Source: a virus (lineage: Duplodnaviria; Caudoviricetes). From it: a DNA stretch of 64,000 nucleotides. Of the stretch, positions 1 through 64,000 are shown one piece after another. The notes below the pieces were generated by a model. The model was not told the DNA's origin and did no database searches. It saw only the letters and a program-made list of their open reading frames with translations. The position numbers and the translations under genes were made by a program. How positions within the stretch are numbered: position 1 is the first letter of the stretch; each line of letters begins with the position of its first letter. Location: IMG/VR virus record IMGVR_UViG_3300000101_000005, one strand, 5' to 3'.

Positions 1-735
1 ACAACAAATGCAACAGCGATGAAATATGGATGGCGATGGAATATTAATTTGCAGCATAGATCAGGTAACGGTTACATTTACGATAACAACTACATCACAG
101 CAGATCAAGCATTAGAAGAAGCAAGGAGTGTATGTGGGGAACATATTGAACCTATTGCTTCGTTTACATATACACCCGAAGTAGCAGAAGAAAGCTGGAA
201 TAACAATGTTATAGCAATTGGTCTTAGTAGTGGATTTTTAGAACCATTAGAAGCAAACGGTATTGCAATCATTTGTGAAAGTTTATTTGCGTTACAAGAC
301 TTATGGGATCCTACTAGAGGGCGTCACACTGTACAGCAAGAACGATTTAATGACAGAGTATCAGTTGTTTATGATGATATTAAAGATTTTATTGCTTTGC
401 ATTTTAGAGGAAAAAGAAGCGATACAGATTTTTGGCTAAGCCATATGCACGATCAAGAACGTATTCCAGAATCTTTAAGACAAAAATTAAAACATTGGGA
501 ATCGTTCTTTTATGGACATTCACCGGTTGAGCCAGTATTTAACGGTTATTCACCAACTGCCTGGATGCAGGTTGTTCAAGGATTAGACATATTTCCTAGT
601 ACATACTTTACCCAAACATTTGAAGATAAACTAGATATTGGTAAAAACGTGCTAAATACTAATGTAAAACGCTACAAAGAACTTGTGGCTCCATTCTGGA
701 CTATCGATGAATGGATTAAGAATATTGATAAATAA
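1..735 (+). CDS. Tryptophan-halogenase-like flavin-dependent enzyme, C-terminal part (5' end lies outside the window)
   Basis: The frame is open from position 1. It carries WRWNIN (variant of the WxWxIP halogenase motif), GNGYIY, IGLSSGFLEPLEANG and DFIALHF..RSDTDFW, all matching PrnA-family C-terminal motifs. Confidence 0.85.
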   Translation, partial: TTNATAMKYGWRWNINLQHRSGNGYIYDNNYITADQALEEARSVCGEHIEPIASFTYTPEVAEESWNNNVIAIGLSSGFLEPLEANGIAIICESLFALQDLWDPTRGRHTVQQERFNDRVSVVYDDIKDFIALHFRGKRSDTDFWLSHMHDQERIPESLRQKLKHWESFFYGHSPVEPVFNGYSPTAWMQVVQGLDIFPSTYFTQTFEDKLDIGKNVLNTNVKRYKELVAPFWTIDEWIKNIDK

Positions 736-755
736 AGATATAGGAGTTATACAAT

Positions 756-914
756 ATGGCAACTTACAAAATGATTATAAGAAAGGAAATAGGTAAAGCA
801 CCTATTACCTCGGACACTTGTGAAGCAAAAAACAAAGAAGAAGCATCAAAAATCTTTGAAGAGCGTCACACACCGAAGAAAATCGTTGCAGGCCCAACTA
901 AAGTCAGCGACTAA
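756..914 (+). CDS. Small hypothetical protein, 52 aa (MATYKMIIRKEIGKAPITSDTCEAKNKEEASKIFEERHTPKKIVAGPTKVSD); absent from the ORF track
   Basis: ATG at 756 and TAA at 912-914, SD TAGGAG at 741-746, and a TAAATA motif at 729-734. Confidence 0.7.
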   Translation: MATYKMIIRKEIGKAPITSDTCEAKNKEEASKIFEERHTPKKIVAGPTKVSD

Positions 915-1541
915 TTAACGCTTAAATCCAAGCACATCTTTAACGTTCTGCACTTCGTCTTTTATCTCTTGACGAACAAACTCTGCAGGAAGGCCTAGTG
1001 CAAGTTTAGTATCCCACTTTAAATGAGAATAAGGTCCATCAGCTTCCACATACTGTAGGAAAGCCTGTACTATCTTATTACCCTCGTATGGGTTTCGCCA
1101 GTGTTCGTGTCTACGTCCACTGTATATAACAATGTCACCAACATCTAAATTAATTTCGTGTTCAACACCATCTTCATTTTTGATGTATATTGGCCAATTG
1201 TATTCTGGTTCTTTTGATATTGCAACCGACACTGATACTTCAGAACTAGGTCTGTCAAAGTGTTTTTTAAGTTGCGAACCTTTATAATATATTCTAGCAT
1301 AAGAGTAAACTGGTACTAACTCACTTCCCCATTCTTTTGCAACCAAAGGATTTAGTTTTACCATTAATGCTTCAAACATCAAGGGAGCGTATCTCGCAAA
1401 AGTTTTTTCTTCTAGGTCAGATAAGTCAGCACCAGAGTACAATACTTTACAAACTTCTTCCATCATTTCGTACTCTAATGCAAGAAATTCGCAGAGTTCT
1501 GTTGATACTGCGCTTCGTATAATTTTGTAATCTTCTATCAT
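915..1541 (-). CDS. 2OG-Fe(II) oxygenase superfamily protein
   Basis: YARIY..G..LKKHFDRPS (HxD), GDIVIYSG..HEHWR (distal His and Arg). Confidence 0.8.
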   Translation of the reverse strand: MIEDYKIIRSAVSTELCEFLALEYEMMEEVCKVLYSGADLSDLEEKTFARYAPLMFEALMVKLNPLVAKEWGSELVPVYSYARIYYKGSQLKKHFDRPSSEVSVSVAISKEPEYNWPIYIKNEDGVEHEINLDVGDIVIYSGRRHEHWRNPYEGNKIVQAFLQYVEADGPYSHLKWDTKLALGLPAEFVRQEIKDEVQNVKDVLGFKR

Positions 1542-2095
1542 AGCAGTGGCATTAATCCCATATTGCCAAATGGTCTTTCTTCATAGTGTCTAATTAAAGG
1601 ACTGTTTGGTATTGTGTGTACATCAAAACCTATTGTTGTTCTATAACCTTCATATGGTTCTAGTACTTTAACTTCGTGTTCAGCATGTCCTGGTCCAAAA
1701 TATATTTGTCCTGGCTTATTATCAATGGTCCAATTATCAAATATAGTTTGTGTATTTTTAGGATCAATACTAATATATCCATGCCAATCAAAATCATGTC
1801 CGTGCCTTGTTAAACATTCGTCTGGTCTATGATAGTTTAACCATGCTTGTATCCATAGAGGTCTATCCTCACCTAAGTTACTTCTTACAAATGTTCCAAG
1901 CTCTTTATATATGTCATAAAAAATAGTGCTAGGTGCAGTTAGTGCAAATACATTATACAGATTGTAAGACCAGGTGCTTTCATCTTTATCAGGAAATATT
2001 TTCTTAAAAAGAGCATGTGCGTTATCTAAATGATCAGATATCTGAGTCTTATTTTCAATTATATGTTGACTCTGGTGTATGTAGTATTCGCTCAT
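1538..2095 (-). CDS. 2OG-Fe(II) oxygenase-like protein
   Basis: WLNYH..ECLTRHGHDFDWHGYI, GQIYFGPGHAEHEV; 4-nt overlap coupling with its neighbours. Confidence 0.65.
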   Translation of the reverse strand: MSEYYIHQSQHIIENKTQISDHLDNAHALFKKIFPDKDESTWSYNLYNVFALTAPSTIFYDIYKELGTFVRSNLGEDRPLWIQAWLNYHRPDECLTRHGHDFDWHGYISIDPKNTQTIFDNWTIDNKPGQIYFGPGHAEHEVKVLEPYEGYRTTIGFDVHTIPNSPLIRHYEERPFGNMGLMPLL

Positions 2096-2703
2096 CCTAG
2101 TTGAACCCTATCTAAATTCATGTTAATAACAGCTCTATAGGGTGAATCTTTGCAGAAACTACTTGAATGATAATACTTGCCTGGAAATATAACTACTCTA
2201 CCTTGCTTAGGTTCAATGCGTTGTTTGATTGTAAAATCATTTGATTGAATACGCATAATATCATCTTTACCTGCATCGTAGTCATCGTTTGTTTCATTAA
2301 AGATAACTGTGTCACCATCAGAATCATTAACATAATAAATTGCATTCCAATGCTCAAAGAAGCTGTCTATGTGCGGCATATGGTGGTCTAACGTGCTTGT
2401 TTTATTAGGTAGGGTCAAGTTAGCTCTCATGCGTATTAACCTGTTATACGGCGTCTTAGACGCACTAGTAATGCTTAAAACAAGAGGATATATAAAATTA
2501 AAGTGTTGACTTACTGCTTGTTGTTTTTCGTAAAAGAAGTGATTAAATCCTGCATGATTACTTTCACCTTGAAGTTCTGCATCTGGTGATACCATTGTTT
2601 GGTTAAACACCCAACCAAACTCCCATCCTGTCATTAAACTTTTAATGTGTTCAGAATAATCTTTTGGAATAACATTGTCAATTACTATAATATCGTTGTT
2701 CAT
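2092..2703 (-). CDS. 2OG-Fe(II) oxygenase
   Basis: RMRANL, PHID (HxD), AIYYVNDSDGDTVIF, PKQGRVVIFPGKYYHSSS, RAVINMN. Confidence 0.85.
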   Translation of the reverse strand: MNNDIIVIDNVIPKDYSEHIKSLMTGWEFGWVFNQTMVSPDAELQGESNHAGFNHFFYEKQQAVSQHFNFIYPLVLSITSASKTPYNRLIRMRANLTLPNKTSTLDHHMPHIDSFFEHWNAIYYVNDSDGDTVIFNETNDDYDAGKDDIMRIQSNDFTIKQRIEPKQGRVVIFPGKYYHSSSFCKDSPYRAVINMNLDRVQLG

Positions 2704-3209
2704 CCTGGATACCTTTGTACTGCTGTGCCATAAAATGTTAGCATCAATGTGTTGTCTGCAAAGTTTGATATTTTATAAGGTACTTGAGGGTTCCAAAGTA
2801 CACATCTATTAAACATATTTTCTATTGACATTGTTTCTATCTGTGTTCTACTATCATAAAATTTAATTCCACTATCAGGGATTAAATTTTCTTTTGTTAA
2901 AAATATAGTTCCTGCAATATTGTAAGATCCTATCATTTTAATTTGATCAACACATTCGCTGCCTATGTTTTGATATTCGGAATGTAAAAATGTAAACTGG
3001 TCTTTTCCAACCACATGCTGAATTAACTTTCCAAGAAGTTTTTCAAACATGTCATGATTAATCACATCTAAACTATTTGAACGTGTACCTAAAAACAACG
3101 AATTATCCTGGTCAACATAGTCTTGCTTATTAGCATGATTAACTACTAGTTGAGGGTTTTCAAAAAAGTTATCAATAACTTTTATAGGTTGTGTAATATT
3201 TCTAATCAT
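2700..3209 (-). CDS. Degenerate 2OG-Fe(II) oxygenase-fold paralogue lacking the metal ligands
   Basis: Aligns with the 3206-3916 product (VIDNFF, NIAGTIFL, NRCVLW) but has no HxD or distal His. The start is moved to ATG 3209, which has SD GAGGG and an ATGA overlap with the upstream stop. Confidence 0.65.
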   Translation of the reverse strand: MIRNITQPIKVIDNFFENPQLVVNHANKQDYVDQDNSLFLGTRSNSLDVINHDMFEKLLGKLIQHVVGKDQFTFLHSEYQNIGSECVDQIKMIGSYNIAGTIFLTKENLIPDSGIKFYDSRTQIETMSIENMFNRCVLWNPQVPYKISNFADNTLMLTFYGTAVQRYPG

Positions 3210-3916
3210 GCTACCCTCGCAAAAAATACCTGTGTTAATCTCGAGTCTTCGAGTGTAGTACCGTAGAAATTTTCTGGACTGTGCCAATTCCTTGTATCAA
3301 ATATAATACAACGATTGTATACACTTTCCATAGTTATTGTTTTTTTAAATTCTGCTACTTGCTGGTTTCTTATTTTATCAAACTTTTCTTTTTGTTCTAC
3401 TTCCACATCAAGAACATCTTCCATAAATGTTTGAGAGTATTTGCTACCATCAAATGTATCATTATCTTCGTAAATAGTGGTACCTGTACCGTTAAACGGT
3501 TCTTTGTTTAGATAAATTACCCCAGCAATATTTAATTTAGGATCATCGTCGTGTACCCATCCACGAGTGTACGATCCGGGTGTAGAATGAAATGCTGATT
3601 GAAATTCATCAAACTCTGTATAACCATAATCATTAAGATATACCATTAACTTTTTTCCAAGTATTTCTAATGTTTCTCTATCAAATTCATGAAGTAACTT
3701 AGTTCTTATTCCAGGCCAGCTACCTCTATTACCTTTAAAAAACTCTAAACCTAGTGCATAATCACGAACAAGGTCGGGCTCGTCATAGAAATTATCAATC
3801 ACCATAGTTGGAAGGTATGGATACTTAAATCTATCTTTAAGATTATGTGATTGAATACTAGACATTGATTGCTTGTCTTGCTCTATTAATTCGTTAATAT
3901 AATCTTGATCAGCCAT
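3206..3916 (-). CDS. 2OG-Fe(II) oxygenase (phage DUF6445-like)
   Basis: VIDNFYDEPD, WPGIRT, GWVHDD (HxD), AGVIYLN, YNRCIIFD..WHS, RLTQVFF. Confidence 0.8.
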   Translation of the reverse strand: MADQDYINELIEQDKQSMSSIQSHNLKDRFKYPYLPTMVIDNFYDEPDLVRDYALGLEFFKGNRGSWPGIRTKLLHEFDRETLEILGKKLMVYLNDYGYTEFDEFQSAFHSTPGSYTRGWVHDDDPKLNIAGVIYLNKEPFNGTGTTIYEDNDTFDGSKYSQTFMEDVLDVEVEQKEKFDKIRNQQVAEFKKTITMESVYNRCIIFDTRNWHSPENFYGTTLEDSRLTQVFFARVA

Positions 3917-4490
3917 CAATTTTCCTTGCTGTAAAATTCATAGTCATTACAATCCTTTTTGTAAACACTTTAGGACATGTACTTGCATGATAATGCCTTC
4001 CGTTGAATACTAATACTTTGCCTTGTTGTGGCATACTTTTGTGCATAGGTCTGTATTTTTCTGATTCTTCTGTTTCGTGAAACACAATAGTTTCACCATC
4101 ACACTCATTAACATAGTAACACGCAGTATAATGATCTACATTAAAATCTACATGTGGTGTATTGTGTTGATACCTTACATGTGGCATCATATATTTTGTG
4201 TTAAGCAAAAATCCTAGTCGCATACGTAACACTTGATCTAGTTCTAATCCTGCTTTTGCACAAGTATTTTGTAGCAAGGGAGTAAAAAATTCTAATCCTG
4301 GATTTTCTTTATTGTCAGGATGATACACTAAATTTGCAAAACTAGGGGTAGAGGTATTAATATGATCCTTCTTTTCAAATGTTGTATCTTCCATAAAATG
4401 CCAATCAAAAGTTATGTCAGTTACTACATCAAATATTTGTTTCTGATAATCATGTTCGATTACATTTTCTATTTCAATTGGGTTAAACAT
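3909..4490 (-). CDS. 2OG-Fe(II) oxygenase, paralogue of 2092-2703
   Basis: RMRLG, PHVD, CYYVNECDGETIVF, PQQGKVLVFNGRHYHAS, RIVMTMN. Confidence 0.85.
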   Translation of the reverse strand: MFNPIEIENVIEHDYQKQIFDVVTDITFDWHFMEDTTFEKKDHINTSTPSFANLVYHPDNKENPGLEFFTPLLQNTCAKAGLELDQVLRMRLGFLLNTKYMMPHVRYQHNTPHVDFNVDHYTACYYVNECDGETIVFHETEESEKYRPMHKSMPQQGKVLVFNGRHYHASTCPKVFTKRIVMTMNFTARKIDG

Positions 4491-5202
4491 TGTTGATCCT
4501 ATAATAATTTCTATCTACTGCATTTTCCATTGCCTCTGTTGGTAGTTTCTGCCAACACGGAATACTCAGAGATATTCGTTTGCCTTTAGGATACGCACAA
4601 TGATATTGCCTTGATGGAATATATAATGCATCTCCTGGTTCTAATTCTACGTCAATATCTACTTCCATATCCTTGTCATGTAACTTACCATTCATTAACC
4701 CTGTTCTGTGCATGTAAGAAATTTTATTCTTATACACTTTCCATCTAGTTTTTCCTTCTGCTTGAATAATAAAATTACAAGGATAATCATCATGTATTGT
4801 AAAAGACTTAGAATCTTTTAGGCCACAATACACATGTATTGCAGCGTGTACACTAAACATATTTTCAAATACGTTTAGAAAATCCATTGTTTTTTGATTA
4901 TGAAATCCGTAATCTAAACAGATTAATCCATAACCAGCATTTACTTTATCAAATATAAAACCTTTATCTTGTACACCTCTGTCATAAATCCAATTTTTTC
5001 TACTTACAGGTATTTCAATTTTGCTGTTGTCTAGACTTATAAGTTCAAAGTTATAGCGTTCTGTTTTGTTTGTGTGCTGCTCAATGTCTTGCCATGTGAC
5101 TAGTTCACTAGGATCGTCAATCAACTTCTTAAAGAAGTGTGGCTTATCGTCAAACGCTAAGTTTGTTTCGTTAAGTATTCTTCGACTGAAGTCGTTCATC
5201 AT
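4483..5202 (-). CDS. JmjC/cupin-4-like (ROX-type) protein hydroxylase
   Basis: SFTIHDD..NFIIQAEGKTRWKVY, LEPGDALYIPSRQYHCA, ISLSI: the JmjC signature. Confidence 0.8.
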   Translation of the reverse strand: MMNDFSRRILNETNLAFDDKPHFFKKLIDDPSELVTWQDIEQHTNKTERYNFELISLDNSKIEIPVSRKNWIYDRGVQDKGFIFDKVNAGYGLICLDYGFHNQKTMDFLNVFENMFSVHAAIHVYCGLKDSKSFTIHDDYPCNFIIQAEGKTRWKVYKNKISYMHRTGLMNGKLHDKDMEVDIDVELEPGDALYIPSRQYHCAYPKGKRISLSIPCWQKLPTEAMENAVDRNYYRINNV

Positions 5203-5797
5203 CTGTCCTCACTAACTTAACATTAAAAGATACACTTACTCTATCTTCTTCTGTTTTATTTCTATCAACACCGTGTGGTAACCATCCAGGAAACAATATT
5301 AGTTTACTTGACATTGGTTCAAATGCAATACAAGATGCACTAATTGGAGTATAACTCTGCATTGGTGCTGCTGATGCAATAATAAAGTCTTGCATATGGT
5401 TTTTATAAACATTAATGTTACCCTGCTCGGGTCTTGCACTTACATAATATACACCAGATATAAAAGCGTTATCATGTATATGTACTGAATTTGTGTTGCC
5501 TTGCTTATTAATATTAAACCAAAAGTTTTCCATTAAAGGTGTACAATAGTCTTCATGGTATCCGTAATCACGTATGCAATTATCAACCTGATCCATAATC
5601 ATATCATGTAACGGTTTCATTTCAGCATATGTATCAGGTCTAAAATCTTTTGACTGCCAGCCTCCTTGATTACTTAACTTTCTTCCATCATCATCATCTT
5701 TGTGTAGTTGATAACAAAGTTTTAGCATATCGGTATTATCTAATTGCGTTTGCTCCCACCATACTGGAGTAGGAAAGTATAAATCCATTTGCATCAT
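5171..5797 (-). CDS. 2OG-Fe(II) oxygenase (TIGR02466-like)
   Basis: LYFPTPVW, SNQGGWQS, WFNIN..GNTNSVHIH..ISGVYYV, LILFPGWLPHGV, RVSVSFN. Confidence 0.85.
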   Translation of the reverse strand: MMQMDLYFPTPVWWEQTQLDNTDMLKLCYQLHKDDDDGRKLSNQGGWQSKDFRPDTYAEMKPLHDMIMDQVDNCIRDYGYHEDYCTPLMENFWFNINKQGNTNSVHIHDNAFISGVYYVSARPEQGNINVYKNHMQDFIIASAAPMQSYTPISASCIAFEPMSSKLILFPGWLPHGVDRNKTEEDRVSVSFNVKLVRTDDERLQSKNT

Positions 5798-6600
5798 GAT
5801 ACGGTCCTCAAATCGCCCATTGTAACTTCTGGTGGAAAATCATCTGAAAATGCAAATGTATGGCTCCATCTAAAATCTACACTAGGAGAAACAATTGCAG
5901 CATGACTGATGTCTGCTTTGTACATAGTCATTTTTCCTTCAGTAGATGGTGCAGCACCCATACATTCAAATCCCCATTTACTTAATTCATCGTCTGTCAT
6001 ATTAAACCATGCATCAGAACGTTTAGGTGACTGCGCTAATTCTCTCCATGATTCAAACAAAGGATGTTTTGTATCAAGCTGAAAATCGTATACACAGTTT
6101 TTTACTTCTCCATGATACTTGTATAATTTTGTATTTGAATCCTCAATTGAATGATTAGTAAACCATAAATTAGCAACCAACCCTTTAGGATAATCTACAT
6201 GCGGAAGTCTATAACAAGTAATTGGTTTTGCTCTGTCTTTAAAATAAATATTGCCCCATTCGTGTATTTGAGGATCATACATATTCTCTTCAACGTTTTT
6301 AAGATAAAAATCTCTAATTAAAAAACAAATGTTTTTGTATACCCAGTCTGGTAAGTGTACAGTGTCAAACGGATTAGGATCCATGTTGCCTTCTGCACTG
6401 TTATCTTTAACAATAGGAAAACATTTTACTAAGTTTTTAAATATTTCAAAACCGTCATTATAAAACGGATTGTCTGCAATCCAATACCCAATACCTTGAC
6501 CTAAGTCAACATATTCTGTAGCAAAGTCATCTAGTGACTTTACTTTTAACACTTTATCTATAGTGTTTGCATCAGGGTAACAAATCTTAAAATCCATCAT
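5794..6600 (-). CDS. 2OG-Fe(II) oxygenase-like protein
   Basis: IADNPF, RLPHVD (HxD), ANLWFT, TKLYKY, MYKADISHAA. Confidence 0.65.
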   Translation of the reverse strand: MMDFKICYPDANTIDKVLKVKSLDDFATEYVDLGQGIGYWIADNPFYNDGFEIFKNLVKCFPIVKDNSAEGNMDPNPFDTVHLPDWVYKNICFLIRDFYLKNVEENMYDPQIHEWGNIYFKDRAKPITCYRLPHVDYPKGLVANLWFTNHSIEDSNTKLYKYHGEVKNCVYDFQLDTKHPLFESWRELAQSPKRSDAWFNMTDDELSKWGFECMGAAPSTEGKMTMYKADISHAAIVSPSVDFRWSHTFAFSDDFPPEVTMGDLRTVS

Positions 6601-7187
6601 TTAATATTAATTGTCATTACAATTCTTTCTTTGTCTGTATTGTTAGGTGTAGTAAAATGTTTAAGCCACCCTGGAAAGATAATAACATCTCCTGTTTTAC
6701 ATTCTACTTCACGTAGTGTTTGTGTTTCATTAACTATCGGAAAGCTGCACATCTGATACTCTAACGGATTTCTAAATACAATATTTCCACTGTCAGGTGG
6801 ACATTTTAGGTAGCAACTAGCAACGAATGTGCAATAGTTATGATGGTGTTCTTCAGTATAACCAGATCTATAATGCCTATTAAACCACGATCCCGTTACT
6901 TCTGAATGTCGGTTATAAAAATTTAATTCTTCTTTGATGACTGTTAGTTTATGACCTAACCATTCTTGAAATTCAGCAAGTTCTTGCCACGTGTGTGGAC
7001 TTTGCCATTCGGGGTTTGCTACAGTTGATATAGCGTTGCCTTTTTCTAGAGCCGAGTTATGCTTAACAACATTAAAAACTTCGTCAATAGGTTTTTGTAA
7101 TATGTCTAAAGGAAAGTCGTAAGTATACTTCCATACATAAGGCGAAAAGAGATGAACTCCTCCATCATTATTCTGACTGCTTACCAT
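6597..7187 (-). CDS. 2OG-Fe(II) oxygenase (TIGR02466-like)
   Basis: SWFNRHYRSGYTEEHHH, ASCYLKCPPDSGNIVF.NP, GDVIIFPGWLKHFT, RIVMTIN. Start placed at ATG 7187 after SD GAGGAAG. Confidence 0.85.
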   Translation of the reverse strand: MVSSQNNDGGVHLFSPYVWKYTYDFPLDILQKPIDEVFNVVKHNSALEKGNAISTVANPEWQSPHTWQELAEFQEWLGHKLTVIKEELNFYNRHSEVTGSWFNRHYRSGYTEEHHHNYCTFVASCYLKCPPDSGNIVFRNPLEYQMCSFPIVNETQTLREVECKTGDVIIFPGWLKHFTTPNNTDKERIVMTINIK

Positions 7188-7434
7188 GCTCTTCCTCATA
7201 GGTCTCTAAAGCTAAATCTAAACCCATAAGTGTTCCTTCCATTTTTAGTGTATCCATAGAAAGTTCTTGGCGTTTTGCAAAGTCAATAGAAGTAATACCG
7301 TAAGGATTAAGTTTTAGATCTGCAAACTCTGCTTCTAACTTTTTAAGTTCGGCATTTTGTGTTTCGAGGTCAGCTGTTAATTTTATCTTAACAGCAGTAA
7401 GTTTTTTAATATAATTGTTTTCCATATTTGTCAT
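7168..7434 (-). CDS. Small coiled-coil hypothetical protein
   Basis: 88-aa ORF with a Leu heptad pattern; ATGA-coupled to the upstream gene. Confidence 0.6.
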   Translation of the reverse strand: MTNMENNYIKKLTAVKIKLTADLETQNAELKKLEAEFADLKLNPYGITSIDFAKRQELSMDTLKMEGTLMGLDLALETYEEEHGKQSE

Positions 7435-8222
7435 CCTTTGTGTTTATACTTATTTAGAATCTTAGAGGATCTCTGTAATCTTGAACCTAAATGATCATCC
7501 TCTAATATTACGCAATTAGCTGCATAATTATAAGCAGCTTCTCGTCTATGATCAGTTTCAGTTGACTCATCAATTATAGCATCATATGAACTATAAAGCA
7601 AGTCCTGTCTTTTTACAGGAATATACTGTGCTAATGGGGTTCCTGCACGGACCAGCGTTTCACCGTCAAGTAATTTCCAAAACAGTTGAACATTTATTAC
7701 ATGCGACTGTGTAGGATCTAGTATTCCGTGTGCTGCTGTAAACCTCGATTCATTGTTATATGTTACCGGCAATTGCAGTAGCAACATATCATCGGAAGCT
7801 TCAATTCTCCATGGAGTTTCAATTTTAATTGTAGTGTGTAATGTGTCTGAAGGATCATCTAATATTGGCATTGTTTGAGACTTGTCATGCGATGCAACAT
7901 AAGATTCTGTATTTGGTAAACCTTTACCAAATTGCATTGGTTCAGCCCATTCAAAAGATGCTCCGTCACCATTTGTTTTAATTTTAAAATCAGCAGGTGC
8001 AGTAATAATCCAACCTGTATTTGCAATCTTTCGTATGCCTGGACATTTAGATACAGGACTAACTCCTGGAGGTGGTACATTTTTAGTAAACGATCTTACT
8101 ATTGACAGTGCTTTTACAGGAGGGAATAAATCCTTTACACCCGGGTATACACTATAAAAACGAATATAAGACTTCTTTTTTTTAAAAAAGTTCTTTATAT
8201 TCTTAATCAAGTTTATGGTCAT
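7431..8222 (-). CDS. Conserved phage hypothetical protein (possible dUTPase-like beta fold)
   Basis: KCPGI...TGWIITAPADF, KIETPWRI, AAHGILD, AGTPLAQYIP resemble a family that often sits beside phage oxygenases. The fold call is inference. Confidence 0.5.
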   Translation of the reverse strand: MTINLIKNIKNFFKKKKSYIRFYSVYPGVKDLFPPVKALSIVRSFTKNVPPPGVSPVSKCPGIRKIANTGWIITAPADFKIKTNGDGASFEWAEPMQFGKGLPNTESYVASHDKSQTMPILDDPSDTLHTTIKIETPWRIEASDDMLLLQLPVTYNNESRFTAAHGILDPTQSHVINVQLFWKLLDGETLVRAGTPLAQYIPVKRQDLLYSSYDAIIDESTETDHRREAAYNYAANCVILEDDHLGSRLQRSSKILNKYKHKG

Positions 8223-9819
8223 CCACACCACCATATATATTATCTAGCAGGTATTGATAATGCGTCGGAAGATCTTTAATGTGATCTATAAGAAAGTTTT
8301 TATATTGCTTATACATTCTATCAACAGCACCTACTTCTTCCTCAAGCATTGCTTGTTCGTGATCATATTTGTATAATAGTGAAGGAGTTCCTGTTGGACG
8401 TAGCCCCATACCTGCTGCAATAAAGTTATGCCCAACTAGATCAGCAGTATAACTATGCGCTCCAGCTAAGTTTCCAAACAGATTAGGCCACTGACCTTGT
8501 TTTTGCATTTCGTCGGCATGCATACTCGGGTCGAATTCGTTAAGCTCACTGCACCAGCGCCAGTATGGAGTGTCTTCACGCATTGACATTGCATAGTGTG
8601 CTGCAACAAAGTCTCTAAACTTATTAACATCATATTCAGCCGAGAAGTTAAATCCTTCTCTTTCACTGCCTGTTACAAAACCTTCTCTACGATTCAGAGT
8701 ATCAACTAGTTTAATAATATTTTCGTGTGTTGTTAGTAGTCCTGTTGATTCTAAAGGCTCAACAAATCCGTAACTAAGTCCTACACCTACAACATTACCT
8801 TTCCATGCTCTATGCCTACGACCATGTCTAATCTTAACTTCAAACATTTCTGCCGCTTTAGCAATTTCTGGTGTATGTGTTTCTGCAATATGTTTTCTAA
8901 ACTCTTCTTTCGCTGCTTCAGGTGTTGTAAATCTTGTTGAGTAAACATATCCTGTGCCAATTCTATTCCATAAAGGAATGTTCCAAACCCAGCCGTTACC
9001 AAGTGCAAAGCAATCGGTTACATTGTGCATTTGTTTTTCTCTATCAGTATAAGGAAGTCTACACGCCCAAGCAGCGTCATTTGCTAATGTACCTTCAAAT
9101 GATCTAAAGTGCGATCCCATCCATTGTTCTAATAGTACTGAAGCAAATCCTGTACAATCAATGTACAAATCGCTGTTTAGAATAGTTCCGTCATGGCATA
9201 AAACTTGAGTAATATAATTATTAGTAGGATCTTTCATATGTGAATGAACTTCACCGTATATATGTTTTACACCTAATGGAATTGCAATGTTGTCTTTGAG
9301 ATATTGACCAAACAACTGTGCATCCATATGATAAGCAGTATCTAATTGCCAATTAAAGTTTCTTAGTACACCTTTTTCATTTTTAGTTTCTTTGTTATAC
9401 TCTGCTAGTAGTGTATTACCTGTACAAAAGAATCTAGCATATTCTTCAGGACCATAATCTTCAGGCCTCATTGCAGCTAAGTGCTTCCAATTATCTTCGC
9501 CTGATGGCTTATCAGTAAGATCAAGTCCGTTACTAAAAGGATACTGAAATACTTCACCTTTATTTTCTCTAAAGTTTGTAAACTGAATTGAATTTTTATA
9601 TGTAGCATTACACGCTGCCATCCAATCTTCATCTTTAAGATCAAGTAACTGCATGAATCTATTAATATGCCCAAGTGTACTTTCACCAACACCAACCGTT
9701 CCAATTGATTTGGATTCGATCAATGTTACTTCTAAATGTGGGCAACATTTAGCTAGTGCTGCTGCTGTCATCCAACCAGACGACCCACCGCCTACAATTG
9801 TTACTGTTTTATATCTCAT
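8203..9819 (-). CDS. Tryptophan-halogenase-like flavin-dependent enzyme
   Basis: IVGGGSSGW (GxGxxG), VGVGEST, ATYKNSIQF (catalytic-Lys position), AYHMDA, DLYIDCTGF, GWVWNIPL, GFVEPLESTG. Confidence 0.92.
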   Translation of the reverse strand: MRYKTVTIVGGGSSGWMTAAALAKCCPHLEVTLIESKSIGTVGVGESTLGHINRFMQLLDLKDEDWMAACNATYKNSIQFTNFRENKGEVFQYPFSNGLDLTDKPSGEDNWKHLAAMRPEDYGPEEYARFFCTGNTLLAEYNKETKNEKGVLRNFNWQLDTAYHMDAQLFGQYLKDNIAIPLGVKHIYGEVHSHMKDPTNNYITQVLCHDGTILNSDLYIDCTGFASVLLEQWMGSHFRSFEGTLANDAAWACRLPYTDREKQMHNVTDCFALGNGWVWNIPLWNRIGTGYVYSTRFTTPEAAKEEFRKHIAETHTPEIAKAAEMFEVKIRHGRRHRAWKGNVVGVGLSYGFVEPLESTGLLTTHENIIKLVDTLNRREGFVTGSEREGFNFSAEYDVNKFRDFVAAHYAMSMREDTPYWRWCSELNEFDPSMHADEMQKQGQWPNLFGNLAGAHSYTADLVGHNFIAAGMGLRPTGTPSLLYKYDHEQAMLEEEVGAVDRMYKQYKNFLIDHIKDLPTHYQYLLDNIYGGVDDHKLD

Positions 9820-9876
9820 TTTTAATCCTTTGGTAATATATACTACTATTATTTATCTGCATACATAGAGCCATCA

Positions 9877-11403
9877 CTAGTGGAATTGGCTATAATATTC
9901 CAGAGATGTTGGAAACGCATCTGTAATTTGTTGCTTTTCTTTGTTATTATTATCAATGATTTGCTGTAAATCTTTAACTCTATTATCAAACTCTACGTTC
10001 CAAAAATGCATATTACTATGTTTAAAGCTAGTATATGGGTTTATTTTATGCCCTGCTAACATGTAAATGTTAGCGCCTAATGTGTTAAATGATAGTTTTT
10101 CTTCTACGTTAAAGAATTGAGACCCTCGTAGTTCGTAAATTTCTTTTAGTAGTGGGCTATTGTTAAAGTCTTGTTGTTGTATATCTCGCCAATATTGGGT
10201 GTCGTCTCGGTTAGTCATAGCATAGTGCAACGTAATAAAATCTGCAAAGTATAAAAACTGTTCACGACACGTATGATTAAATGACTGTGCATCAAAGTTG
10301 TTTAATGCATCTTTACCTTCTGCAATGTTTACAAAGTTTAATAAGAATTCATGGACACTCATTAATCCATTAGATTCTAGCGGTTCAATAAATGCGCCAG
10401 CAAGTCCAATACTTATGCAGTTCTTAACCCATAGGCGTTTACTCATACCATTACGCATACGTATGTGCTTAAATTCCATTTCTTCTGCAACTGGGCCTAA
10501 GTAATCTTTAAACTCTTGTAATGCTTCTTCTTTACTAGTATACTTACTAGCATAGTTATATCCAGTACCAATACGTTCCCAAGTTGGTATTTCCCAAACC
10601 CAACCGTATCCTAGTGCGACAGAATTGGTATATAACCGTAATTCTTTTTCTTTATCTTTATAAGGTCTAGCTGCGGCCCAAGCACAATCGGTATAAGTTT
10701 TATTATTAAACTCCCCCCAAGGTTCTTCTAGTACACCTTCGATTAATGCACGTTTAAACCCTGTACAGTCAAAAAATAAATCTCCAGTAATTGTTCCGTT
10801 ATCTGTATCTAAACTTGTAATATAGCCGTTTTCGTCAGTTTGTGCGCCATTAACATCTGTGACTACATGTACTACACCTTTTGGCAAACAATATTCATCA
10901 CGCAAATATGCATAAAATTTATGTGTATCAAAGTGCCATGCTGCGTCTTTTTGTAATGACCAAATACCATCACCAAACATAGTAACCGGAACTTTATTTG
11001 AATCTAAACATTGTGAGATAGGAGACATATCGTTAACTAAATCTTCAAAAGGTACTTTAGTAAGATATTGATGTTGAAACCATTCTGCTACATTAAAGAA
11101 TCTCTGATCTAATCTACCAAATGGATAATGAAATCCTACTTTATCGTTTTTGTGAAAGTTTTCAAATCGGATACTTAGCTTGTTAATAGCATTACATTTT
11201 TTGATAAAATCAATATCAGGTATTCCTAAATACTCTTGCCATCTACGCATAAGTTGCGTAGTACTTTCGCCAACTCCTATTACAGGCTTTGTTGGTGATT
11301 CAACTATTGTAATGTTTTTGTTAGGAAATGCTTTTACCATAGTGGCGGCCGTCATCCAACCTGCACTTCCGCCTCCCACAACTACAATATTCTTAAATTC
11401 CAC
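9877..11403 (-). CDS. Tryptophan-halogenase-like flavin-dependent enzyme
   Basis: VVGGGSAGW, IGVGEST, AINKLSIRF, AWHFD, DLFFDCTGF, GWVWEIP, AFIEPLESNG; GTG start after SD AAAGGA. Confidence 0.92.
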   Translation of the reverse strand: MEFKNIVVVGGGSAGWMTAATMVKAFPNKNITIVESPTKPVIGVGESTTQLMRRWQEYLGIPDIDFIKKCNAINKLSIRFENFHKNDKVGFHYPFGRLDQRFFNVAEWFQHQYLTKVPFEDLVNDMSPISQCLDSNKVPVTMFGDGIWSLQKDAAWHFDTHKFYAYLRDEYCLPKGVVHVVTDVNGAQTDENGYITSLDTDNGTITGDLFFDCTGFKRALIEGVLEEPWGEFNNKTYTDCAWAAARPYKDKEKELRLYTNSVALGYGWVWEIPTWERIGTGYNYASKYTSKEEALQEFKDYLGPVAEEMEFKHIRMRNGMSKRLWVKNCISIGLAGAFIEPLESNGLMSVHEFLLNFVNIAEGKDALNNFDAQSFNHTCREQFLYFADFITLHYAMTNRDDTQYWRDIQQQDFNNSPLLKEIYELRGSQFFNVEEKLSFNTLGANIYMLAGHKINPYTSFKHSNMHFWNVEFDNRVKDLQQIIDNNNKEKQQITDAFPTSLEYYSQFH

Positions 11404-11465
11404 TATAAGTCCTTTGATAGATTATATGCTACTATTATTTAGTTGGGTGTGAGAGGTGTAGAAAT

Positions 11466-11490
11466 AAAAAAAGGCTCCGAAGAGCCTTTT
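11466..11490 (-). terminator. Intrinsic terminator with a cUUCGg loop
   Basis: Minus strand reads AAAAGGCTC-TTCG-GAGCCTTTTTTT, just after the 11522-12031 gene. Confidence 0.85.
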
Positions 11491-11521
11491 GATATTTGGA
11501 GTATACTCGCTTACGTTTTTA

Positions 11522-12031
11522 TTACATGCCTGGAATAGGATCGTTAGATTTATCTGTCCAACCATGGTATCTTTTCCAGCACGGCATATCTTCTGTGCTT
11601 GAATTAACTGGTTTGTCATTGCTTGGTTCTGTAGTATTTCTACGTACCATTGCCATTTCTTCAGTAATAGCCTCTGGTTCTTCTGGTGCAGGAATCATTG
11701 ATTTTACTGTAGCAATGTGTGATGCCCACGGTCCTGAAGCAGAAATAGTTCCTGATTCTTGAATTTCGTGGAACAACATATCTAACTGTTCACCCACTTC
11801 GCCATAAGCAACTCTTCGTGCTTCTGAATCTTGTGTGTATGGGCCGTCTCTTTCAACCCAAATCATTTGTTGTTGCTGTGGAGACCATTCTAATGTCCAG
11901 TCTAATTCAATTTCGTCTGGTGCATCGACCCACTGCATTTTTGCATCTGGTCCGTTATAAATTTCGAACTCTTCGCCTGGGTTTCTAATATCCTGTACCC
12001 AGCCTTGAAATCCTATAAGTGCTTTTTTCAT
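11522..12031 (-). CDS. Putative tail-fibre assembly/accessory protein
   Basis: Directly follows three fibre-like genes; acidic and Trp-rich, with RRVAYGEVGEQLDMLFHEI resembling fibre-chaperone C-termini. Function is inferred from position. Confidence 0.5.
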   Translation of the reverse strand: MKKALIGFQGWVQDIRNPGEEFEIYNGPDAKMQWVDAPDEIELDWTLEWSPQQQQMIWVERDGPYTQDSEARRVAYGEVGEQLDMLFHEIQESGTISASGPWASHIATVKSMIPAPEEPEAITEEMAMVRRNTTEPSNDKPVNSSTEDMPCWKRYHGWTDKSNDPIPGM

Positions 12032-12062
12032 GTTTAATATACTCCTATTTGTCTATTATTTA

Positions 12063-12917
12063 TTACTTATATTCCTCAACGACTACTAAGCCCGGTCTTC
12101 CATCTGAACCTCTATGTCCATGGAAGTACCCGCCTGTGCCGCCTGTACCTGGTGCACTGTGTCCCTGGTGATTGTGTGCAAAGTGTCCACCCTGTGGATG
12201 CCCTGCTGGTGCAGCACCTCCAAAGTATGTAGCGCCTCCAGGCCCAGCACTATGGTGATGACAACCGCCGCCACCTTGGTGAAGATTTAAGTTACCACCC
12301 GAACCGTTACCACTAACGCCTCCCGAGTGTTGATTTTGTCTATTGGCTCCATGTCCTGCACTTGCTGACATGTAAGGTCCAAAGCTGGTAGCATTTCCAT
12401 TACCACCTGCACCTGAATAATATGTACCTCCACCACCGCCACCAATAGTAATACCTACACTACTGATACCTGTGACATCCATAATTCTTTCTGAGTAACC
12501 ACCAGCACCACCTGACTCTCCGTGACCACTTGCGCCACCGCCGCCGCCGACTAGTTTAACTCTAATATATCTTACGCCACTTGGTCTGTTCCAAGTACCG
12601 TTACCTGTAAAAACTTGTATACCCGAAAAGCCTTCATTTCTATATTCTAAACCATTACCTGCTGAGTTTGCAGAAAGAATAGTATTATTTCCGCCAACAC
12701 TTGTAAGTCCAGTACCACCTCTACCAACTGGAACTGTACCTGTTACTACTGATGAACCTAAGTTAACAGCAGCATCTGCTAGTTTGTTTGCGTCAACAGC
12801 GCCAGATGCAATATCGTCTGCTGTAACTGTAGTAGCGGCTATCTTTGATCCTGTTAGTGTAGCATCAATAAATGCTTCACCTGTGTACTGTTTTAGTGTT
12901 TGATAGTTAAATGCCAT
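12063..12917 (-). CDS. Gly/His-rich tail-fibre/adhesin-like protein, paralogue 3 of 3
   Basis: MAFNYQTLK start; FTGNGTWNRPSGVRYIRVKLVGGGGG glycine-rich domain; ends GRPGLVVVEEY. Confidence 0.75.
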   Translation of the reverse strand: MAFNYQTLKQYTGEAFIDATLTGSKIAATTVTADDIASGAVDANKLADAAVNLGSSVVTGTVPVGRGGTGLTSVGGNNTILSANSAGNGLEYRNEGFSGIQVFTGNGTWNRPSGVRYIRVKLVGGGGGASGHGESGGAGGYSERIMDVTGISSVGITIGGGGGGTYYSGAGGNGNATSFGPYMSASAGHGANRQNQHSGGVSGNGSGGNLNLHQGGGGCHHHSAGPGGATYFGGAAPAGHPQGGHFAHNHQGHSAPGTGGTGGYFHGHRGSDGRPGLVVVEEYK

Positions 12918-12918
12918 T

Positions 12919-13776
12919 TTAATAAAACTCCGTTACTATGATTAATCCCGGTCTACCGTCGGCGCCTCTATGTCCACTAAAATAACCTGCTGTTCCACCT
13001 GTACCTGGTGAACTATGTCCCTGGTGATTGTGTGCAAAATGCCCACCCTGTGGATGTCCTGATGGACCTGGTCCACCAAAGAAACTTGCTCCTCCCATAC
13101 CTGACGAACGTTCTTCGTGACAACCGCCACCACCGCCGTATATGTTTAAGTCTCCTCCGCTTCCAACTCCTGATAAACCTCCGTTGTGCTGATTATGTCT
13201 GTTTGCTCCGTGGCCTCCAGATGCACTTAGATATGGACCAAAACTTGATCCGCCTGCATTACCAGCAGCACCAGAGTAGTATGTTCCTCCTCCACCGCCT
13301 GCAACACTACAAGTTACTGAGCTAATTCCTGTAACATCTATAATTTTTTCTGAGTAACCACCAGATGCGCCAGCTTCGCCGTGGCCACCGCCACCGCCTC
13401 CTGCTCCTTGTACTTGTACAAGAATATATCTTACGCCAGCTGGTTTAGTCCAGGTACCTGTACTTGTGTAAACACTCATACCTCTGATACCTGTTGGTGC
13501 AAATGTTAAGTTATTATTGCTTGAATTCATTGTTAGTGCTTGATATGAACTACCGACAGCAGTTTGTCCTGTACCACCTTTACTAAATGCCGCTGTACCA
13601 GATACTACACTACCACCTAAATTAACAGCACCTGCTGCCATTTTACCACTAGTAATAGAGCCATTGGCTAGTTTTGCATTTGTGACCGAATCTGTTCCTA
13701 AATCTGCTCCTGTAACAGTAGCACCATCTAAGGAAGTATTGCTTAGTTTTTTAAGTGTTTGATAATTAAATGCCAT
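12919..13776 (-). CDS. Gly/His-rich tail-fibre/adhesin-like protein, paralogue 2 of 3
   Basis: MAFNYQTLK start; YTSTGTWTKPAGVRYILVQVQGAGGGG; same architecture. Confidence 0.75.
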   Translation of the reverse strand: MAFNYQTLKKLSNTSLDGATVTGADLGTDSVTNAKLANGSITSGKMAAGAVNLGGSVVSGTAAFSKGGTGQTAVGSSYQALTMNSSNNNLTFAPTGIRGMSVYTSTGTWTKPAGVRYILVQVQGAGGGGGGHGEAGASGGYSEKIIDVTGISSVTCSVAGGGGGTYYSGAAGNAGGSSFGPYLSASGGHGANRHNQHNGGLSGVGSGGDLNIYGGGGGCHEERSSGMGGASFFGGPGPSGHPQGGHFAHNHQGHSSPGTGGTAGYFSGHRGADGRPGLIIVTEFY

Positions 13777-13791
13777 TCTCTTCCATACTCC

Positions 13792-14643
13792 TTAATAGTA
13801 ATTAGTCACAATAATTAATCCAGGTCTTCCGTCCGAACCTCTGTGTCCGTGGAATGAGCCTCCTGCTCCACCTGTACCTTGTGCTGTGTGATTTTGATGA
13901 TTGTGTGCAAAGTGTCCACCTTGTGGATGATTTCCTGGAGCGCCTCCGCCAAAATATGTATTCGCTGTACTTGCTGCACTACGACTGTGGTGACCGTAAC
14001 CGCCGCCACTGTGTAAATTTAAATTACCACCTGACCCATTACCACTAACACCACCTGAGTGTTGATTCTGTCTATTTGCTCCGTGTCCTGCACTTGCACT
14101 TAAATATGGACCAAAACTTGAAGCATTTCCATTACCACCTGCGCTGGAATAATATGTGCCGCCACCGCCGCCACCAATAGTTACTGATACAGAAGAAATG
14201 CCGGTTACATCGATATACTTTTCAGAATATCCACCTGCGCCGCCACCTTCGCCGTGGCCACTGCCACCGCCTCCAGCACCTTGTACCTGTACTCTAATAT
14301 ATCTTACACCAGTTGGTCTACTCCATGTAGTACTTCCTGTGTAAACGTTCATACTTGCAATACCGTGTTGATCAGTAGTTAGTGCTGATCCGGTACTTCT
14401 TACTGCTCTGTACGCACCACCACCACTATTAATACCTAAACCACCCTGTGCAACTGATAACGCACCAGTTGTTTTAGCACTTCCTAAATTTACAGCACCC
14501 GTAGCCATCTCAGCAGACCCAACTGCTCCGGCAGCTATGTTTCCAGAAGTTACAGTTGTGTTCGCTAAGTCTACTTGTGCTAGACTTCCGTCTACAATTG
14601 CAGCCCCTGTAACTTTCTTTAACGTTTGATAATCAAATGCCAT
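13792..14643 (-). CDS. Gly/His-rich tail-fibre/adhesin-like protein, paralogue 1 of 3
   Basis: MAFDYQTLK start; YTGSTTWSRPTGVRYIRVQVQGAGGGG; same architecture. Confidence 0.75.
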   Translation of the reverse strand: MAFDYQTLKKVTGAAIVDGSLAQVDLANTTVTSGNIAAGAVGSAEMATGAVNLGSAKTTGALSVAQGGLGINSGGGAYRAVRSTGSALTTDQHGIASMNVYTGSTTWSRPTGVRYIRVQVQGAGGGGSGHGEGGGAGGYSEKYIDVTGISSVSVTIGGGGGGTYYSSAGGNGNASSFGPYLSASAGHGANRQNQHSGGVSGNGSGGNLNLHSGGGYGHHSRSAASTANTYFGGGAPGNHPQGGHFAHNHQNHTAQGTGGAGGSFHGHRGSDGRPGLIIVTNYY

Positions 14644-14660
14644 TTTTTTCTATGCTCCTG

Positions 14661-15119
14661 TTAAATTGATGCCACTAACCAACCACTTGCTGCGTCAGTA
14701 TATTCTAATGTAAACGATGCACCATTAGTACTTACAGTCATATTATCAGAAGCTCTCATAATTTTTAAACCATTAGCACCAACTGTTAGGTTATTACTAC
14801 CAAATGTTCCTGAATAATCTTGGAACTTGATTGTATCACCTTCTACTGGTGAACCCGGTAATGTTACCGTAACTGGTCCGCCTGCACTGTTAACAATATA
14901 GAATGTATTTGAAACAGCTGATGTTGATGACGTAATTACTACTCTTGGTAGCTCTCCTACTACGTGCCATTGTACCGCGTTATGGTTATAAATTTCTAAA
15001 ATATTTTTAGAAGTATTATAATACAAAACTCCAGAGTTAGCACTAGCGGGGCGTTGAGCAGTAGTACCAGACAGTATAGGTGGCTGATCGTTAATTCCTT
15101 GTCCTACTATTCTTCCCAT
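14661..15119 (-). CDS. Tail-fibre-related virion protein
   Basis: GTTAQRP..GVLYYNT module plus VNSAGGPVTVTLPGSPVEGDTIKFQD...TLEYTDAASGW, a domain typical of T4-like long-fibre proteins. Confidence 0.65.
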   Translation of the reverse strand: MGRIVGQGINDQPPILSGTTAQRPASANSGVLYYNTSKNILEIYNHNAVQWHVVGELPRVVITSSTSAVSNTFYIVNSAGGPVTVTLPGSPVEGDTIKFQDYSGTFGSNNLTVGANGLKIMRASDNMTVSTNGASFTLEYTDAASGWLVASI

Positions 15120-15129
15120 AATGTTCTCC

Positions 15130-15450
15130 TTAGACCGTTGATGTTTCTATACCTAAACACACAGCTGATACGTTAATTGCGTTTGATCTAACAACAACGA
15201 CCTTAGATGCGTCAAGTACTATACCAGTTCTTTCTAACACACCATTTGCAGATACTTGCGAGTCATACTCTAAATAATCTGCGTCTGCTGGTGTTCCAGA
15301 AGAACTAACTGCGATTCTCACCTGTGCAGCACTTGCTGACCTATTACAGATATTTACCGTTACTACGCTAAAGTTATCTGCTGGTACTGTGTATAGGGTA
15401 GTGTCAGTAGCCGCTGCAAGGTCTGCTGTCCCCAATATTCCTGTTGCCAT
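15130..15450 (-). CDS. Small beta-rich virion protein
   Basis: TLYTVP..VVTVNICN..LEYD..GIVL pattern shared with 29346-29678 and 32785-33162. Confidence 0.55.
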   Translation of the reverse strand: MATGILGTADLAAATDTTLYTVPADNFSVVTVNICNRSASAAQVRIAVSSSGTPADADYLEYDSQVSANGVLERTGIVLDASKVVVVRSNAINVSAVCLGIETSTV

Positions 15451-15478
15451 TATATTTTTCTCCGTTTATAATTTATTT

Positions 15479-18400
15479 CTAGTTTAAGAAGTACTGCCAA
15501 GCTATTGGAAGTCCTCTAACTCCACCTTTGAAATTTAAGTTAGCATTAACTTTAATTGCCGCTTGTGTAGTTGTTGTTATTTGTGTTCCAGCAATATAAA
15601 TTGCACCTGCTGTAACACTATTTACGTTAAGTGATGCACCACCGCCACCAATTTGTGAACTGATGTAAGCCTTAATAGCTCTTTGTGTTGGTACAACACT
15701 GTCACTATCTGCTGTGAAGAATGGGTCTGTACTAAATTCTTCAATTGAAGCAGATCCTCCACCTAGCGTAACTTCACCAAGTGATAGTTCTTGTAGTCCT
15801 GCAATGTTAAATGCATCAGCATTCAATGTTGCAACACCAGTTGACTGTTCAACACTAAACAATCCACCAACTCTAAAGTTACCATCTTGGTCAGTAGCAG
15901 TGTAGAACACTCTACCACCGTTACGTTCTCTAGTTTCTTGAGCTTGTATTGGATCTTGTGTTGGAAGTCCTGGATAATTGGTTTCAGTAAAGTTACCTGT
16001 ACCAATATCTAGGAAGTCATGTCCTGTTAAACGTACCTGCGAGTACTTAATTCTAGTTGTTACACTAGTACCATGTGCAGGAACATTAATAATTTTCATA
16101 TTCGGTGATACTTGTAAGAAACATGTATAAGCACCTGGGTTTGTACCTAGTTGTGTTATAATGTTAACAAGTTTAAACGTGTCATTTGGTAAATGTCCAA
16201 ACACAACATTTGATCCTGTTACCGGAATATTTGTAAGTTGTCTAACAGCAATGAACGAACCACTTTGGAAGAAGTCTGCATGACCATCACCACCTGTTAA
16301 GTCAGCGGAAGCTGAAACATATCCAGTTCCTCTGCTAAGGAATGTTGGGTTTGCTAACACACCGTTACCAATTCTAACTAAAAACGGTACTGCGTAAATT
16401 TCACTTGGGTCAGTAATAGTTAGTGTTGGAACACTATCATATCCTGCACCTGGTTCAATAATTCTAATCGAAAAGATCTTGTTCTGTGCAACAAACGTTC
16501 TAGCTTTTGCTGTAACACCCAGTCTTGATCTTGAAGCAATTGCTCCTGATACAACTGGAATTGTTACCCAATAACCTTTTTTACCTGATACACCATGTCC
16601 ACATGCCATGTAACCTTCACCTACTTGGTCTCCAGTTACACCTTCTAGTGATTTCCATGTCCAGTTAAATCCGTCTTGCGATGTAGCAACATCATTAAAG
16701 CCGTCTAATCCGTCTAAGTATGCTGTAGCAACAAACTGTCCTTGTCCGTATTCAACTTTTTGCAATCCTGAAACTGCTGTTGAGTCCGGAGCACCCATTG
16801 GCATCGCTACCCATGTTGCGCCATCTAATGACATAGCACCAGTGTTGTTATCACTTGCTACTGCAACAAAGTGTCCATTACCCCATGCAACATCTGTCCA
16901 TGCTCTTGAAGCCGGAAGTGCCGCTGCTGTCCAAGTTATTGCATCTGTTGAGTATTCAACAACTGTTGAGCTTGGTTTAATTGCAACAAACAATCCTTTA
17001 CCGTATTCAATTCTTGTATGTCCAGTGTTGTTAAGTGTTCCTGTAAGATCCCAAACAACTCCATCTAGTGAAATAGCAACTGTAGCTGATCCTGCTTGTA
17101 CTGCAACAAACTTGCCTTCACCGTATGTAACATCAGTCCATGTTCCGCTTGATGGCATAGTAGAAGTTACCCATGTAACACCGTCATCGGAGTATGCTGC
17201 TGTTGCACTACCTGTTGCTACTGCAACGTATCTACTTTGTAATGCTACAGTTGATCCATCGTCGATCAATCCGTGTGCTATAGATGTCCAGTTAGCATTT
17301 GGCATAACGTTTGCTGTCCAAGTTTTACCATCGGTACTGTAAGCACCTGCTGCTGCACTTGATTTAACAGCTACCCATGCACCTTCTTGTGCTGAACCTT
17401 CTGTTTCAATTTCTAAAATTACACCGTTAGTGTCTACTGATACAACTGTTACTGTAATATCATGTGTAGTTGCTGCGCCTCCAACATTATTACCAGCAAT
17501 AGTAAATGTATTGTAACGTGTATATCCTGTTCCGCCACTTACGATTGTTGTAATGTATTTTCCACCGTTTTTAATAACTTGGAAACTAGCACCTGAACCG
17601 CCACTGTTATTGTATGTTGAGCTTGGTAGGTAAACTCCTGTTCTTGCACCCCATAATACATCTTGCCATGCACCACTTGTAGGAAGTGTTACACCTTCTG
17701 AACTATCAGTTGGAGCACTAAATACCGCTCTTGGTTCAACTGTATATGTTGATGAAGCATCTGGTGCAACAATTGTTGTACCTGCCACAATGTGATCAAA
17801 TCCTGATGCACCTGTTGACTCTTTAGTAACTGCTGCAATTTTAGTACCACTGTTATATGATGAAATAATACCATATTGTCCAACTCCAGCACCGCCTGTA
17901 ACGTTAACTCTCATACCAACGTATGCTGAGCTAATCTCTGCGTCTGTTGCAGCAAGTGTAATACTTGTTGATGTACCTGCCTGACAAGTGTTTGAGTTAG
18001 TAATGTAACCAAATCCACCAAAGTTACCGTCTGCTTCTGGAGCATTAGTACTATCGTCTACATTATCTTGTAGGAATACTTCGTGTACACCACCGTCTCT
18101 ATACTCATCTGTCTCTGCTGTTGCGCCTGTACCAGCACCTGAAATCAACCAAGTTGCGTTAGTATATTCGTTACCAGCATTAGTAAATTCAAATGCGTAA
18201 ACTTGTTGTGCATTATCAGTTTGTACACTACCAACTGTAGCTTCAAACTGGAATTTGTTATCAACAATAGCAGTGTTTGGAGTTTCAGTTGAATCAAATC
18301 CTTCTGCTACTGAACCAAAGTCACCATATGAGTTGTTACCGTTTGTACCTCTAATTCTACCACCGTTTTCTGACAAGTAACCTACGTGTGAGTAATATGA

Positions 18401-21400
18401 GAACACTGATACAAGCTCTGCTCTACCATTGTTTGTTACCCAAGCACCGATACCGTCGGATATAACCTGTGTAAAGTCGTTACTAACAATCGAATCGTTA
18501 CCACCATTGTGTAGTGCGCCATCAATCTTTTGACCAATTGCACCAGTACCAAGTGTTGTTACGTTTTGTACGTATGGTGAACGTTCAATAATCCATGTTG
18601 AGAAATCATCTGGACCATATCCTGGATCAAGTGATACATAAGCACCACCCGAAACTCTTGAAGTTCCTAATGCATTTGGAGCAAGTAAGTCACCTGCCAT
18701 GTTTGCAAGAGTTTGGTTTCTAACACCAGTAGCGTTTCTTACATAATAGAAGTCTTCGCCATCTCTTGTACCATGTACTGCGTTACCGTAGTATCTTGCA
18801 GCCTGTAATGATTTGTAGTTACCATGGTATTGGAAGTCATACTTGAGTGCGTCAAGTATTCTATTCATATCTCTTTCACATTTTGCACTGTTGTAGTCAA
18901 GCATAACAGTCATTGAGCCAGACGCATCATCTATTGACATCGCAGTAGAAGTGTTTCTAGTTTTTGCAACTGTAAACTTAGTACCTGAAATAATTTTGTT
19001 TACGTAGTAAGTTGTTCCTACTTCAAAACCATTTCCGCCAGCAACTGCTGGAGCACTTAATATTGTTCCGCTAACTTTAATTGCTGTACCAATTCTTAAC
19101 CAACTAGTATCGCTAATTGTTAAAGAATCATCTGATGCTGCTGTTGCTGTACAAGTATCTTTATATGTGTCTTGTACCCATGCTGTAGATTCAGCAACAA
19201 TAAAGTTTCTATTTCTTTCAATTTGTAAAATAGCATAGTGTGCATTTCTTACTTCAGTAACACAAGGTGATCCTTCGTTTGAACCACTGTACACAACATC
19301 GTCTAAGTCTTTCATTAATGTATTAATACGTGCAATCGCTGTAGCGTCTCCGCCAACATTTGCAATTGCTTGTGTTCTTACATATTCAAAAGCACTTCTT
19401 GTAGTTGCTTTTTGATCTAAGTCGTAAACATCTTTTGCTGTTGCTCTCAAGTATGAAAGTGCAGCTCTCATTGTTTGTTCGTTACTGTTTGTAGCAAGGT
19501 CAAACATAACTGCTTCCATGATCAATCTTGTATCACGTAAACATTTAGTTTGGTTGTATAATACTTTTGCTGTAGTGCCATCTGTTTTAGTAGCACTTGG
19601 ATATACAACATCTGCTCCGCTTGGAGAGTTACAACTAAACACAATATTTGCTAGTGTGTAAGTATCTTCAATTGCTAAACCGTGTGCTGCGTCTACAGTA
19701 ATATCCATTACACCTGTGCTGTTATTATATGTAACTGCTGTAATGTTTAATACAGTTCCGTTAGCTTTAGTAACAATACCACCACTTACATATGTGTGTG
19801 CATATACACTTGTTCCAACATAAGTTTCAATTCTAGTTGTGCTAGGAACATCCTGTACTCTAAAATCAGTGTGATAATTAGTTGGATTTAAGTGATTGAT
19901 AACTCCCGTTACAACGGTCTCTTGCGCTGCATCTAAGGTCTCTACAGCGGTGATCAATGCTGAAGTACTAGTTACACTGTTCGTTAACTCTGGATAGTTA
20001 AATGCGTTTGCTACAACAGTTAAACTTGAACCGTCAGTAACTGTTTGTGTACTACCGCCAAATGTTGCAGACAATGTAAATGTGTTTGCATCTGGTGCAG
20101 TTTTAATCCAATATCTTCTAGTTTTGTATAATGCACCACTACCTGTACCATATGTAGTTCTCATCACAATTGCATCACCAGCTTGTAATCCGTGGTTAGC
20201 AGATGTAAGTGTGTTACTTGATGCTGCTGTAATTGTAATGTTTGGTTGATCGTTAATATCTGCAATTACTGCTGTAATAATATCAATTGATGTACCAATA
20301 AATGTTGAAGCTGCTGCACTACCTGCTGTACCTCTTGTTTGTGGTACAACACTTTGTAATGCTGTAACAGTAGTGTTAGTTGCAACATCTTGCATTATTG
20401 CTTTTAATTTATTGTATGCCGCAATAGTTGCTGCTGTTTCTGTGCTGTCAATTTGAGAAATAGTACCTTCCCAGTATGCCATAGCAGCAATTCTTGATTG
20501 GCTCTTACCACCATATGTTAAGTCGTAACAAATAGAGTCAACAATGTAACCTACATCTTGACGACATTTCATTTTACTGTATTTTACAGTAGGATAGTTA
20601 GCAGCGATAAATGCAATTAATTCTTCTTTAAAGAATTGTTTGTTTTCTCTAATTCTAGCTCTTGCATCTCCGTAACCATTTAAAAATGCAGCGTTGTATC
20701 CTGTAGGATCAGCACTGTTTCTTAATTCAAATTCACCAACTCTAAAGTCGATGTTTTTTTGCATTGTTCTAATTAAACGTTCAACATGTGTTTCTTCTAC
20801 TGTGTCAGCAAAAGGAACAGCAATGTCTTGTGCAAAAGCGTTAGTTGAAGTCTTAGTTACACTTGCACCTTTAATAATATCACCAACAACACCTTCTAAA
20901 CGTCCTAACGCAGCAATTGTATATTTTGCATCAGTCATATTTGTAATTGGTCCTGCAGGTCCAACGTTTGTGGATCTAACTTCTTCACCAAGCACAACAG
21001 TATTTTCTGGAACAATGATTGGTCCAATTTCTCTATACTGTCCTGTTTTAATTTTAATTGTGTTCTGTGGAGAATATCTTGCAGGAATATTAGTTGCATT
21101 GCCAGCAGCAATTGCATCTGTAATAATTTTTAAACCTGCTGCAAGTACAGTACCTGAAGTTGGTTCTGCAATCAATGTTGAAGATTTAAATTGTGAAACA
21201 ACAGCAGTTGAATTATCACCGTTTGTAGTTTGGTAATTAGTTGTTGGATCAGTTTGTGCTAATACATTGTTAACTAGTGTTAGCATATATGCATATGCTG
21301 CTGCTGAGTTTGCTGCTTCTGTTGTTAAGTTTGAGTATGGACCTGTATTGTAAGGTGCTTCGTATAAAGCTCCAACAAATGCATTTGCAGCACCTCTTGA

Positions 21401-23299
21401 TCTCTTGTTACCACCATGACACATGTCATAGACCATAGCGTCTAATACTAGTCCCATATCTCTGTGACAGTCATCATCCGCATAATCAAAGTTTTCCCAA
21501 ATGCTACCACTTGCAGCATTTGCAATTTGATATGTAATCCATTCTGTAACTTCACGTTGAATAAACGCTTTGTTCATTTCAATTAAGTGTCTTGCTTCTG
21601 GATGTCTTGGACCGTTTAATACTGCTTCACAAGCATATCTAACTGATGCAAATGGTTTATCTAATGTTGCACCATGCACTGGATATGGATTATCTTGTCC
21701 ATGTGGAGCAACGTAGTAAACGTAATCGTTTGCACCCATTGAACGCCATTCTGGATAGTTTGCTCCAGCTTGTAAAACTTGTCCTTCTACACCAATTGGA
21801 AGTCTAGCAACACCAGCACCGCCGTAGTAAACCAAATCACCTTTTGTTGTTAGTAGTGAAGTTTCACTACCTGTAATCATTTGGTTCCAGTAAGTACCTG
21901 TTGTGTCTTGGTCTGGACGACTGTTGTCTGCACCACCACCAGCTGCACCAATTGTTGATCCGTCATCGCCTTCTGATCTGTGTTTTAAAATACACACATA
22001 TGCGTTATCACCAAACTTGACACAGTCACCTGCTTCATATTCGTAATCGTCAGCCCATGTGCCTGCCCAGTAAAAACCACTTGATAGTTTGCTCCAGTAA
22101 TTAGGTTCAATTGGATGAGCTGCAACTCTTGCAGTCATTGATCCTGTACCTAGAGTTGGTGTAAATACTGTTCCGCCATGTGCGATTGAAATTGTAAATG
22201 TTGTTGCATCATCAACTGTCTTAATGTAGTATGTTGCACCTTCGTTAACGTTACCATAAACAGCACCGCTAAAGTATACTGACATACCAACAGCCATTCC
22301 TGTTGTGGATGTTGTTGTAAATTTGTTTGTTGAGTTACTTGATGCTGATATCGTAAAGTCGTTACTTAGCGAATCAACTGTAGCAACATATGAGTTACCG
22401 TTAACTGCTACAACTTGTCCAATTTTATAATCTGTTGCGTTGCTCCAGTTATTCTGAAAGTCAAAACCTTTACCAAACAATGCAAAGTTTGTAGTATCAG
22501 TTGAAGGATTAGTTGAAGCTGAATGATATGCTTTTGCTACGTATTGGTTACCACCGTATGATACAACATCACCTGGTTGGTATACTGTTGAATTGCTCCA
22601 AACGTTTTCATACTCAAAGCCTTCAATAAACTGTGTCCAGTTTGATGCGTCGGTTGCAAAGTTTGATGCATTTGAAGTATGCTGTGTAGTACAAATGTAT
22701 GTACCTGCACCTTGCTTAACAATATCATTATATTTGTATCTTGTATTTCCTGTCCAAGCAGCTTTATATTCTAGTCCTTGGTTAAAGATATCCCATTTAG
22801 ATTGATCATTTTCTAAACCACTAGAGGCAGTACTAGCAGAAGTATGACCTGTGTTTGCAACATAAGTTGTTCCACCATATCTAACTAAATCGTTAATTTT
22901 ATATCTTGTAGAAACGGCCCAATCACTCTTCCAGTCAAAGCCTTCAGCGTAAGCAGTCCATTTAGCAATATCAGTTTCAAGACCTAATGAAGCAGTAGCG
23001 GCAGATGTATGCGGAGTAGAACAAATATAAATCTGTCCACCGTACTTAACTAAGTCGTTTGTTTTGTAATAAGTTGATGTAGCCCAATCGCCCTTCCAGT
23101 CCTGACCGTCTGTCATCTGGTTCCATCTTGAAGGACTTACGCTCAAATCTGTATAAAAATCTGCGTCACTTGTATGTCCTGTAGTACAGATAAACGTTTT
23201 ACCGCCATATCTTACTACATCGTCTTTGTAGTAGACTGTAGGAGTGGCCCAATCGCCTTTCCATACAAATCTAATTCTACCTAATTTAAACTCTGCCAT
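15479..23299 (-). CDS. Giant virion structural/receptor-binding protein (2606 aa)
   Basis: N-terminal ~50-aa W-x5-Y-x3-D-x-V-x-YGG-x2-Y-x-C-x3-HTS repeats (CBM5/12-like), central helical CxRD repeats, Asp-box-like S-x-D-G-x-x-W repeats, and a C-terminus paralogous to 23368-28956. Confidence 0.8.
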   Translation of the reverse strand: MAEFKLGRIRFVWKGDWATPTVYYKDDVVRYGGKTFICTTGHTSDADFYTDLSVSPSRWNQMTDGQDWKGDWATSTYYKTNDLVKYGGQIYICSTPHTSAATASLGLETDIAKWTAYAEGFDWKSDWAVSTRYKINDLVRYGGTTYVANTGHTSASTASSGLENDQSKWDIFNQGLEYKAAWTGNTRYKYNDIVKQGAGTYICTTQHTSNASNFATDASNWTQFIEGFEYENVWSNSTVYQPGDVVSYGGNQYVAKAYHSASTNPSTDTTNFALFGKGFDFQNNWSNATDYKIGQVVAVNGNSYVATVDSLSNDFTISASSNSTNKFTTTSTTGMAVGMSVYFSGAVYGNVNEGATYYIKTVDDATTFTISIAHGGTVFTPTLGTGSMTARVAAHPIEPNYWSKLSSGFYWAGTWADDYEYEAGDCVKFGDNAYVCILKHRSEGDDGSTIGAAGGGADNSRPDQDTTGTYWNQMITGSETSLLTTKGDLVYYGGAGVARLPIGVEGQVLQAGANYPEWRSMGANDYVYYVAPHGQDNPYPVHGATLDKPFASVRYACEAVLNGPRHPEARHLIEMNKAFIQREVTEWITYQIANAASGSIWENFDYADDDCHRDMGLVLDAMVYDMCHGGNKRSRGAANAFVGALYEAPYNTGPYSNLTTEAANSAAAYAYMLTLVNNVLAQTDPTTNYQTTNGDNSTAVVSQFKSSTLIAEPTSGTVLAAGLKIITDAIAAGNATNIPARYSPQNTIKIKTGQYREIGPIIVPENTVVLGEEVRSTNVGPAGPITNMTDAKYTIAALGRLEGVVGDIIKGASVTKTSTNAFAQDIAVPFADTVEETHVERLIRTMQKNIDFRVGEFELRNSADPTGYNAAFLNGYGDARARIRENKQFFKEELIAFIAANYPTVKYSKMKCRQDVGYIVDSICYDLTYGGKSQSRIAAMAYWEGTISQIDSTETAATIAAYNKLKAIMQDVATNTTVTALQSVVPQTRGTAGSAAASTFIGTSIDIITAVIADINDQPNITITAASSNTLTSANHGLQAGDAIVMRTTYGTGSGALYKTRRYWIKTAPDANTFTLSATFGGSTQTVTDGSSLTVVANAFNYPELTNSVTSTSALITAVETLDAAQETVVTGVINHLNPTNYHTDFRVQDVPSTTRIETYVGTSVYAHTYVSGGIVTKANGTVLNITAVTYNNSTGVMDITVDAAHGLAIEDTYTLANIVFSCNSPSGADVVYPSATKTDGTTAKVLYNQTKCLRDTRLIMEAVMFDLATNSNEQTMRAALSYLRATAKDVYDLDQKATTRSAFEYVRTQAIANVGGDATAIARINTLMKDLDDVVYSGSNEGSPCVTEVRNAHYAILQIERNRNFIVAESTAWVQDTYKDTCTATAASDDSLTISDTSWLRIGTAIKVSGTILSAPAVAGGNGFEVGTTYYVNKIISGTKFTVAKTRNTSTAMSIDDASGSMTVMLDYNSAKCERDMNRILDALKYDFQYHGNYKSLQAARYYGNAVHGTRDGEDFYYVRNATGVRNQTLANMAGDLLAPNALGTSRVSGGAYVSLDPGYGPDDFSTWIIERSPYVQNVTTLGTGAIGQKIDGALHNGGNDSIVSNDFTQVISDGIGAWVTNNGRAELVSVFSYYSHVGYLSENGGRIRGTNGNNSYGDFGSVAEGFDSTETPNTAIVDNKFQFEATVGSVQTDNAQQVYAFEFTNAGNEYTNATWLISGAGTGATAETDEYRDGGVHEVFLQDNVDDSTNAPEADGNFGGFGYITNSNTCQAGTSTSITLAATDAEISSAYVGMRVNVTGGAGVGQYGIISSYNSGTKIAAVTKESTGASGFDHIVAGTTIVAPDASSTYTVEPRAVFSAPTDSSEGVTLPTSGAWQDVLWGARTGVYLPSSTYNNSGGSGASFQVIKNGGKYITTIVSGGTGYTRYNTFTIAGNNVGGAATTHDITVTVVSVDTNGVILEIETEGSAQEGAWVAVKSSAAAGAYSTDGKTWTANVMPNANWTSIAHGLIDDGSTVALQSRYVAVATGSATAAYSDDGVTWVTSTMPSSGTWTDVTYGEGKFVAVQAGSATVAISLDGVVWDLTGTLNNTGHTRIEYGKGLFVAIKPSSTVVEYSTDAITWTAAALPASRAWTDVAWGNGHFVAVASDNNTGAMSLDGATWVAMPMGAPDSTAVSGLQKVEYGQGQFVATAYLDGLDGFNDVATSQDGFNWTWKSLEGVTGDQVGEGYMACGHGVSGKKGYWVTIPVVSGAIASRSRLGVTAKARTFVAQNKIFSIRIIEPGAGYDSVPTLTITDPSEIYAVPFLVRIGNGVLANPTFLSRGTGYVSASADLTGGDGHADFFQSGSFIAVRQLTNIPVTGSNVVFGHLPNDTFKLVNIITQLGTNPGAYTCFLQVSPNMKIINVPAHGTSVTTRIKYSQVRLTGHDFLDIGTGNFTETNYPGLPTQDPIQAQETRERNGGRVFYTATDQDGNFRVGGLFSVEQSTGVATLNADAFNIAGLQELSLGEVTLGGGSASIEEFSTDPFFTADSDSVVPTQRAIKAYISSQIGGGGASLNVNSVTAGAIYIAGTQITTTTQAAIKVNANLNFKGGVRGLPIAWQYFLN

Positions 23300-23367
23300 G
23301 TTTATCTACTCCATAGTGTTCCATTGTATTTACCATTAATTTGTTATCTTCTAATATAAGTATCATG

Positions 23368-26300
23368 TTAATCAGTCCTAATACCCTTATGCTCAAAGCT
23401 TCGATAAAATAATGCCTGAGCTAGATAACTTCCCCCAATGCCCGCTTTCGGACCTTGTAAATCAAACATCACTGGGATGTTAACTGCTTGTCCTGCTGTA
23501 TTACCAATCTCATCAGGACCTACCTTAACTGTACCTGCGATAAAGCTCGCTGTTAACAAGTCTGCTCCACCAACGTTAAGTCTATTTGTTAAGTACGCTT
23601 TAATTGCTCTCTGTGTAGGAATAATGTTGTTTGAATCTGCAATAAACAACGGATCTGTTGAGAACTCTCTAATAACTGTACCAGTACCACCAACTCTAAT
23701 TCCACCTAGTGCAAGTTCTGTAAGACCTGCTAAGTCAAAGAAGTCAGCACTAATAGTAACAATACCTGTAGACTGTTCAACAGCAAACAATTCACCAACC
23801 CTAAAGTTACCTGATTGGTCTGTACTTGAGTAGAATACTCTACCACCATTTATTTCTTGTACCTCATTTTCTGGATAAGAAATATAATTTTGTGTATACA
23901 ATCCTGGATAGTTAGTCTGTGTAAAGTTACCTGTACCAATATCTAGGAAGTCGTGGTTTGAAATTCTACATTGTGAATATCTAGTGTTAATTGTTACGCT
24001 ATTACCATGATTTGTTGTTGGATCGTCCTCAATTTTAAGTTCAGGACTTACTCTAAATCTTAGAGTAAAGGTTCCACCAGTATCAACACTTTCTTGCTCA
24101 ATAACAACAACAGTGTAAAGTTCTGGGTTACCAGTAAGTCTTAACTGCGCACCTGGGCCAATAACAACTGGCATTCCAGAAACTGTAATAAACTTACCTA
24201 CAGGAGTAATATCTGCAAAACCATCACCTGTTACAGTAACAGTAGTTGTACTTGTTTTATATGCAGTACCTCTGTTAGTCCAACTTGGTTGTGCTAATAC
24301 ACCGTCTGCAAATCTTGTCATATCAAGTTCAAGTTCACCTGTGTTGTTAGGATCAATAACTGTGTACCCAACTGGAGTATTAACAATATCATAACCTGAA
24401 CCTGGATCCCAAAGTTTTACAACTCCGATCGATCCAGCAGTTACATCTGCTCTACCTTTAATTGTAGCACCTGTGTAAACAACTTTGTGAGTAAATTTAA
24501 CATCACGGTCTAATACTACCCATCTACCTTTTCTATTATCTAAACCATCTGTAGCATCTGCATCTGGATTACCAAATACACATCTGTTCCAGTTTCCAAT
24601 TTGTCCAATGTCTCTCTCGGTCCAATGTATTCCGTCTGGTGATGTGTAAATGTATTGTACCGGTCCTGTTGTTGCATCTCCTGAAATAGTTCTACCTGCT
24701 GTATCGTAAAGTGCCATAAACACACCTTGACCATATTTTAGATCGTTCCATTGTAATATTGTTGAACCATCTATTAATGGCATAGTTGCCGGATACCAAG
24801 TTTCTCCATCGAATGAATAACCAATATCGCCAGTGTCTGACATAGCAACAAATCTATTATTACCAAATGCAACACGGTTCCAATCTTTTTGCGTACTGTC
24901 TGCAACAACGTCCATGATATAAGTTGCCCAAGTAATAGTTGTACCGTTCCATGTTCCTATTGCTGCTAAGTTATTACTATTTGCAATTGCAACAAATTTT
25001 CCTGCACCATAAGTTACACTCACCCATTCGTTAATAGTTGAGTCGCCTGCTGCTGGAAAGTTAGCTGCTGACCAAGTTGCGCCGCCGTTGGTTGATATCG
25101 CTGCATTGTTTCCTGCACTTGAAACTGCAACAAATACGTTTGCTTCTACTTCATCATATATTGGATTACCGTATGCAACATCTGTCCAATTAGTATTTGC
25201 TGGTAAACTAAATGCAGTCCATACGCTACCATTTGAACTATATGCACCTACTGCTGCAGAATCTTTAATTGCAACAAACTTTCCGTTACCTGCTGCAACT
25301 GATTTCCATACACCTGCGGATGGTAAGTTTGCCGTTGCCCATGTTGTTCCGTTAAGAGAGTAGTTAACAGTTGTACCTGTGTTTGCAACTGCTACAAATC
25401 TACCACTTTCTGCAAATCCTGTATATTCAAATGTAACAATGCTGTTTGTACTATCGTCAGTTACACTATGTACTGAGATTGTAATATTGTTATCACTGCC
25501 TGCACCTAAGCTACTACCTAAAATTACAAGACTGTCGCCTATTGCGTATCCAGCACCACCTTGTCTTAATGTAACTGTGTAGTCTTTGCCAAGTTTTACA
25601 ATATCAAATGTTGGGTTAGAAGCCGGTACTCCGATTGTTGATCCTGTTCCTGTACCTGTTGCACTAACAGATGTATATACAGCTGATGTTTCACCGTAAG
25701 CTACATCACCCCATGTTGTACCAGAATCAAGTGTTGATACTGCATGTGAAAAAGGAGGTGCATCAAACACAACTCTTGGTTCGAACCTATAAGATGTACC
25801 TGTTAATAATTGTTCTAAAATTGGTTTACCTGGAACTACATGATCCCAACCTGGTGTAGCAGTAGACTCCTTGTAAACTGTTACAACTTTTGAAGTACTG
25901 TTATAAGCATGTACATAACCATACTGTCCTGTACCAGGTCCTGATGTTAAAATAATTCTTAAACCTAACAAGTTTGCTTCTTCATTTTCATCGTTAGTAG
26001 CAATAGTAATAGTAGTTGTATCACCAGTTTGAGCGTTGTTACCAATAAGTGTAAATCCGCCTCCACCTGCTGCTGCTGACGCTTGACCTGTAACAATCCT
26101 TGCTTCAAACATAGCATCATCTCTAGTTTCTTCTTGAAGTACTGCTGCGTTTGCACCTGAACCAACAAATGTATAATCTGCTGATGTATAATTTTGTCCA
26201 CAGTTTTTAAATTCTAATGCAAGAATCTCATCATTTACTTCTCCAGCAAATGCTGACACAACCTGTGCTTCTTCTTGTCTGTTATTAATTGTAGCAGTAA

Positions 26301-28956
26301 TTGGTGTTTCAGTTGGGTCTGTACCGTCTGCTAACGCACCAATGTAACCATATGAACAGTTACCATTAGTAGCACGTATAATACCACCATTTTCTGCTAG
26401 GTATCCTACCTGTGCATAATATGTAAACACTGATACAAGTTCTGCTCTACCATTGTTAAGAACGTGAGCACCAATACCATCACTAATTACCTGTGTAAAA
26501 TCGTTGGACACGATTGATTTGTTACCGCCTGCGTGTAATGATCCATCAATTTTTTGTCCTGTACAATTGCTACCAAATGTAGATACACCTTGTATATATG
26601 GAGAACGTGTTGTAATCCAAACTTTAGTATCTGCTGTACCCCAACCTGGATCAAGCGAAACATAATTAGGACCAGTTGGTCTTTGATATTGTTCAAAAAC
26701 GTTTGGTGGATTAAGTGTACCTGTTAAACCGTCAAGTGTACATTGTCTAACTCCACAGGCATCTCTAACATAAAACATATCTGTTGACGAACTTCCAACT
26801 ACCATGCTGTTGTAGAACTTACCTTCTTTTAAAATTCTATAGTTTCCTTCATACTGTAAATCGTATGCAAGTGCATTACAAATTCTATGCATATCGTCAT
26901 TATAAATTGCACTATCGTATGCATAATCACTAAATGTATTATCAAGATATGATGTTGCTTCTTTCATTAAGAAGTCTTTATTTGCAATAATCATTCTTGC
27001 TGCATTTAATCTATTTGTTTGAGTTGTAATTGCATTTGTACCAGTAACAACAGGATCAGTTCCTGTACTTTGTACATGGAAATTAATATACTGATTATAA
27101 TCTGCTAGTCCGTTGTCAACTAAGTTTGCTGCAACTGAATCTGAAGTAACTTGCACGTAGTTAATAATTTCTAGTCCATCGCCTGTTGGAGGTCCTGGAT
27201 TAAATGTTCCTGTCTTAATAGCATCTGTAATTACTGTAACATCAGCAGTATTTCCTGATTGTTTTGTAAACGATGTTCCTTCTAAAATGTGTCTAATAAC
27301 ACCTTGTAAGTGTGTTGATACAGCAATTCTGTATACAGCATCACTTGCCATAGAAGCAATTGCACCTCTTGGTTTAATTTTAGATGATCTAATTTCATCA
27401 CCAAGCACAACTGTTTTAGCAGGCAAACTGATTGGAAGTATTTCTTCGTACAAGCCTGTTGTTAATTGTATTGTGTTATGTGCGTCTACACCGTCGTCAG
27501 CTATTTCTGCTGCGTATCTAACTGTCTTAACTGGTTTGAAAGGATCAATACCTGCGTTGGCGTTTGCTCTATCATCTACACCAATAATTGGATCAACGTA
27601 AATGTACCTTGCACTTTTACCCCAGTTATCATATTCTAAAGTATCAGTTGGACCAACTTGTAAAAGTTTCTCAGCAGTTCCTAGTGGAACGTTAGTAGCA
27701 CCTAATGTAGATCCGTCACCAGCAATAGTTCTGCTTAATCCAAATGTTAATAAATCACCCGGGTTAACAAGTCCAACATTATCTGCACCTTGAAGTAAAA
27801 GATCCCAATAATTAAATCCACTACCGTTATCTCCTGGGAAGTTTTCATCACTTGCTGTATGTTCTATGTTTGCTTTATATGCACTACCTCTGTAAGTAAT
27901 TACATCGCCTACTGCGTATACTGTTGCAGTAGTCCAAGAATTTTTCCACGCTTGTCCGTTAACAATAAGTTCCCAGTTACCTGCATCAAGATAGTCTAAT
28001 GAACTTCCGTCATCAGCACTGTTTAATGTTGCAACATAAATTGATCCGCCTCTTTCAACAACATCACCTGTTTTATATTGTGTTGCCTTTGCCCATGTAC
28101 CTGCAAGATTAATACCTTTTGAAATAACTGCCCAATCAACCTCACCCGGTTGGTAAATTGAATCACCTGGGTTACGTGCATAATTGTTTGTTTGTGACTG
28201 GTAAACATATCCGCCGTGTTGTACAACATCGCCAATTGCATAGTATGTTGAGCCTGACCACTGACCTTGAATTTTACGTCCTGGTACTTCTAAAACAAAG
28301 TTTGAAGAAGTAATATTAGTTGTTGATGTATGTCCTGTTAAAACTCTTAAAAGCGATCCACCATACTTAACAAGGTCCTGCGCTCTGTATCTAGTAGCGT
28401 CAGTATATGAACCTTTAAACGTTTTACCGTAGTAATAAGTTGTCCATTTAAATTGATCGTCTTCTAAACCTAATGCTGTAGTTGCTGCTGAAGTATGTGC
28501 AGTAGAACATTTGTAAACAATACCACCGTAGTTAACAACATCGCCTACACCGTATGTCGTTGCAACTGCCCAATCGCTACCCCAGTCTGCTCCTGGAACA
28601 TAAACTGCCCAATTAGCAATGTCTGTATTAAAATCTGCTGATGATGTGTGTCCTGTTGCAACAAGCCAAAGAGTACCACCGTCATCTACAATGTCTCCGT
28701 TATAGTAAGTCGTTGCGGCTGCCCAAGCACCTCTAAATGCTCTACCATCGGACATCTTCTTCCATGCCGGTTGTGCAATAGTGTCGCCAACTGGTATGTA
28801 ATCCACATCTGCTTTAAAGTTTGCTGATGTGTGTCCTCTAAGCGCAATATATACACTGCCTCCGTACTGTACAACATCATCAATGATGTATGCAGTTGCA
28901 GTTGTCCATGGACCTTTCCATGTATATCTAATTCGACTTATCTTAAACTCTGCCAT
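23368..28956 (-). CDS. Giant virion structural/receptor-binding protein (1862 aa), paralogue of 15479-23299
   Basis: MAEFK.RIR..WKG.W start, the same CBM5/12-like repeats, GGNKSIVSNDFTQVISDG, Asp-box repeats and HDFLDIGTGNF...PTQRAIKAY. Confidence 0.8.
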   Translation of the reverse strand: MAEFKISRIRYTWKGPWTTATAYIIDDVVQYGGSVYIALRGHTSANFKADVDYIPVGDTIAQPAWKKMSDGRAFRGAWAAATTYYNGDIVDDGGTLWLVATGHTSSADFNTDIANWAVYVPGADWGSDWAVATTYGVGDVVNYGGIVYKCSTAHTSAATTALGLEDDQFKWTTYYYGKTFKGSYTDATRYRAQDLVKYGGSLLRVLTGHTSTTNITSSNFVLEVPGRKIQGQWSGSTYYAIGDVVQHGGYVYQSQTNNYARNPGDSIYQPGEVDWAVISKGINLAGTWAKATQYKTGDVVERGGSIYVATLNSADDGSSLDYLDAGNWELIVNGQAWKNSWTTATVYAVGDVITYRGSAYKANIEHTASDENFPGDNGSGFNYWDLLLQGADNVGLVNPGDLLTFGLSRTIAGDGSTLGATNVPLGTAEKLLQVGPTDTLEYDNWGKSARYIYVDPIIGVDDRANANAGIDPFKPVKTVRYAAEIADDGVDAHNTIQLTTGLYEEILPISLPAKTVVLGDEIRSSKIKPRGAIASMASDAVYRIAVSTHLQGVIRHILEGTSFTKQSGNTADVTVITDAIKTGTFNPGPPTGDGLEIINYVQVTSDSVAANLVDNGLADYNQYINFHVQSTGTDPVVTGTNAITTQTNRLNAARMIIANKDFLMKEATSYLDNTFSDYAYDSAIYNDDMHRICNALAYDLQYEGNYRILKEGKFYNSMVVGSSSTDMFYVRDACGVRQCTLDGLTGTLNPPNVFEQYQRPTGPNYVSLDPGWGTADTKVWITTRSPYIQGVSTFGSNCTGQKIDGSLHAGGNKSIVSNDFTQVISDGIGAHVLNNGRAELVSVFTYYAQVGYLAENGGIIRATNGNCSYGYIGALADGTDPTETPITATINNRQEEAQVVSAFAGEVNDEILALEFKNCGQNYTSADYTFVGSGANAAVLQEETRDDAMFEARIVTGQASAAAGGGGFTLIGNNAQTGDTTTITIATNDENEEANLLGLRIILTSGPGTGQYGYVHAYNSTSKVVTVYKESTATPGWDHVVPGKPILEQLLTGTSYRFEPRVVFDAPPFSHAVSTLDSGTTWGDVAYGETSAVYTSVSATGTGTGSTIGVPASNPTFDIVKLGKDYTVTLRQGGAGYAIGDSLVILGSSLGAGSDNNITISVHSVTDDSTNSIVTFEYTGFAESGRFVAVANTGTTVNYSLNGTTWATANLPSAGVWKSVAAGNGKFVAIKDSAAVGAYSSNGSVWTAFSLPANTNWTDVAYGNPIYDEVEANVFVAVSSAGNNAAISTNGGATWSAANFPAAGDSTINEWVSVTYGAGKFVAIANSNNLAAIGTWNGTTITWATYIMDVVADSTQKDWNRVAFGNNRFVAMSDTGDIGYSFDGETWYPATMPLIDGSTILQWNDLKYGQGVFMALYDTAGRTISGDATTGPVQYIYTSPDGIHWTERDIGQIGNWNRCVFGNPDADATDGLDNRKGRWVVLDRDVKFTHKVVYTGATIKGRADVTAGSIGVVKLWDPGSGYDIVNTPVGYTVIDPNNTGELELDMTRFADGVLAQPSWTNRGTAYKTSTTTVTVTGDGFADITPVGKFITVSGMPVVIGPGAQLRLTGNPELYTVVVIEQESVDTGGTFTLRFRVSPELKIEDDPTTNHGNSVTINTRYSQCRISNHDFLDIGTGNFTQTNYPGLYTQNYISYPENEVQEINGGRVFYSSTDQSGNFRVGELFAVEQSTGIVTISADFFDLAGLTELALGGIRVGGTGTVIREFSTDPLFIADSNNIIPTQRAIKAYLTNRLNVGGADLLTASFIAGTVKVGPDEIGNTAGQAVNIPVMFDLQGPKAGIGGSYLAQALFYRSFEHKGIRTD

Positions 28957-28966
28957 TTAGTTACTC

Positions 28967-29332
28967 CTAACTTGATGTTCCGTTTGGATAAGCATAGTTC
29001 TGATTAATTCGTTGAACTAACATACCTTCTCCGTCTACATAATACAATATGCTTCTTTGGTCCCACTTATATTGAGTCCAATACATATTCTCTTTATCTT
29101 TAACATGGTTAACATTAATACCATCAAAGAAGTCAACACCTGGTTCTAAGTCCTCAAAAGTTTCTTCTGGCGGACCTGGCAAGTTAATATCAATTGAGTC
29201 TTTGTCTTTCAACTGATCACTTCTTAGAAGATATAATTCACCATCTTCGTTTCTTCTAAGTGCATAAAAATATCTAGGGCTATCACCTAGTGATTCATCT
29301 GGGCTTTGTCCGAAATAATATGGATTTGCCAT
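28967..29332 (-). CDS. Hypothetical virion-module protein
   Basis: 121-aa ORF with SD GGAGG, tightly packed within the operon. Confidence 0.6.
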   Translation of the reverse strand: MANPYYFGQSPDESLGDSPRYFYALRRNEDGELYLLRSDQLKDKDSIDINLPGPPEETFEDLEPGVDFFDGINVNHVKDKENMYWTQYKWDQRSILYYVDGEGMLVQRINQNYAYPNGTSS

Positions 29333-29345
29333 GTTCTATACCTCC

Positions 29346-29678
29346 CTATGATATCTCTACGAAACTAACTGTTGCATCAACACTTGATTCCGTATCACTT
29401 GTTATTCTTAAACCAGCCGTTGCTGGCAATATTAATCTTTCACCTTGCGTGATTACTTTAGCACTCGAACCCGGTGGTATCGGTACTGATCTGGCATAGT
29501 TACCAACTGTTGAGTTTTCATCAACAACTTGTACATCAACTACAACTGTATCGTAATCTGAATTGTTTGCAAGGTTACAACCTACTACGGTTGCTTTAAC
29601 ACCTTCTTGAATTTGTAATACATCAGTAGGTGTTGTTCCAATATCTGTTACTACGCTCTGTTTAAATACTGTTGGCAT
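29346..29678 (-). CDS. Small beta-rich virion protein
   Basis: ATVVGCNLAN..VDVQVV..VPIPPGSS..LIL pattern; belongs with 15130-15450 and 32785-33162. Confidence 0.55.
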   Translation of the reverse strand: MPTVFKQSVVTDIGTTPTDVLQIQEGVKATVVGCNLANNSDYDTVVVDVQVVDENSTVGNYARSVPIPPGSSAKVITQGERLILPATAGLRITSDTESSVDATVSFVEIS

Positions 29679-29688
29679 ACTATTTCCT

Positions 29689-30741
29689 CTATCCTAACAT
29701 TAATGCATACGATGATGCAATTGTGTTTGCTTGAATTTCTGATACCGCTCCTGATGCACCTGCTGGACTCGCCCATGCAGTACCTGTCCATATTTCAATT
29801 GCTTTTGCATCTGTATTGTATCTTGTCATACCTGCAACTGCATATGAAGTTGGACGTTGTGCGTCATTACCTCTTGGTGGAACAAAACCGTTGTTGGTAT
29901 CAATTTTAAAATAACCTGTTCCGCTTTGTACAATCTGTGTAATACCACCTGGTTGTACGTTAGTAATTGTGTTTCCTGAAAATCTAAAGTTACCTAATCT
30001 AGCACCACCAGTTCCATTACCTTCAATAGTAAAGTCAGTACCAGTTGCTGATGTAATTGTGCTATCTCTAAATGTTAAGTCACCAATGTCAAGTGTTGGA
30101 AGATTTAATGTTGTTGTATATAAATCATTAACATGAATCTCTTTCCATCTTGTTGTTGTGTTACCTAACTTATATGTGTTATCAGTTTCTGGAATAAGAT
30201 CACTTGCAATCGCAGCATTAAACTCAATAGTGTCTGTAGGTGCATCACCAATAGTAATGTTACCACCAATAGTAATATCACCACCTGTGTTAATGTTACC
30301 AGTAACATACAAGTCACCAGTAATATTTGTGTTACCTACAACTTCTAATGTGCCTGCGCCATTAGGACGAAGCTCTAAATTAGTGTTAGAAACTGTTGTT
30401 GAAATTGTGTTACCTGTAAGTTGCAGATCATCTACTTGTAATTTAGAATTATAAATTACTGGATCTGAACCTGAAGGTGCAAATGAAATAGTATCGAGTG
30501 TACTAGAAATAGTGTTACCGGTAATACTTAAATTACCTACATCTAATTGATTGTCTACTGTGAGTGTTGTTGATCTTGTTGTACCTACAACATCGATATC
30601 CGTGGTGGGAGAAGAGTTGTTTACTCCTAAACGAGCATTGTTTACGTCTATGTAAAGTAAGTCGTTCTCAAAAGCTAAATCAACCCCGTTTCTAACGAGA
30701 TTTGCCTTTAAGAGCGGACCCGAAATACGACCAATTGCCAT
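29689..30741 (-). CDS. Virion structural (fibre/collar-like) protein
   Basis: GRISGPLLKANL.R.GVDLAF N-terminus, beta-spiral-like G/T/I repeats, and a C-terminal AQRP..RYNTD module. Confidence 0.65.
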   Translation of the reverse strand: MAIGRISGPLLKANLVRNGVDLAFENDLLYIDVNNARLGVNNSSPTTDIDVVGTTRSTTLTVDNQLDVGNLSITGNTISSTLDTISFAPSGSDPVIYNSKLQVDDLQLTGNTISTTVSNTNLELRPNGAGTLEVVGNTNITGDLYVTGNINTGGDITIGGNITIGDAPTDTIEFNAAIASDLIPETDNTYKLGNTTTRWKEIHVNDLYTTTLNLPTLDIGDLTFRDSTITSATGTDFTIEGNGTGGARLGNFRFSGNTITNVQPGGITQIVQSGTGYFKIDTNNGFVPPRGNDAQRPTSYAVAGMTRYNTDAKAIEIWTGTAWASPAGASGAVSEIQANTIASSYALMLG

Positions 30742-30838
30742 TACGCTCTCCTTTTCACGGGGATCCTGTCCCTCTAGCCACCTTACATTGCGGGCTAACC
30801 ACAGTAAAAGATCAATGCTTGGTCGGCATCAACAGTAG
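30742..30838 (-). promoter_or_regulatory. Structured 5' leader, candidate translational switch
   Basis: About 95 nt between TAAATA (30839-30844) and the ATG, containing stems TAGCC/GGCTA, CTGT/ACAG and either GATC/GATC or CTTTTAC/GTGAAAAG (the latter overlaps the SD). Confidence 0.5.
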
Positions 30839-30858
30839 TATTTAGCAAATTGACTTAA

Positions 30859-32250
30859 TTAACCGAGGATAAGGCTATATACGTCGCCTAAATCTTCCAT
30901 TAGTGATTCACTAATTTCAGCACCGCCACCAGTTGCTACTGCGTAGCCATCGCTAGTCTGTGTGCCTACTATCAAAGTAACATCGTTTGTCGGACTAGAT
31001 CCACCTGGAAGTCTAGTTCCTGGAATGTTGATCTGGTCTCCTTGTTGGTATCCAATTCCTTGCGATAAGAACTGAACTACTGTTAAACTACCCGCTAATA
31101 AATTCATTCTACAACTAAAACCAGATCCGTATACGGAGTTTGTAGTAGTAGTTCCTGAAAGAATATCAGCTGCATCTGCTAATCCTGAAAATGTTCCTGT
31201 TACTGTTACTGCTTCAACAATACCTGCAAAACATTCCATAATTTGTAAATCTGTGTTCCATCTAGTATCACCAACTTCTGGTAATGCTGGACGTTGTGCA
31301 TCTGTGCCTGCTGGCATTTTAAATGCACTGTCACCCATAAATCTTAAATAGCCAATGCCTGTGTTACCAAAACTAAAAGCATTGTTACCAGTATTATGGA
31401 TATTATCAGTTTCTATTTTTGTTCCGTCAACATAGTAATCGCCTGTAGCAGAAACTAACATTGTATCTTCGTTTGATTGTGTTGATGTAATAGTTGGAGT
31501 AACTAAAACCTGATCGCCTGTTTCACCTCTGAAACTAAGCTGGTTACTAATTAATGCTCCCATAGGGCGAACATTATCTGTGTTTGTTAAATTATCAGGA
31601 GTATGTAATTCTGAAAATCTTCTTGGTGAAGAGTCACGCTCATCTTGTCCAAAACTATATGTGTTATCAGTTTGTGGTACAATGTCTTGTGTTAAGTCAG
31701 GGTTGATAACAACAGTAGAAAAAGAACTATCACCTACTATAACATTACCTGCTAGTGTTACATTACCATCTAGGTTAATGTCTCCTGTTGCAGCTAGGTT
31801 ACCTGTCATGTTTGTATTTGCATGAACATTAATAGTACCTGTACCACTTGTATCTAAAGTAATACTGTCGTCTGTGCTTTTACCTTGTATAAAATTATCA
31901 CTAATATCTAAGTTGTCTGTTTGTAACCTTTGCCAAACAATTGAACCTTGGTCTGATGAGGGAACAATATTTAATGGTCCTGTAATCGTTGAAAATGTTG
32001 CAGGAGCGTTTATAAGAACATTATCTAGTCTTGCTTGACTAGTTGCTTCAGCATTAGTTGTTGAAACATCTGTTTGAATGTCTAGGTCGTATTGAGGGGA
32101 ATCTGTTTTAACACCAATTCTATTATTAGTAACATCTAAGTATAATATTGGAGTTGCATCAAAATTGGTATTCTTAAAGGCAAGATCAATTCCTTGTCTT
32201 TCAAGATTTGGATCTAATAAATGTCCACCTATTCGCCCTACTTGTGACAT
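30859..32250 (-). CDS. Virion structural protein, paralogue of 29689-30741
   Basis: GRIGGHLLDPNLERQGIDLAF N-terminus, AQRP..RWNTD module, and the same C-terminal (S/Y)xLxLG ending. Confidence 0.65.
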   Translation of the reverse strand: MSQVGRIGGHLLDPNLERQGIDLAFKNTNFDATPILYLDVTNNRIGVKTDSPQYDLDIQTDVSTTNAEATSQARLDNVLINAPATFSTITGPLNIVPSSDQGSIVWQRLQTDNLDISDNFIQGKSTDDSITLDTSGTGTINVHANTNMTGNLAATGDINLDGNVTLAGNVIVGDSSFSTVVINPDLTQDIVPQTDNTYSFGQDERDSSPRRFSELHTPDNLTNTDNVRPMGALISNQLSFRGETGDQVLVTPTITSTQSNEDTMLVSATGDYYVDGTKIETDNIHNTGNNAFSFGNTGIGYLRFMGDSAFKMPAGTDAQRPALPEVGDTRWNTDLQIMECFAGIVEAVTVTGTFSGLADAADILSGTTTTNSVYGSGFSCRMNLLAGSLTVVQFLSQGIGYQQGDQINIPGTRLPGGSSPTNDVTLIVGTQTSDGYAVATGGGAEISESLMEDLGDVYSLILG

Positions 32251-32774
32251 TAGTTTGAGAATCCGTAGAAGGTTGTTAGATACTTAGTAGCCGGCACCGG
32301 AGAATTAAATTTAAAATAATATCCGTCTGCGTATGGCTGATTAGGCCCTGTTAAATTTCCAGCAGTGCTTTGTTCAAGTGTAAAGTTAGTTGTAGGAATT
32401 TGTAATACGTTTTCAATTAAACATAAAACGTTGTTTGCACTTGTTGATTCAAATACTGGTCCAAACACAGTTTCAGTTCCATCTCCTGGTCCTAGTGTTT
32501 GTACTGTAATAGCAGAAGCCGCAGGCTGCACAACTAATTCCCAGTTGCCGCCAACATATGCTTCAATAGCAGTAATGTCAGTATTGTATCTAATAGTTCC
32601 GTCTGCTGTAGCCGGTTGTCTTACACCTACTAAGTCTGGTCTTTGTGCTGACGTTCCTTTAGGTAACATCAAGCCAGCAGTTGTACTCATTACAACTCTT
32701 CCATAAGGATTAATTGAAATAGAATTATCACTTGGACTGTATCTAGATGTATTCTGGTATTTTAAAAACTTCAT
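32250..32774 (-). CDS. Virion structural protein
   Basis: LPKGTSAQRP..GTIRYNTD..EAYVGGNW followed by GDGTETVF..ENVLQIP (baseplate/fibre-type beta module). Confidence 0.6.
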   Translation of the reverse strand: MKFLKYQNTSRYSPSDNSISINPYGRVVMSTTAGLMLPKGTSAQRPDLVGVRQPATADGTIRYNTDITAIEAYVGGNWELVVQPAASAITVQTLGPGDGTETVFGPVFESTSANNVLCLIENVLQIPTTNFTLEQSTAGNLTGPNQPYADGYYFKFNSPVPATKYLTTFYGFSN

Positions 32775-32784
32775 AAGTTTTCCT

Positions 32785-33162
32785 CTACACTTGCATTGAA
32801 CTTACTGTTACAGTAATTAAATCTGCTACAGATGTACCAACCCAAATTTCATCGCCTGAATCTAAAATAATTTTTTCATCACTGAAAAATACTGTTTCGC
32901 CTGCAGGCACAATTAATGTATTAACAATAATGTTATCTGTATCCGGTGTATCACCAGCTTTTACTAGGTACACACTTACATTACATGTATTAACAGACTC
33001 GTCCGTAATAGTTGGAGCACCAAGGTTACAAAGGATCATAGTAGTAATTGCATTTACTTGTCCTGTAACAGCGCCTCCAATAGGAGCACCTGTAGTTGTA
33101 CTAGTATAGACTTTTTCCGGAACACTAACACTTGTTGCAGATACTTTTGTACTTTTAATCAT
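32785..33162 (-). CDS. Small beta-rich virion protein
   Basis: AITTMILCN..VSVYLV..LIVPAGETVFF..KIILDSGD, the same family as 15130-15450. Confidence 0.55.
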   Translation of the reverse strand: MIKSTKVSATSVSVPEKVYTSTTTGAPIGGAVTGQVNAITTMILCNLGAPTITDESVNTCNVSVYLVKAGDTPDTDNIIVNTLIVPAGETVFFSDEKIILDSGDEIWVGTSVADLITVTVSSMQV

Positions 33163-33173
33163 TTGTTTTTCCT

Positions 33174-34136
33174 TTAAAATATCATACTGTAAAGTAATGC
33201 TCTGTTTCTATTTACTAGTTCTCCAGTTCTAGTACCATTGGTAAAGAACACACCTGTTTGACCTAACTGTTCTTCATTGTGATAAAGAATAGTTGATTCG
33301 TTTACATATGCTGGAGTAACTGCAATTTTTTCAAGTTCAAGTCCGTAGCTAAGTTTAACTTTACCTGTACCTTGTGTTCTTAAAAAGATATTACCGTTAG
33401 TATCGTTGTTTGTTATTTCGTTGTTAATAAATTCAAGGTTTTGTATTACTGCTCTATTAGAATAAAATTGAGCACCTAGTGACCCATCAACAATTACTGA
33501 AATAGCACTTTCTCCAAAGGAACTATATCCAGTGTTGTCAACCAAGTAAGTTAATGCACCACTAACATCTTTATCAGTAACAATGACCCTTGTGTCATTA
33601 TCAATAATTTGGAATGTTGGATTATCTCTAATAGAATCGTCGACATATCTTTTATTAGGAATATCATCGTCGTGAGTTATTTGATTTTCATAGTTTGTAG
33701 TACCAATAACTTTTACAACACCTATACCTGAACCTATAAGGGTTAAATCTCCCCCATCTGTAGTATCGCTAGTTGTAATAGTTTTTAATCTTAAACTACT
33801 ATCAGTAAAGTTGTAACTACCACTGTTACCTTTTGCAATGTTAAACGTATCATCATTTTCATCGTAAAAGAATGAAGCAGGTGTTTCGGTTCCTCTATCA
33901 ATCTGTATACCAGCATATCTTAAAGAAACTCCAGCACCTGATTCACCATAATTTAATTCAATAATGTTATCGTTAACATTTAGGTTTTCAGCTTGGACAG
34001 TTAGTGTATCACCTTCAACAACTAAGTTGCCTGTGATTCGTACTTCACCGATACCTGCTCCAGTATCAAATTTTACATTTGATCCTTCACCTGTCTTAAT
34101 CGTATAATCACCGTTGGTTTGTACTAACTGTGCCAT
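33174..34136 (-). CDS. Virion structural protein (fibre-like)
   Basis: ITGNLVVEGDTLTV..LNVNDNIIELN..AGIQIDRG motif typical of phage fibre/collar proteins; DIPNKRYVD. Confidence 0.6.
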   Translation of the reverse strand: MAQLVQTNGDYTIKTGEGSNVKFDTGAGIGEVRITGNLVVEGDTLTVQAENLNVNDNIIELNYGESGAGVSLRYAGIQIDRGTETPASFFYDENDDTFNIAKGNSGSYNFTDSSLRLKTITTSDTTDGGDLTLIGSGIGVVKVIGTTNYENQITHDDDIPNKRYVDDSIRDNPTFQIIDNDTRVIVTDKDVSGALTYLVDNTGYSSFGESAISVIVDGSLGAQFYSNRAVIQNLEFINNEITNNDTNGNIFLRTQGTGKVKLSYGLELEKIAVTPAYVNESTILYHNEEQLGQTGVFFTNGTRTGELVNRNRALLYSMIF

Positions 34137-34147
34137 TAACTATATTC

Positions 34148-34540
34148 CTATACGTCTTCTAATGTTAAAACGTTTGTAGTTGAGTCATCACTAACAGACC
34201 ACTTGTATCTGTTGTTACTAAAGTCTGTAGCAATTCTGTTTGACATCTTCATAACGTTAACTGCTTGACCGTTATAGTAACCAATGATTACCATTTCGCC
34301 TTCAAGCACAGCAGAAGAATCAGTAACTTTATTTACAAGTTTACAAATTGCTTCTTCGCCTGAGTCATTACCGTGAACTAAAAATCTACGTGAAGATTTT
34401 TGTTTAACGATATAAACATCACTGCCGCCATCTGTAGCATTAACAATAATGCCGCCGATAAACGCTGCTTCAACTGGAATATGAGGTGTTGCGTCAACAC
34501 CCAATGCACCGAAATATTTCTTATTAATTGGTCTTCCCAT
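34148..34540 (-). CDS. Conserved late/virion protein (MGRPINKKYFG...)
   Basis: Strong SD (AAGGAG); first gene of the fibre operon after a TAAATA promoter. Confidence 0.65.
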   Translation of the reverse strand: MGRPINKKYFGALGVDATPHIPVEAAFIGGIIVNATDGGSDVYIVKQKSSRRFLVHGNDSGEEAICKLVNKVTDSSAVLEGEMVIIGYYNGQAVNVMKMSNRIATDFSNNRYKWSVSDDSTTNVLTLEDV

Positions 34541-34629
34541 TTTTTTCTCCTTAAGTTTGACGTTCTAGGTCTACGCGGTTGGTTTTCCGCATAAGTCCGC
34601 CGTTGTCAGCGGCACACTTTTGACACAAG
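34541..34629 (-). promoter_or_regulatory. Structured 5' leader with a possible H-type pseudoknot and a hairpin
   Basis: TGTCA/TGACA interleaved with GCCG/CGGC, then the hairpin TATGCGG-AAAACCAA-CCGCGTA, upstream of the SD. Confidence 0.5.
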
Positions 34630-34632
34630 TAT

Positions 34633-34902
34633 TTATCTTCTGCTAAGGATTGCTAGAAGTTCTTGTTGGCCAACAGTTTTAAGAAGAACGTTCATATTGT
34701 CTATTTCTGCTTGAGCTCGTTCTAAATGTATGTTACGTTTAGTTTGACGATGCATAATCATGTGCTGACTATGATTATCAATGAGCTTTTCTAGTGCTTT
34801 AGATAACTGACGAACATCGTGTTTGAACATAGAATGGTTCTTGTTCCATTTTTTCACTTGTTCTCTTAATAAAGAGAAGTCTTTGTCGTCTTTTATCTCC
34901 AT
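34633..34902 (-). CDS. Hypothetical helical protein (89 aa), probably leaderless
   Basis: The ATG lies 6 nt after a TATAAT box and has no SD. Confidence 0.65.
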   Translation of the reverse strand: MEIKDDKDFSLLREQVKKWNKNHSMFKHDVRQLSKALEKLIDNHSQHMIMHRQTKRNIHLERAQAEIDNMNVLLKTVGQQELLAILSRR

Positions 34903-34908
34903 GCTAGT

Positions 34909-34937
34909 ATTATATAGTATTTTGGACAGTTAGTCAA
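34909..34937 (-). promoter_or_regulatory. Sigma70-type promoter TTGACT-N17-TATAAT
   Basis: -35 at 34937-34932, -10 at 34914-34909, 17-nt spacer. Confidence 0.85.
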
Positions 34938-34938
34938 G

Positions 34939-34963
34939 AAAAAAGACACCGAAGTGTCTTTTT
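34939..34963 (-). terminator. Intrinsic terminator with a cUUCGg loop (possibly bidirectional)
   Basis: Minus strand reads AAAAAGACAC-TTCG-GTGTCTTTTTT. Confidence 0.85.
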
Positions 34964-34965
34964 AA

Positions 34966-35180
34966 TATAAGCAAAATAGGTAGGACTTGGGTACACCTAC
35001 AAGCACGGACCTGAATACCATTCTGTTCCGTACAACCTAACCCCGCTAGTGAATGCGATGTGATACTGCCTATCTCTAGTACAGCACCTGGGTACCACCC
35101 CTGGTTAGTCAAGTTCAACCCTTCTGGTAAAGGCTTCTTCCTTGCACTATAAACAAAAGTTAATTACTCTTTTGTTGCTA
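34966..35180 (-). ncRNA. Candidate independently transcribed structured ncRNA (~215 nt plus terminator), family unknown
   Basis: It has its own sigma70-like promoter and UUCG terminator, is GC-richer than its flanks, forms many nested stems and has no credible ORF. Confidence 0.65.
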
Positions 35181-35187
35181 TATTATT

Positions 35188-35215
35188 AATATAACACAAA
35201 ATAAGTATTTGTCAA
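35188..35215 (-). promoter_or_regulatory. Sigma70-type promoter TTGACA-N16-TATATT with extended TG
   Basis: -35 TTGACA at 35215-35210, TGn-TATATT at 35193-35188. Confidence 0.65.
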
Positions 35216-35236
35216 CCTCTTTTATTTTGGATAAAA

Positions 35237-35431
35237 CTATATATTATTACTTGAAGTAACAGAAATATGTTTTAGTACTTTGCCAGTATTCTCGCCACTT
35301 TTTACAGTATATCCACTAGTACCACTACCATTAATATTTGGCTCAGAACGTGACATCATTAAGATGCGTTCCTTACGAGCTCTCATTTTTGCCTCGCGGT
35401 ATGTTTTGTGTAAATGATCGAATCTGTTCAT
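35237..35431 (-). CDS. Small basic protein (64 aa) downstream of the glutamine riboswitch candidate
   Basis: ATG 35431 follows SD AAGGAGG. The ORF-track start at 35470 lies inside the aptamer and is rejected. Confidence 0.7.
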   Translation of the reverse strand: MNRFDHLHKTYREAKMRARKERILMMSRSEPNINGSGTSGYTVKSGENTGKVLKHISVTSSNNI

Positions 35432-35454
35432 AACACCCTCCTTTTTAAAGTTAG

Positions 35455-35503
35455 GTGCGTTCCTTCGCATAATGCTACTTCCGTCCCGATTGGGATGAAC
35501 GAT
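35455..35503 (-). promoter_or_regulatory. Glutamine riboswitch, glnA-motif (Gln-I) type aptamer
   Basis: Minus strand AUCGUUCA-UCCC-AAUC-GGGA-CGGAAGUA-GCA-UUA-UGC-GAAGGAACGC has P1 CGUUC/GAACG, P2, P3 and the AGUA/GAA E-loop, matching the glnA consensus as I recall it. Confidence 0.8.
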
Positions 35504-35519
35504 ACTATTATTTAGTCAT

Positions 35520-35551
35520 AAAAAAAGGGCGATATAAAAATACCGCCCTTT
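35520..35551 (-). terminator. Intrinsic terminator of the major capsid gene
   Basis: Minus strand AAAGGGCG-N12-CGCCCTTTTTT, about 25 nt after the capsid stop. Confidence 0.75.
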
Positions 35552-35577
35552 AGTAGATTTTTTAAATCTATACTTGC

Positions 35578-36750
35578 TTACGCAAATCTTAGGTTAGCTG
35601 AAGTAACTCCAACTTTTCCTAAGTAGTCAGCTGCATTACCAAGAGATGATGCAGTGTTTGTTAACTCTACATAACCATATCTTGTCATGAAACTTACAAC
35701 TGGCTCAAATGTACCTGGATCAAGTACAACACCGCTTGACATCAAAGGAATGTATGGGCAGTAGAACGCAGGTGCGTCTGATTCCGAAGAACCTTTGTAA
35801 CCGATCAACACATCGTCGTCAGTTGCATAACCGTTAACGTACACACGCATTGCACTATTTAAAGTTCCTACAAACTTAGTGTTTGTTGGTGCTTCAAAAG
35901 TACCTTCAGTTGTTCTTGCGAACGCTGAAGTTGTAGCAGATTGTAACAACGTTAATACTGTTGGTGAAACAACAGCGTAGTTACCTGCGCCACGTCTTGT
36001 ACGCTGTGCAATCAAGTTAGATACTCTGTTGATTTGAACAGCTAAAGCAGCATGTTCGTCACCAACAAAAGTAGCAGTACCTGACACTGCACCTTGGTCG
36101 TAAGTTAAAGCAGCCGTACCAGCAAGTGTTTTCAATGATTGAATAACTTCTTGGTCAATTTCAGCTGTTATTTCTTGTGCTAAAGCAGCCATTACTTCTG
36201 CTTCGATGTCAATGCCCTGTTGAGCTTGTGCATCTTGTGCAGCTTCAAACGTCCAACGAGCACTCAATTTACGAGTTTTCGCTTCGACAGTTTGTTTCAA
36301 GATTTGAATGCTTAGTCTGTTTCCAGCTACACCTTCTAAAGCTGCTGTAGAAGCTGCTTTATCATTAGTAGCACCAGAATAACCTTCTGCGATCTTGAAA
36401 GGTGATAGTGCTTCGTCACCTGCTGTAGTGTCAGTTCCACTTCCAGAGTTGAATGCATCAGCATAACGTACTCTTAATGTGTGGATTTGACCAACAGGTC
36501 CAGTCATTGGCTGTACGCCAACTAGTTCATTAGCGATGACCGTAGGCATCACACGTCTGATCACTGGAAGGATCACACGGTTTAGTGTTGCGACGTTACC
36601 GGCAGATGTAGCACCTGCTGTAGCAGACTCGTTCAAATACGTGCGGGTATTCTCCAGAGTTGTTGCCATAACAGTACGCTTGTTACCTTGAAGTCCTTCT
36701 AAAAGGGCATCTTTGGTTTCTGACCAGCGACTTTCTAGTAGTTGTGACAT
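35578..36750 (-). CDS. gp23: Major capsid protein, T4 gp23-like
   Basis: ILPVIRRVMPTVIANELVGVQPMTGPVGQIHTLRVRY, VEAKTRKLSARWTFEAAQD, AFYCPYIPL, FMTRYG. Confidence 0.97.
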   Translation of the reverse strand: MSQLLESRWSETKDALLEGLQGNKRTVMATTLENTRTYLNESATAGATSAGNVATLNRVILPVIRRVMPTVIANELVGVQPMTGPVGQIHTLRVRYADAFNSGSGTDTTAGDEALSPFKIAEGYSGATNDKAASTAALEGVAGNRLSIQILKQTVEAKTRKLSARWTFEAAQDAQAQQGIDIEAEVMAALAQEITAEIDQEVIQSLKTLAGTAALTYDQGAVSGTATFVGDEHAALAVQINRVSNLIAQRTRRGAGNYAVVSPTVLTLLQSATTSAFARTTEGTFEAPTNTKFVGTLNSAMRVYVNGYATDDDVLIGYKGSSESDAPAFYCPYIPLMSSGVVLDPGTFEPVVSFMTRYGYVELTNTASSLGNAADYLGKVGVTSANLRFA

Positions 36751-36761
36751 TGTTTTTCTCC

Positions 36762-37856
36762 TTAAACTTTTAAGCCCGCAAGCCTGCGGATGTCAAATAT
36801 CTCAGCAGTTTTTTCTCCACCGCCAATTTGATTGCCTTGTGCTTTATCGCCTGTTATTTCTTTTGCCTCTGTCAACGCCACTTTAGATGGAGCACTTCCT
36901 TCCATTACAGAAGAAATATACTTGTCATAAGCTGCGTGTAATTTATTAGTCTGTACAGATTCTAATAACTCACCCATTACCTCACGCTTCTCTGCTGCAA
37001 GAGGTCCTAGCAATTCTGCCATTACATCTTGTCTAGCTGCGCTATCTTTGATACGAGCAATTTCTGCATCTCGACTTTCCACTAACTCTTTAGATTTTGC
37101 AACAAACTTTGCTGCTTCTGCTACTTCAGTTTCTTTCTGTTTTACAACTTTAAGAAGTTTAGAAGTTTCAGATTTTTCATTTAAATGGCTAGTAGCGTAT
37201 TCACTTGCGAACGATTCAAAAAGTCTACGACCAAAGTCGTTTTCTCTCGCTGCCTGAATATCTTCTTTCAATTGTACCATTTCAGATTTAATACCTTTCG
37301 ATACTGTACCTTCAACGATATTCGATGCTTTATTGATAAAGTCTTTCTTAACTGCTTCAAATTTAGCCTTGCTATCTCTAACAAGTTTAACTTTGGTTTC
37401 TGCTAAGTCTTTCTTATCAGCATGGAATTCTGCAATTTCTTTCGAAAGTGCATTAACAATAAAAGATTCAAGTTTGGCAACATTACCTGCAACTGCTTTA
37501 CGATCTTCACGAAGTTCTGCTAATTCATTCTTAAGATTTTTAAGAACAAATGCTTCCATAGCTTTTGAATCTTTTACGATTTTATTAGCATATTTGGCTT
37601 TAGCTTCAATAAGTCCTTGGCGATCTTCTGCAAATTCAGAAAGCTCTGCTGTAATTCTGTCAGCCAGCATCTTCTCAACTGCTTCAACCATCGCGGTCTT
37701 ATCGTGTTCGTACTTCTGTGCATATTCTTCACGCAATTGTGTAGTAACATTATCACGGTTATCTTGAACGGTTTTTTCCCAAGCGGTCTCAATTTCCGAC
37801 TTGACTTCTTCGGAAATCACATTGTTTTCAAATAGTTGTTTTACAAACTCTAGCAT
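36762..37856 (-). CDS. Prohead scaffold protein, gp22-like
   Basis: Long E/K/A-rich coiled coil between the protease and capsid genes, the T4 gene-22 position. Confidence 0.8.
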   Translation of the reverse strand: MLEFVKQLFENNVISEEVKSEIETAWEKTVQDNRDNVTTQLREEYAQKYEHDKTAMVEAVEKMLADRITAELSEFAEDRQGLIEAKAKYANKIVKDSKAMEAFVLKNLKNELAELREDRKAVAGNVAKLESFIVNALSKEIAEFHADKKDLAETKVKLVRDSKAKFEAVKKDFINKASNIVEGTVSKGIKSEMVQLKEDIQAARENDFGRRLFESFASEYATSHLNEKSETSKLLKVVKQKETEVAEAAKFVAKSKELVESRDAEIARIKDSAARQDVMAELLGPLAAEKREVMGELLESVQTNKLHAAYDKYISSVMEGSAPSKVALTEAKEITGDKAQGNQIGGGEKTAEIFDIRRLAGLKV

Positions 37857-37866
37857 TGTGATTCTC

Positions 37867-38499
37867 CTACGCTTTATTTAGACTTGAAATAAAATTTTTC
37901 AAGCTCTCTGCTATATATCTTTGTGCCTGTGTATCGCCTTGTACTTCTTGTGCCACTTGAAATGCCTTGTAGCCACCTTGTGCGTTCATAAGGTGTTCGT
38001 AAACTGGTGTTGGATATGCTCCCGGGGCAGATGGTTGAGCTACGACATCAACAGTAATAATTTCAAATCCTTGAACATTACCATCTCCGTCAACTTCTCC
38101 CGAACCTCTACTTGAGACTCCCAACTTGACTCCTGATTCCAACATCGATGAAACAATTTGTCCCATCGGCGTTGGTAACATTTTAAGTTTTCCGTAGCCA
38201 TTTGGACCATCCATCCACATTTTTGTAATCATGTGACTGACCCTGTCCAAATTGATTCGTAAATCTTGTGGGTGATCAACTTCACCTAGCACTGAATACC
38301 CCCCAGAAATCTGTTCATTGAGCGTTTTGACAGCCCTATCAATTTCCTTAGAAGAATAAACACGCTGATTAGCGTTACGAATGTCACCTTGAATACAGAT
38401 GCCACTCAAGTGTAACGACTTACCATCATCATGCTCATCACGCTCAAGTACGATTTTAGCCTGATCGAAGCTCAGATGTTCTGCTAGTTTAGTTTTCAC
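37867..38499 (-). CDS. gp21: Prohead protease, T4 gp21-like
   Basis: GICIQGDIRNANQRVY, LGEVDHP, VSHMI, LGVSSRGSG, DVVAQPSAPGAYP. Confidence 0.95.
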   Translation of the reverse strand: MKTKLAEHLSFDQAKIVLERDEHDDGKSLHLSGICIQGDIRNANQRVYSSKEIDRAVKTLNEQISGGYSVLGEVDHPQDLRINLDRVSHMITKMWMDGPNGYGKLKMLPTPMGQIVSSMLESGVKLGVSSRGSGEVDGDGNVQGFEIITVDVVAQPSAPGAYPTPVYEHLMNAQGGYKAFQVAQEVQGDTQAQRYIAESLKNFISSLNKA

Positions 38500-38517
38500 T
38501 TATAGTCTTCCTTTTTA

Positions 38518-39450
38518 CTATCGTTTGCTACGGAAAATCGATTGCTTGTTATCAGCTGATTCGCCTGCACCTTTTTTCTCTGCACCATGACCTTTTTGTG
38601 CATTCATTTTAGTTGCATTCTTTGAACCAGGCGTGTTAACGTTGCCCATATTCTCTTCTTTAGGTGTAATGTCTGCTAGTCCACCGTCATTTTTACCTGA
38701 GTCATCGCTGCTTTTAGCAATGTTAGCACTAGTTCCGCCCATGTCGTTTTTCATATTATCAACGACTGACTTCTTGTTGTCTGAACTTTCAGCTGAACCT
38801 TTTGTTTCAGCACCGTGTCCGCCAGCAACTTTTTCTACGTACTCTCTAAACGTGTCTAACTCATCAACTTCTGGAGACATTGCTGCGTCAACAGCTTCTT
38901 CTGCATCCATGTCTGGCATGTCATCGCTTTCGCCTTCATCGCCATCACCTTTGATTTCGTCAAATTTTGCTTGTAACTCATCAACAATTGAATCTAAGTC
39001 TTGGAATAACTCAGCTGGCTCTTTTTCGCCTTCTTCTGAGTCTGCATCAACTTCTGATTCTAAGTCGTCTGTAGGATCGCCACCCATATCAGGCATATCG
39101 TCTTCGCCTTCAATTGCAACGTCTTCAAACTCTTCATCGACTTCTTCGTCTTTTGAGTCTTCTTTAACTTCATCTTCGTCAGTAGCTTCGTCAACTTTGT
39201 CTTCTGCATCGTCATCTGATGCTTCATCAACTTTGTCTTCTGCATCGTCATCTGATGCTTCGTCAACTGCTTCGTCTTCGTTGTCTGAAGTTTCGTCTAC
39301 TTCCTCATCTTTCATTTCTTCTTCAATAAGGTTTTCGTAGATTTCACGTGATTTAGAAACCACGTACTCGTGAAATAATTCTTCTGCTTTTTCTTGGTTA
39401 TCATTAACCAAGTTTTCAAGCATTTGTTCTAATGTAGATTTATCTGCCAT
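38518..39450 (-). CDS. Highly acidic prohead core protein (positional analogue of T4 gp67/gp68)
   Basis: D/E-rich with repeated VDE motifs; lies between portal and protease. Confidence 0.6.
   Translation of the reverse strand: MADKSTLEQMLENLVNDNQEKAEELFHEYVVSKSREIYENLIEEEMKDEEVDETSDNEDEAVDEASDDDAEDKVDEASDDDAEDKVDEATDEDEVKEDSKDEEVDEEFEDVAIEGEDDMPDMGGDPTDDLESEVDADSEEGEKEPAELFQDLDSIVDELQAKFDEIKGDGDEGESDDMPDMDAEEAVDAAMSPEVDELDTFREYVEKVAGGHGAETKGSAESSDNKKSVVDNMKNDMGGTSANIAKSSDDSGKNDGGLADITPKEENMGNVNTPGSKNATKMNAQKGHGAEKKGAGESADNKQSIFRSKR
39185..39268. repeat. 36-bp tandem repeat (2.3 copies) encoding VDEASDDDAEDK
   Basis: Units at 39185-39220 and 39221-39256 differ at one base; a partial third copy follows. 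Confidence 0.9.
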
Positions 39451-39519
39451 TTTAGTTCTCCTTGAAATTATCGGTAAGGCTGTTTGTTATATATTTACAT
39501 AATTGTTATAAAAATAGGG

Positions 39520-40167
39520 TTAAATGGTAGTATTTTGACTCATTTTGTGTTGATATATAGTTCCTTCAAAAGTATTGTCAAAATCACGCAAACTAATATG
39601 CTTTAGATTAGTATGCTGCGGACCTAGTTTATCTGGTATAAATGATCCATCTTCAATGATTCTATAAAAGGTTACTTTGGTAAATTCCTTAATAACCTTC
39701 TCTGTTTGACTTAACCAGTTGCCAAAAAACGTTGCAGAATCAGTAGTTTTCTTATAGTTAAAGGTATCTGCATATACATTATTAAACTTTCCTTTAAGTC
39801 CTTGATAGTCAAAACCAGCAATGTAAATATGTCTGTGTCCGTTTTGTGCTGCAAACCATAGTGCTGTTGGGCCACTACTCCATCCTTTGTGTGGACTAAA
39901 AAAGTTAATACCAGTATTAGTTTTAATACCTTTGTTAGGATTAGTCCAAACTGTACCCTTTTGATGGTAGTTTGCTTCGATCATCTCATTAACCATTTTA
40001 ACATCTACTGCTACAATGTAATGAGGATCAAATTCTCTGTATTGTGCATTACAACCATACACTGTGCCAACTTTTAAAAGTTTTTCACAGTCAATAGCTC
40101 TACGGCTCATGCCGTTGCCTAATACGAATGCTATATCTTTGTGGATTTTTTTATGCTTCTTGCTCAA
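39520..40167 (-). CDS. Maf/DUF115/sialyltransferase-like Rossmann protein (putative glycosyltransferase)
   Basis: AFVLGNGMS, YGCNAQYREFDPHYIVAVD, SSGPTALWFA..GHRHIYIAGFDY. Confidence 0.6.
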   Translation of the reverse strand: MSKKHKKIHKDIAFVLGNGMSRRAIDCEKLLKVGTVYGCNAQYREFDPHYIVAVDVKMVNEMIEANYHQKGTVWTNPNKGIKTNTGINFFSPHKGWSSGPTALWFAAQNGHRHIYIAGFDYQGLKGKFNNVYADTFNYKKTTDSATFFGNWLSQTEKVIKEFTKVTFYRIIEDGSFIPDKLGPQHTNLKHISLRDFDNTFEGTIYQHKMSQNTTI

Positions 40168-40390
40168 GCTTCGCCCCGTACATTTGTCTAATAAAATCTA
40201 GCTCTGAATCTTTTTCAGCAACATGAGCTTCGGATTGCAATCTCAATTGATTAATTTGACGTAATGTAAGGCGTATTTTTCTAGTGTCATCTTTTGCAAG
40301 GACGTCATCGTCTTTCTTATTGTCGTAGCGACGGTCAACGGAAAAATCGTTTACGTCATCATTAAAATATAAAAATTCTTTCAAAAGCAT
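40151..40390 (-). CDS. Small head-module protein (79 aa)
   Basis: TRKIRLTLRQINQLR; the ATG is 5 nt after TAAATA, so it is probably leaderless. Confidence 0.7.
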   Translation of the reverse strand: MLLKEFLYFNDDVNDFSVDRRYDNKKDDDVLAKDDTRKIRLTLRQINQLRLQSEAHVAEKDSELDFIRQMYGAKLEQEA

Positions 40391-40401
40391 ACTAGTATTT
40401 A

Positions 40402-42096
40402 TTAAACTGCAGGAGTTTCTGCAGTTTCTCCCCCACTTACATCATCCGCTGGAGGCGCTTCAGCTGGAGCTTCTGCTTCTTCTGCTGCACCGTCTGTTGC
40501 CATTCCCGTAGGTGTTACACCTACTGATCTTAACTCTGCACCAGCATCACCTGGTTCTTGTAAGTTACCGGCATTTTCTTCTTTCCACAATTTTTCATTT
40601 TCTACAATTTCTTCTTGTGTTAAACCTAAGTAACGTTTCATTGCAAATCGTTTACTTAAATGCGGAATTGCATCTACTACACTAAAAATATTTGCTCTAG
40701 TAGTATCAAGTTCTGCTTGTCTATATGCTGCAAAGTTTTGTGGTGGTTGGAAGTTGATGTTAAACAATGATGCATCAATGTTATAACCGTTGCCGTCTAA
40801 CCAAAGTTTAAATTCTTTGTCAAACGCTTCGGCCATGATATTTTGAAGTCTTTCGCAATATCTATTAAATCTTAATTCTTGGATATATGCAGTTCCTACT
40901 TTACCATCCGAAACAGTGTTTGCTTGGTCATCAATTGACGTTGGCAAGTAACTTGCTGGAATACGTAAAGCTCTAAACAGTTTGTTAGTAAAGAATTTTA
41001 AGTCTGTTATCTCACCTAGGTTTGTACCACCTGGTAATGTTTCAACTTTAGAACCTCTTCCTTCTGCTGTTTGCGGAAAGAAGTAATCTTCGTTAGTTGA
41101 TAACGGATTGTAACTTGCATCAATAACACTTGTTCCGCCACCTGTTGAACTAGGAATACGTCTTTGTTGTATTTCGTTTTTAACTTTTTCAACAAAGCTC
41201 ATTGCCATATGTGCAGGCATGTTACCTACATCAACATAAAAAATTCTTCTTTCAGGAGCACGTTGAATTCTATAAATGATAATTGCATCTTCTAGTAATT
41301 CTTTTTGCTTGTAAACTTTAAACACACTTTCAAGTAATGAATTACCAAATGGATAATTGTTGTCTAAACCTTCACTTAAAGAAATATGTACAATGTGTTT
41401 TGCATCTACTGTAATTTCATTTTGTTGATTTTGAAAACGTGTGCCTGTTGGCTGTGCTGCATCACCTACCATGCCACGGCCAAATCCGCCGCCGCTTGTG
41501 TATGAACTAGTTCCGCTTGGTGCTGTGTTTGTTGTACCGTGTGGTGTTGTTGCAACTAAATCTTTAAAGTTAAAGTTAATATCTTTAATTACATATTGCT
41601 CTGGAATCTTTCCTATTGACTCATTAACAATAATTTTAGAAATCTTTGCGTTGTCAATATACAGTAATTTTCTAGTTTCTGGATCTCTTAAGAAAAAACA
41701 GTCTCCGTATTTAAAAGTGTTACGCACAATACGAAACATTCTATTGTCAAACTGTTGTGATTTACTCCACTTCTGCATTGCTTCTTTAAGAAGTTTAGTT
41801 TCAGTACCGGACGGTTGTCCTCTAAAGTTAAAGTTAAAATTACTTAAATTACCGTTATCTTTTCCTGTACAAAATTCTGCTAAAATATCTAATGCTGCAT
41901 TTACTTCTGAATCCATATCCATTGTGTCGTACTGCATATATTTTTCAATACGATTTGGACTACCAGCATATACGTCAGGTAGGTAAGAACTATAATTTGA
42001 ACGTGCAGGACCAGGTCGGCCACCGCCGCTTATTGGGCTGTAGCTACCCGAATTATTATCAACTGCTACAGGAGTAAAATACTTTTTCCAGCTCAT
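40402..42096 (-). CDS. gp20: Portal protein, T4 gp20-like
   Basis: YDTMDMDSEVNAALD, LLEDAIIIYRIQRAPERRIFYVDVGNMP, EDYFFPQTAEGRGSKVETLPGGTNLGEITDLKFF. Confidence 0.96.
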   Translation of the reverse strand: MSWKKYFTPVAVDNNSGSYSPISGGGRPGPARSNYSSYLPDVYAGSPNRIEKYMQYDTMDMDSEVNAALDILAEFCTGKDNGNLSNFNFNFRGQPSGTETKLLKEAMQKWSKSQQFDNRMFRIVRNTFKYGDCFFLRDPETRKLLYIDNAKISKIIVNESIGKIPEQYVIKDINFNFKDLVATTPHGTTNTAPSGTSSYTSGGGFGRGMVGDAAQPTGTRFQNQQNEITVDAKHIVHISLSEGLDNNYPFGNSLLESVFKVYKQKELLEDAIIIYRIQRAPERRIFYVDVGNMPAHMAMSFVEKVKNEIQQRRIPSSTGGGTSVIDASYNPLSTNEDYFFPQTAEGRGSKVETLPGGTNLGEITDLKFFTNKLFRALRIPASYLPTSIDDQANTVSDGKVGTAYIQELRFNRYCERLQNIMAEAFDKEFKLWLDGNGYNIDASLFNINFQPPQNFAAYRQAELDTTRANIFSVVDAIPHLSKRFAMKRYLGLTQEEIVENEKLWKEENAGNLQEPGDAGAELRSVGVTPTGMATDGAAEEAEAPAEAPPADDVSGGETAETPAV

Positions 42097-42104
42097 CTAT
42101 TTCC

Positions 42105-44849
42105 CTATGCTCTCATACTAGACATTTCTTCAAGTGCGTCTAATATTCGATGTTGTACTTTTAAAGTTTCAGATTGTATCTGTATACTTGCTTGTGTATT
42201 TAGTGCAGCAGCATCTGCTGCTTCTTTTTCTGACTTACCAGGAACGTAATCTGGATTTTTCATTTTGTTGTTACGAAGGTTCTCTTCAGCGATAACGTCC
42301 AAAGCGTTAGTTTCATCACCTGCTTTAATAGTGCCTCTTACGCCAACATCTCTAGCACTACTGTACTGTCCAACAGGTACACTTGGTCTAGTATCTTTAA
42401 TTACTGTACCATCTGGTGATACCAAAAAGCTATCTTCGTTTTTGGCAAAATCTTTTAAGACGTTTGTTGCATTACTTAAACTTTGGTTAAGTTCTAATTC
42501 TGCTTCTTTTTGTTTATTAAGTTCAGCATCAACAATATGAGCGTCTTTTGTTTGTTGCAATTCACCTTTTACAGCTCTGGCTAAATTTTCTTTGGCTAGT
42601 CTAAGTTTCTCGTCAAGAGCTGCGTCACGCTCACCGCGTTCTATTAATTTTGCTTGTTTAATTGCTAATGCTTCTGCTTCAGATTCGTAACGGTTTATAG
42701 CGAATCTATTAGCAAGTGATTCTTTCTCTGCTGCATTTTTTTCTTTCATGATTTCGATGTTTTTACGCATCTGTTCTTGTTCAGCTTCTTCTTCATCACT
42801 TGTACCAAGTGTTAATGTATCACCCCATGCCTTTAATTGCAGACCTAGCTCATAAAATGATATTCTCATATCTGCTATTGCTACTTTGAAACTGTCAAAT
42901 ACATCACCTAGTGTTCTAAAGCTATTAAAGAAATTAGTAAAATACTGCCCAATCGCATCAATCTTTTCTCCTAGCCAACCAAATGCCGTTGCGATTGGAG
43001 TTATTACAGGTTCGAACGTATCACCAAACCAATTTAAACCGTCTGTTACCCAATTCAATGCATTTTTAAAACTTCCCATAAAGAAGTCACTAACACCTTC
43101 AATTGCAGGATATAAATTTTGATCTATCATCTTACCTACATCGTCAGCCATTCTGCCAACAAACTCTATAGGTGGAGCAAAGGTATCTTCTAAAAGATCT
43201 TTGGTTGAATTAAATGCACCCATTAATTTTATTCCAACTACATCTGCTAACGGTTGGAATATTCCAGTTACATAGCTTATACCGTCTGCTAATAATCTAA
43301 GCGGTGCTGTTGCAATGTAAACAGCATCTCCAAATAAGTTTAAAGCACCTCCTATAAGTTTAAATGCTGGTGTAAGAATTGCACTAACAATTTCAACCAC
43401 AGGCATAATAACTGCACTCAGCACTCTAAATACAGGGAATAAAATGTTTTCTGTAAATGCTGCAATCATTTCAAATGCACCCATCATAGTATCCATGATT
43501 CCTGTTGATGCTAACAGTCTAGTAAATGTTTGACTTATTTCATTAATACGTCTGCGCATTGCTTCCATAGCACTCATTTGCCCGTCGGTGGCTTTTGCTT
43601 GTTCTTTTGATGATTTAAGTAATCCGTCTATCGGAATGTTACTTGCTTCAACAAGGTTATTAAAATGGTCAGCCATTTCAGCATCAAATCTAGCAACGTC
43701 TCTAAATCTGCCTCTACTCTGTTTGCCTTCTATAGCCAGCGTATTGTTTAGTTCATTTCTTTGCCTCAGACTGATTGTGCCACCAGCTTCTGTAATTTTT
43801 GCAAACTCCATCATCATAGCTGCTGATTGTGGCATCGTCGATGCAAACAATTGAGATTCTTTTGTTGTTGCACTTCCTGTAGTAATAATATCCTTAGCAA
43901 TATCTTGTAAGCCTCCCTTAAGGCCTGTTACTGTATTCCTAAACGAATCAGCAGCTTCTTGTGACATGCCTGAAATTTTTGCTTGGAACTGCCCGTCTGC
44001 TAATAGTGCTGCTTGTTTATCTTCAATTGCACTTCTTTCTTGACCTGTTGCTTTTGCAAGTAAGTCAATCTCTTTCATGTAATCAGTTGATGCTTTTGTT
44101 AACTGTTTTGTTGACATGCCTTGCAGTTTACCAGTTCTACCAAGGATAGTAGTATAACGTGCCATGCTTTCATTTACTTGTAAAGTTGTGAAACCCATGT
44201 TGTTAAGTTCACGCATGAATCCACTCTTACGTAAATCTTTAGACAAAGAATCAAAACGTTTACGTCCTGTTTCAACATCTCCGCCTAGTAGCCTAAATGC
44301 TTCACCGCTCTTTCTAACAAATGAACTGTATTCATTTATTGTCATACCTGCTCTACTTGCAGCCATGGACATTTCCATAACACTGCCGCCAAACGTTGCT
44401 CCGCTGTTTGAAGCACTCTGTGTTGCGTTAACTAGTTTTTCTGTTGCTGCTGCTGCCGCTTGGAATGTGCCGCCTAATAATGGAATTTTTGCTGCTGCTG
44501 CGGTAACATTGTTGTCTAGATTTGAATAACCAGCCATTGCACCTGAAATGGCATTACTCATATCAATCATTTTGCCTGCAACGCCTACAACAGCGCCACC
44601 AAATTTAGCAACTGCACCAAATGCTTTTCCTAGTGATGCTCCTAGTTTACTTGAGTTAGTTGCTGCTCCGCCTTGTGCTTTGGTTAGTTTACTGGCTGCT
44701 GCTGCACCAGCGGCTCCACCGCCTCCGGCACCACCGCCTCCGCTAGTTTTTCCGCCAAGAGCCTTAAGAATTTGGCGAAGAGTCTCTTCCGAAGCAGCAT
44801 TTTTAGCTTCTACTTCGCCAACTCCGGGTATGTCGATCATTACTGCCAT
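42105..44849 (-). CDS. Tape-measure-like tail protein
   Basis: 914 aa, helical and Ala/Gly-rich, with aromatic-periodic repeats in the second half; adjacent to the tail-chaperone-like pair. Confidence 0.7.
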   Translation of the reverse strand: MAVMIDIPGVGEVEAKNAASEETLRQILKALGGKTSGGGGAGGGGAAGAAAASKLTKAQGGAATNSSKLGASLGKAFGAVAKFGGAVVGVAGKMIDMSNAISGAMAGYSNLDNNVTAAAAKIPLLGGTFQAAAAATEKLVNATQSASNSGATFGGSVMEMSMAASRAGMTINEYSSFVRKSGEAFRLLGGDVETGRKRFDSLSKDLRKSGFMRELNNMGFTTLQVNESMARYTTILGRTGKLQGMSTKQLTKASTDYMKEIDLLAKATGQERSAIEDKQAALLADGQFQAKISGMSQEAADSFRNTVTGLKGGLQDIAKDIITTGSATTKESQLFASTMPQSAAMMMEFAKITEAGGTISLRQRNELNNTLAIEGKQSRGRFRDVARFDAEMADHFNNLVEASNIPIDGLLKSSKEQAKATDGQMSAMEAMRRRINEISQTFTRLLASTGIMDTMMGAFEMIAAFTENILFPVFRVLSAVIMPVVEIVSAILTPAFKLIGGALNLFGDAVYIATAPLRLLADGISYVTGIFQPLADVVGIKLMGAFNSTKDLLEDTFAPPIEFVGRMADDVGKMIDQNLYPAIEGVSDFFMGSFKNALNWVTDGLNWFGDTFEPVITPIATAFGWLGEKIDAIGQYFTNFFNSFRTLGDVFDSFKVAIADMRISFYELGLQLKAWGDTLTLGTSDEEEAEQEQMRKNIEIMKEKNAAEKESLANRFAINRYESEAEALAIKQAKLIERGERDAALDEKLRLAKENLARAVKGELQQTKDAHIVDAELNKQKEAELELNQSLSNATNVLKDFAKNEDSFLVSPDGTVIKDTRPSVPVGQYSSARDVGVRGTIKAGDETNALDVIAEENLRNNKMKNPDYVPGKSEKEAADAAALNTQASIQIQSETLKVQHRILDALEEMSSMRA

Positions 44850-44877
44850 AATTTATTTTTGTCCAGTTAACTGCGCA

Positions 44878-44885
44878 TATAAATA
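44878..44885 (+). promoter_or_regulatory. T4-type late promoter TATAAATA
   Basis: Exact T4 late consensus 48 nt upstream of the 44933 ATG; an opposing TAAATA sits at 44918-44913. Confidence 0.8.
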
Positions 44886-44932
44886 GTTATACTAAGTATG
44901 CAATATATAATGTATTTACCGGAGATAAAACC

Positions 44933-45844
44933 ATGGCAGAACAAAATGCGTCAAATGATGCAAAAAAAGATGAGCAAGTTAATATTGCTCCAACAGTAAC
45001 AGTTACACAGGCACCTGCAAATCCACTAAGTGGGTATTACAGACAGCCTAAAATTTATATTAGATTACCATCAGGCGGAAAGTATTATCCTGAAGGAGCA
45101 TTAGATCCAAGTGAAAACGGAGACTATGCTGTATATGCAATGACTGCAAAAGACGAACTAATGTTAAAAACACCAGATGCTTTACTATCAGGAGAAAGCA
45201 CAGTAGAAGTTATTAAGAGTTGCGTACCTGCCATTAAGCAACCTTGGATGATGCCTACTATTGATATTGATTCAATCTTGGTTGGTATTAGAATTGCTAC
45301 TTACGGTGATGAAATGGATGTATGGGCTAACTGTCCAGAATGTAAAGAAGAAAACAAATATACAATACCGTTAACAAACTACATTAACACAGGTAAGTCA
45401 GAGTGGAAAGATAAAATCACAACTGGTGATTTGACTTTTGATCTAGAACCTTATAACTATAAGCAAATGACTGGTGCTAACATTAAAACACTTGAAGAAC
45501 AAAGAGTGTTTAGTATTGTTAATGACGAAGAAATGTCAGACCAAGAAAAGATGGAAAAGTTTCAAAAGAGTTTTGTTAGATTAACAAATATGACCATTGA
45601 TACTATTGCTGATGTAGTTACTGCTATTGAAACACCTCAAGGTAAAACAGAGAATAAGGATCAAATAAGAGACTTTCTTAACAACTGTGATAAAGAAGTC
45701 TTCCAAGGACTTACCGATCATTTAGCAGATATTAAAGGTAGACAAGGTATTCCAGATCAACATGTTAAGTGTGAATCCTGCGCCCATGAATGGGACTTAC
45801 CTATAACAATGGATCAAGCAAATTTTTTCGCCGACAGATCCTGA
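44933..45844 (+). CDS. Baseplate hub/tail assembly chaperone, T4 gp26-like
   Basis: YRQPKIYIRLPSGG, YAMTAKDELMLKTPDALL, ILVGIRIATYG, CPEC and CESC Cys pairs, ends ANFF. Confidence 0.75.
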   Translation: MAEQNASNDAKKDEQVNIAPTVTVTQAPANPLSGYYRQPKIYIRLPSGGKYYPEGALDPSENGDYAVYAMTAKDELMLKTPDALLSGESTVEVIKSCVPAIKQPWMMPTIDIDSILVGIRIATYGDEMDVWANCPECKEENKYTIPLTNYINTGKSEWKDKITTGDLTFDLEPYNYKQMTGANIKTLEEQRVFSIVNDEEMSDQEKMEKFQKSFVRLTNMTIDTIADVVTAIETPQGKTENKDQIRDFLNNCDKEVFQGLTDHLADIKGRQGIPDQHVKCESCAHEWDLPITMDQANFFADRS

Positions 45845-46056
45845 CGCTGCCCGTATCAGAGATCGTTGAACTATCCAATAAGTTAGACAAGGATGCAAGG
45901 GCACTTAAAAAAGACATTCTACAAATCTGCTGGTATATGAGAGGAATGGATTATACTGCTGCTATGCATCTATCCACTGAAGAGCGTAAAATTATTGGTG
46001 ACATTATCAAGAGCAATTTAGAAACCACTAAAACTAGTGGCCTGCCTTTCTTTTAA
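45790..46056 (+). CDS. gp51-like assembly factor in the -1 frame, probably made as a frameshift fusion with the upstream ORF
   Basis: ICWYMRGMDYTAAMHLSTEERKII motif; overlaps the 3' end of the gp26-like gene at A-AAT-TTT-TTC and has no clear SD. Confidence 0.65.
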   Translation: MGLTYNNGSSKFFRRQILTLPVSEIVELSNKLDKDARALKKDILQICWYMRGMDYTAAMHLSTEERKIIGDIIKSNLETTKTSGLPFF

Positions 46057-48227
46057 GCAGCAACTAATTGTTGCTTAATTTTATCTTTTATAGGTTTTTG
46101 TAATTTAGAAATTTCAGCGGCTAATGATTTTAAATCAACTGCTGGTGCTGCTGGAGTAGTACCTCCACTTGCTGCTGGTGCTGCCGCTGGTGCGTCAGTT
46201 GCAGTATTATCATCTCCACCCATTGGATAGCCAGTAGTGTCATCTTTACCATCGTTATTTTTATCTACTTTATCATTGGTAGCTGGTGTTCCAGTATCGT
46301 ATTTTACTTTATCGCCTTGAGCTCCGCCAGTTTTATATTTTACTTTACCTTTTGGATCATACTCATCGTCTGCAGGTGTTTCTCCTGCTGTTTTGCCTGG
46401 TGTTGATAATGTATCAGCCGGTGCTGCTGCAGGGTCTGCTGCTGGTTCGTCAGTTGCTGTTGGTTCAGCTGTTGGCGTATCTGTTGCTGGTGTGTCTGCT
46501 GCTGCTGGTGTGTCTGCTGCTGGTGTTTGACCTTGTGCAGTTTTTGCTTCTGGTTCTTGTGGATCTGCTGTTGCACCCGCAGTGCTTGGTGTTTTAATCT
46601 TCATAGAATCATAAGTGCCTTTGATTACATCATCAGCAACTCCTAATCCTTTAATAACATTATACACTTCATCACTATCAGTTGGTGCTCCTGCTTTTTT
46701 CCAAGCAGTCATTAATTTTTCTGCGGTAACTTTTGTAGTAACTTGTTTTGCAGCACCTGCAATACCTGCTCCGGTTGCTTTTGCACCTTTAGCTATTGCA
46801 CCACCTGCTGCCTTTGCTCCTTTAGCTATTGCACCACCTGCTGCTTTTGCACCTTTAGCTATTGCGCCTCCGGCTTTTTTAAGAACATCTAATGGACCTT
46901 CTTCAAGCTCTTGTTTGTTGTAATGCTTAACTGCATCAAATACGCTTTCAAACATCATTTTGTTTTCTAACATATGATCGTTTGTATTTGTTATTCTATT
47001 AAACAGTAGATACACTTGACCTTCTGAAAGTTTTTGACCTTTAGGAACAACACTTTCTTGTGGTGCGCCACGTTCAACTCCTGCTGTTGCAGCACCTTGT
47101 GCGGCTGCTGTTCCAACTTCAGCGGCTTGCTTAACTTGTTCAACTGTTTGTACTAAACTTTCTTTACTTGCGGCTATTACTTCTAGTTGTGCATCTGTTA
47201 GATCTCTAGCATCTTTAAGATATTCAGCGGCCGCATTCATGTCTGCGTTTGTAGCATTTAAACTTTTTAGGTATTCAACGTATTCAACTGATCTTCTATT
47301 TGTTTCTTCACTGAAAGCATCAATAGCATTAGCTTTATCCATTGCTTTAGCAAGAGCATTTAGTTGATCCATTTGGTCTTGTTGTAAAATGCCTTCGTAT
47401 GATGCACCGTATCCTGTTCCAAATTGTATTGATGTTTTATATGATTTAGCATAATCTTCTAGGTTAGGATTTTGCTCCCATACAGCCGCTACATCATCTG
47501 GCATCAATTCTAAACTGTCTTGAAGATTAGCATCTTTGATTATTTCAACTTGATCAGCAATCTCTTGTGCGCCACCATCTACAATTGATTCAATTTCAGC
47601 TGTTGAAACAAGCTCTGTTGCCATACCAACCAACGCACCAATTGCTGCTGTTTTAGCTGACTTACCAACTGCTGTTGAAAGGTCTTCACCTTGTAATAAA
47701 TCTTTAGTTGCTCTTGTAAGGAAACCTGCTACTGCACCACCTAGTGGTCCACCTGCAATTGCTGCTGCCGCAGTTAGAATAGCAACTGCTATACTTGCTT
47801 TGCCTGGATTGGCTTTTGCCCAATCACTAACAGCCTTAACTGCTTTAACAACGTTGTTGTCCTTGTCACCTATCTTTGTTTTTAGTTCAGCAAACTTGGC
47901 ATCTATGTTTTTAACTGGTCCTGTTTCTTTTGCTGCTTTACCTAGTTCATTAACTTTGTTGTTGATCCATTTAACTGCTTCAACTGGTAGTTTAGCAACA
48001 TCAGCACCTTTACCAATTGCTGTTCTGTTGCCACCTGATGCTGTTGCACCCTGTTCAACACCTGTGAATAGATTGTTAATTTGATCCTGCGAAAGTTGTG
48101 CTTCAACTACATAACGTTCAATGCTTGTTATCCAAGGATGAACCGTTTTTTGTTCAAACAGTGTAAAAGCTGGTTCGTTCCAACTTTCAGTAATTAGTTT
48201 TCTTCTTTGTAGTTGATCTAATCTCAT
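46053..48227 (-). CDS. Putative internal head/ejection protein (724 aa)
   Basis: MRLDQL..LITES start, a hydrophobic AVAILTAAAAIAGGPLGGAVAGFL segment, 11-residue repeats and an A/P/T/D-rich tail. Confidence 0.55.
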   Translation of the reverse strand: MRLDQLQRRKLITESWNEPAFTLFEQKTVHPWITSIERYVVEAQLSQDQINNLFTGVEQGATASGGNRTAIGKGADVAKLPVEAVKWINNKVNELGKAAKETGPVKNIDAKFAELKTKIGDKDNNVVKAVKAVSDWAKANPGKASIAVAILTAAAAIAGGPLGGAVAGFLTRATKDLLQGEDLSTAVGKSAKTAAIGALVGMATELVSTAEIESIVDGGAQEIADQVEIIKDANLQDSLELMPDDVAAVWEQNPNLEDYAKSYKTSIQFGTGYGASYEGILQQDQMDQLNALAKAMDKANAIDAFSEETNRRSVEYVEYLKSLNATNADMNAAAEYLKDARDLTDAQLEVIAASKESLVQTVEQVKQAAEVGTAAAQGAATAGVERGAPQESVVPKGQKLSEGQVYLLFNRITNTNDHMLENKMMFESVFDAVKHYNKQELEEGPLDVLKKAGGAIAKGAKAAGGAIAKGAKAAGGAIAKGAKATGAGIAGAAKQVTTKVTAEKLMTAWKKAGAPTDSDEVYNVIKGLGVADDVIKGTYDSMKIKTPSTAGATADPQEPEAKTAQGQTPAADTPAAADTPATDTPTAEPTATDEPAADPAAAPADTLSTPGKTAGETPADDEYDPKGKVKYKTGGAQGDKVKYDTGTPATNDKVDKNNDGKDDTTGYPMGGDDNTATDAPAAAPAASGGTTPAAPAVDLKSLAAEISKLQKPIKDKIKQQLVAA
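46777..46875. repeat. Three 33-bp tandem repeats encoding AGGAIAKGAKA
   Basis: Units at 46777-46809, 46810-46842 and 46843-46875. Confidence 0.9.
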
Positions 48228-55612: not shown

Positions 55613-58495
55613 ATGACTATTTTTAATAGGCCTCCAGTTATAACAAACAACAAGTTAAAACCTTTCAAAGGAACTTTGAAGACTGGCGAAAAAATTAGAA
55701 ACATAAACGGAAAAAGTTTTGTTGTTCCGTCAGATATAAAAAAGCCGGACGGTTCGGCAACAATTAATGCATCTAATACTTTTCAAGCATCAAATATTCC
55801 TGTAGGAAGTGCAGAACTAAGAGAGAAAATCTCTGTTATTGGTCTTGATACACAAGCCAACGTAGTAGATGCATTAATTGCTGGCGGAGATTTAAAAGTA
55901 GCACAAGTAATAAATGACAAAACAAAAACAGTTGATGCCGCAGTTTCTAATGCAGATGATTTTACTGAGGGCGGAGGAGCACCAGTAGGACCAGGAACTC
56001 CAAGTCCTAGAAGAAGTTTAGAAACACCGAATCTAATTGCTAATCCTTTAGAAAAGTTTTCAACATTTAATTCACTATGGACAATGGCTGTGCTAACACC
56101 AATGCAGTTTAATGATCCAAGTACTTATAGGACAGGTGATTTAGGATTTGCAGGCCAAGACTTTGAAGGTGGTGGCATAACAGTTAAATCTGGAATTGTT
56201 TTTTCCGCTGCCGGTCGTGGCGACCAGTATAGAACAAAAATACAAGGCGGCAAGTCACCTGAATATTTTGTTGACAACTTTAGAATGACTACAGTAATGT
56301 CAGCAACAGAAAATACAGGTAACACAAATGCAATTAACTTTGACTTTGATATATTTGAACCATACAGTATGGGATTGTTATTAGAGTCATTACAAGTCTC
56401 TGCACTTAAAGCAGGCTATCCTAACTACCTAGATGCTCCGTTTGTATTGCGTTTAGATTTTGTAGGATTTAGTGCAGATGGAACAGAAGAAAAAGTTATA
56501 AACAAAGAAGGATTAAATCCAAAGTACTTTGTAATGAAACTAAAGAAAGTTACTTTTGATACAAACGAATCAGGAACCAACTACAAGGTTCAAGCGTTTC
56601 CTTACAACCACTCTGGTTACTTGGACACGGTTAATATGTTGTTCAATGACATCTCAATTAGTGCTCCAGAAAAAGGCACAGTTGAAGAAATGCTAAAGAC
56701 AGGGCCTAAGAGTTTAGAAAAAGTATTGAACGATAACGAGCAGTTGTTAGTAGAATCAGGACAATATTCAATTCCAGACGTTTATATTATTGACTTCCCT
56801 GACAAGTCAACAGACTTTATAACAGGCGCTAGAGCAACATCTGAAGAAACATCAAAACAGTCAGGATCAACAGTAGACGCAGACAACCCACCAGTAGATA
56901 GTTTTAAAGCATTCGGAAAGAATGCATCACCTAGTCAAACTACAAAATCATCTTTTGAATCTAACTACATAGGAAAAGCATCATTTGGGTTTGATTCAGC
57001 AGCAGGTGGTAACTTTAACTGGGAAAATTCTGCAATGTATAGAGCAGGAGATTCTAAGTACAACGAGGAAACAGGTCGAATTGATCGTTACAAAATGCAA
57101 GTTGATCCTAAGCAGCGTGAATTCTTGTTTACACAAAAACAACCTTTAACTGATGTTATTACACAGGTTGTTCTAAGTTCAAAGTATGCAAAAGATGCTG
57201 TTAGTGGTGATGCAAATAACAATAATCTTACTCCAGAAGGATATATCAAATGGTTTAAAATTGATGTACAAGTAGCATTCTTAGATTACGATCCTATGAT
57301 AGGAGACTTTGCAAAACAATATACATTTAGAGTTGTTCCGTATTTTGTCCATTACAGTGTTTTTAAAGCACCTGGGTCAGGAGTTGATACAGCAGCATTA
57401 CAAAAAACAATTGCTAAAAGATACGATTACATATACTCAGGACAAAATGTTGATGTTCTTAAATTTGATATCAAGATTAACAATTTATTCTTTGCTGGAT
57501 CTGCACCAAGTTCTGAATCTCAAACTAAAGATGAATCCAATCAAAACCTAAACGGAACTTCCGGTAGCGGTGTACCAGAGGCACCAAGTGGCGAAGAAGG
57601 TTCTGCAGAAGCAAAAGCACCTAACTTAGGTAAGAAAAAACAAAAACGTGATGTGTCCAAGTTGTACAATAATACTAAAGGCGGTAGTGGATATAAAGAT
57701 GTTGAAACATTAGTTGCTGAAAGTTTCCAGAAAGCGTTTGTTGAAAACGGATCAGGTGACTTGATTACAATTGATTTAGATATACTCGGTGATACATACT
57801 GGATGGTTGAAAGTGGCCAGTCGAATCACATTGATGCAGCAGCTCCACGTTCGCAGACAACACAGGGCGGAGAAGCTAATTACTCAGGAGGCGAAATTTA
57901 TATCTTTATTAGTTTTAGGACGCCCATTGATACAAATACTGACACTGGACTTTACGAATTCGCAAATTTAAATCCAAGTCCCTTTAGCGGAGTTTATAAA
58001 GTATTGAAATGTGATAGTGAATTTAAAGGCGGGCAGTTTACACAAAAATTAAGATGTGTTAGGATGCCAGGCCAGCCAATTGATTACGGTGGTAAACTTC
58101 CAGAAGGTTCTAAAGCTACATTACAAAAGAAAGTTGGTAATGAGCAAAAAGTTAAAACTGAAGTTGGAGAGTCTGCTCCGCCAGCAAAGGTTGATAGAAC
58201 AATAACAATTGAAGAAGTAGAAAAAGCAGGAGAGCAGTTTGCTAATAATGTTCTTGCTAAGTTTGGCTTAAACTTAGATAGCATAGATAAATTTGCTGCA
58301 AAATTACCTAAAGGTGATAGTAACTTTAAATCTACACCTAAGAAACCTAAGTTGATCGAAAAGAGAAGACAATCTAACGGAACATTAGTTAACTTTAACA
58401 TTGATAGAACTAAACCATTTACAGATAGTAAGGATAGTGAAGGTAACACAATTAGAATTTTTGATCCTAAGATACTTGACGGAGTTAAAACTTAA
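55613..58495 (+). CDS. Baseplate hub protein (gp27/P2 gpD-like)
   Basis: 960 aa between the gp53-like and gp5-like genes; IDLDILGD and FSGVYKVLKCDSEFKGGQFTQKL at the C-terminus. Confidence 0.6.
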   Translation: MTIFNRPPVITNNKLKPFKGTLKTGEKIRNINGKSFVVPSDIKKPDGSATINASNTFQASNIPVGSAELREKISVIGLDTQANVVDALIAGGDLKVAQVINDKTKTVDAAVSNADDFTEGGGAPVGPGTPSPRRSLETPNLIANPLEKFSTFNSLWTMAVLTPMQFNDPSTYRTGDLGFAGQDFEGGGITVKSGIVFSAAGRGDQYRTKIQGGKSPEYFVDNFRMTTVMSATENTGNTNAINFDFDIFEPYSMGLLLESLQVSALKAGYPNYLDAPFVLRLDFVGFSADGTEEKVINKEGLNPKYFVMKLKKVTFDTNESGTNYKVQAFPYNHSGYLDTVNMLFNDISISAPEKGTVEEMLKTGPKSLEKVLNDNEQLLVESGQYSIPDVYIIDFPDKSTDFITGARATSEETSKQSGSTVDADNPPVDSFKAFGKNASPSQTTKSSFESNYIGKASFGFDSAAGGNFNWENSAMYRAGDSKYNEETGRIDRYKMQVDPKQREFLFTQKQPLTDVITQVVLSSKYAKDAVSGDANNNNLTPEGYIKWFKIDVQVAFLDYDPMIGDFAKQYTFRVVPYFVHYSVFKAPGSGVDTAALQKTIAKRYDYIYSGQNVDVLKFDIKINNLFFAGSAPSSESQTKDESNQNLNGTSGSGVPEAPSGEEGSAEAKAPNLGKKKQKRDVSKLYNNTKGGSGYKDVETLVAESFQKAFVENGSGDLITIDLDILGDTYWMVESGQSNHIDAAAPRSQTTQGGEANYSGGEIYIFISFRTPIDTNTDTGLYEFANLNPSPFSGVYKVLKCDSEFKGGQFTQKLRCVRMPGQPIDYGGKLPEGSKATLQKKVGNEQKVKTEVGESAPPAKVDRTITIEEVEKAGEQFANNVLAKFGLNLDSIDKFAAKLPKGDSNFKSTPKKPKLIEKRRQSNGTLVNFNIDRTKPFTDSKDSEGNTIRIFDPKILDGVKT

Positions 58496-60264
58496 TGCCA
58501 ATTGAAAAGAGAACCAGATACAATACTCAAGCAGGAGGTACTTTAGGTTCTGGCGCTTATCTTGCACAGGTAATTGATGTACTTGATCCTACATTTAATG
58601 GTAGACTAAAAGTTTCGTTACTAAGAGATCAAGGTAACGCTGGTAACGTTGACGGACAAACATATCTTGTAAATTATGCATCTCCATTCTTCGGACACAC
58701 ACCATACGAAGCACTAGGAATGAACAAAGACGACTTTAAAGATACGCAACAAAGTTATGGTATGTGGGCAGTTCCACCAGATGTTGGTGTAACAGTTATG
58801 GTGATGTTTATTGAAGGTAATCCTGCATCAGGTTATTGGTTTGCATGTGTTCCTCCAAGGTTTGCAAATCACATGGTACCTGCTATTGGTGCAGCAGATA
58901 CTAGTCCAACCGAAGACGAAAGATCATCATTAGCAGCTTTGTCAGCTGAAGAAAAGAAAAAGTTCAATACAAAAATGCCTTTGCCAGTTGGTGAAATTAA
59001 CAAACGAATAAACGGTTCTCCAGATGGCGAAAACGAAATTGATGCTGAAAAGATTCCAAAGCCTGTACATCCTATAACAGATAGATTTTTCTTCCAAGGA
59101 TTATTAGAAGATGATGTAAGAGGGGTTACTACTACATCTAGTAGACGTAACAATCCTAATGCAGTATTTGGTATTAGTACTCCAGGACCTTTAGACTACG
59201 GTCCAAACGGTAAACGTATGAGGCGCGGCACAAAAGAAAATTTAAGTGTTGAAGTTCCTGTTACACGATTAGGCGGAACACAGTTTGTTATGGACGATGG
59301 TGATGATCGTTACATTAGAAAATCTGCTCCACAAGATGGACCAGTGGAATATGTTGAAGCATCAGATGCAAAGACCAGTGTAGGTTTACTTGACTTACCA
59401 TATAATGAGTACACAAGACTTAGAACAAGAACAGGCCATCAACTTCTTTTACATAATTCAGAAGATTTAATTTATATTGGTAACTCAAAAGGAACAGCAT
59501 GGGTTGAATTAACATCTAACGGTAAAGTAGATGTGTTTGCAAATGACAGTGTGAGCGTTCACTCAATGAGCGATGTTAATATTAAAGCAGATAGAGATAT
59601 CAACATGGAAGCAGGACGTAATATAAACATCAAAGCAACTGCTGAATACCAAGCACCTGATAGTTTACATCAAAATGCAAAAATTGAAGATGCTCTTAAA
59701 CAAGAGAATGGTAGAGTACAAATAGAAAGTGCATTTAACACTAACATATTAATTGGTGCTAACGGAAGAATTGAAACAAGAACTTATAACAATGCAGATG
59801 ATCTGCCTATTGCCGGAGACTTAGATATTTCAGTCGCTGGTAATCACAGACACTATGTTGGCGGAACTACTGATATTCAAACAATTGGTGATAGATCAGA
59901 TACACAAGCAAACTGGGATATCAATACAGGCGGTTACAATTATTTAACATCAGGCGCTAATACAGAAGTTGCAGCAGGCGGAGACATTATTATGTCAGCA
60001 AGTCCTAACATACACTTTAATGGTCCAGCAGCAACAGGAGCAGCACAGGCTGACACAGCATTAACAATTACAGATTTAATTAAATACGATAACCCATTAG
60101 TAAACCCATTGAAAGACTGGGCAACTACAAAATGGCAAGATGGAACAATATCATCTATCATGAGGCGTATTCCAATGCACGAACCGTGGTTATTGCATGA
60201 AAACCAAGCACCTCAGTTTGTTACAGCACTAGCAACAGATAGAGAGGAGAAACAAAATGGCTAA
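58495..60264 (+). CDS. Baseplate central spike, gp5/VgrG-like, with no recognisable lysozyme domain
   Basis: OB-fold AQVIDVLDPTFNGRLKV..PPDVGVTVMVMF and beta-helix RTRTGHQLLLHNSED..WVELTSNGKVDVF. Confidence 0.8.
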   Translation: MPIEKRTRYNTQAGGTLGSGAYLAQVIDVLDPTFNGRLKVSLLRDQGNAGNVDGQTYLVNYASPFFGHTPYEALGMNKDDFKDTQQSYGMWAVPPDVGVTVMVMFIEGNPASGYWFACVPPRFANHMVPAIGAADTSPTEDERSSLAALSAEEKKKFNTKMPLPVGEINKRINGSPDGENEIDAEKIPKPVHPITDRFFFQGLLEDDVRGVTTTSSRRNNPNAVFGISTPGPLDYGPNGKRMRRGTKENLSVEVPVTRLGGTQFVMDDGDDRYIRKSAPQDGPVEYVEASDAKTSVGLLDLPYNEYTRLRTRTGHQLLLHNSEDLIYIGNSKGTAWVELTSNGKVDVFANDSVSVHSMSDVNIKADRDINMEAGRNINIKATAEYQAPDSLHQNAKIEDALKQENGRVQIESAFNTNILIGANGRIETRTYNNADDLPIAGDLDISVAGNHRHYVGGTTDIQTIGDRSDTQANWDINTGGYNYLTSGANTEVAAGGDIIMSASPNIHFNGPAATGAAQADTALTITDLIKYDNPLVNPLKDWATTKWQDGTISSIMRRIPMHEPWLLHENQAPQFVTALATDREEKQNG

Positions 60265-60694
60265 GTTATACAATCAAAAAACTGTATCAGTAAACCAAGC
60301 ATCAGCAGGGCAAGTAGGCGCAACAAGTTATGCGTATAAAGGATTTAGTTCAGCGAATTCAGTTGATAACTTTAAGCTGTATGATATAGATTTAGTAAAA
60401 CAAGATATTATCAATCACTTTTATATTAGAAAAGGTGAAAAATTAGAAAATCCAAACTTCGGAACTATTATTTGGGATATGATTTTTGAGAACTTTACAC
60501 CACAAGTTAAAGAAATGATTGCTAAAGATGTACAAGATATTATTAATTATGACCCAAGAATACAGGTAAACGCTGTAGGAGTAGATAGCACCGAACAAGG
60601 AATTAGAATCGAAGCCGATGTAACATATATACCGTTCAATGTTAGCGAGAGAATGAAGTTTAATTTCGACAGAGATAACTCCGTTATAAACTGA
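60257..60694 (+). CDS. gp25: Baseplate wedge protein, gp25-like
   Basis: YKGFSS, LYDIDLVKQDIINHFYIRKGEKLENPNFGTIIWDMIFE, DPRI. Confidence 0.9.
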   Translation: MAKLYNQKTVSVNQASAGQVGATSYAYKGFSSANSVDNFKLYDIDLVKQDIINHFYIRKGEKLENPNFGTIIWDMIFENFTPQVKEMIAKDVQDIINYDPRIQVNAVGVDSTEQGIRIEADVTYIPFNVSERMKFNFDRDNSVIN

Positions 60695-60735
60695 TCATAT
60701 TACATACATGGGTAAATACAGTATAGGAACCAATA

Positions 60736-63700
60736 ATGAGCACAACGTCAAGACAAAATAATTTATTACTTAACGAAGACTGGACACGTATATACCAGAC
60801 TTTCGCTAATGCTGATTTCAAATCTTATGATTTTGAGAATCTAAGACGTGTAATCATCACTTATCTAAGAGAAAACTATCCAGAAGATTTTAACGATTAT
60901 ATTGAAAGCTCAGAGTACCTTGCACTAATTGACGCTATTGCGTTTTTAGGACAAAGTTTATCCTTCCGTATTGATTTAGCAAGTAGAGAAAACTTTATTG
61001 AACTTGCTGAACGTAAAGAAAGTGTACTGCGTATTGCTAAAATGCTTAGTTACAATGCAAAGCGTAACTTACCAGCCAAAGGCTTACTTAAATTTACATC
61101 AGTTTCGACTACAGAACAGTTAGTTGACAGTAATGGACGTAACCTAGCAAGTCAAACAGTTAAATGGAACGATCCAACTAATACAAACTGGGCAGAACAG
61201 TTTGTTTTACTTCTTGATGCTGCTATGTCTGATAACACAAAGTTTGGTAGAAGTCAAGGAACAGATATTATTCAAAGTATTCCAACAGAACAATACAGGT
61301 TTAGAACTGCTAGTACTGATGTGCCAATGTTTACTTTTTCAAAAACTGTTGCAGGTAGACAAATGGTGTTTGAAATTTTAAGCACAACATTTAAAGGCGC
61401 AGAAGAAATTTACGAAGAAGCACCTACACCAGGTAATCAACTAGGATTTCTTTACAGACAAGATAATAAAGGGCCAGCAAGTCCTAACACAGGATTTTTT
61501 ATGCACTTCAAACAGGGTTCTTTGGAGTTAGCAGACTTTACAATTGATGCACCATCAACAAATGAAAAAGTTGCAGTTGATGCAAAAGGAATTAACAACG
61601 ATGATGTTTGGTTGTTTGAATTACTTGCAAACGGAAGCCAAGCCCAAGAGTGGACAAAGGTATCAAGCCTTGTAGGAAACAATATTGCTTACAATAGTTT
61701 GACAGGAGATATCAGAAATATTTACGGTGTAGAAACTAAACAAACTGATATGATTGATTTAACTTTTGCTGACGGAGTGTATGGTAACTTACCTAAAGGC
61801 TCTTTTAGAACTTACTATAGAATTAGTAATGGATTAAGTTATACAATTTCACCTGGTGAAATGAAAAACGTTAACATCTCAGTTGAGTATATTAACCAAG
61901 CAGGCATTGCACATACATTAACAATTGGAATGGCATTGCAGTCAACTGTTGCAACAGCAACTCCTACAGAGTCAGTTGCATCTATCAAAAAGAATGCACC
62001 TGCAAATTATTATACACAAAATAGAATGATTACTGGTGAAGATTACAATCTTGCACCACTAGCAACTTCACAAAACATTTTAAAAGTAAAAGCATCAAAT
62101 AGAACATCGAGTGGTTTATCACGTAACTTTGATCTTATTGATGCAAGTGGAAAATATAGCTCTGTTAACGTATTTGGTACAGACGGTTATATGTATAAAG
62201 AAGAAGATGAAAAGTCACTTTCTTTTAAATTTACAAACAGATCAGACATCATTAACTTTATTAAACAAAAAGTAGAAGGTGTTTTTACAGAAACAGATGT
62301 TTACAATTTTTACTTTACAAAATACGATAGCATTTTATTTACAAGCGATAATATTGTATGGAATGCATCTACAAACGGTATTAATCAAGGTACTGGTTAC
62401 TTTACAAACAAAGTTGATTTATCACTACTTAAGGTAGGCACGTATTCTACTAATAACTTAAAGTATATTACAGCAGGAGCAAATGTTAAATTTACTTCAC
62501 CAACAGGACAGTCATTTAAAGACGGAGTATTAGTAACAACTGATGCAACAGATACATCACAGAAAAGTTTTATATGGACAAAAGTTATTAGTGTTGCAGG
62601 TGACGGAACAAATGCAGGAACAGGAGCCAATGCAAAAGGTATTGGACCTATTGTGTTTAATGATAATGTGCCTTCAGGTGCAGTTGCTTCAAGAATTGTT
62701 CCTAAGTTTGTAACAGATCTTTCAGATGCACTTGAATCGTCAATGGTTAATCAAGCCTTTGCAAATCTAAACTTTGGGTTGAGATATGACGATAAAGAAT
62801 CAAGCTGGAAAATTATTCAAAATCAAAACTTAGACTTAACTTCACCATTTGCTTTAGGTAAATCAGGTGACATAACAAATAATAACTTAGACAGTTCTTG
62901 GATTATGGCATTTGTAAAAGACAATGATCAATATATTGTACGAACCCGCACACTTAACTATGTGTTTGGTAGTAAAAAACAAAATAGATTTTACTTTGAT
63001 AAAAGCGAGAAAGCATATAACAGTTTAACAGGTAAGGTTGAAAAAGATGTTGTAAATATTTTAGGTATTAATTCTAAAAATGTTGGCACAGGATCTTTAG
63101 TACAAGATTACCCATTTGAAGTTGCAGATGTAATTAAGTTTGACGACGGTTATGAAAGTACAAAAGAAGTTAGATTAGGTTTTAGAGATTCAGACGCAGA
63201 CGGTGTTATTGATAATCCAGAATCGTTTGTTAGTGTTGTTGGCGAAGATCTTGATTTAAAATATCTTTTCTTTAAATCAGAGAAAGATAATTATGGTACA
63301 ACAGTATATAACTTAGTCGACCCAGCAGTAACTCCTATATTAGTAATTGAAAAAGAGTCATTGGTTAATGTTAACAATTATACAAACGGACAGTTAATAT
63401 ACTTTTACGATAGTGCAGAAAATAGAGTTAAGCGAGTTGATTCAACAACGAATACACTTGTATTAGAACCTACATACAGAGCAAATATTGGTAGAGATAA
63501 TATTAAGTTTCAATATACACATTCAGCTAGTGAAGATAGAAGAATTGATCCTAGTGTAACAAACATTATTGACCTTTATCTTCTAACTAGATCTTATGAT
63601 ACAGAATTTAGAAATTATCTAGCAGGTGCTCGTATAACAGAGCCAACTGCACCAACAAATGACGAACTTAGAGTAACTTTTGGTACAGGTCTAAACGCTA

Positions 63701-64000
63701 TTAAGTCTATCAGTGACGAAGTTGTTTACCATCCTGTGAAGTACAAAGTGTTGTTTGGCAGTACTGCTGATACTAAGTTACAAGCTCAGTTTAAAGTTGT
63801 TAAGAATCCTACAAGAAACCTTAACAATAATGATTTAAAAGTAAGAATCGTAACAGCAATGAATCAATTCTTTGACGTTAATAATTGGGACTTTGGAGAC
63901 AGATTCTATCTAAGCGAACTATCGACTTATATATTAAATGTAGTTTCGCCTGATATATCAAATCTTGTTATATTGCCAAGACAGACATCACAGGCATTTG
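60736..64000 (+). CDS. gp6: Baseplate wedge protein, gp6-like; runs off the window, so it is absent from the ORF track
   Basis: ATG 60736 after SD TAGGA and TAAATA (60713-60718); SYDFENLRR..YLRENYPEDFNDYIESSE..AERKESVLRIAKMLSY, and later AP..YYTQNRMITGEDY; still in frame at the window end. Confidence 0.88.
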   Translation, partial: MSTTSRQNNLLLNEDWTRIYQTFANADFKSYDFENLRRVIITYLRENYPEDFNDYIESSEYLALIDAIAFLGQSLSFRIDLASRENFIELAERKESVLRIAKMLSYNAKRNLPAKGLLKFTSVSTTEQLVDSNGRNLASQTVKWNDPTNTNWAEQFVLLLDAAMSDNTKFGRSQGTDIIQSIPTEQYRFRTASTDVPMFTFSKTVAGRQMVFEILSTTFKGAEEIYEEAPTPGNQLGFLYRQDNKGPASPNTGFFMHFKQGSLELADFTIDAPSTNEKVAVDAKGINNDDVWLFELLANGSQAQEWTKVSSLVGNNIAYNSLTGDIRNIYGVETKQTDMIDLTFADGVYGNLPKGSFRTYYRISNGLSYTISPGEMKNVNISVEYINQAGIAHTLTIGMALQSTVATATPTESVASIKKNAPANYYTQNRMITGEDYNLAPLATSQNILKVKASNRTSSGLSRNFDLIDASGKYSSVNVFGTDGYMYKEEDEKSLSFKFTNRSDIINFIKQKVEGVFTETDVYNFYFTKYDSILFTSDNIVWNASTNGINQGTGYFTNKVDLSLLKVGTYSTNNLKYITAGANVKFTSPTGQSFKDGVLVTTDATDTSQKSFIWTKVISVAGDGTNAGTGANAKGIGPIVFNDNVPSGAVASRIVPKFVTDLSDALESSMVNQAFANLNFGLRYDDKESSWKIIQNQNLDLTSPFALGKSGDITNNNLDSSWIMAFVKDNDQYIVRTRTLNYVFGSKKQNRFYFDKSEKAYNSLTGKVEKDVVNILGINSKNVGTGSLVQDYPFEVADVIKFDDGYESTKEVRLGFRDSDADGVIDNPESFVSVVGEDLDLKYLFFKSEKDNYGTTVYNLVDPAVTPILVIEKESLVNVNNYTNGQLIYFYDSAENRVKRVDSTTNTLVLEPTYRANIGRDNIKFQYTHSASEDRRIDPSVTNIIDLYLLTRSYDTEFRNYLAGARITEPTAPTNDELRVTFGTGLNAIKSISDEVVYHPVKYKVLFGSTADTKLQAQFKVVKNPTRNLNNNDLKVRIVTAMNQFFDVNNWDFGDRFYLSELSTYILNVVSPDISNLVILPRQTSQAF

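Follow-up and report, generated by a model that had tools for sequence, protein, structure and literature searches.

The multi-stem RNA described here is a new member of the manA family (Rfam RF01745) that scores slightly below the family's threshold, and not a new class; its place in the family may be regarded as almost certain. It is found on the minus strand of a 64,000-nt stretch of viral DNA (hereafter, the window), where a sigma70 promoter, an 8-bp hairpin, a multi-branched domain of ~190 nt and an intrinsic terminator follow one another in that order. The locus is probably an autonomous, trans-acting manA RNA gene of an uncultured marine T4-like phage. What is new is a terminal helix (P0), the statistics of the terminator and the covariation of three pairs of loops; the manA family itself was already known. 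The features of the locus and its surroundings are collected in Table 1.

Table 1. Features of the manA locus and other elements of the window, in window coordinates
Feature	Position	Strand	Description
Glutamine riboswitch	35503-35454		Rfam, gathering thresholds
Promoter of the RNA	35188..35215	-	sigma70-type; 11/12 consensus matches
-35 hexamer	35215-35210	-	TTGACA; spacer to -10 of 16 nt
TG extension	35196-35195	-	TG
-10 hexamer	35193-35188	-	TATATT
Predicted primary transcript	34939..35183	-	~243-245 nt; from promoter and terminator positions
P0, 5' strand	35177..35183	-	AUA-u-AGC; very 5' end of the transcript
manA core	34970..35174	-	P1 hairpin, P2, P3, P4 junction enclosing P5-P7, P8, P9
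Loop L3	35123..35129	-	UACCAGA; UACCA complementary to UGGUA of L8
62-aa TTG ORF	34930..35118	-	inside the RNA; not a gene
Loop L5	35093..35098	-	GUGGUA; complementary to L7
GNRA tetraloop	35073..35076	-	GAGA; caps P6
Loop L7	35047..35054	-	AUUCACUA; its UCAC pairs with GUGG of L5
Loop L8 core	35016..35020	-	UGGUA
Loop L9	34985..34995	-	UGUACCCAAGU; its GUACC pairs with GGUAU of L8
P0, 3' strand	34967..34972	-	GCUUAU; three bases before the terminator stem
Intrinsic terminator	34939..34963	-	stem AAAAAGACAC/GUGUCUUUUU, UUCG loop, U-run
Second promoter	34909..34937	-	TTGACT-17-TATAAT; 11/12; predicted to serve the 89-aa gene; marks the 3' boundary of the RNA
89-aa ORF	34633..34902	-	no PHROG or Pfam family
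Freshwater-2 RNA	34613-34538		Rfam, gathering thresholds
Polynucleobacter-1 RNA	49648-49504		Rfam, gathering thresholds

Family membership and carrier phage

The manA RNA was described as a riboswitch candidate of 5' UTRs and is known from cyanophages and a small number of gamma-proteobacteria as well as from marine metagenomes (Weinberg et al. 2010, PMC2864571). A sensitive Rfam scan of a 451-nt region matched it at 54.7 bits (E 2.4e-13) over its full length, with model positions 1-192 falling at window positions 35174-34970. The gathering cut-off of RF01745, which is an operational and not a biological limit, stands at 55.2 bits, and since the locus scores 0.5 bit lower, a default scan of the window at gathering thresholds missed the match and did not list the RNA. 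Apart from manA, the sensitive scan of the region gave no match with E below 0.3. Likewise, ARAGORN detected no tRNA or tmRNA, in agreement with the earlier note, which had seen no hallmarks of either, and none of the ribozyme families was matched in the Rfam scans, which lends no support to that note's suggestion of a ribozyme. The same note had proposed an undescribed phage RNA while stating that a hit to a described family would remove the novelty; the Infernal/Rfam check that it recommended returned exactly such a hit, from end to end of the model and with relatives above the cut-off.

A short conserved pattern, in which GAACUUGAC, including ACUUG, was kept fixed, picked out relatives in at least 119 viral contigs of IMG/VR, from which 91 distinct 370-nt stretches were taken. 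Two alignments were employed: A1, in which 48 sequences sharing less than 95% identity were aligned with MAFFT and onto which the Rfam-derived structure and one extra helix were written, and A2, consisting of 100 hits aligned by a subfamily covariance model (R1) built from A1, which, being fitted to that model, leans towards the structure. In the window, R1 recognizes exactly one copy, at 229 bits. Every helix of the RF01745 model is present in the cmscan alignment, and all were kept in the subfamily model. Within the same alignment, the copy of Pelagibacter phage Mosig reaches 64.0 bits to RF01745, above the cut-off, as do four relatives (L003, L018, L011 and L010) at 55.9-57.9 bits; the highest-scoring of these, L003 (57.9 bits), is ~90% identical to the locus over the 370-nt stretch compared. 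Only these four of the 18 relative loci tested pass the cut-off and the other 14 are missed, from which it follows that the locus belongs to a divergent manA subgroup. The canonical copy in Prochlorococcus phage P-SSM2 scores 181.6 bits, and scans of Syn9 and S-PM2 gave no manA match.

The helices and their order agree with RF01745 along all 192 positions of the model, and the likeness extends to such details as AGUG after P2, an L5 of the GGUGGU type, a GNRA-capped P6 and the 3' side of P9/P2. The marine phage habitat is shared as well, as is a sigma70 promoter directly upstream, seen also in P-SSM2. Unlike the described family, the locus RNA adds the terminal helix P0, has a terminator of its own and is followed by a separate promoter, and its carrier is nearest by capsid not to cyanophages but to jumbo T4-like phages of Proteobacteria. 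Specifically, the neighbouring head genes (protease, scaffold and major capsid protein) are T4-like, and the capsid protein shares ~70% amino-acid identity with those of the jumbo phages Sinorhizobium phage Phosso, Vibrio phage 2.275.O, GAP32 and CBB. When 20 kb was compared with phages by megablast, only the glutamine-riboswitch stretch of Melnitz phages matched. That riboswitch, manA and the freshwater-2 RNA occupy a 1-kb island, and the trio recurs in other contigs, including those of the most divergent manA clade. Sequencing runs in which the stretch occurs come from marine or seawater metagenomes.

Among cultured phages, the nearest copy is carried by Mosig EXVC030M (MT647606.1, 108164-108371); it is 71% identical over the RNA and has the same type of promoter. 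Unlike the locus RNA, it lacks a terminator and ends ~22 nt before the rubrerythrin gene, in a replication module. In the GenBank record, the Mosig copy lies in an unannotated intergenic region.

Transcript boundaries and conserved fold

The promoter that the earlier note had assigned to the RNA is borne out by its composition (TTGACA-16-TATATT with a TG extension) and by its conservation. Promoters with at least 10 of 12 matches stand at a fixed distance in 80 of the 91 distinct relative stretches, where TTGAC of the -35 hexamer is conserved at 97-100%, the TG at 95% and 86%, and five of the six -10 positions at 93-100%, such that both hexamers are conserved at 93-100% except at position 5 of each. 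Columns of the spacer, by comparison, are only 35-60% identical, and 50 distinct spacers occur among the relatives. A TTGACA-16-TATAAT promoter occupies the same place in the canonical P-SSM2 copy, and a dedicated promoter is therefore a trait of the manA family.

Judged from the positions of these signals, transcription would start at 35183-35180, 5-8 nt past the -10 hexamer, and end in the U-run of the terminator. The possession of its own conserved promoter and a terminator argues that the element is probably made as a discrete RNA of ~243 nt. Because P0 starts 5 nt after the -10 hexamer, the predicted transcript would begin directly at the helix that seals its ends. Parts of the stretch are contained in six marine RNA-library runs, in which the Logan contigs have depths of 2-16 and carry no information on ends or strand; some of these span the promoter (35137-35305) or the terminator (34905-35007) and could stem from read-through or from carried-over DNA. 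No back-joint over the RNA, as a circular form would leave, is seen among the contigs, a type of data in which such a joint would not show.

The RNA folds at -75.5 kcal/mol (z = -3.05 relative to dinucleotide shuffles), and all of its helices are strongly supported by covariation among relatives. In A1, pairing is kept in 90.2% of cells, and changes on both sides are seen at 46 of 63 pairs; none of 500 shuffles was as high, and sliding the 3' partners lowered the paired cells to 36-51%. The corresponding figure in the model-fitted A2 is 94.9%. The terminal helix P0, which falls outside the Rfam model, joins the 5' leader (35183-35177) to the 3' tail (34972-34967), and each of its six pairs changes on both sides across the relatives in A2. 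For example, AAGC/GCUU is replaced by AUGC/GCAU, and by AAGU/ACUU in the most divergent clade. The outer pair of P2 (AUAG/CUAU) likewise covaries, appearing as A-U, C-G and G-C.

Most of the stems drawn in the earlier note coincide with the manA consensus of Rfam and are backed by covariation, namely the 5' hairpin, CUAACC/GGUUAG, CGC/GCG, GUGCUG/CAGUAU with its GAGA cap, UACGGA/UCCGUG, GAAU/AUUC and GUAGG/CCUAC. Two more exist as helices, with the same backing, although their limits had been misplaced: CCUU/AAGG is in reality GCCUUU/AAGGGU, and GGGU/ACCC, which corresponds to P5, consists of GGG/CCC with a 6-nt loop. The stem UAUAG-GCAAG/UUUGC-UUAUA, thought to close the domain, was rejected, as it displays no covariation (485 of 500 shuffles reach its count); the structure is closed instead by P2 and P0. 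Taken as a whole, promoter, fold, terminator and covariation support a genuine non-coding, multi-stem RNA that stands alone, as had been proposed.

Terminator, downstream genes and the question of cis-regulation

The hairpin AAAAAGACAC-UUCG-GUGUCUUUUUU, put forward as a UUCG terminator before relatives were compared, forms in the minimum free energy (MFE) fold at 34963..34939 and is GC-poor but clear; a simple terminator scan did not list it. Among 80 distinct contexts, a hairpin with a U-run lies downstream in 41, with ~18 different stem sequences, and in all but three of the 41 its end lies 27-42 nt beyond P0. The manA fold and the terminator share no nucleotides, a gap of 3 nt being left between P0 and the terminator. 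Moreover, the full-length MFE folds of all 39 terminator-bearing relatives tested contain the manA fold and the intact terminator together. Forbidding the terminator in these 39 costs a mean of 12.6 kcal/mol, versus 11.8 for the hairpin alone, and no alternative pairing that compensates for its loss was found in any of them; the conserved fold thus holds no antiterminator, and the terminator does not compete with an aptamer fold as that of a riboswitch would.

Two layouts can be distinguished: a stand-alone cassette of promoter, RNA and terminator, which includes the locus and about half of the subfamily, versus a leader type represented by Mosig, P-SSM2 and the gp32 group. Approximately half of the relatives, together with the P-SSM2 copy, lack a terminator and are located directly before a gene (gp32, rubrerythrin or a gene annotated as purL), and for this reason a role in cis stays conceivable for the manA family. 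At the locus, by contrast, the RNA does not lie in a 5' UTR, a position that is typical of manA without defining it, since the terminator and a separate promoter precede the next ORF. This second promoter begins right after the terminator and is kept in relatives L003, L019, L037 and L085. The ATG of the 89-aa ORF follows its -10 hexamer by 7 nt, at the expected +1 and without a Shine-Dalgarno sequence, an arrangement suggesting that the 89-aa gene is probably read from its own leaderless mRNA.

The genes found downstream of the RNA are diverse. The single-strand DNA-binding protein gp32 follows it in 26 contexts, all without a terminator, and a 148-aa unknown protein in 17; the remainder includes the 89-aa ORF seen at the locus (5 of 80 contexts), a cold-shock protein (5), a 139-aa unknown protein (4), mannose-6-phosphate isomerase/cytidylyltransferase (3), rubrerythrin (3), a radical SAM protein (1) and a peroxiredoxin (1). 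At least 10 unrelated gene families are represented, and they share no single pathway, whereas genes under a riboswitch would be expected to do so. Because the downstream genes are unrelated across contexts, the 89-aa protein is not a conserved partner, and the partnership between RNA and protein envisaged in the earlier note is unlikely.

That manA acts at the locus in cis, as a riboswitch or attenuator in which a bound metabolite decides whether transcription runs on past the terminator into the 89-aa gene, is improbable, even though both Rfam and Weinberg et al. (2010; PMC2864571) class the family as a 5'-UTR riboswitch candidate. Such elements are classically laid out as an elaborate, conserved fold with a terminator behind it, and terminator-less relatives that lie 13-90 nt before gp32, rubrerythrin or peroxiredoxin, together with a P-SSM2 copy 15 nt before the gene annotated as purL, would also accord with regulation in cis. 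However, the terminator is set apart from the fold, its stem sequence varies freely among relatives while the fold remains constant, nothing compensates for its loss in any of the 39 relatives, and the downstream genes have no pathway in common. In addition, an 11/12 promoter intervenes between the terminator and a gene whose ATG sits at +1 with no Shine-Dalgarno sequence, so that any read-through RNA would be poorly translated.

A local element that senses nothing (i.e., an insulator or a determinant of stability or processing), or an SreA-like RNA that base-pairs in trans with a target mRNA, is very improbable. The Listeria RNAs SreA and SreB, the subject of work by Loh and colleagues in 2009, are reportedly terminated riboswitch transcripts that act in trans. 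They resemble the locus RNA in having a riboswitch-like fold that ends at a terminator, from which a small RNA would be released, whereas they differ in being proven ligand-binding aptamers with a function in cis as well; the locus RNA has no evident ligand, target or alternative fold. The 1-kb island with its recurring trio of RNAs, and the occurrence of the promoter-RNA-terminator cassette in several genomic contexts, would suit a local element, but an insulator has no need of a 200-nt fold conserved down to its loop sequences, and the co-varying loops pair with each other and not with any visible external target. An undescribed class of RNA, be it a ribozyme, a decoy or a partner of the 89-aa protein, is extremely improbable: absence from the default Rfam scan speaks for it, and is outweighed by the full-length manA match, the aligned relatives that pass the Rfam cut-off, the absence of a ribozyme match and the rarity with which the 89-aa gene adjoins the RNA. 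Finally, there is practically no chance that the stretch encodes the 62-aa, TTG-initiated peptide, whose open frame does exist in the window. The frame survives in two of 66 distinct relatives, the other 64 lacking a start codon and running into stops within 50 codons; the amounts by which relatives differ in length fall evenly into all three frames, substitutions are compensatory for the RNA helices, and a conserved open frame with a start, as befits a small protein-coding gene, was not found. The earlier view that this ORF is not a gene therefore holds.

Loop-loop contacts and possible assembly

The reading preferred here, of an autonomous RNA gene acting in trans, is joined by evidence from the loops. 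Seven hairpin loops were cut from the model-based alignment, the best antiparallel complementary run was determined per sequence for all 21 pairs of loops, and the null distribution was obtained from 2000 permutations of one partner among the sequences. This per-sequence measure took the place of column-based counting, which was dropped because the pairing register shifts between subgroups. Only three of the 21 pairs stand out, namely L5-L7 (z 7.5), L8-L9 (z 6.6) and L3-L8 (z 4.8), values that are inflated by the relatedness of the sequences, although the remaining 18 pairs act as an internal control. The next highest pair, L3-L5 (z 2.9), is accounted for by UGGUA, which is common to L5 and L8. 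A pseudoknot proposed in the earlier note between the last loop and GGUAC (L9-L5) received no support (z = -0.2).

The partners have been exchanged together on repeated occasions. L5-L7 occurs in at least six co-varying combinations, including UGGUA/UACCG, GUGG/UCAC, UUGUC/GACAG, UUGC/GCAG and UUAU/AUAG. Similarly, L8-L9 is found as GGUAU/GUACC, AUGGAAU/AUUCCAU and CAGA/UCUG, and L3-L8 as UACCA/UGGUA and ACCU/AGGU.

A preprint of July 2026 describes cryo-EM structures of five manA RNAs, whose pentamer-based assemblies are octamers, decamers or a 60-subunit icosahedral cage (bioRxiv 10.64898/2026.07.01.735769). Deposited models exist as PDB 24QD/24QE and 23NS. In one class the subunits are joined by the kissing loops L5-L7' and L8-L9', and in the other by L5-L7' and L3-L8' in addition to a contact between the GNRA loop L6 and a receptor; assembly was seen in vitro only, at ~3 mg/mL RNA and 10 mM Mg, and manA is still called putatively cis-regulatory (bioRxiv 10.64898/2026.07.01.735769). 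These RNAs belong to the same family as the locus RNA and share its GNRA L6, and their three kissing contacts are the loop pairs that co-vary in the locus subfamily. The correspondence of L5-L7, L8-L9 and L3-L8 with the kissing contacts, as read from the alignments, appears striking, and intramolecular or intermolecular contacts would fit it equally well. The comparison sets particles seen in vitro beside an RNA known from its sequence alone, in which the loops are numbered by counting helices, a numbering checked only by the GNRA character of L6, which the preprint shares.

It is tempting to suggest how such an RNA might operate. The host's sigma70 RNA polymerase would produce a discrete ~243-nt RNA early in infection, the ends of which P0 and the terminator hairpin would protect. 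This RNA would then work in trans as a folded particle, and would not sense a metabolite on behalf of the 89-aa gene. By analogy with the behaviour of other manA RNAs in vitro, the three loop-loop contacts might link copies of the RNA into closed oligomers built on pentamers; that the RNA oligomerizes in vivo by self-assembly of this kind is a tentative suggestion, possible if doubtful. The oligomers could in turn serve some factor of the host or the phage as a scaffold or sponge, and a decoy or scaffold role is possible. The larger proposal, in which manA of marine phages would be an early RNA gene rather than a riboswitch and its self-assembled, RNA-only cages or oligomers would sequester or scaffold a factor, is speculative and somewhat unlikely.

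Other ornate RNAs of phages and bacteria, such as ROOL, GOLLD, OLE and raiA, are reported in cryo-EM work of 2024-2025 to multimerize by loop-loop contacts, and are often genes in their own right. They differ from the locus RNA in being unrelated in sequence and much longer, and no Rfam match to them was found at the locus.

Since its description in 2010, manA has stood as an orphan among riboswitch candidates. The locus and its more than 100 relatives provide natural boundaries for the RNA in the form of a conserved promoter, an end-joining helix and a terminator, and for about half of the copies the cassette layout speaks against regulation in cis. It should also be borne in mind that the Rfam cut-off overlooks most of the subgroup. 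In wild phage populations, the three loop contacts known from cryo-EM are kept by co-variation, which turns the biological relevance of manA assembly into a testable question. If the proposed assembly is true, the promoter-RNA-terminator cassette with its P0-sealed ends would be the natural unit that makes manA particles, and the co-varying loops would represent the first genomic evidence of selection on contacts observed in vitro.

RNA island and its cassettes

Several RNA elements and small genes accompany the manA RNA in the window (see table), including another RNA away from the manA locus. The viral loci L003, L017, L031 and L038/L040 share with the window the succession of glutamine riboswitch, manA and freshwater-2, and this recurrence marks the 1-kb RNA island 3' of the capsid gene as conserved; the available stretch of locus L074 is short and holds only the glutamine riboswitch and manA. 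GenBank labels the stretch homologous to the window's glutamine riboswitch as 'SsrA' in the Methylophilales Melnitz phages; this label seems to be an error for a glutamine riboswitch.

Features of the window and of the P-SSM2 manA locus (L139)
Feature	Position	Strand	Remarks
Glutamine riboswitch (RF01739)	35454-35503	-	Rfam match, 58 bits
64-aa basic ORF (phrog_32989)	35237-35431	-	directly downstream of glutamine riboswitch
Promoter and ATG of 89-aa ORF	34902-34937	-	promoter, 11/12 matches
Freshwater-2 RNA (RF02980)	34538-34613	-	Rfam match, 54.4 bits
130-aa ORF	34540-34148	-	immediately downstream of freshwater-2 RNA
Polynucleobacter-1 RNA (RF01718)	49504-49648	-	Rfam match, 59.4 bits, full length
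P-SSM2 hairpin and U-run after regA	L139 1455-1500 (record 142791-142836)		overlaps -35 of manA promoter

A single contig from the RNA-library run X16 joins 35196 to 35511, with the 314 bases between them missing. There thus appears to be a related phage that lacks the cassette of glutamine riboswitch and 64-aa ORF, the break falling exactly at the manA promoter, and this junction suggests that these RNA cassettes are gained and lost as modules.

Downstream genes and other settings of manA

Because the ATG of the 89-aa ORF, the gene next downstream of the manA terminator, lies exactly 7 nt 3' of the -10 element of its own promoter and no Shine-Dalgarno sequence precedes it, the mRNA is suggested to be leaderless, in a T4-like phage. 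In P-SSM2, 15 nt separate the end of the manA RNA from the ATG of a gene annotated as purL. Elsewhere, in 26 genomic contexts (L005, L010, L021 and about 23 more), a terminator-less manA is found 60-100 nt 5' of the gp32 single-strand DNA-binding gene, behind a perfect TTGACA-17-TATAAT promoter. T4 gp32 is autoregulated via a leader pseudoknot, and manA in these contexts may, by analogy, sit at the position of the T4-type gp32 leader.

Detection of the phage subgroup

The Rfam gathering score for manA was reached by only four of the 18 relatives' loci tested; the subfamily covariance model scores 96-240 bits for all 18. Most of the phage manA subgroup would escape routine Rfam annotation.

What the first reader, a model, noticed from the sequence alone, without database searches (positions are those of the whole stretch)
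35237..35514. Phage late transcript with a glutamine riboswitch controlling a small basic protein that may mimic GS-inactivating factors
Seen: capsid terminator, then TAAATA (35514-35509), a glnA-type aptamer beginning about 6 nt later, SD AAGGAGG, and the 64-aa ORF MNRFDHLHKTYREAKMRARKERILMMSRSEP... Known: glnA-motif RNAs bind L-glutamine, occur in cyanobacteria and marine metagenomes, and control gifB (IF17, a glutamine-synthetase inactivating factor). IF7 is a ~65-aa basic, disordered protein with an Arg-rich N-terminal helix containing an RQQSMLSR-like segment. Inference: RKERILMMSR loosely resembles that segment, so the phage may sense host nitrogen status during capsid synthesis and adjust GS activity or lysis timing. 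The protein similarity is weak and unverified.
Basis: partly seen in the sequence, partly recalled or inferred. Interest (0 to 1): 0.85.

Follow-up and report, generated by a model that had tools for sequence, protein, structure and literature searches.

The report
Phage glutamine riboswitch gating small protein
Just after its capsid gene, an uncultured marine phage carries a genuine glutamine-sensing RNA switch that most likely turns on a conserved 64-residue basic protein when the host is nitrogen-rich; the protein belongs to a widespread, unstudied phage family and shows no detectable relationship to the cyanobacterial glutamine-synthetase inactivating factors.

Summary
Window 35454-35503 (-) matches Rfam RF01739 (glutamine riboswitch) over the whole model at 58 bits (gathering score 35). 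It follows the gp23 capsid terminator and a T4-type late-promoter motif, TAAATA. After it come a Shine-Dalgarno sequence and a 64-aa ORF (35431-35237).

The ORF is a real gene: dN/dS is 0.11-0.35, the profile finds 136 clusters at 50% identity, and 497 IMG/VR contigs encode a relative. Of 48 close relatives, 46 carry the riboswitch.

A 6-bp helix between the aptamer's 3' tail and the bases just after the Shine-Dalgarno covaries across phages. This fits the published glutamine-ON translational mechanism.

The idea that the protein mimics IF7 is not supported. Profile comparison with genuine IF7/IF17 gives 0.2-0.3% probability, there is no DUF4278 hit, and the three invariant arginines are absent. 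A different class of phage riboswitch ORFs is DUF4278-like and served as a positive control.

The protein's function is unknown. Leads are repeated adjacency or fusion to phage SpeD and placement after capsid genes.

Phage glutamine riboswitches are already published (cyanophages, phage Melnitz). New here are the regulated protein family, the insertion sites, and an unannotated ORF behind Melnitz's riboswitch. Interest is moderate.

The parts
35578..36750 (-). gp23-type major capsid gene, immediately upstream of the unit
   Evidence: Pfam Gp23, E 1e-99, and phrog_138. A gp23 gene is the upstream neighbour of riboswitch cassettes in 33 loci.
35524..35551 (-). Intrinsic terminator that ends the capsid transcript
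   Evidence: 12-bp stem, 4-nt loop and a T run.
35509..35514 (-). TAAATA, the T4-type late promoter -10 element. The inferred transcription start is about 35503, the first base of the aptamer.
   Evidence: Sequence. TAAATA ends 6-13 nt before GTTCA in 50 of 109 unique phage contexts, most often 7 nt. In this window 19 of 54 copies are intergenic against 3.7 expected. Use as a promoter is inferred, not measured.
35454..35503 (-). Glutamine riboswitch aptamer (RF01739; P1, P2 and P3 with the conserved junctions)
   Evidence: 58 bits against a gathering score of 35, full model length. Relatives score 58-60.7 bits. P1 covaries (CGUUU/AAACG) in L299, L308 and L334.
35453..35458 (-). Anti-SD strand GCACCU. 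It overlaps the aptamer's 3' tail and includes the C that I infer to be the ligand-dependent 'linchpin' partner.
   Evidence: It pairs with 35438-35433 in the MFE fold. Covariation across phage leaders is shown. The linchpin G-C pair is described in PMC11477058 and PMC6212724.
35433..35443 (-). Shine-Dalgarno AAGGAGG (35443-35437) and the sequestered strand GGGUGU (35438-35433)
35237..35431 (-). 64-aa basic protein P0001 ('class A', phrog_32989-like), stop codon included
   Evidence: The AF2 model has helix 3-27 followed by a low-confidence part.
34970..35174 (-). manA-type structured RNA downstream, with its own sigma70-like promoter (35215-35188). No terminator separates it from the ORF, so it may lie on a read-through late transcript.
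   Evidence: RF01745, 54.7 bits against a gathering score of 55.2, E 6e-13. It scores above the gathering score in relatives L008 and L009.

Best explanation
The unit is a self-contained late-expressed cassette in an uncultured marine T4-like myophage. A T4-type late promoter (TAAATA) starts an mRNA whose first 50 nt are a type-1 glutamine riboswitch.

Proposed switch. Without glutamine, the aptamer's 3' tail (GCACCU, 35458-35453) pairs with GGGUGU (35438-35433). That strand overlaps the 3' end of the Shine-Dalgarno, so initiation is blocked. When glutamine binds, a junction G is inserted at the base of P1 and pairs with the tail C (the 'linchpin'). This melts the helix, frees the ribosome-binding site and allows translation of a 64-aa basic protein. 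The protein is therefore made late in infection and only in nitrogen-replete (high-glutamine) cells.

The protein. It has an N-terminal basic helix and a conserved motif, NG-x-GTSGY-x-VK-x-G-x-N-x-GKVL-x-H. It belongs to a large, uncharacterised family of marine-phage small proteins. It is not a homologue of IF7 or IF17. Its most likely role is a small effector that binds a metabolic target, but the target is not identified.

Shown: the aptamer's identity, the conserved architecture, that the ORF is coding, and the tight linkage between riboswitch and gene. Inferred: the transcription start, the ON direction, and what the protein does.
For: Aptamer: RF01739 at 58 bits, full length. The same aptamer is found in 14 related loci at 58-60.7 bits. 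P1 shows compensatory variants.

Expression platform: the MFE fold contains the 6-bp helix between the tail and the SD region. The two strands covary across phage leaders: GCACCU/GGGUGU, GCACUU/GAGUGU, GCAUCU/GGAUGU, GCAAUC/GAUUGA. The observed mean is 4.73 paired positions, against 4.43 (sd 0.046, maximum 4.60) in 1000 permutations.

ON direction: Klahn 2018 shows that the gifB type-1 riboswitch raises expression with glutamine. It proposes that ligand binding melts a helix between the nucleotides after P1 and the ribosome-binding site (PMC6212724). The linchpin G23-C60 pair is described in PMC11477058.

Late promoter.

Real gene: dN/dS is 0.11-0.35 for unsaturated pairs. Homologues of 70-95% identity keep the full 64 aa. 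The HMM search finds 136 clusters, and 497 viral contigs encode a relative. There is a hit to phrog_32989, E 6e-6.

Linkage: 42 of 48 unique close relatives have the strict riboswitch core and 4 more have variant cores.

Mobility: the cassette keeps its unit structure in two different contexts, after gp23 and after speD.
Against: No experiment shows glutamine binding, the transcription start or the regulatory direction for this RNA. The ON direction is transferred from Synechocystis gifB.

The covariation test used a crude rule for picking the SD and start codon, and the sequences are related to each other, so the permutation z-score overstates independence.

The one near-identical contig over this region from an RNA library (X15, 35313-35538) extends upstream of the proposed start. 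It may be read-through RNA or contaminating DNA.

The protein has no known family, a low-confidence fold (pLDDT 63) and no identified target, so 'effector' is an inference from analogy and context.

More distant family members lack the riboswitch (HTVC011P gp41; P0020; L312 and L332). The protein's role therefore does not intrinsically require glutamine gating.
Confidence: 0.72

Rival explanations
1. One reading: the 64-aa protein is a functional analogue or mimic of the cyanobacterial glutamine-synthetase inactivating factors IF7 and IF17. It would bind host type-I GS and shut it off when glutamine is high.
For: It has the same regulatory logic as gifB: a type-1 glutamine riboswitch controlling a small basic protein (PMC6212724). 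It is small and basic with an N-terminal helix. Phages do carry genuine DUF4278/IF17-like ORFs behind the same riboswitch (class C, hhalign probability 94%, E 1e-7; Pfam). This shows that phages acquire IF-type genes. Marine heterotroph genomes put this riboswitch in front of GS and gltD.
Against: There is no sequence relationship: 0.2-0.3% probability against the IF7-like domain and full-length IF17 profiles. There is no DUF4278 hit. The three invariant arginines of the IF family have no conserved counterparts. IFs are described as unique to cyanobacteria (PMC7760959). This phage's nearest riboswitch relative is in a phage of OM43, a host reported to lack glnA (PMC9004378). The conserved part of the family is the C-terminal GTSGY...GKVL motif, not the basic helix.
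Confidence: 0.08
2. The protein works with the phage's S-adenosylmethionine decarboxylase (SpeD) as a nitrogen-gated subunit or regulator. It would tie polyamine synthesis, which is needed for DNA packaging, to glutamine supply.
For: The family's gene lies directly after speD in three forms. In the first the riboswitch sits between the two genes (L002-L007, L012-L015). In the second there is a 26-nt spacer and no riboswitch (P0020; L259 and L260). In the third the two are fused in one ORF (P0015, P0044, P0041; contigs L256-L258). P0041 fuses only the conserved C-terminal motif to SpeD.
Against: In this window the gene follows gp23, and no speD is detectable in the 64 kb (tblastn). speD is also the upstream neighbour of unrelated riboswitch ORF classes (C and E), so the position may simply be an insertion hot spot. 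Other family members sit next to DUF6321 and Cpn10, or in a podophage late region. Gene-call fusions in metagenomes can be deletion variants with no function.
Confidence: 0.15
3. The protein is a virion-associated or DNA-binding basic protein, such as an internal or packaging protein. It would be made with the capsid only when nitrogen allows.
For: The unit is late-promoter driven and lies directly after the major capsid gene. Cassettes of all ORF classes prefer that site: gp23 in 33 loci and another capsid type in 5. The protein is strongly basic.
Against: There is no similarity to any structural protein. The five ORF classes at this site are unrelated to each other, which argues for a hot spot rather than a shared structural role. 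The same gene occurs in auxiliary-metabolic-gene regions (speD, desaturase, HSP20).
Confidence: 0.12
4. The riboswitch does not act through the ORF. Either it regulates RNA upstream or downstream (as proposed for the tmRNA in phage Melnitz, or read-through into the manA RNA), or the ORF is only a leader peptide.
For: PMC9004378 assigns the Melnitz riboswitch to ssrA. No terminator separates the ORF from the manA RNA.
Against: Riboswitches act on what lies 3' of them. The conserved SD, the covarying anti-SD helix and the start codon point to translational control of the next ORF. The ORF is under purifying selection and belongs to a large family that also exists without any riboswitch. Melnitz itself has an unannotated 32-aa ORF with the same SD and spacing directly behind its riboswitch.
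Confidence: 0.05

Closest known systems
Type-1 glutamine riboswitch (glnA RNA, RF01739) of cyanobacterial gifB (Klahn et al. 2018, PMC6212724; aptamer structure by Ren et al. 2015, as summarised in PMC11477058)
   Same: The aptamer is the same at full length (58 bits). It lies in the 5' UTR of a small basic protein gene. Nucleotides just 3' of P1 can pair with the ribosome-binding site. The expected response is glutamine-ON translation.
   Different: It is carried by a phage and driven by a T4-type late promoter rather than an NtcA-repressed promoter. The regulated protein is unrelated to IF17/DUF4278.
Glutamine riboswitch of Methylophilales phage Melnitz and pelagimyophages (Buchholz et al. 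2022, PMC9004378)
   Same: It is the nearest cultured relative of the RNA: 86-88% identity over the aptamer, leader and start codon. Both phages are marine T4-like myophages.
   Different: In Melnitz the riboswitch follows the tmRNA gene and was interpreted as controlling ssrA. Here it follows gp23. In Melnitz the ORF behind it is an unannotated 32-aa peptide of another class (class B). hhalign between the P0001 family (class A) and class B gives only 1.4% probability.
IF7 / IF17 glutamine-synthetase inactivating factors (gifA, gifB; DUF4278 plus an IF7-like domain)
   Same: Both are small, basic, helix-containing proteins produced at high nitrogen. gifB is gated by the same riboswitch class.
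   Different: There is no detectable homology, no DUF4278 and no conserved arginine triad. The conserved motif of the phage family (GTSGY..K.G.N.GKVL.H) has no counterpart in the IFs.
phrog_32989 / Pelagibacter phage HTVC011P gp41 (hypothetical protein)
   Same: It is the same protein family: PHROG E 6e-6, and gp41 carries RKEVNINGNGTRGYLIKEGINKG.
   Different: The podophage copy has no riboswitch and is 54 aa long. No function is known for any member.

Membership tests
Glutamine riboswitch, RF01739 | Covariance-model score at or above Rfam's gathering score, over the full model | tested here: met
   58.0 bits against 35; model positions 1-53 of 53; E 3.5e-10.
Glutamine riboswitch, RF01739 | P1, P2 and P3 helices with the conserved junction sequences (ACGGAAGUAG, GAAGGAACGCA), and helices supported by covariation in relatives | tested here: met
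   The alignment to the consensus shows no non-canonical pair. The P2 and P3 sequences differ among phage copies while pairing is kept. P1 shows CGUUU/AAACG variants.
Glutamine riboswitch, RF01739 | Located in a 5' UTR with an expression platform that couples the aptamer to the ribosome-binding site | tested here: met
   The aptamer ends 10 nt before the SD. A 6-bp tail/SD helix appears in the MFE fold and covaries.
Glutamine riboswitch, RF01739 | Selective binding of L-glutamine and ligand-dependent gene control | not testable with these tools
   This needs in-line probing or ITC, plus reporter assays.
IF7/IF17 GS-inactivating factors | DUF4278 (PF14105) domain, as in IF17 and IF17-like proteins | tested here: not met
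   P0001 has no hit at E <= 1. Controls: IF17 from L181 scores 73 bits, and phage class C ORFs score 22-26.5 bits.
IF7/IF17 GS-inactivating factors | IF7-like domain (ARxLM...RQQSMLxR..E.G) detectable by profile comparison | tested here: not met
   hhalign probability is 0.2-0.3%. The control comparison, IF7-like domain against IF17, gives 100%.
IF7/IF17 GS-inactivating factors | Three invariant arginines in the helix, spaced 13 and 7 residues apart | tested here: not met
   A5 has invariant R83, R96 and R103. The P0001 family has invariant R3 and R28 only, and positions 19-22 are variable. That these arginines contact GS is recalled from the literature and was not checked here.
IF7/IF17 GS-inactivating factors | Binds and inactivates glutamine synthetase | not testable with these tools
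   The host and its GS are unknown, so no job was run on GS.
Phage small-protein family phrog_32989 ('class A') | Profile match, and the conserved motif NG.GT[ST]GY.[VI]K.G.N.G..L.H after a basic helix | tested here: met
   phrog_32989 E 6.1e-6. There are 136 representative clusters at E <= 1e-3.
T4-type late promoter | A TATAAATA-like -10 element about 6-7 nt before the transcript start, with no -35 element | tested here: inconclusive
   cTAAATA lies 5 nt before the aptamer's first base. Its position is conserved in 50 of 109 phage contexts, and it is enriched in intergenic DNA 19 against 3.7. The transcription start and dependence on gp55 were not measured.

The most novel reading that the evidence does not exclude
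The GTSGY-motif proteins ('class A') would be a new kind of phage effector made only when the infected cell's glutamine pool is high. They would bind and retune a nitrogen-linked enzyme in marine heterotroph hosts: the phage's own SpeD (polyamine synthesis), or host GS or a PII-type regulator. Together with at least four other unrelated ORF classes behind the same riboswitch, they would form a family of interchangeable glutamine-gated cassettes that marine phages insert after their capsid or speD genes.
Probability: 0.25. Interest if true: 0.8.

Novelty: new variant of a known kind. Interest (0 to 1): 0.58.

Why it matters
Riboswitches are rare in phages. The glutamine riboswitch has one experimentally established output, IF17 and control of GS in cyanobacteria. 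This work shows that marine phages use the same sensor in front of a set of small basic proteins: this window alone leads to about 500 viral contigs for one family, and at least 119 contigs carry the aptamer core. Most of these proteins have no relatives of known function.

This gives a concrete entry point to how phages read host nitrogen status late in infection. It also provides a defined set of proteins for which a target can be sought. In addition, it corrects a published reading: the riboswitch of phage Melnitz is followed by an overlooked ORF, so it need not regulate the tmRNA that lies upstream of it.

The RNA element itself is a textbook member of a known class. The value therefore lies in the regulated genes and their distribution, not in a new mechanism.

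Tried and rejected
1. Complex prediction of a SpeD dimer plus the class-A protein, both from one contig (L002): no verdict (score 0.01, mark 0.32). This is not evidence either way.

2. AlphaFold2 with a 15-row alignment: mean pLDDT 63, with only helix 3-27 confident. The model is too poor for fold searches, so none were run.

3. A PDB profile search, NCBIfam, Pfam and the ESM Atlas named no family.

4. RNA-library contigs. The capsid gene is well covered. Over the riboswitch and ORF there is only one near-identical contig (X15, 35313-35538, depth 2.8). There are also short pieces that stop inside the conserved aptamer core and probably come from relatives. Contigs cannot show a start site and may derive from DNA, so this was not used as evidence.

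5. The whole genome was not available, so the host, gp55/gp33 and speD elsewhere in the ~195-kb genome could not be checked.

6. A plain count of CTAAATA in the window is not enriched overall (13 against 18 expected). Only the intergenic placement of TAAATA is informative.

7. My first regex screen for riboswitches upstream of class-A ORFs undercounted, because many ORF calls extend into the aptamer. One search replaced it.

8. A GS co-fold was considered and not run, because the host GS is unknown and a stand-in would not be informative.

9. hhalign among the five phage ORF classes found no significant links (A-B 1.4%, B-D 2.3%). I therefore treat them as unrelated, although peptides this short give the test little power.

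Full report
WHAT IS THERE

On the minus strand the window carries a T4-type structural module: a prohead protease (37867-38499), a scaffold-like protein, and the gp23 major capsid protein at 35578-36750 (Pfam Gp23, E 1e-99).

After the capsid stop codon the elements come in this order:
- an intrinsic terminator at 35551-35524;
- the motif cTAAATA at 35515-35509;
- five bases later, a full-length match to the Rfam glutamine riboswitch RF01739 at 35503-35454: 58.0 bits against a gathering score of 35, E 3.5e-10, with no non-canonical pair (repeated);
- ten bases after the aptamer, AAGGAGG at 35443-35437;
- five bases after that, ATG at 35431, opening a 64-codon frame that ends at 35237.

THE ORF IS A REAL GENE

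Eight protein clusters of 70-100% identity exist in public metagenomes. The full-length ones keep the MNRF... N-terminus, and some lack the internal Met16 that one public gene call used as the start.

Pairwise dN/dS is 0.11-0.35 wherever dS is not saturated. A profile of 15 members finds 136 representative clusters (50% identity level) at E <= 1e-3 among 1.8 billion proteins. Nearly all are 40-110 residues long. In IMG/VR, 497 viral contigs encode a relative.

The family matches phrog_32989 (E 6e-6). It includes gp41 of the cultured Pelagibacter podophage HTVC011P.

The conserved core is not the basic N-terminal helix. It is the C-terminal motif R-x-E-V-x-I-N-G-x-G-T-S-G-Y-x-V-K-x-G-x-N-x-G-K-V-L-x-H. 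AlphaFold2 is confident only about helix 3-27 (mean pLDDT 63). Pfam, NCBIfam, PDB sequences and the ESM Atlas give no named relative.

THE RIBOSWITCH AND THE GENE TRAVEL TOGETHER

All contigs fetched for three homologues carry RF01739 at 58-60.7 bits directly before the ORF. This holds in two different settings:
- after gp23, as in the window (L008-L011);
- after an AdoMet decarboxylase gene (speD) and before a fatty-acid desaturase (L002-L007, L012-L015).

I also sampled by protein similarity rather than by the RNA. In that sample, 42 of 48 unique close relatives have the strict aptamer core. Four more have variant cores, three of them with a compensatory P1 change (CGUUU/AAACG). Only two lack the aptamer.

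More distant members lack it: HTVC011P gp41, and P0020, which has a 26-nt spacer after speD.

HOW IT MOST LIKELY WORKS

The MFE fold of the leader pairs GCACCU (35458-35453) with GGGUGU (35438-35433). GCACCU overlaps the last five aptamer bases. GGGUGU overlaps the 3' end of the Shine-Dalgarno and the spacer before the start codon.

Across phage leaders the two strands change together. CACC goes with GGUG, CACU with AGUG, CAUC with GAUG, and CAAUC with GAUUG.

In a permutation test the observed mean is 4.73 paired positions out of 6. The permuted mean is 4.43 (sd 0.046), and no permutation out of 1000 exceeded 4.60. The sequences are related to each other, so this overstates their independence.

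Published work supports the direction of the switch. The Synechocystis gifB type-1 riboswitch raises expression with glutamine. The nucleotides just after P1 can pair with the ribosome-binding site, and ligand binding is proposed to melt that helix (PMC6212724). In the crystal structure, ligand binding inserts a junction G into the base of P1, where it forms a 'linchpin' pair with a 3' C (PMC11477058).

By position, that C corresponds to C35457 in the anti-SD strand. I therefore read the element as a translational ON switch. The aptamer's identity and the covarying helix are shown. The direction of the switch is inferred by homology.

LATE TRANSCRIPTION

TAAATA ends 6-13 nt before the GTTCA of P1 in 50 of 109 unique phage contexts, and 6-8 nt in 39 of them; the window's spacing is 8. 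In the window, 19 of 54 TAAATA copies lie in the 6.9% of sequence that is intergenic, against 3.7 expected. Many of these lie upstream of structural genes on the coding strand.

This agrees with an earlier scan note on the same genome. It places the inferred transcription start at about the first aptamer base. It remains a sequence inference.

RNA-library contigs do not settle the point.

THE IF7-MIMIC IDEA

I obtained genuine comparison sequences by scanning GTDB genomes for the aptamer core. Cyanobacterial loci gave full IF17 proteins (DUF4278 plus an IF7-like C-terminal domain) and short IF7-like proteins directly behind the riboswitch.

Profile-profile comparison of the P0001 family gave these results:
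- against the IF7-like domain: probability 0.3%;
- against full-length IF17: probability 0.2%.

The controls behaved as expected. The IF7-like domain against IF17 gives 100%. A separate class of phage ORFs rich in YRGV repeats ('class C') gives 94% (E 1e-7) against IF17, and it hits DUF4278 in Pfam.

The IF alignment has three invariant arginines, 13 and 7 residues apart. The phage family conserves only R3 and R28.

The likeness between RKERILMMSR and RQQSMLSR is therefore not evidence of kinship. Phages do carry IF17-like genes behind this riboswitch, but this gene is not one of them. A functional analogy cannot be excluded with these tools.

WIDER PICTURE

The first ORF behind it falls into at least five classes. 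No significant profile similarity links them, though the power of the test is low for such short peptides:
- A: this family;
- B: 28-38-aa peptides of the form M..YT.WCYK...;
- C: DUF4278-like;
- D: ...LPxYITDNPFYP, usually behind tandem aptamers;
- E: ...SRPRCEKNILS.DPRLQKI.

The gene immediately upstream of the cassette is gp23 in 33 loci across all classes. It is another capsid type in 5 loci and speD in 17. These sites therefore look like preferred slots for glutamine-gated small-ORF cassettes.

The nearest cultured relative of the window's RNA is in Methylophilales phage Melnitz, at 86-88% identity over the aptamer, leader and start codon. Its authors place the riboswitch in the 3' part of ssrA and suggest that it controls the tmRNA (PMC9004378). 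The record shows an unannotated 32-aa class-B ORF with the same SD and spacing directly behind it. That ORF is the more conventional target.

The aptamer core is also present in the genomes of SAR86, SAR116, a Pelagibacteraceae MAG and alphaproteobacterial single-cell genomes. There it is often tandem, and it lies upstream of GS, gltD and a TonB-dependent receptor. Hosts outside the cyanobacteria therefore use this sensor too. This fits the original metagenomic description (PMC2864571) better than the later statement that the riboswitch is exclusive to cyanobacteria.

WHAT THE PROTEIN DOES

This is unknown. The best lead is speD. Class-A genes follow speD with the riboswitch between them, follow it with a 26-nt spacer, or are fused to it in one ORF. 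One fusion form joins only the conserved C-terminal motif to SpeD.

Three points weigh against a specific link:
- other ORF classes also sit after speD;
- the window's copy follows gp23;
- no speD is detectable in the 64 kb.

The single complex-prediction job on a SpeD/class-A pair returned no verdict and is not used.

I rate the targets as follows: a nitrogen-linked enzyme target of some kind, about 0.25; SpeD specifically, 0.15; GS, under 0.1; a virion or DNA-associated role, about 0.12.

VERDICT

The RNA observation is correct, and the element is a textbook member of a known riboswitch class. Phage copies are already in the literature (PMC9004378, PMC9964418).

New here:
- the identity, breadth and near-obligate riboswitch linkage of the regulated small-protein family;
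- the covarying expression platform;
- the preferred insertion sites after capsid genes and speD;
- the re-reading of the Melnitz locus.

I rate this as a new variant of a known kind, of moderate interest.

Noticed in passing
window 34970-35174 (-), promoter 35215-35188, terminator about 34963-34939: The stand-alone structured RNA just downstream of the small ORF is a manA-type RNA. RF01745 scores 54.7 bits, just under the gathering score of 55.2, with E 6e-13. The same element scores above the gathering score (59.5-59.6 bits) in relatives L008 and L009. manA RNAs are known from T4-like cyanophages and marine gamma-proteobacteria.
   Followed up: partly
window 34538-34613 (-) and 49504-49648 (-): Two more Rfam families score above their gathering scores. 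A freshwater-2 RNA (54.4 bits) forms the leader of the 130-aa ORF at 34148-34540. A Polynucleobacter-1 RNA (59.4 bits) lies next to a GIY-YIG-type region. Three or four structured RNAs therefore cluster within 1 kb after the capsid gene.
   Followed up: no
L016 (Melnitz MZ577097) 4004-3909 (-): Directly behind the Melnitz glutamine riboswitch there is an unannotated 32-aa ORF (MTLYQQWCYLK...) with a GGGGAGAG Shine-Dalgarno and a GUGUU spacer. The record annotates only the overlapping tmRNA and an opposite-strand hypothetical gene. The published paper assigns the riboswitch to ssrA.
   Followed up: partly
viral loci L017-L135: At least five apparently unrelated classes of 17-65-aa basic ORFs follow phage glutamine riboswitches. 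Class C is DUF4278/IF17-like. Class D (...LPxYITDNPFYP) usually has two tandem aptamers. The cassettes sit preferentially after major capsid genes (38 loci) or speD (17 loci).
   Followed up: partly
genome loci L143, L155, L159, L170, L182, L185, L199, L207, L252: The aptamer core occurs, mostly in tandem, in genomes labelled SAR86, SAR116, Pelagibacteraceae, Rhodobacterales and in alphaproteobacterial single-cell genomes. It lies upstream of a GS-like gene (MSDIKTYEYVWLDG...), gltD and a TonB-dependent receptor. This contradicts the claim that the riboswitch is exclusive to cyanobacteria. Some MAG hits (for example L209) look like mis-binned phage contigs.
   Followed up: partly
P0015, P0041, P0044 (contigs L256-L258); L259 and L260: The class-A domain is fused to the C-terminus of a phage AdoMet decarboxylase (SpeD) in several contigs. 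In others it follows speD after a 26-nt spacer with no riboswitch. An HSP20 gene follows in both arrangements.
   Followed up: partly
P0073, P0092, P0094: Some representatives join the class-A C-terminal motif to N-terminal fragments that look like LpxD, HPPK (folK) or a family-2 glycosyltransferase. They could be chimeric gene calls, or insertions into bacterial genes. This was not examined.
   Followed up: no
window 15479-23299 (-) and 23368-28956 (-): Two giant ORFs of 2606 and 1862 aa lie in the structural region. The gp23 protein is closest (68-72% identity) to capsids of 350-470-kb jumbo phages (Sinorhizobium phage Phosso, Vibrio phage 2.275.O, GAP32/Rak2-like phages). It is not closest to cyanophage or pelagimyophage capsids.
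   Followed up: no

Follow-up and report, generated by a model that had tools for sequence, protein, structure and literature searches.

Within a 64,000-nucleotide window from an uncultured marine T4-like phage (IMG/VR record IMGVR_UViG_3300000101_000005), a reading frame resembling T4 gene 26 runs into a second one, in the -1 frame, that resembles the end of T4 gene 51. Are these two genes, or one gene that ribosomes read in two ways? An earlier note, made from the letters of the window, favoured a programmed -1 frameshift giving a short and a long protein. Conserved -1 frameshifting occurs in the tail assembly chaperone genes of long-tailed phages, as the passages on lambda gpG/gpGT describe (Levin et al. 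1993; Xu, Hendrix and Duda 2004, cited in Atkins et al. 2016, PMC5009743). The literature we searched, which lay outside the subscription journals, held no report of such a slip in the gp26/gp51 family. From comparative sequence data, we consider it highly probable that positions 44933-46056 form a single recoded gp26/gp51 (PF12322) gene with a 303-aa and a slip-made 374-aa form, and that the T4 lineage later duplicated this gene.

A proposed slip site close to the end of a gp26-like gene

We re-read the sequence and found the reading frames, the two overlapping heptamers, the -1 frame and all coordinates as the earlier note had given them (Table 1). The 0-frame product ends in ...DQANFFADRS, encoded by GCA AAT TTT TTC GCC GAC AGA TCC TGA. 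It matched Pfam PF12322 (T4_baseplate) with an E-value of 3.8e-16 and 59.9 bits (cut-off 24.5), residues 65-299 aligning with model positions 16-218 of 219, and phrog_150 (baseplate hub) with an E-value of 1e-21. This short form carries two CxxC pairs and a C-terminal xFF motif, and both the four Cys and the FF were invariant in our family alignment (A2).

Very probably, some ribosomes slip back one base at TTTTTTC, and one baseplate-assembly gene thereby yields a short and a long protein. Conceptual translation gave the predicted 303- and 374-aa products: 299 residues of the body joined to 75 of the extension, with a junction at ...ANFF/RRQILTLP. The extension reads RRQILTLPVSEIV...ICWYMRG...LSTEERKIIGDII...GLPFF.

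Table 1. Features of the proposed recoded gene and its neighbour, with positions in the window
Feature	Position	Strand	Remarks
Divergent neighbour, 914 aa	42105..44849	-	Between the portal gene and the gp26-like gene; probable gp29-like tape measure (lead only)
0-frame ORF, 303 aa (short product)	44933..45844	+	gp26-like baseplate hub assembly protein; from translation, PF12322 and phrog_150
Overlapping heptamer A_AAT_TTT	45820..45826	+	In the 0 frame; not conserved
Slippery heptamer T_TTT_TTC	45823..45829	+	Proposed -1 shift site; in the 0 frame (codons AAT TTT TTC)
-1 frame extension, 75 codons and TAA	45829..46056	+	Stop at 46054-46056; C-terminal domain of the predicted 374-aa long product, gp51-C-terminus-like
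Stem-loop GATCCTGA...TCAGaGATC	45837..45864	+	7 nt past the heptamer; candidate frameshift stimulator
0-frame stop TGA	45842..45844	+	Inside the 5′ arm of the stem-loop; T_TTT_TTC lies five codons upstream
Predicted tryptic peptide, trans-frame junction			...DLPITMDQANFFR
Predicted tryptic peptide, 0-frame C-terminus			...DLPITMDQANFFADR

Conservation of the heptamer and the frame

The earlier note had proposed looking in homologues for a conserved slip site at the C-terminal xFF and a -1 overlap, and this comparison established both. Every IMG/VR relative with a complete 3′ end (78 of 78, at 50-87% protein identity) had an in-frame T_TTT_TTC and an open -1 frame of 69-77 codons. The heptamer, as T_TTT_TTC or T_TTT_TTT, and the -1 frame were also kept in 14 cultured phages spanning jumbo phages, cyanophages and a pelagiphage: Atu_ph07, Phosso, PA5oct, CBB, RAS14, Turkey5, XacN1 and Munch, together with P-SSM2, S-PM2, HTVC008M, KVP40, Aeh1 and phiM12. 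When the XacN1 gene was used as the query, no related loci were found in IMG/VR. In RM378, the extension lies in the +1 frame, after a run of seven T.

Codon choice at the site was constrained as well. The wobble base preceding the heptamer was always T, though the codon specified N, D, T, S or H. Phosso, RAS14 and XacN1 prefer TTC (TTT fraction 0.22-0.30) and still keep T_TTT_TTY. Across ten genes, the chance product for the codons at the slip site was approximately 2e-5. U_UUU_UUC is outside the strongest bacterial slip sites.

Both overlapping heptamers highlighted in the earlier note are in frame, but conservation extends to T_TTT_TTC and not to A_AAT_TTT. Relatives with GAT, ACT, AGT or CAT before TTT TTC lack the latter, and therefore T_TTT_TTC alone counts. 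We ruled out A_AAT_TTT as the shift site on this ground; it is probably irrelevant to the slip.

Coding selection in the -1 frame

Substitution patterns established that the extension is under coding selection. In the -1 frame, pN/pS was 0.30 for codons 6-38 and 0.24 for codons 39-75, while the other two frames gave values of 1.17-1.62. Purifying selection was thus specific to the -1 frame, starting at the slip site and right past the 0-frame stop. The extension was 75 aa long in this phage and in all 74 complete relatives from its own clade, and among 55 distinct versions its residues were conserved from the first one on. Its length in Atu_ph07, Phosso and PA5oct was 73-77 aa.

The same peptide could be made from a separate gene, either from its own start codon or through termination-reinitiation coupling, to give a free "mini-gp51" of some 60-75 aa. 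GenBank annotates small separate genes of this kind in P-SSM2 (gp51, 57 aa), KVP40 (55 aa), Phosso, Turkey5, CBB, XacN1 and others, and in this phage a -1 frame ATG occurs at 45790. Several lineages also have an ATG on the 0-frame stop or right past it: as ATGA in Atu_ph07, Phosso and Turkey5, as TAATG in KVP40, as TGATG in phiM12, and two bases further on in cyanophages, with starts overlapping or abutting the stop in P-SSM2 and S-PM2. Because of these positions, coupled re-initiation could also yield a free small protein in those lineages. Within the clade of this phage, however, the 55 distinct loci shared no conserved start codon for the extension, and most candidates lacked a Shine-Dalgarno motif. 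The ATG at 45790 has no such motif and was present in only 4 of the 55. Another 4 of 55 had no ATG, GTG or TTG ahead of extension codon 39, and PA5oct had no start codon within the first 120 nt of its extension, so that in these no start precedes the middle of the conserved peptide. Residues 5′ of any candidate start were themselves under purifying selection. Separate translation also leaves unexplained the invariance of T_TTT_TTY, of the preceding T and of the -1 frame in all lineages, and wherever T4-type phages carry the homologous tail, it is joined in frame to a PF12322 body. We consider two separate genes unlikely. The downstream frame is, as the earlier note had it, a -1 frame that lacks a good Shine-Dalgarno motif.

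A covarying stem-loop past the heptamer

A hairpin had been proposed at a 7-nt spacing from the heptamer, and both folding and compensatory changes bore this out. The fold was predicted at -13.3 kcal/mol (z -2.49 against shuffles), and the minimum-free-energy structure added four outer pairs, spanning 45832-45868. Among 49 distinct relatives, the stem (columns 17-24/45-52 of alignment A1) was 87% paired. It showed 42 double-sided changes compared with 12.8 in shuffles, none of 500 shuffles scoring as high, and the signal collapsed in slid controls. Within the stem, wobble positions in Lys and Ile codons change together. P-SSM2, S-PM2 and XacN1 also have strong hairpins past the slip site (z -3.3 to -5.5); in Rak2-like phages, KVP40, Aeh1, phiM12 and HTVC008M, the hairpin is weak or absent. 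In this phage, the stem-loop is a likely stimulator of the -1 frameshift.

This structure also bears on transcriptional slippage, in which RNA polymerase would stutter on the T run and add one U, such that some transcripts encode the fusion directly. In all lineages the site consists of 6-7 consecutive T, and the +1-frame extension past the T7 run of RM378 is not explained by a simple -1 ribosomal slip. Against it stand the conservation of a covarying stem-loop at a spacing typical of ribosomal -1 stimulators, and the shortness of six T for efficient slippage by bacterial RNA polymerase. RNA-library contigs drawn from two studies (three runs) span the slip site without an indel, a weak result because contigs would hide a minority form. 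We judge transcriptional slippage slightly less probable still than two separate genes. The reading of a programmed ribosomal -1 frameshift, put forward in the earlier note, is supported by the invariant site and frame, the selection on the extension, the lack of a conserved start and the covarying stem.

Relation to T4 gp26 and gp51

PF12322 matched the whole body of both T4 gp26 (1-206) and T4 gp51 (1-201), with gp51 carrying approximately 48 further C-terminal residues. Copy number complements the slip site. All 10 slip-bearing phages searched had a single PF12322 gene, as did RM378, while T4, RB49, RB43 and Acinetobacter phage 133 had two PF12322 genes and no heptamer. The 3′ end of T4 gene 26, for example, reads GAG TTC TTT GAG TTA CTA TAA.

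To judge by profile comparisons, the extension probably corresponds to the C-terminal domain of gp51 (PF28602 / phrog_634). The cyanophage/KVP40-type extension aligned with the gp51 C-terminus by hhalign at 96% probability (E 1.5e-9). The type found in this phage aligned with it over 26 columns at E 3.8e-4 and 36% probability, which is weak alone, and with the cyanophage/KVP40 type at E 2.5e-4. A local hhalign of the fusion profile from this clade against whole gp51 was colinear (40-364 against 4-249; E 2e-5). The junction motif FF-R-x-x-(I/L)L-x-x-P-x-E-I corresponds to VF-K-LL-V-N-P-D-E-I in gp51. Extensions of 75-88 aa gave no hmmscan match to Pfam or PHROGs. In the tree, T-even gp26 and gp51 bodies formed one clade (96/93), sister to KVP40 and Aeh1 and nested among the slip genes. 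A phmmer search of PDB sequences returned no solved structure of gp26 or gp51.

These data support reading the gp26/gp51 family as a single short/long pair. The earlier note had guessed as much, and the guess gains from the shared PF12322 body, the copy-number complementarity and the alignment of the extension with gp51. They also contradict the idea that no recoding takes place, which we regard as very improbable: an invariant FF makes TTT/TTC codons expected at this position and this phage favours TTT and T-ending codons, so an open -1 frame and a heptamer might be by-products of the motif and of AT-rich sequence, but frame-specific selection over all 75 codons, a constant extension length, homology to a real domain, retention of the heptamer in TTC-preferring phages and its loss where a separate gp51 exists all speak against an extension that is never made.

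The short gp51 of cyanophages may now be reconsidered. The gp51 passages of Sullivan et al. 2010 (PMC3037559) describe the cyanophage protein as approximately 20% of normal length and gp51 as "missing only in Aeh1". The extension studied here and the "mini-gp51" of cyanophages and KVP40 are one and the same element: a gp51-C-terminus-like ORF in the -1 frame, directly 3′ of gene 26 and past T_TTT_TTC. It is treated as a free-standing short gene in those passages and in the sequence records, and the passages make no mention of frameshifting. Aeh1 has the tail as well, unannotated. If the slip model is true, the rest (approximately 200 residues) of the "short" or "missing" gp51 of cyanophages, vibriophages and Aeh1 is the body of gene 26.

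Proposed mechanism and history

We propose that most ribosomes would read the 0 frame to the stop at 45844 and release the 303-aa form, the equivalent of T4 gp26. In a minority, the downstream stem-loop would pause the ribosome while tRNA-Phe occupies both the P and the A site on UUU UUC. A slip back by one base would then let T_TTT_TTC be read as TTT TTT C, followed by 75 codons in the -1 frame. The resulting 374-aa form would share the body and add a helical C-terminal domain, as the equivalent of T4 gp51, and the slip would fix the short-to-long ratio as in lambda G/GT. In the lineage of T4, RB49, RB43 and Acinetobacter phage 133, duplication of the gene would have been followed by fixation of a short copy (26) and of a long, in-frame one (51). 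The single slip gene is the widespread state among T4-like phages and is probably ancestral. We infer that ribosomes really shift at this site and that the two forms act as assembly chaperones of the hub, possibly also of the tape measure, as has been said of T4 gp26 and gp51.

If the proposal is true, hundreds of jumbo-phage and cyanophage records would each describe one gene with ribosomal slippage instead of a gp26 and a tiny hypothetical ORF. T4-like phages, conspicuous as a group without a conserved tail-gene frameshift, would fill the missing case. A fixed ratio of short to long form would be needed for assembly of hub and tape measure, a point on which the amber genetics of T4 genes 26 and 51 bear.

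The neighbouring long ORF

The earlier note had placed the gene pair beside the tape-measure gene. An adjoining long ORF is indeed present, and its identity as a tape measure is a weak lead, drawn from language-model features (its look-alikes fell mostly in tape measure clusters) and a weak similarity to T4 gp29 by BLASTP (E 0.007). It had no Pfam or PHROG match. PA5oct and Phosso share the order of portal, long ORF and gp26-like gene. The gp26-like gene of CBB and of Munch is likewise preceded by a long divergent ORF, the portal falling outside the stretch examined. Long hypothetical ORFs lie directly 3′ of the slip gene in KVP40 and P-SSM2. When the long neighbours in KVP40, P-SSM2, PA5oct and Phosso were scanned against PHROGs, none was identified as a tape measure; PSSM2_017 alone matched a tape measure PHROG (E 0.002).

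Comparison with known systems

The closest counterparts are T4 gp26 (208 aa) and gp51 (249 aa), which belong to the same protein family and share the body of the slip gene. The short form ends right past xFF, like T4 gp26 (...EFFELL), and the predicted long form has a helical tail with a ...P-x-ER... motif, like T4 gp51. The slip gene lies in a baseplate-hub gene neighbourhood, as the T4 pair does. The tail of this phage is longer than that of T4 gp51 (75 against approximately 48 aa), and the similarity between them is weak. In T4, the two forms come from a pair of divergent genes with no slip site, whereas here one gene would supply both through the proposed recoding. Both T4 proteins are listed as hub assembly chaperones in Table 2 of Leiman et al. 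2010 (PMC3004832). According to passages in the same paper, gp51 is required yet is not part of the finished particle, and whether gp26 is present is a matter of dispute. Passages in PMC5009743 likewise place lambda G and GT outside the finished particle.

The proposed genetic logic is that of lambda G/GT and of P2 E/E+E′, in which an X_XXY_YYZ slip close to the 3′ end yields an abundant short product and, less often, one extended at its C-terminus. The slip gene also resembles lambda G/GT in adjoining a probable tape measure gene, but here that neighbour is divergent and not directly downstream. The body encoded by the slip gene is 2-3 times larger than lambda-type chaperones and carries a zinc-ribbon-like Cys4 motif. 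No tail-assembly-chaperone Pfam family matched the slip gene. AlphaFold models of the short form (m299fa11cb1a3, pLDDT 77) and of a T4-like gp51 (ma4af8f548eed, pLDDT 92) gave no match to known chaperones in Foldseek and VIA-align wide searches against the PDB, a result that does not imply absence of the fold; no hit went beyond E 0.1 or Z 5.3, and the matches were of a generic helix-loop-helix to the tail. On these searches, the slip gene shares its logic with lambda G/GT, but no detectable homology.

A bolder reading is that gp26/gp51 serves the T4 superfamily as its long-sought tail assembly chaperone. The body would hold gp29 during hub formation, the frameshift tail would recruit the hub or tube, and the slip would set the stoichiometry as in G/GT, a ratio that T4, as the exception, would have hard-wired in two genes. 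We lean against this reading while taking it as a real possibility. Were it true, conserved frameshifting in tail assembly genes would reach essentially all long-tailed phages, by way of a non-homologous protein.

The tau/gamma pair of Escherichia coli dnaX offers a parallel outside phages, with one gene likewise giving two products that share an N-terminal body. There, the -1 slip occurs at a heptamer with a stem-loop downstream and makes the shorter of the two products; the protein is not related to the one studied here. Elsewhere among bacteria, the dnaX pair arises by other means, and these alternative solutions parallel the two-gene solution of T4.

The gp26-like gene and its slippery heptamer

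The 303-aa product of the gp26-like gene falls within Pfam PF12322 'T4_baseplate' (E 3.8e-16, 59.9 bits; cut-off 24.5) and phrog_150 'baseplate hub'. This is the sole plus-strand gene locally, flanked by minus-strand ORFs of 914 aa and 724 aa, and a T4-type portal gene adjoins the former. The final codons (GCA AAT TTT TTC GCC GAC AGA TCC TGA) place T_TTT_TTC, written with its 0-frame codon boundaries, in frame. Slippage there gives 299 + 75 = 374 aa with the junction ANFF/RRQILTLP. The earlier note had described this ORF, two overlapping heptamers, a hairpin, the open −1 frame and the 374-aa fusion, and the window sequence agrees on every point. In the window clade, Phe-Phe lies near the ends of both the short (...NFFADRS) and the long (...GLPFF) product, a hint that both may share a docking motif at the C-terminus; in tails of cyanophages and KVP40 there is no terminal Phe-Phe.

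Coordinates of features in the window and in individual phage loci (L-numbers)
Feature	Location	Strand	Basis or remark
914-aa ORF between portal gene and gp26-like gene	42105-44849	-	tape-measure-like: language-model features, weak T4 gp29 match
gp26-like 0-frame ORF, 303 aa, C-terminus ...PITMDQANFFADRS	44933-45844	+	translation
Open −1 frame	45790 to TAA at 46054-46056	+	translation
A_AAT_TTT heptamer, overlaps T_TTT_TTC	45820-45826	+	sequence
T_TTT_TTC heptamer, in 0 frame	45823-45829	+	sequence
Hairpin GATCCTGA...TCAGaGATC, 7 bases past heptamer	45837-45864	+	fold -13.3 kcal/mol, z -2.5
Phe-Phe near product ends	45823-45829 (short), 46042-46053 (long)		
ATG/stop overlaps	Atu_ph07 L001 3829-3836; Phosso L002 3823-3830; Turkey5 L087 about 2040; KVP40 L117; phiM12 L127		
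PA5oct −1 extension, 73 codons	L003 3840-4061		unannotated in RefSeq record
Aeh1 gp51-like −1-frame tail	L126, NC_005260 about 118850-119010	-	unannotated
RM378 PF12322 gene and tail-like ORF	L118, NC_004735 about 25929-26700		
RB43 gp51 then gp26	L130/L133, NC_007023 64622-65903		tandem, one strand

An IMG/VR scan with the 303-aa protein returned 355 relatives, and the best 80 (50-87% identity) were examined for a conserved slippery site and −1 overlap, as the note had proposed. Both were found. All 78 of these relatives with a complete 3′ end, together with the window, carry in-frame T_TTT_TTC 4-8 codons ahead of the stop, and in 78/78 the −1 frame is open past the heptamer, for exactly 75 codons within the window's clade. 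Conservation of the 55 distinct extension peptides begins at the first post-slip residue (consensus R-[RS]-[KQ]-I-L-x-L ... CWYMRG ... S-x-EER ... NLETTKK..LPFF). T precedes TTT invariably, though the codon it ends encodes Asn, Asp, Thr, Ser or His, each of which has a C-ending synonym. Cultured phages of about 30% identity keep the pattern (Atu_ph07, Phosso, PA5oct, CBB, Turkey5, Munch, XacN1, and RAS14), with T_TTT_TTT in XacN1 and RAS14. Phosso, RAS14, and XacN1 do so although the rest of the gene favours TTC as the Phe codon (TTT fraction 0.22-0.30).

Probable translation of the extension

Pairwise pN/pS of the extension in the −1 frame was 0.30 (codons 6-38) and 0.24 (codons 39-75), against 1.17-1.62 in the other two frames. 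Low values in the −1 frame only show the region right after the 0-frame stop to be protein-coding. No conserved initiation codon was found for it across the 55 distinct loci. Possible starts are dispersed from -54 to +102 nt and the majority have no Shine-Dalgarno motif, in keeping with the note's remark that the downstream ORF lacks a good one. Four of the 55 loci have no ATG, GTG or TTG ahead of the Met in WYMRG, the window's ATG at 45790 is common to just four loci, and the PA5oct extension contains no ATG, GTG or TTG within its first 120 nt. As no start is conserved, the N-terminal half of the extension, itself conserved, would need ribosomes coming from the upstream ORF.

Folding and covariation point to an RNA stimulator in some lineages. 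Columns 17-24 and 45-52 of a gap-free alignment of 49 distinct relatives form an 8-bp stem. Its pairing stands at 87%, and it shows 42 double-sided changes vs 12.8 in shuffles (0/500 as high); sliding one arm collapses the signal. The covarying positions are wobble bases, with Lys AAA/AAG paired with Ile ATT/ATC. Individual folds in the window clade have z of -2.4 to -3.6, and P-SSM2, S-PM2, and XacN1 have strong hairpins past the site (z -3.3 to -5.5). Folding gave little structure there in Rak2-like phages, KVP40, Aeh1, phiM12, and HTVC008M. All lineages keep the heptamer, but only some the stimulator.

The long form is very probably made by ribosomal frameshifting. In several lineages a −1-frame ATG overlaps the 0-frame stop (ATGA, TAATG, TGATG; Atu_ph07, Phosso, Turkey5, KVP40, and phiM12), so coupled re-initiation may yield a free tail peptide there as well. 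Transcriptional slippage along the T run, which would change the frame in the RNA itself, is unlikely. RNA-library contigs from three runs in two studies have no indel at the run, although contigs would hide minority forms.

RM378 has one PF12322 gene, ending ...NESFFWNKL over a T7 run (CC TTT TTT TGG), and its 76-aa tail-like ORF lies past the run in the +1 frame. Either a -2/+1 shift or slippage by the polymerase could account for this, as could an error in sequencing the homopolymer.

Relation to T4 gp26 and gp51

T4 gp26 (208 aa; residues 1-206) and gp51 (249 aa; 1-201) each match the whole PF12322 model. The C-terminal surplus of gp51, about 48 residues, corresponds to phrog_150 positions 236-280 and to phrog_634; among gp51 homologues the newer family PF28602 labels this tail. 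T4 gene 26 ends GAG TTC TTT GAG TTA CTA TAA, a non-slippery sequence with gene 25 directly behind it.

The number of PF12322 genes per genome splits cleanly by presence of the heptamer. Atu_ph07, PA5oct, CBB, XacN1, P-SSM2, S-PM2, HTVC008M, KVP40, Aeh1, and phiM12 have one, with T_TTT_TTY and a −1 tail. In T4, RB49, RB43, and Acinetobacter phage 133 there are two, one for the short gp26 and the other for gp51, long and in frame, and no such heptamer is present. The −1 tails of cyanophages, KVP40, Aeh1, and phiM12 (...YYKINFALMQHHKYSLTELENMMPWEREIY...) match the gp51 C-terminus (hhalign probability 96%, E 1.5e-9), and by this profile comparison are plainly homologous to it. The window-type tail is more distant (E 3.8e-4 vs gp51; E 2.5e-4 vs the cyanophage type, in matching register at ...S/P-x-x-ER...). 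The fusion profile is colinear with whole gp51 (40-364 vs 4-249, E 2e-5). Its junction motif FF-R-x-x-(I/L)L-x-x-P-x-E-I resembles gp51 VF-K-LL-V-N-P-D-E-I, and gp26 ends at that point (EFFELL).

In a maximum-likelihood tree of bodies, the part common to gp26 and gp51, T-even gp26 and gp51 form one clade (support 96/93). Its sister is KVP40 + Aeh1, and under a midpoint root it falls inside the single slip genes. The simplest history would be an ancestral slip gene, duplicated in the T4/RB49/RB43/133 lineage to leave one short and one long gene. The two genes are divergent in T4, RB49, and phage 133; RB43 gp26 sits on a long branch grouped with the gp51 branch (96/90).

Public records and literature

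Among the records examined, no feature is joined across both frames. The tail appears as a separate small gene, e.g. P-SSM2 'gp51' (57 aa) or a 55-aa KVP40 ORF 'similar to a 40 amino acid stretch at the C-terminus of T4 ... gp51'; elsewhere it is a hypothetical ORF or omitted entirely (PA5oct, Aeh1). Excerpts from Sullivan et al. 2010 (PMC3037559) give cyanophage gp51 as just ~20% of normal length and Aeh1 as the sole T4-like phage missing gp51, with no mention of frameshifting. In Aeh1, a gp51-like tail lies behind T_TTT_TTC at the end of the gp26 gene. 'T4-like', 'cyanophage', and 'baseplate' are absent from roughly the first two-thirds of a 2016 recoding review (PMC5009743), and a full-text literature search, with coverage outside subscription journals, found no report of gp26/gp51 frameshifting. 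On comparative sequence grounds, the hub-chaperone gene gp26/gp51 carries a real and deeply conserved −1 recoding signal, apparently unreported so far.

Comparison with lambda G/GT

The frameshift mechanism is well supported; the roles of the short and long products are extrapolated from T4 genetics. In excerpts from Leiman et al. 2010 (PMC3004832), gp26 and gp51 are listed as hub assembly chaperones, and gp51 is described as essential, missing from the particle and without a known function. The note had placed the gene beside the tape-measure gene. The 914-aa ORF does adjoin it, but its likeness to tape measure proteins comes only from a weak match to gp29 and from language-model features, and neither Pfam nor PHROG gave it a family. 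PA5oct and Phosso show the same succession of portal, long ORF and gp26-like gene, and a long divergent ORF also precedes the gp26-like gene in CBB and Munch, where the sequence examined does not extend to the portal.

A Pfam scan of the window protein gave no tail-assembly-chaperone match, PDB sequences include no solved relative, and neither of two AlphaFold models, one of the short form (pLDDT 77) and one of a gp51 (pLDDT 92; tail of four helices), matched a PDB fold. The likeness to lambda G/GT would be one of design rather than demonstrated homology: a chaperone gene for a non-virion protein, in a putative tape-measure neighbourhood, with a −1 slip near its 3′ end and a C-terminally extended minor form. 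What appears to be new is a probable tail-assembly frameshift in a different protein family, within a phage group thought to lack one.
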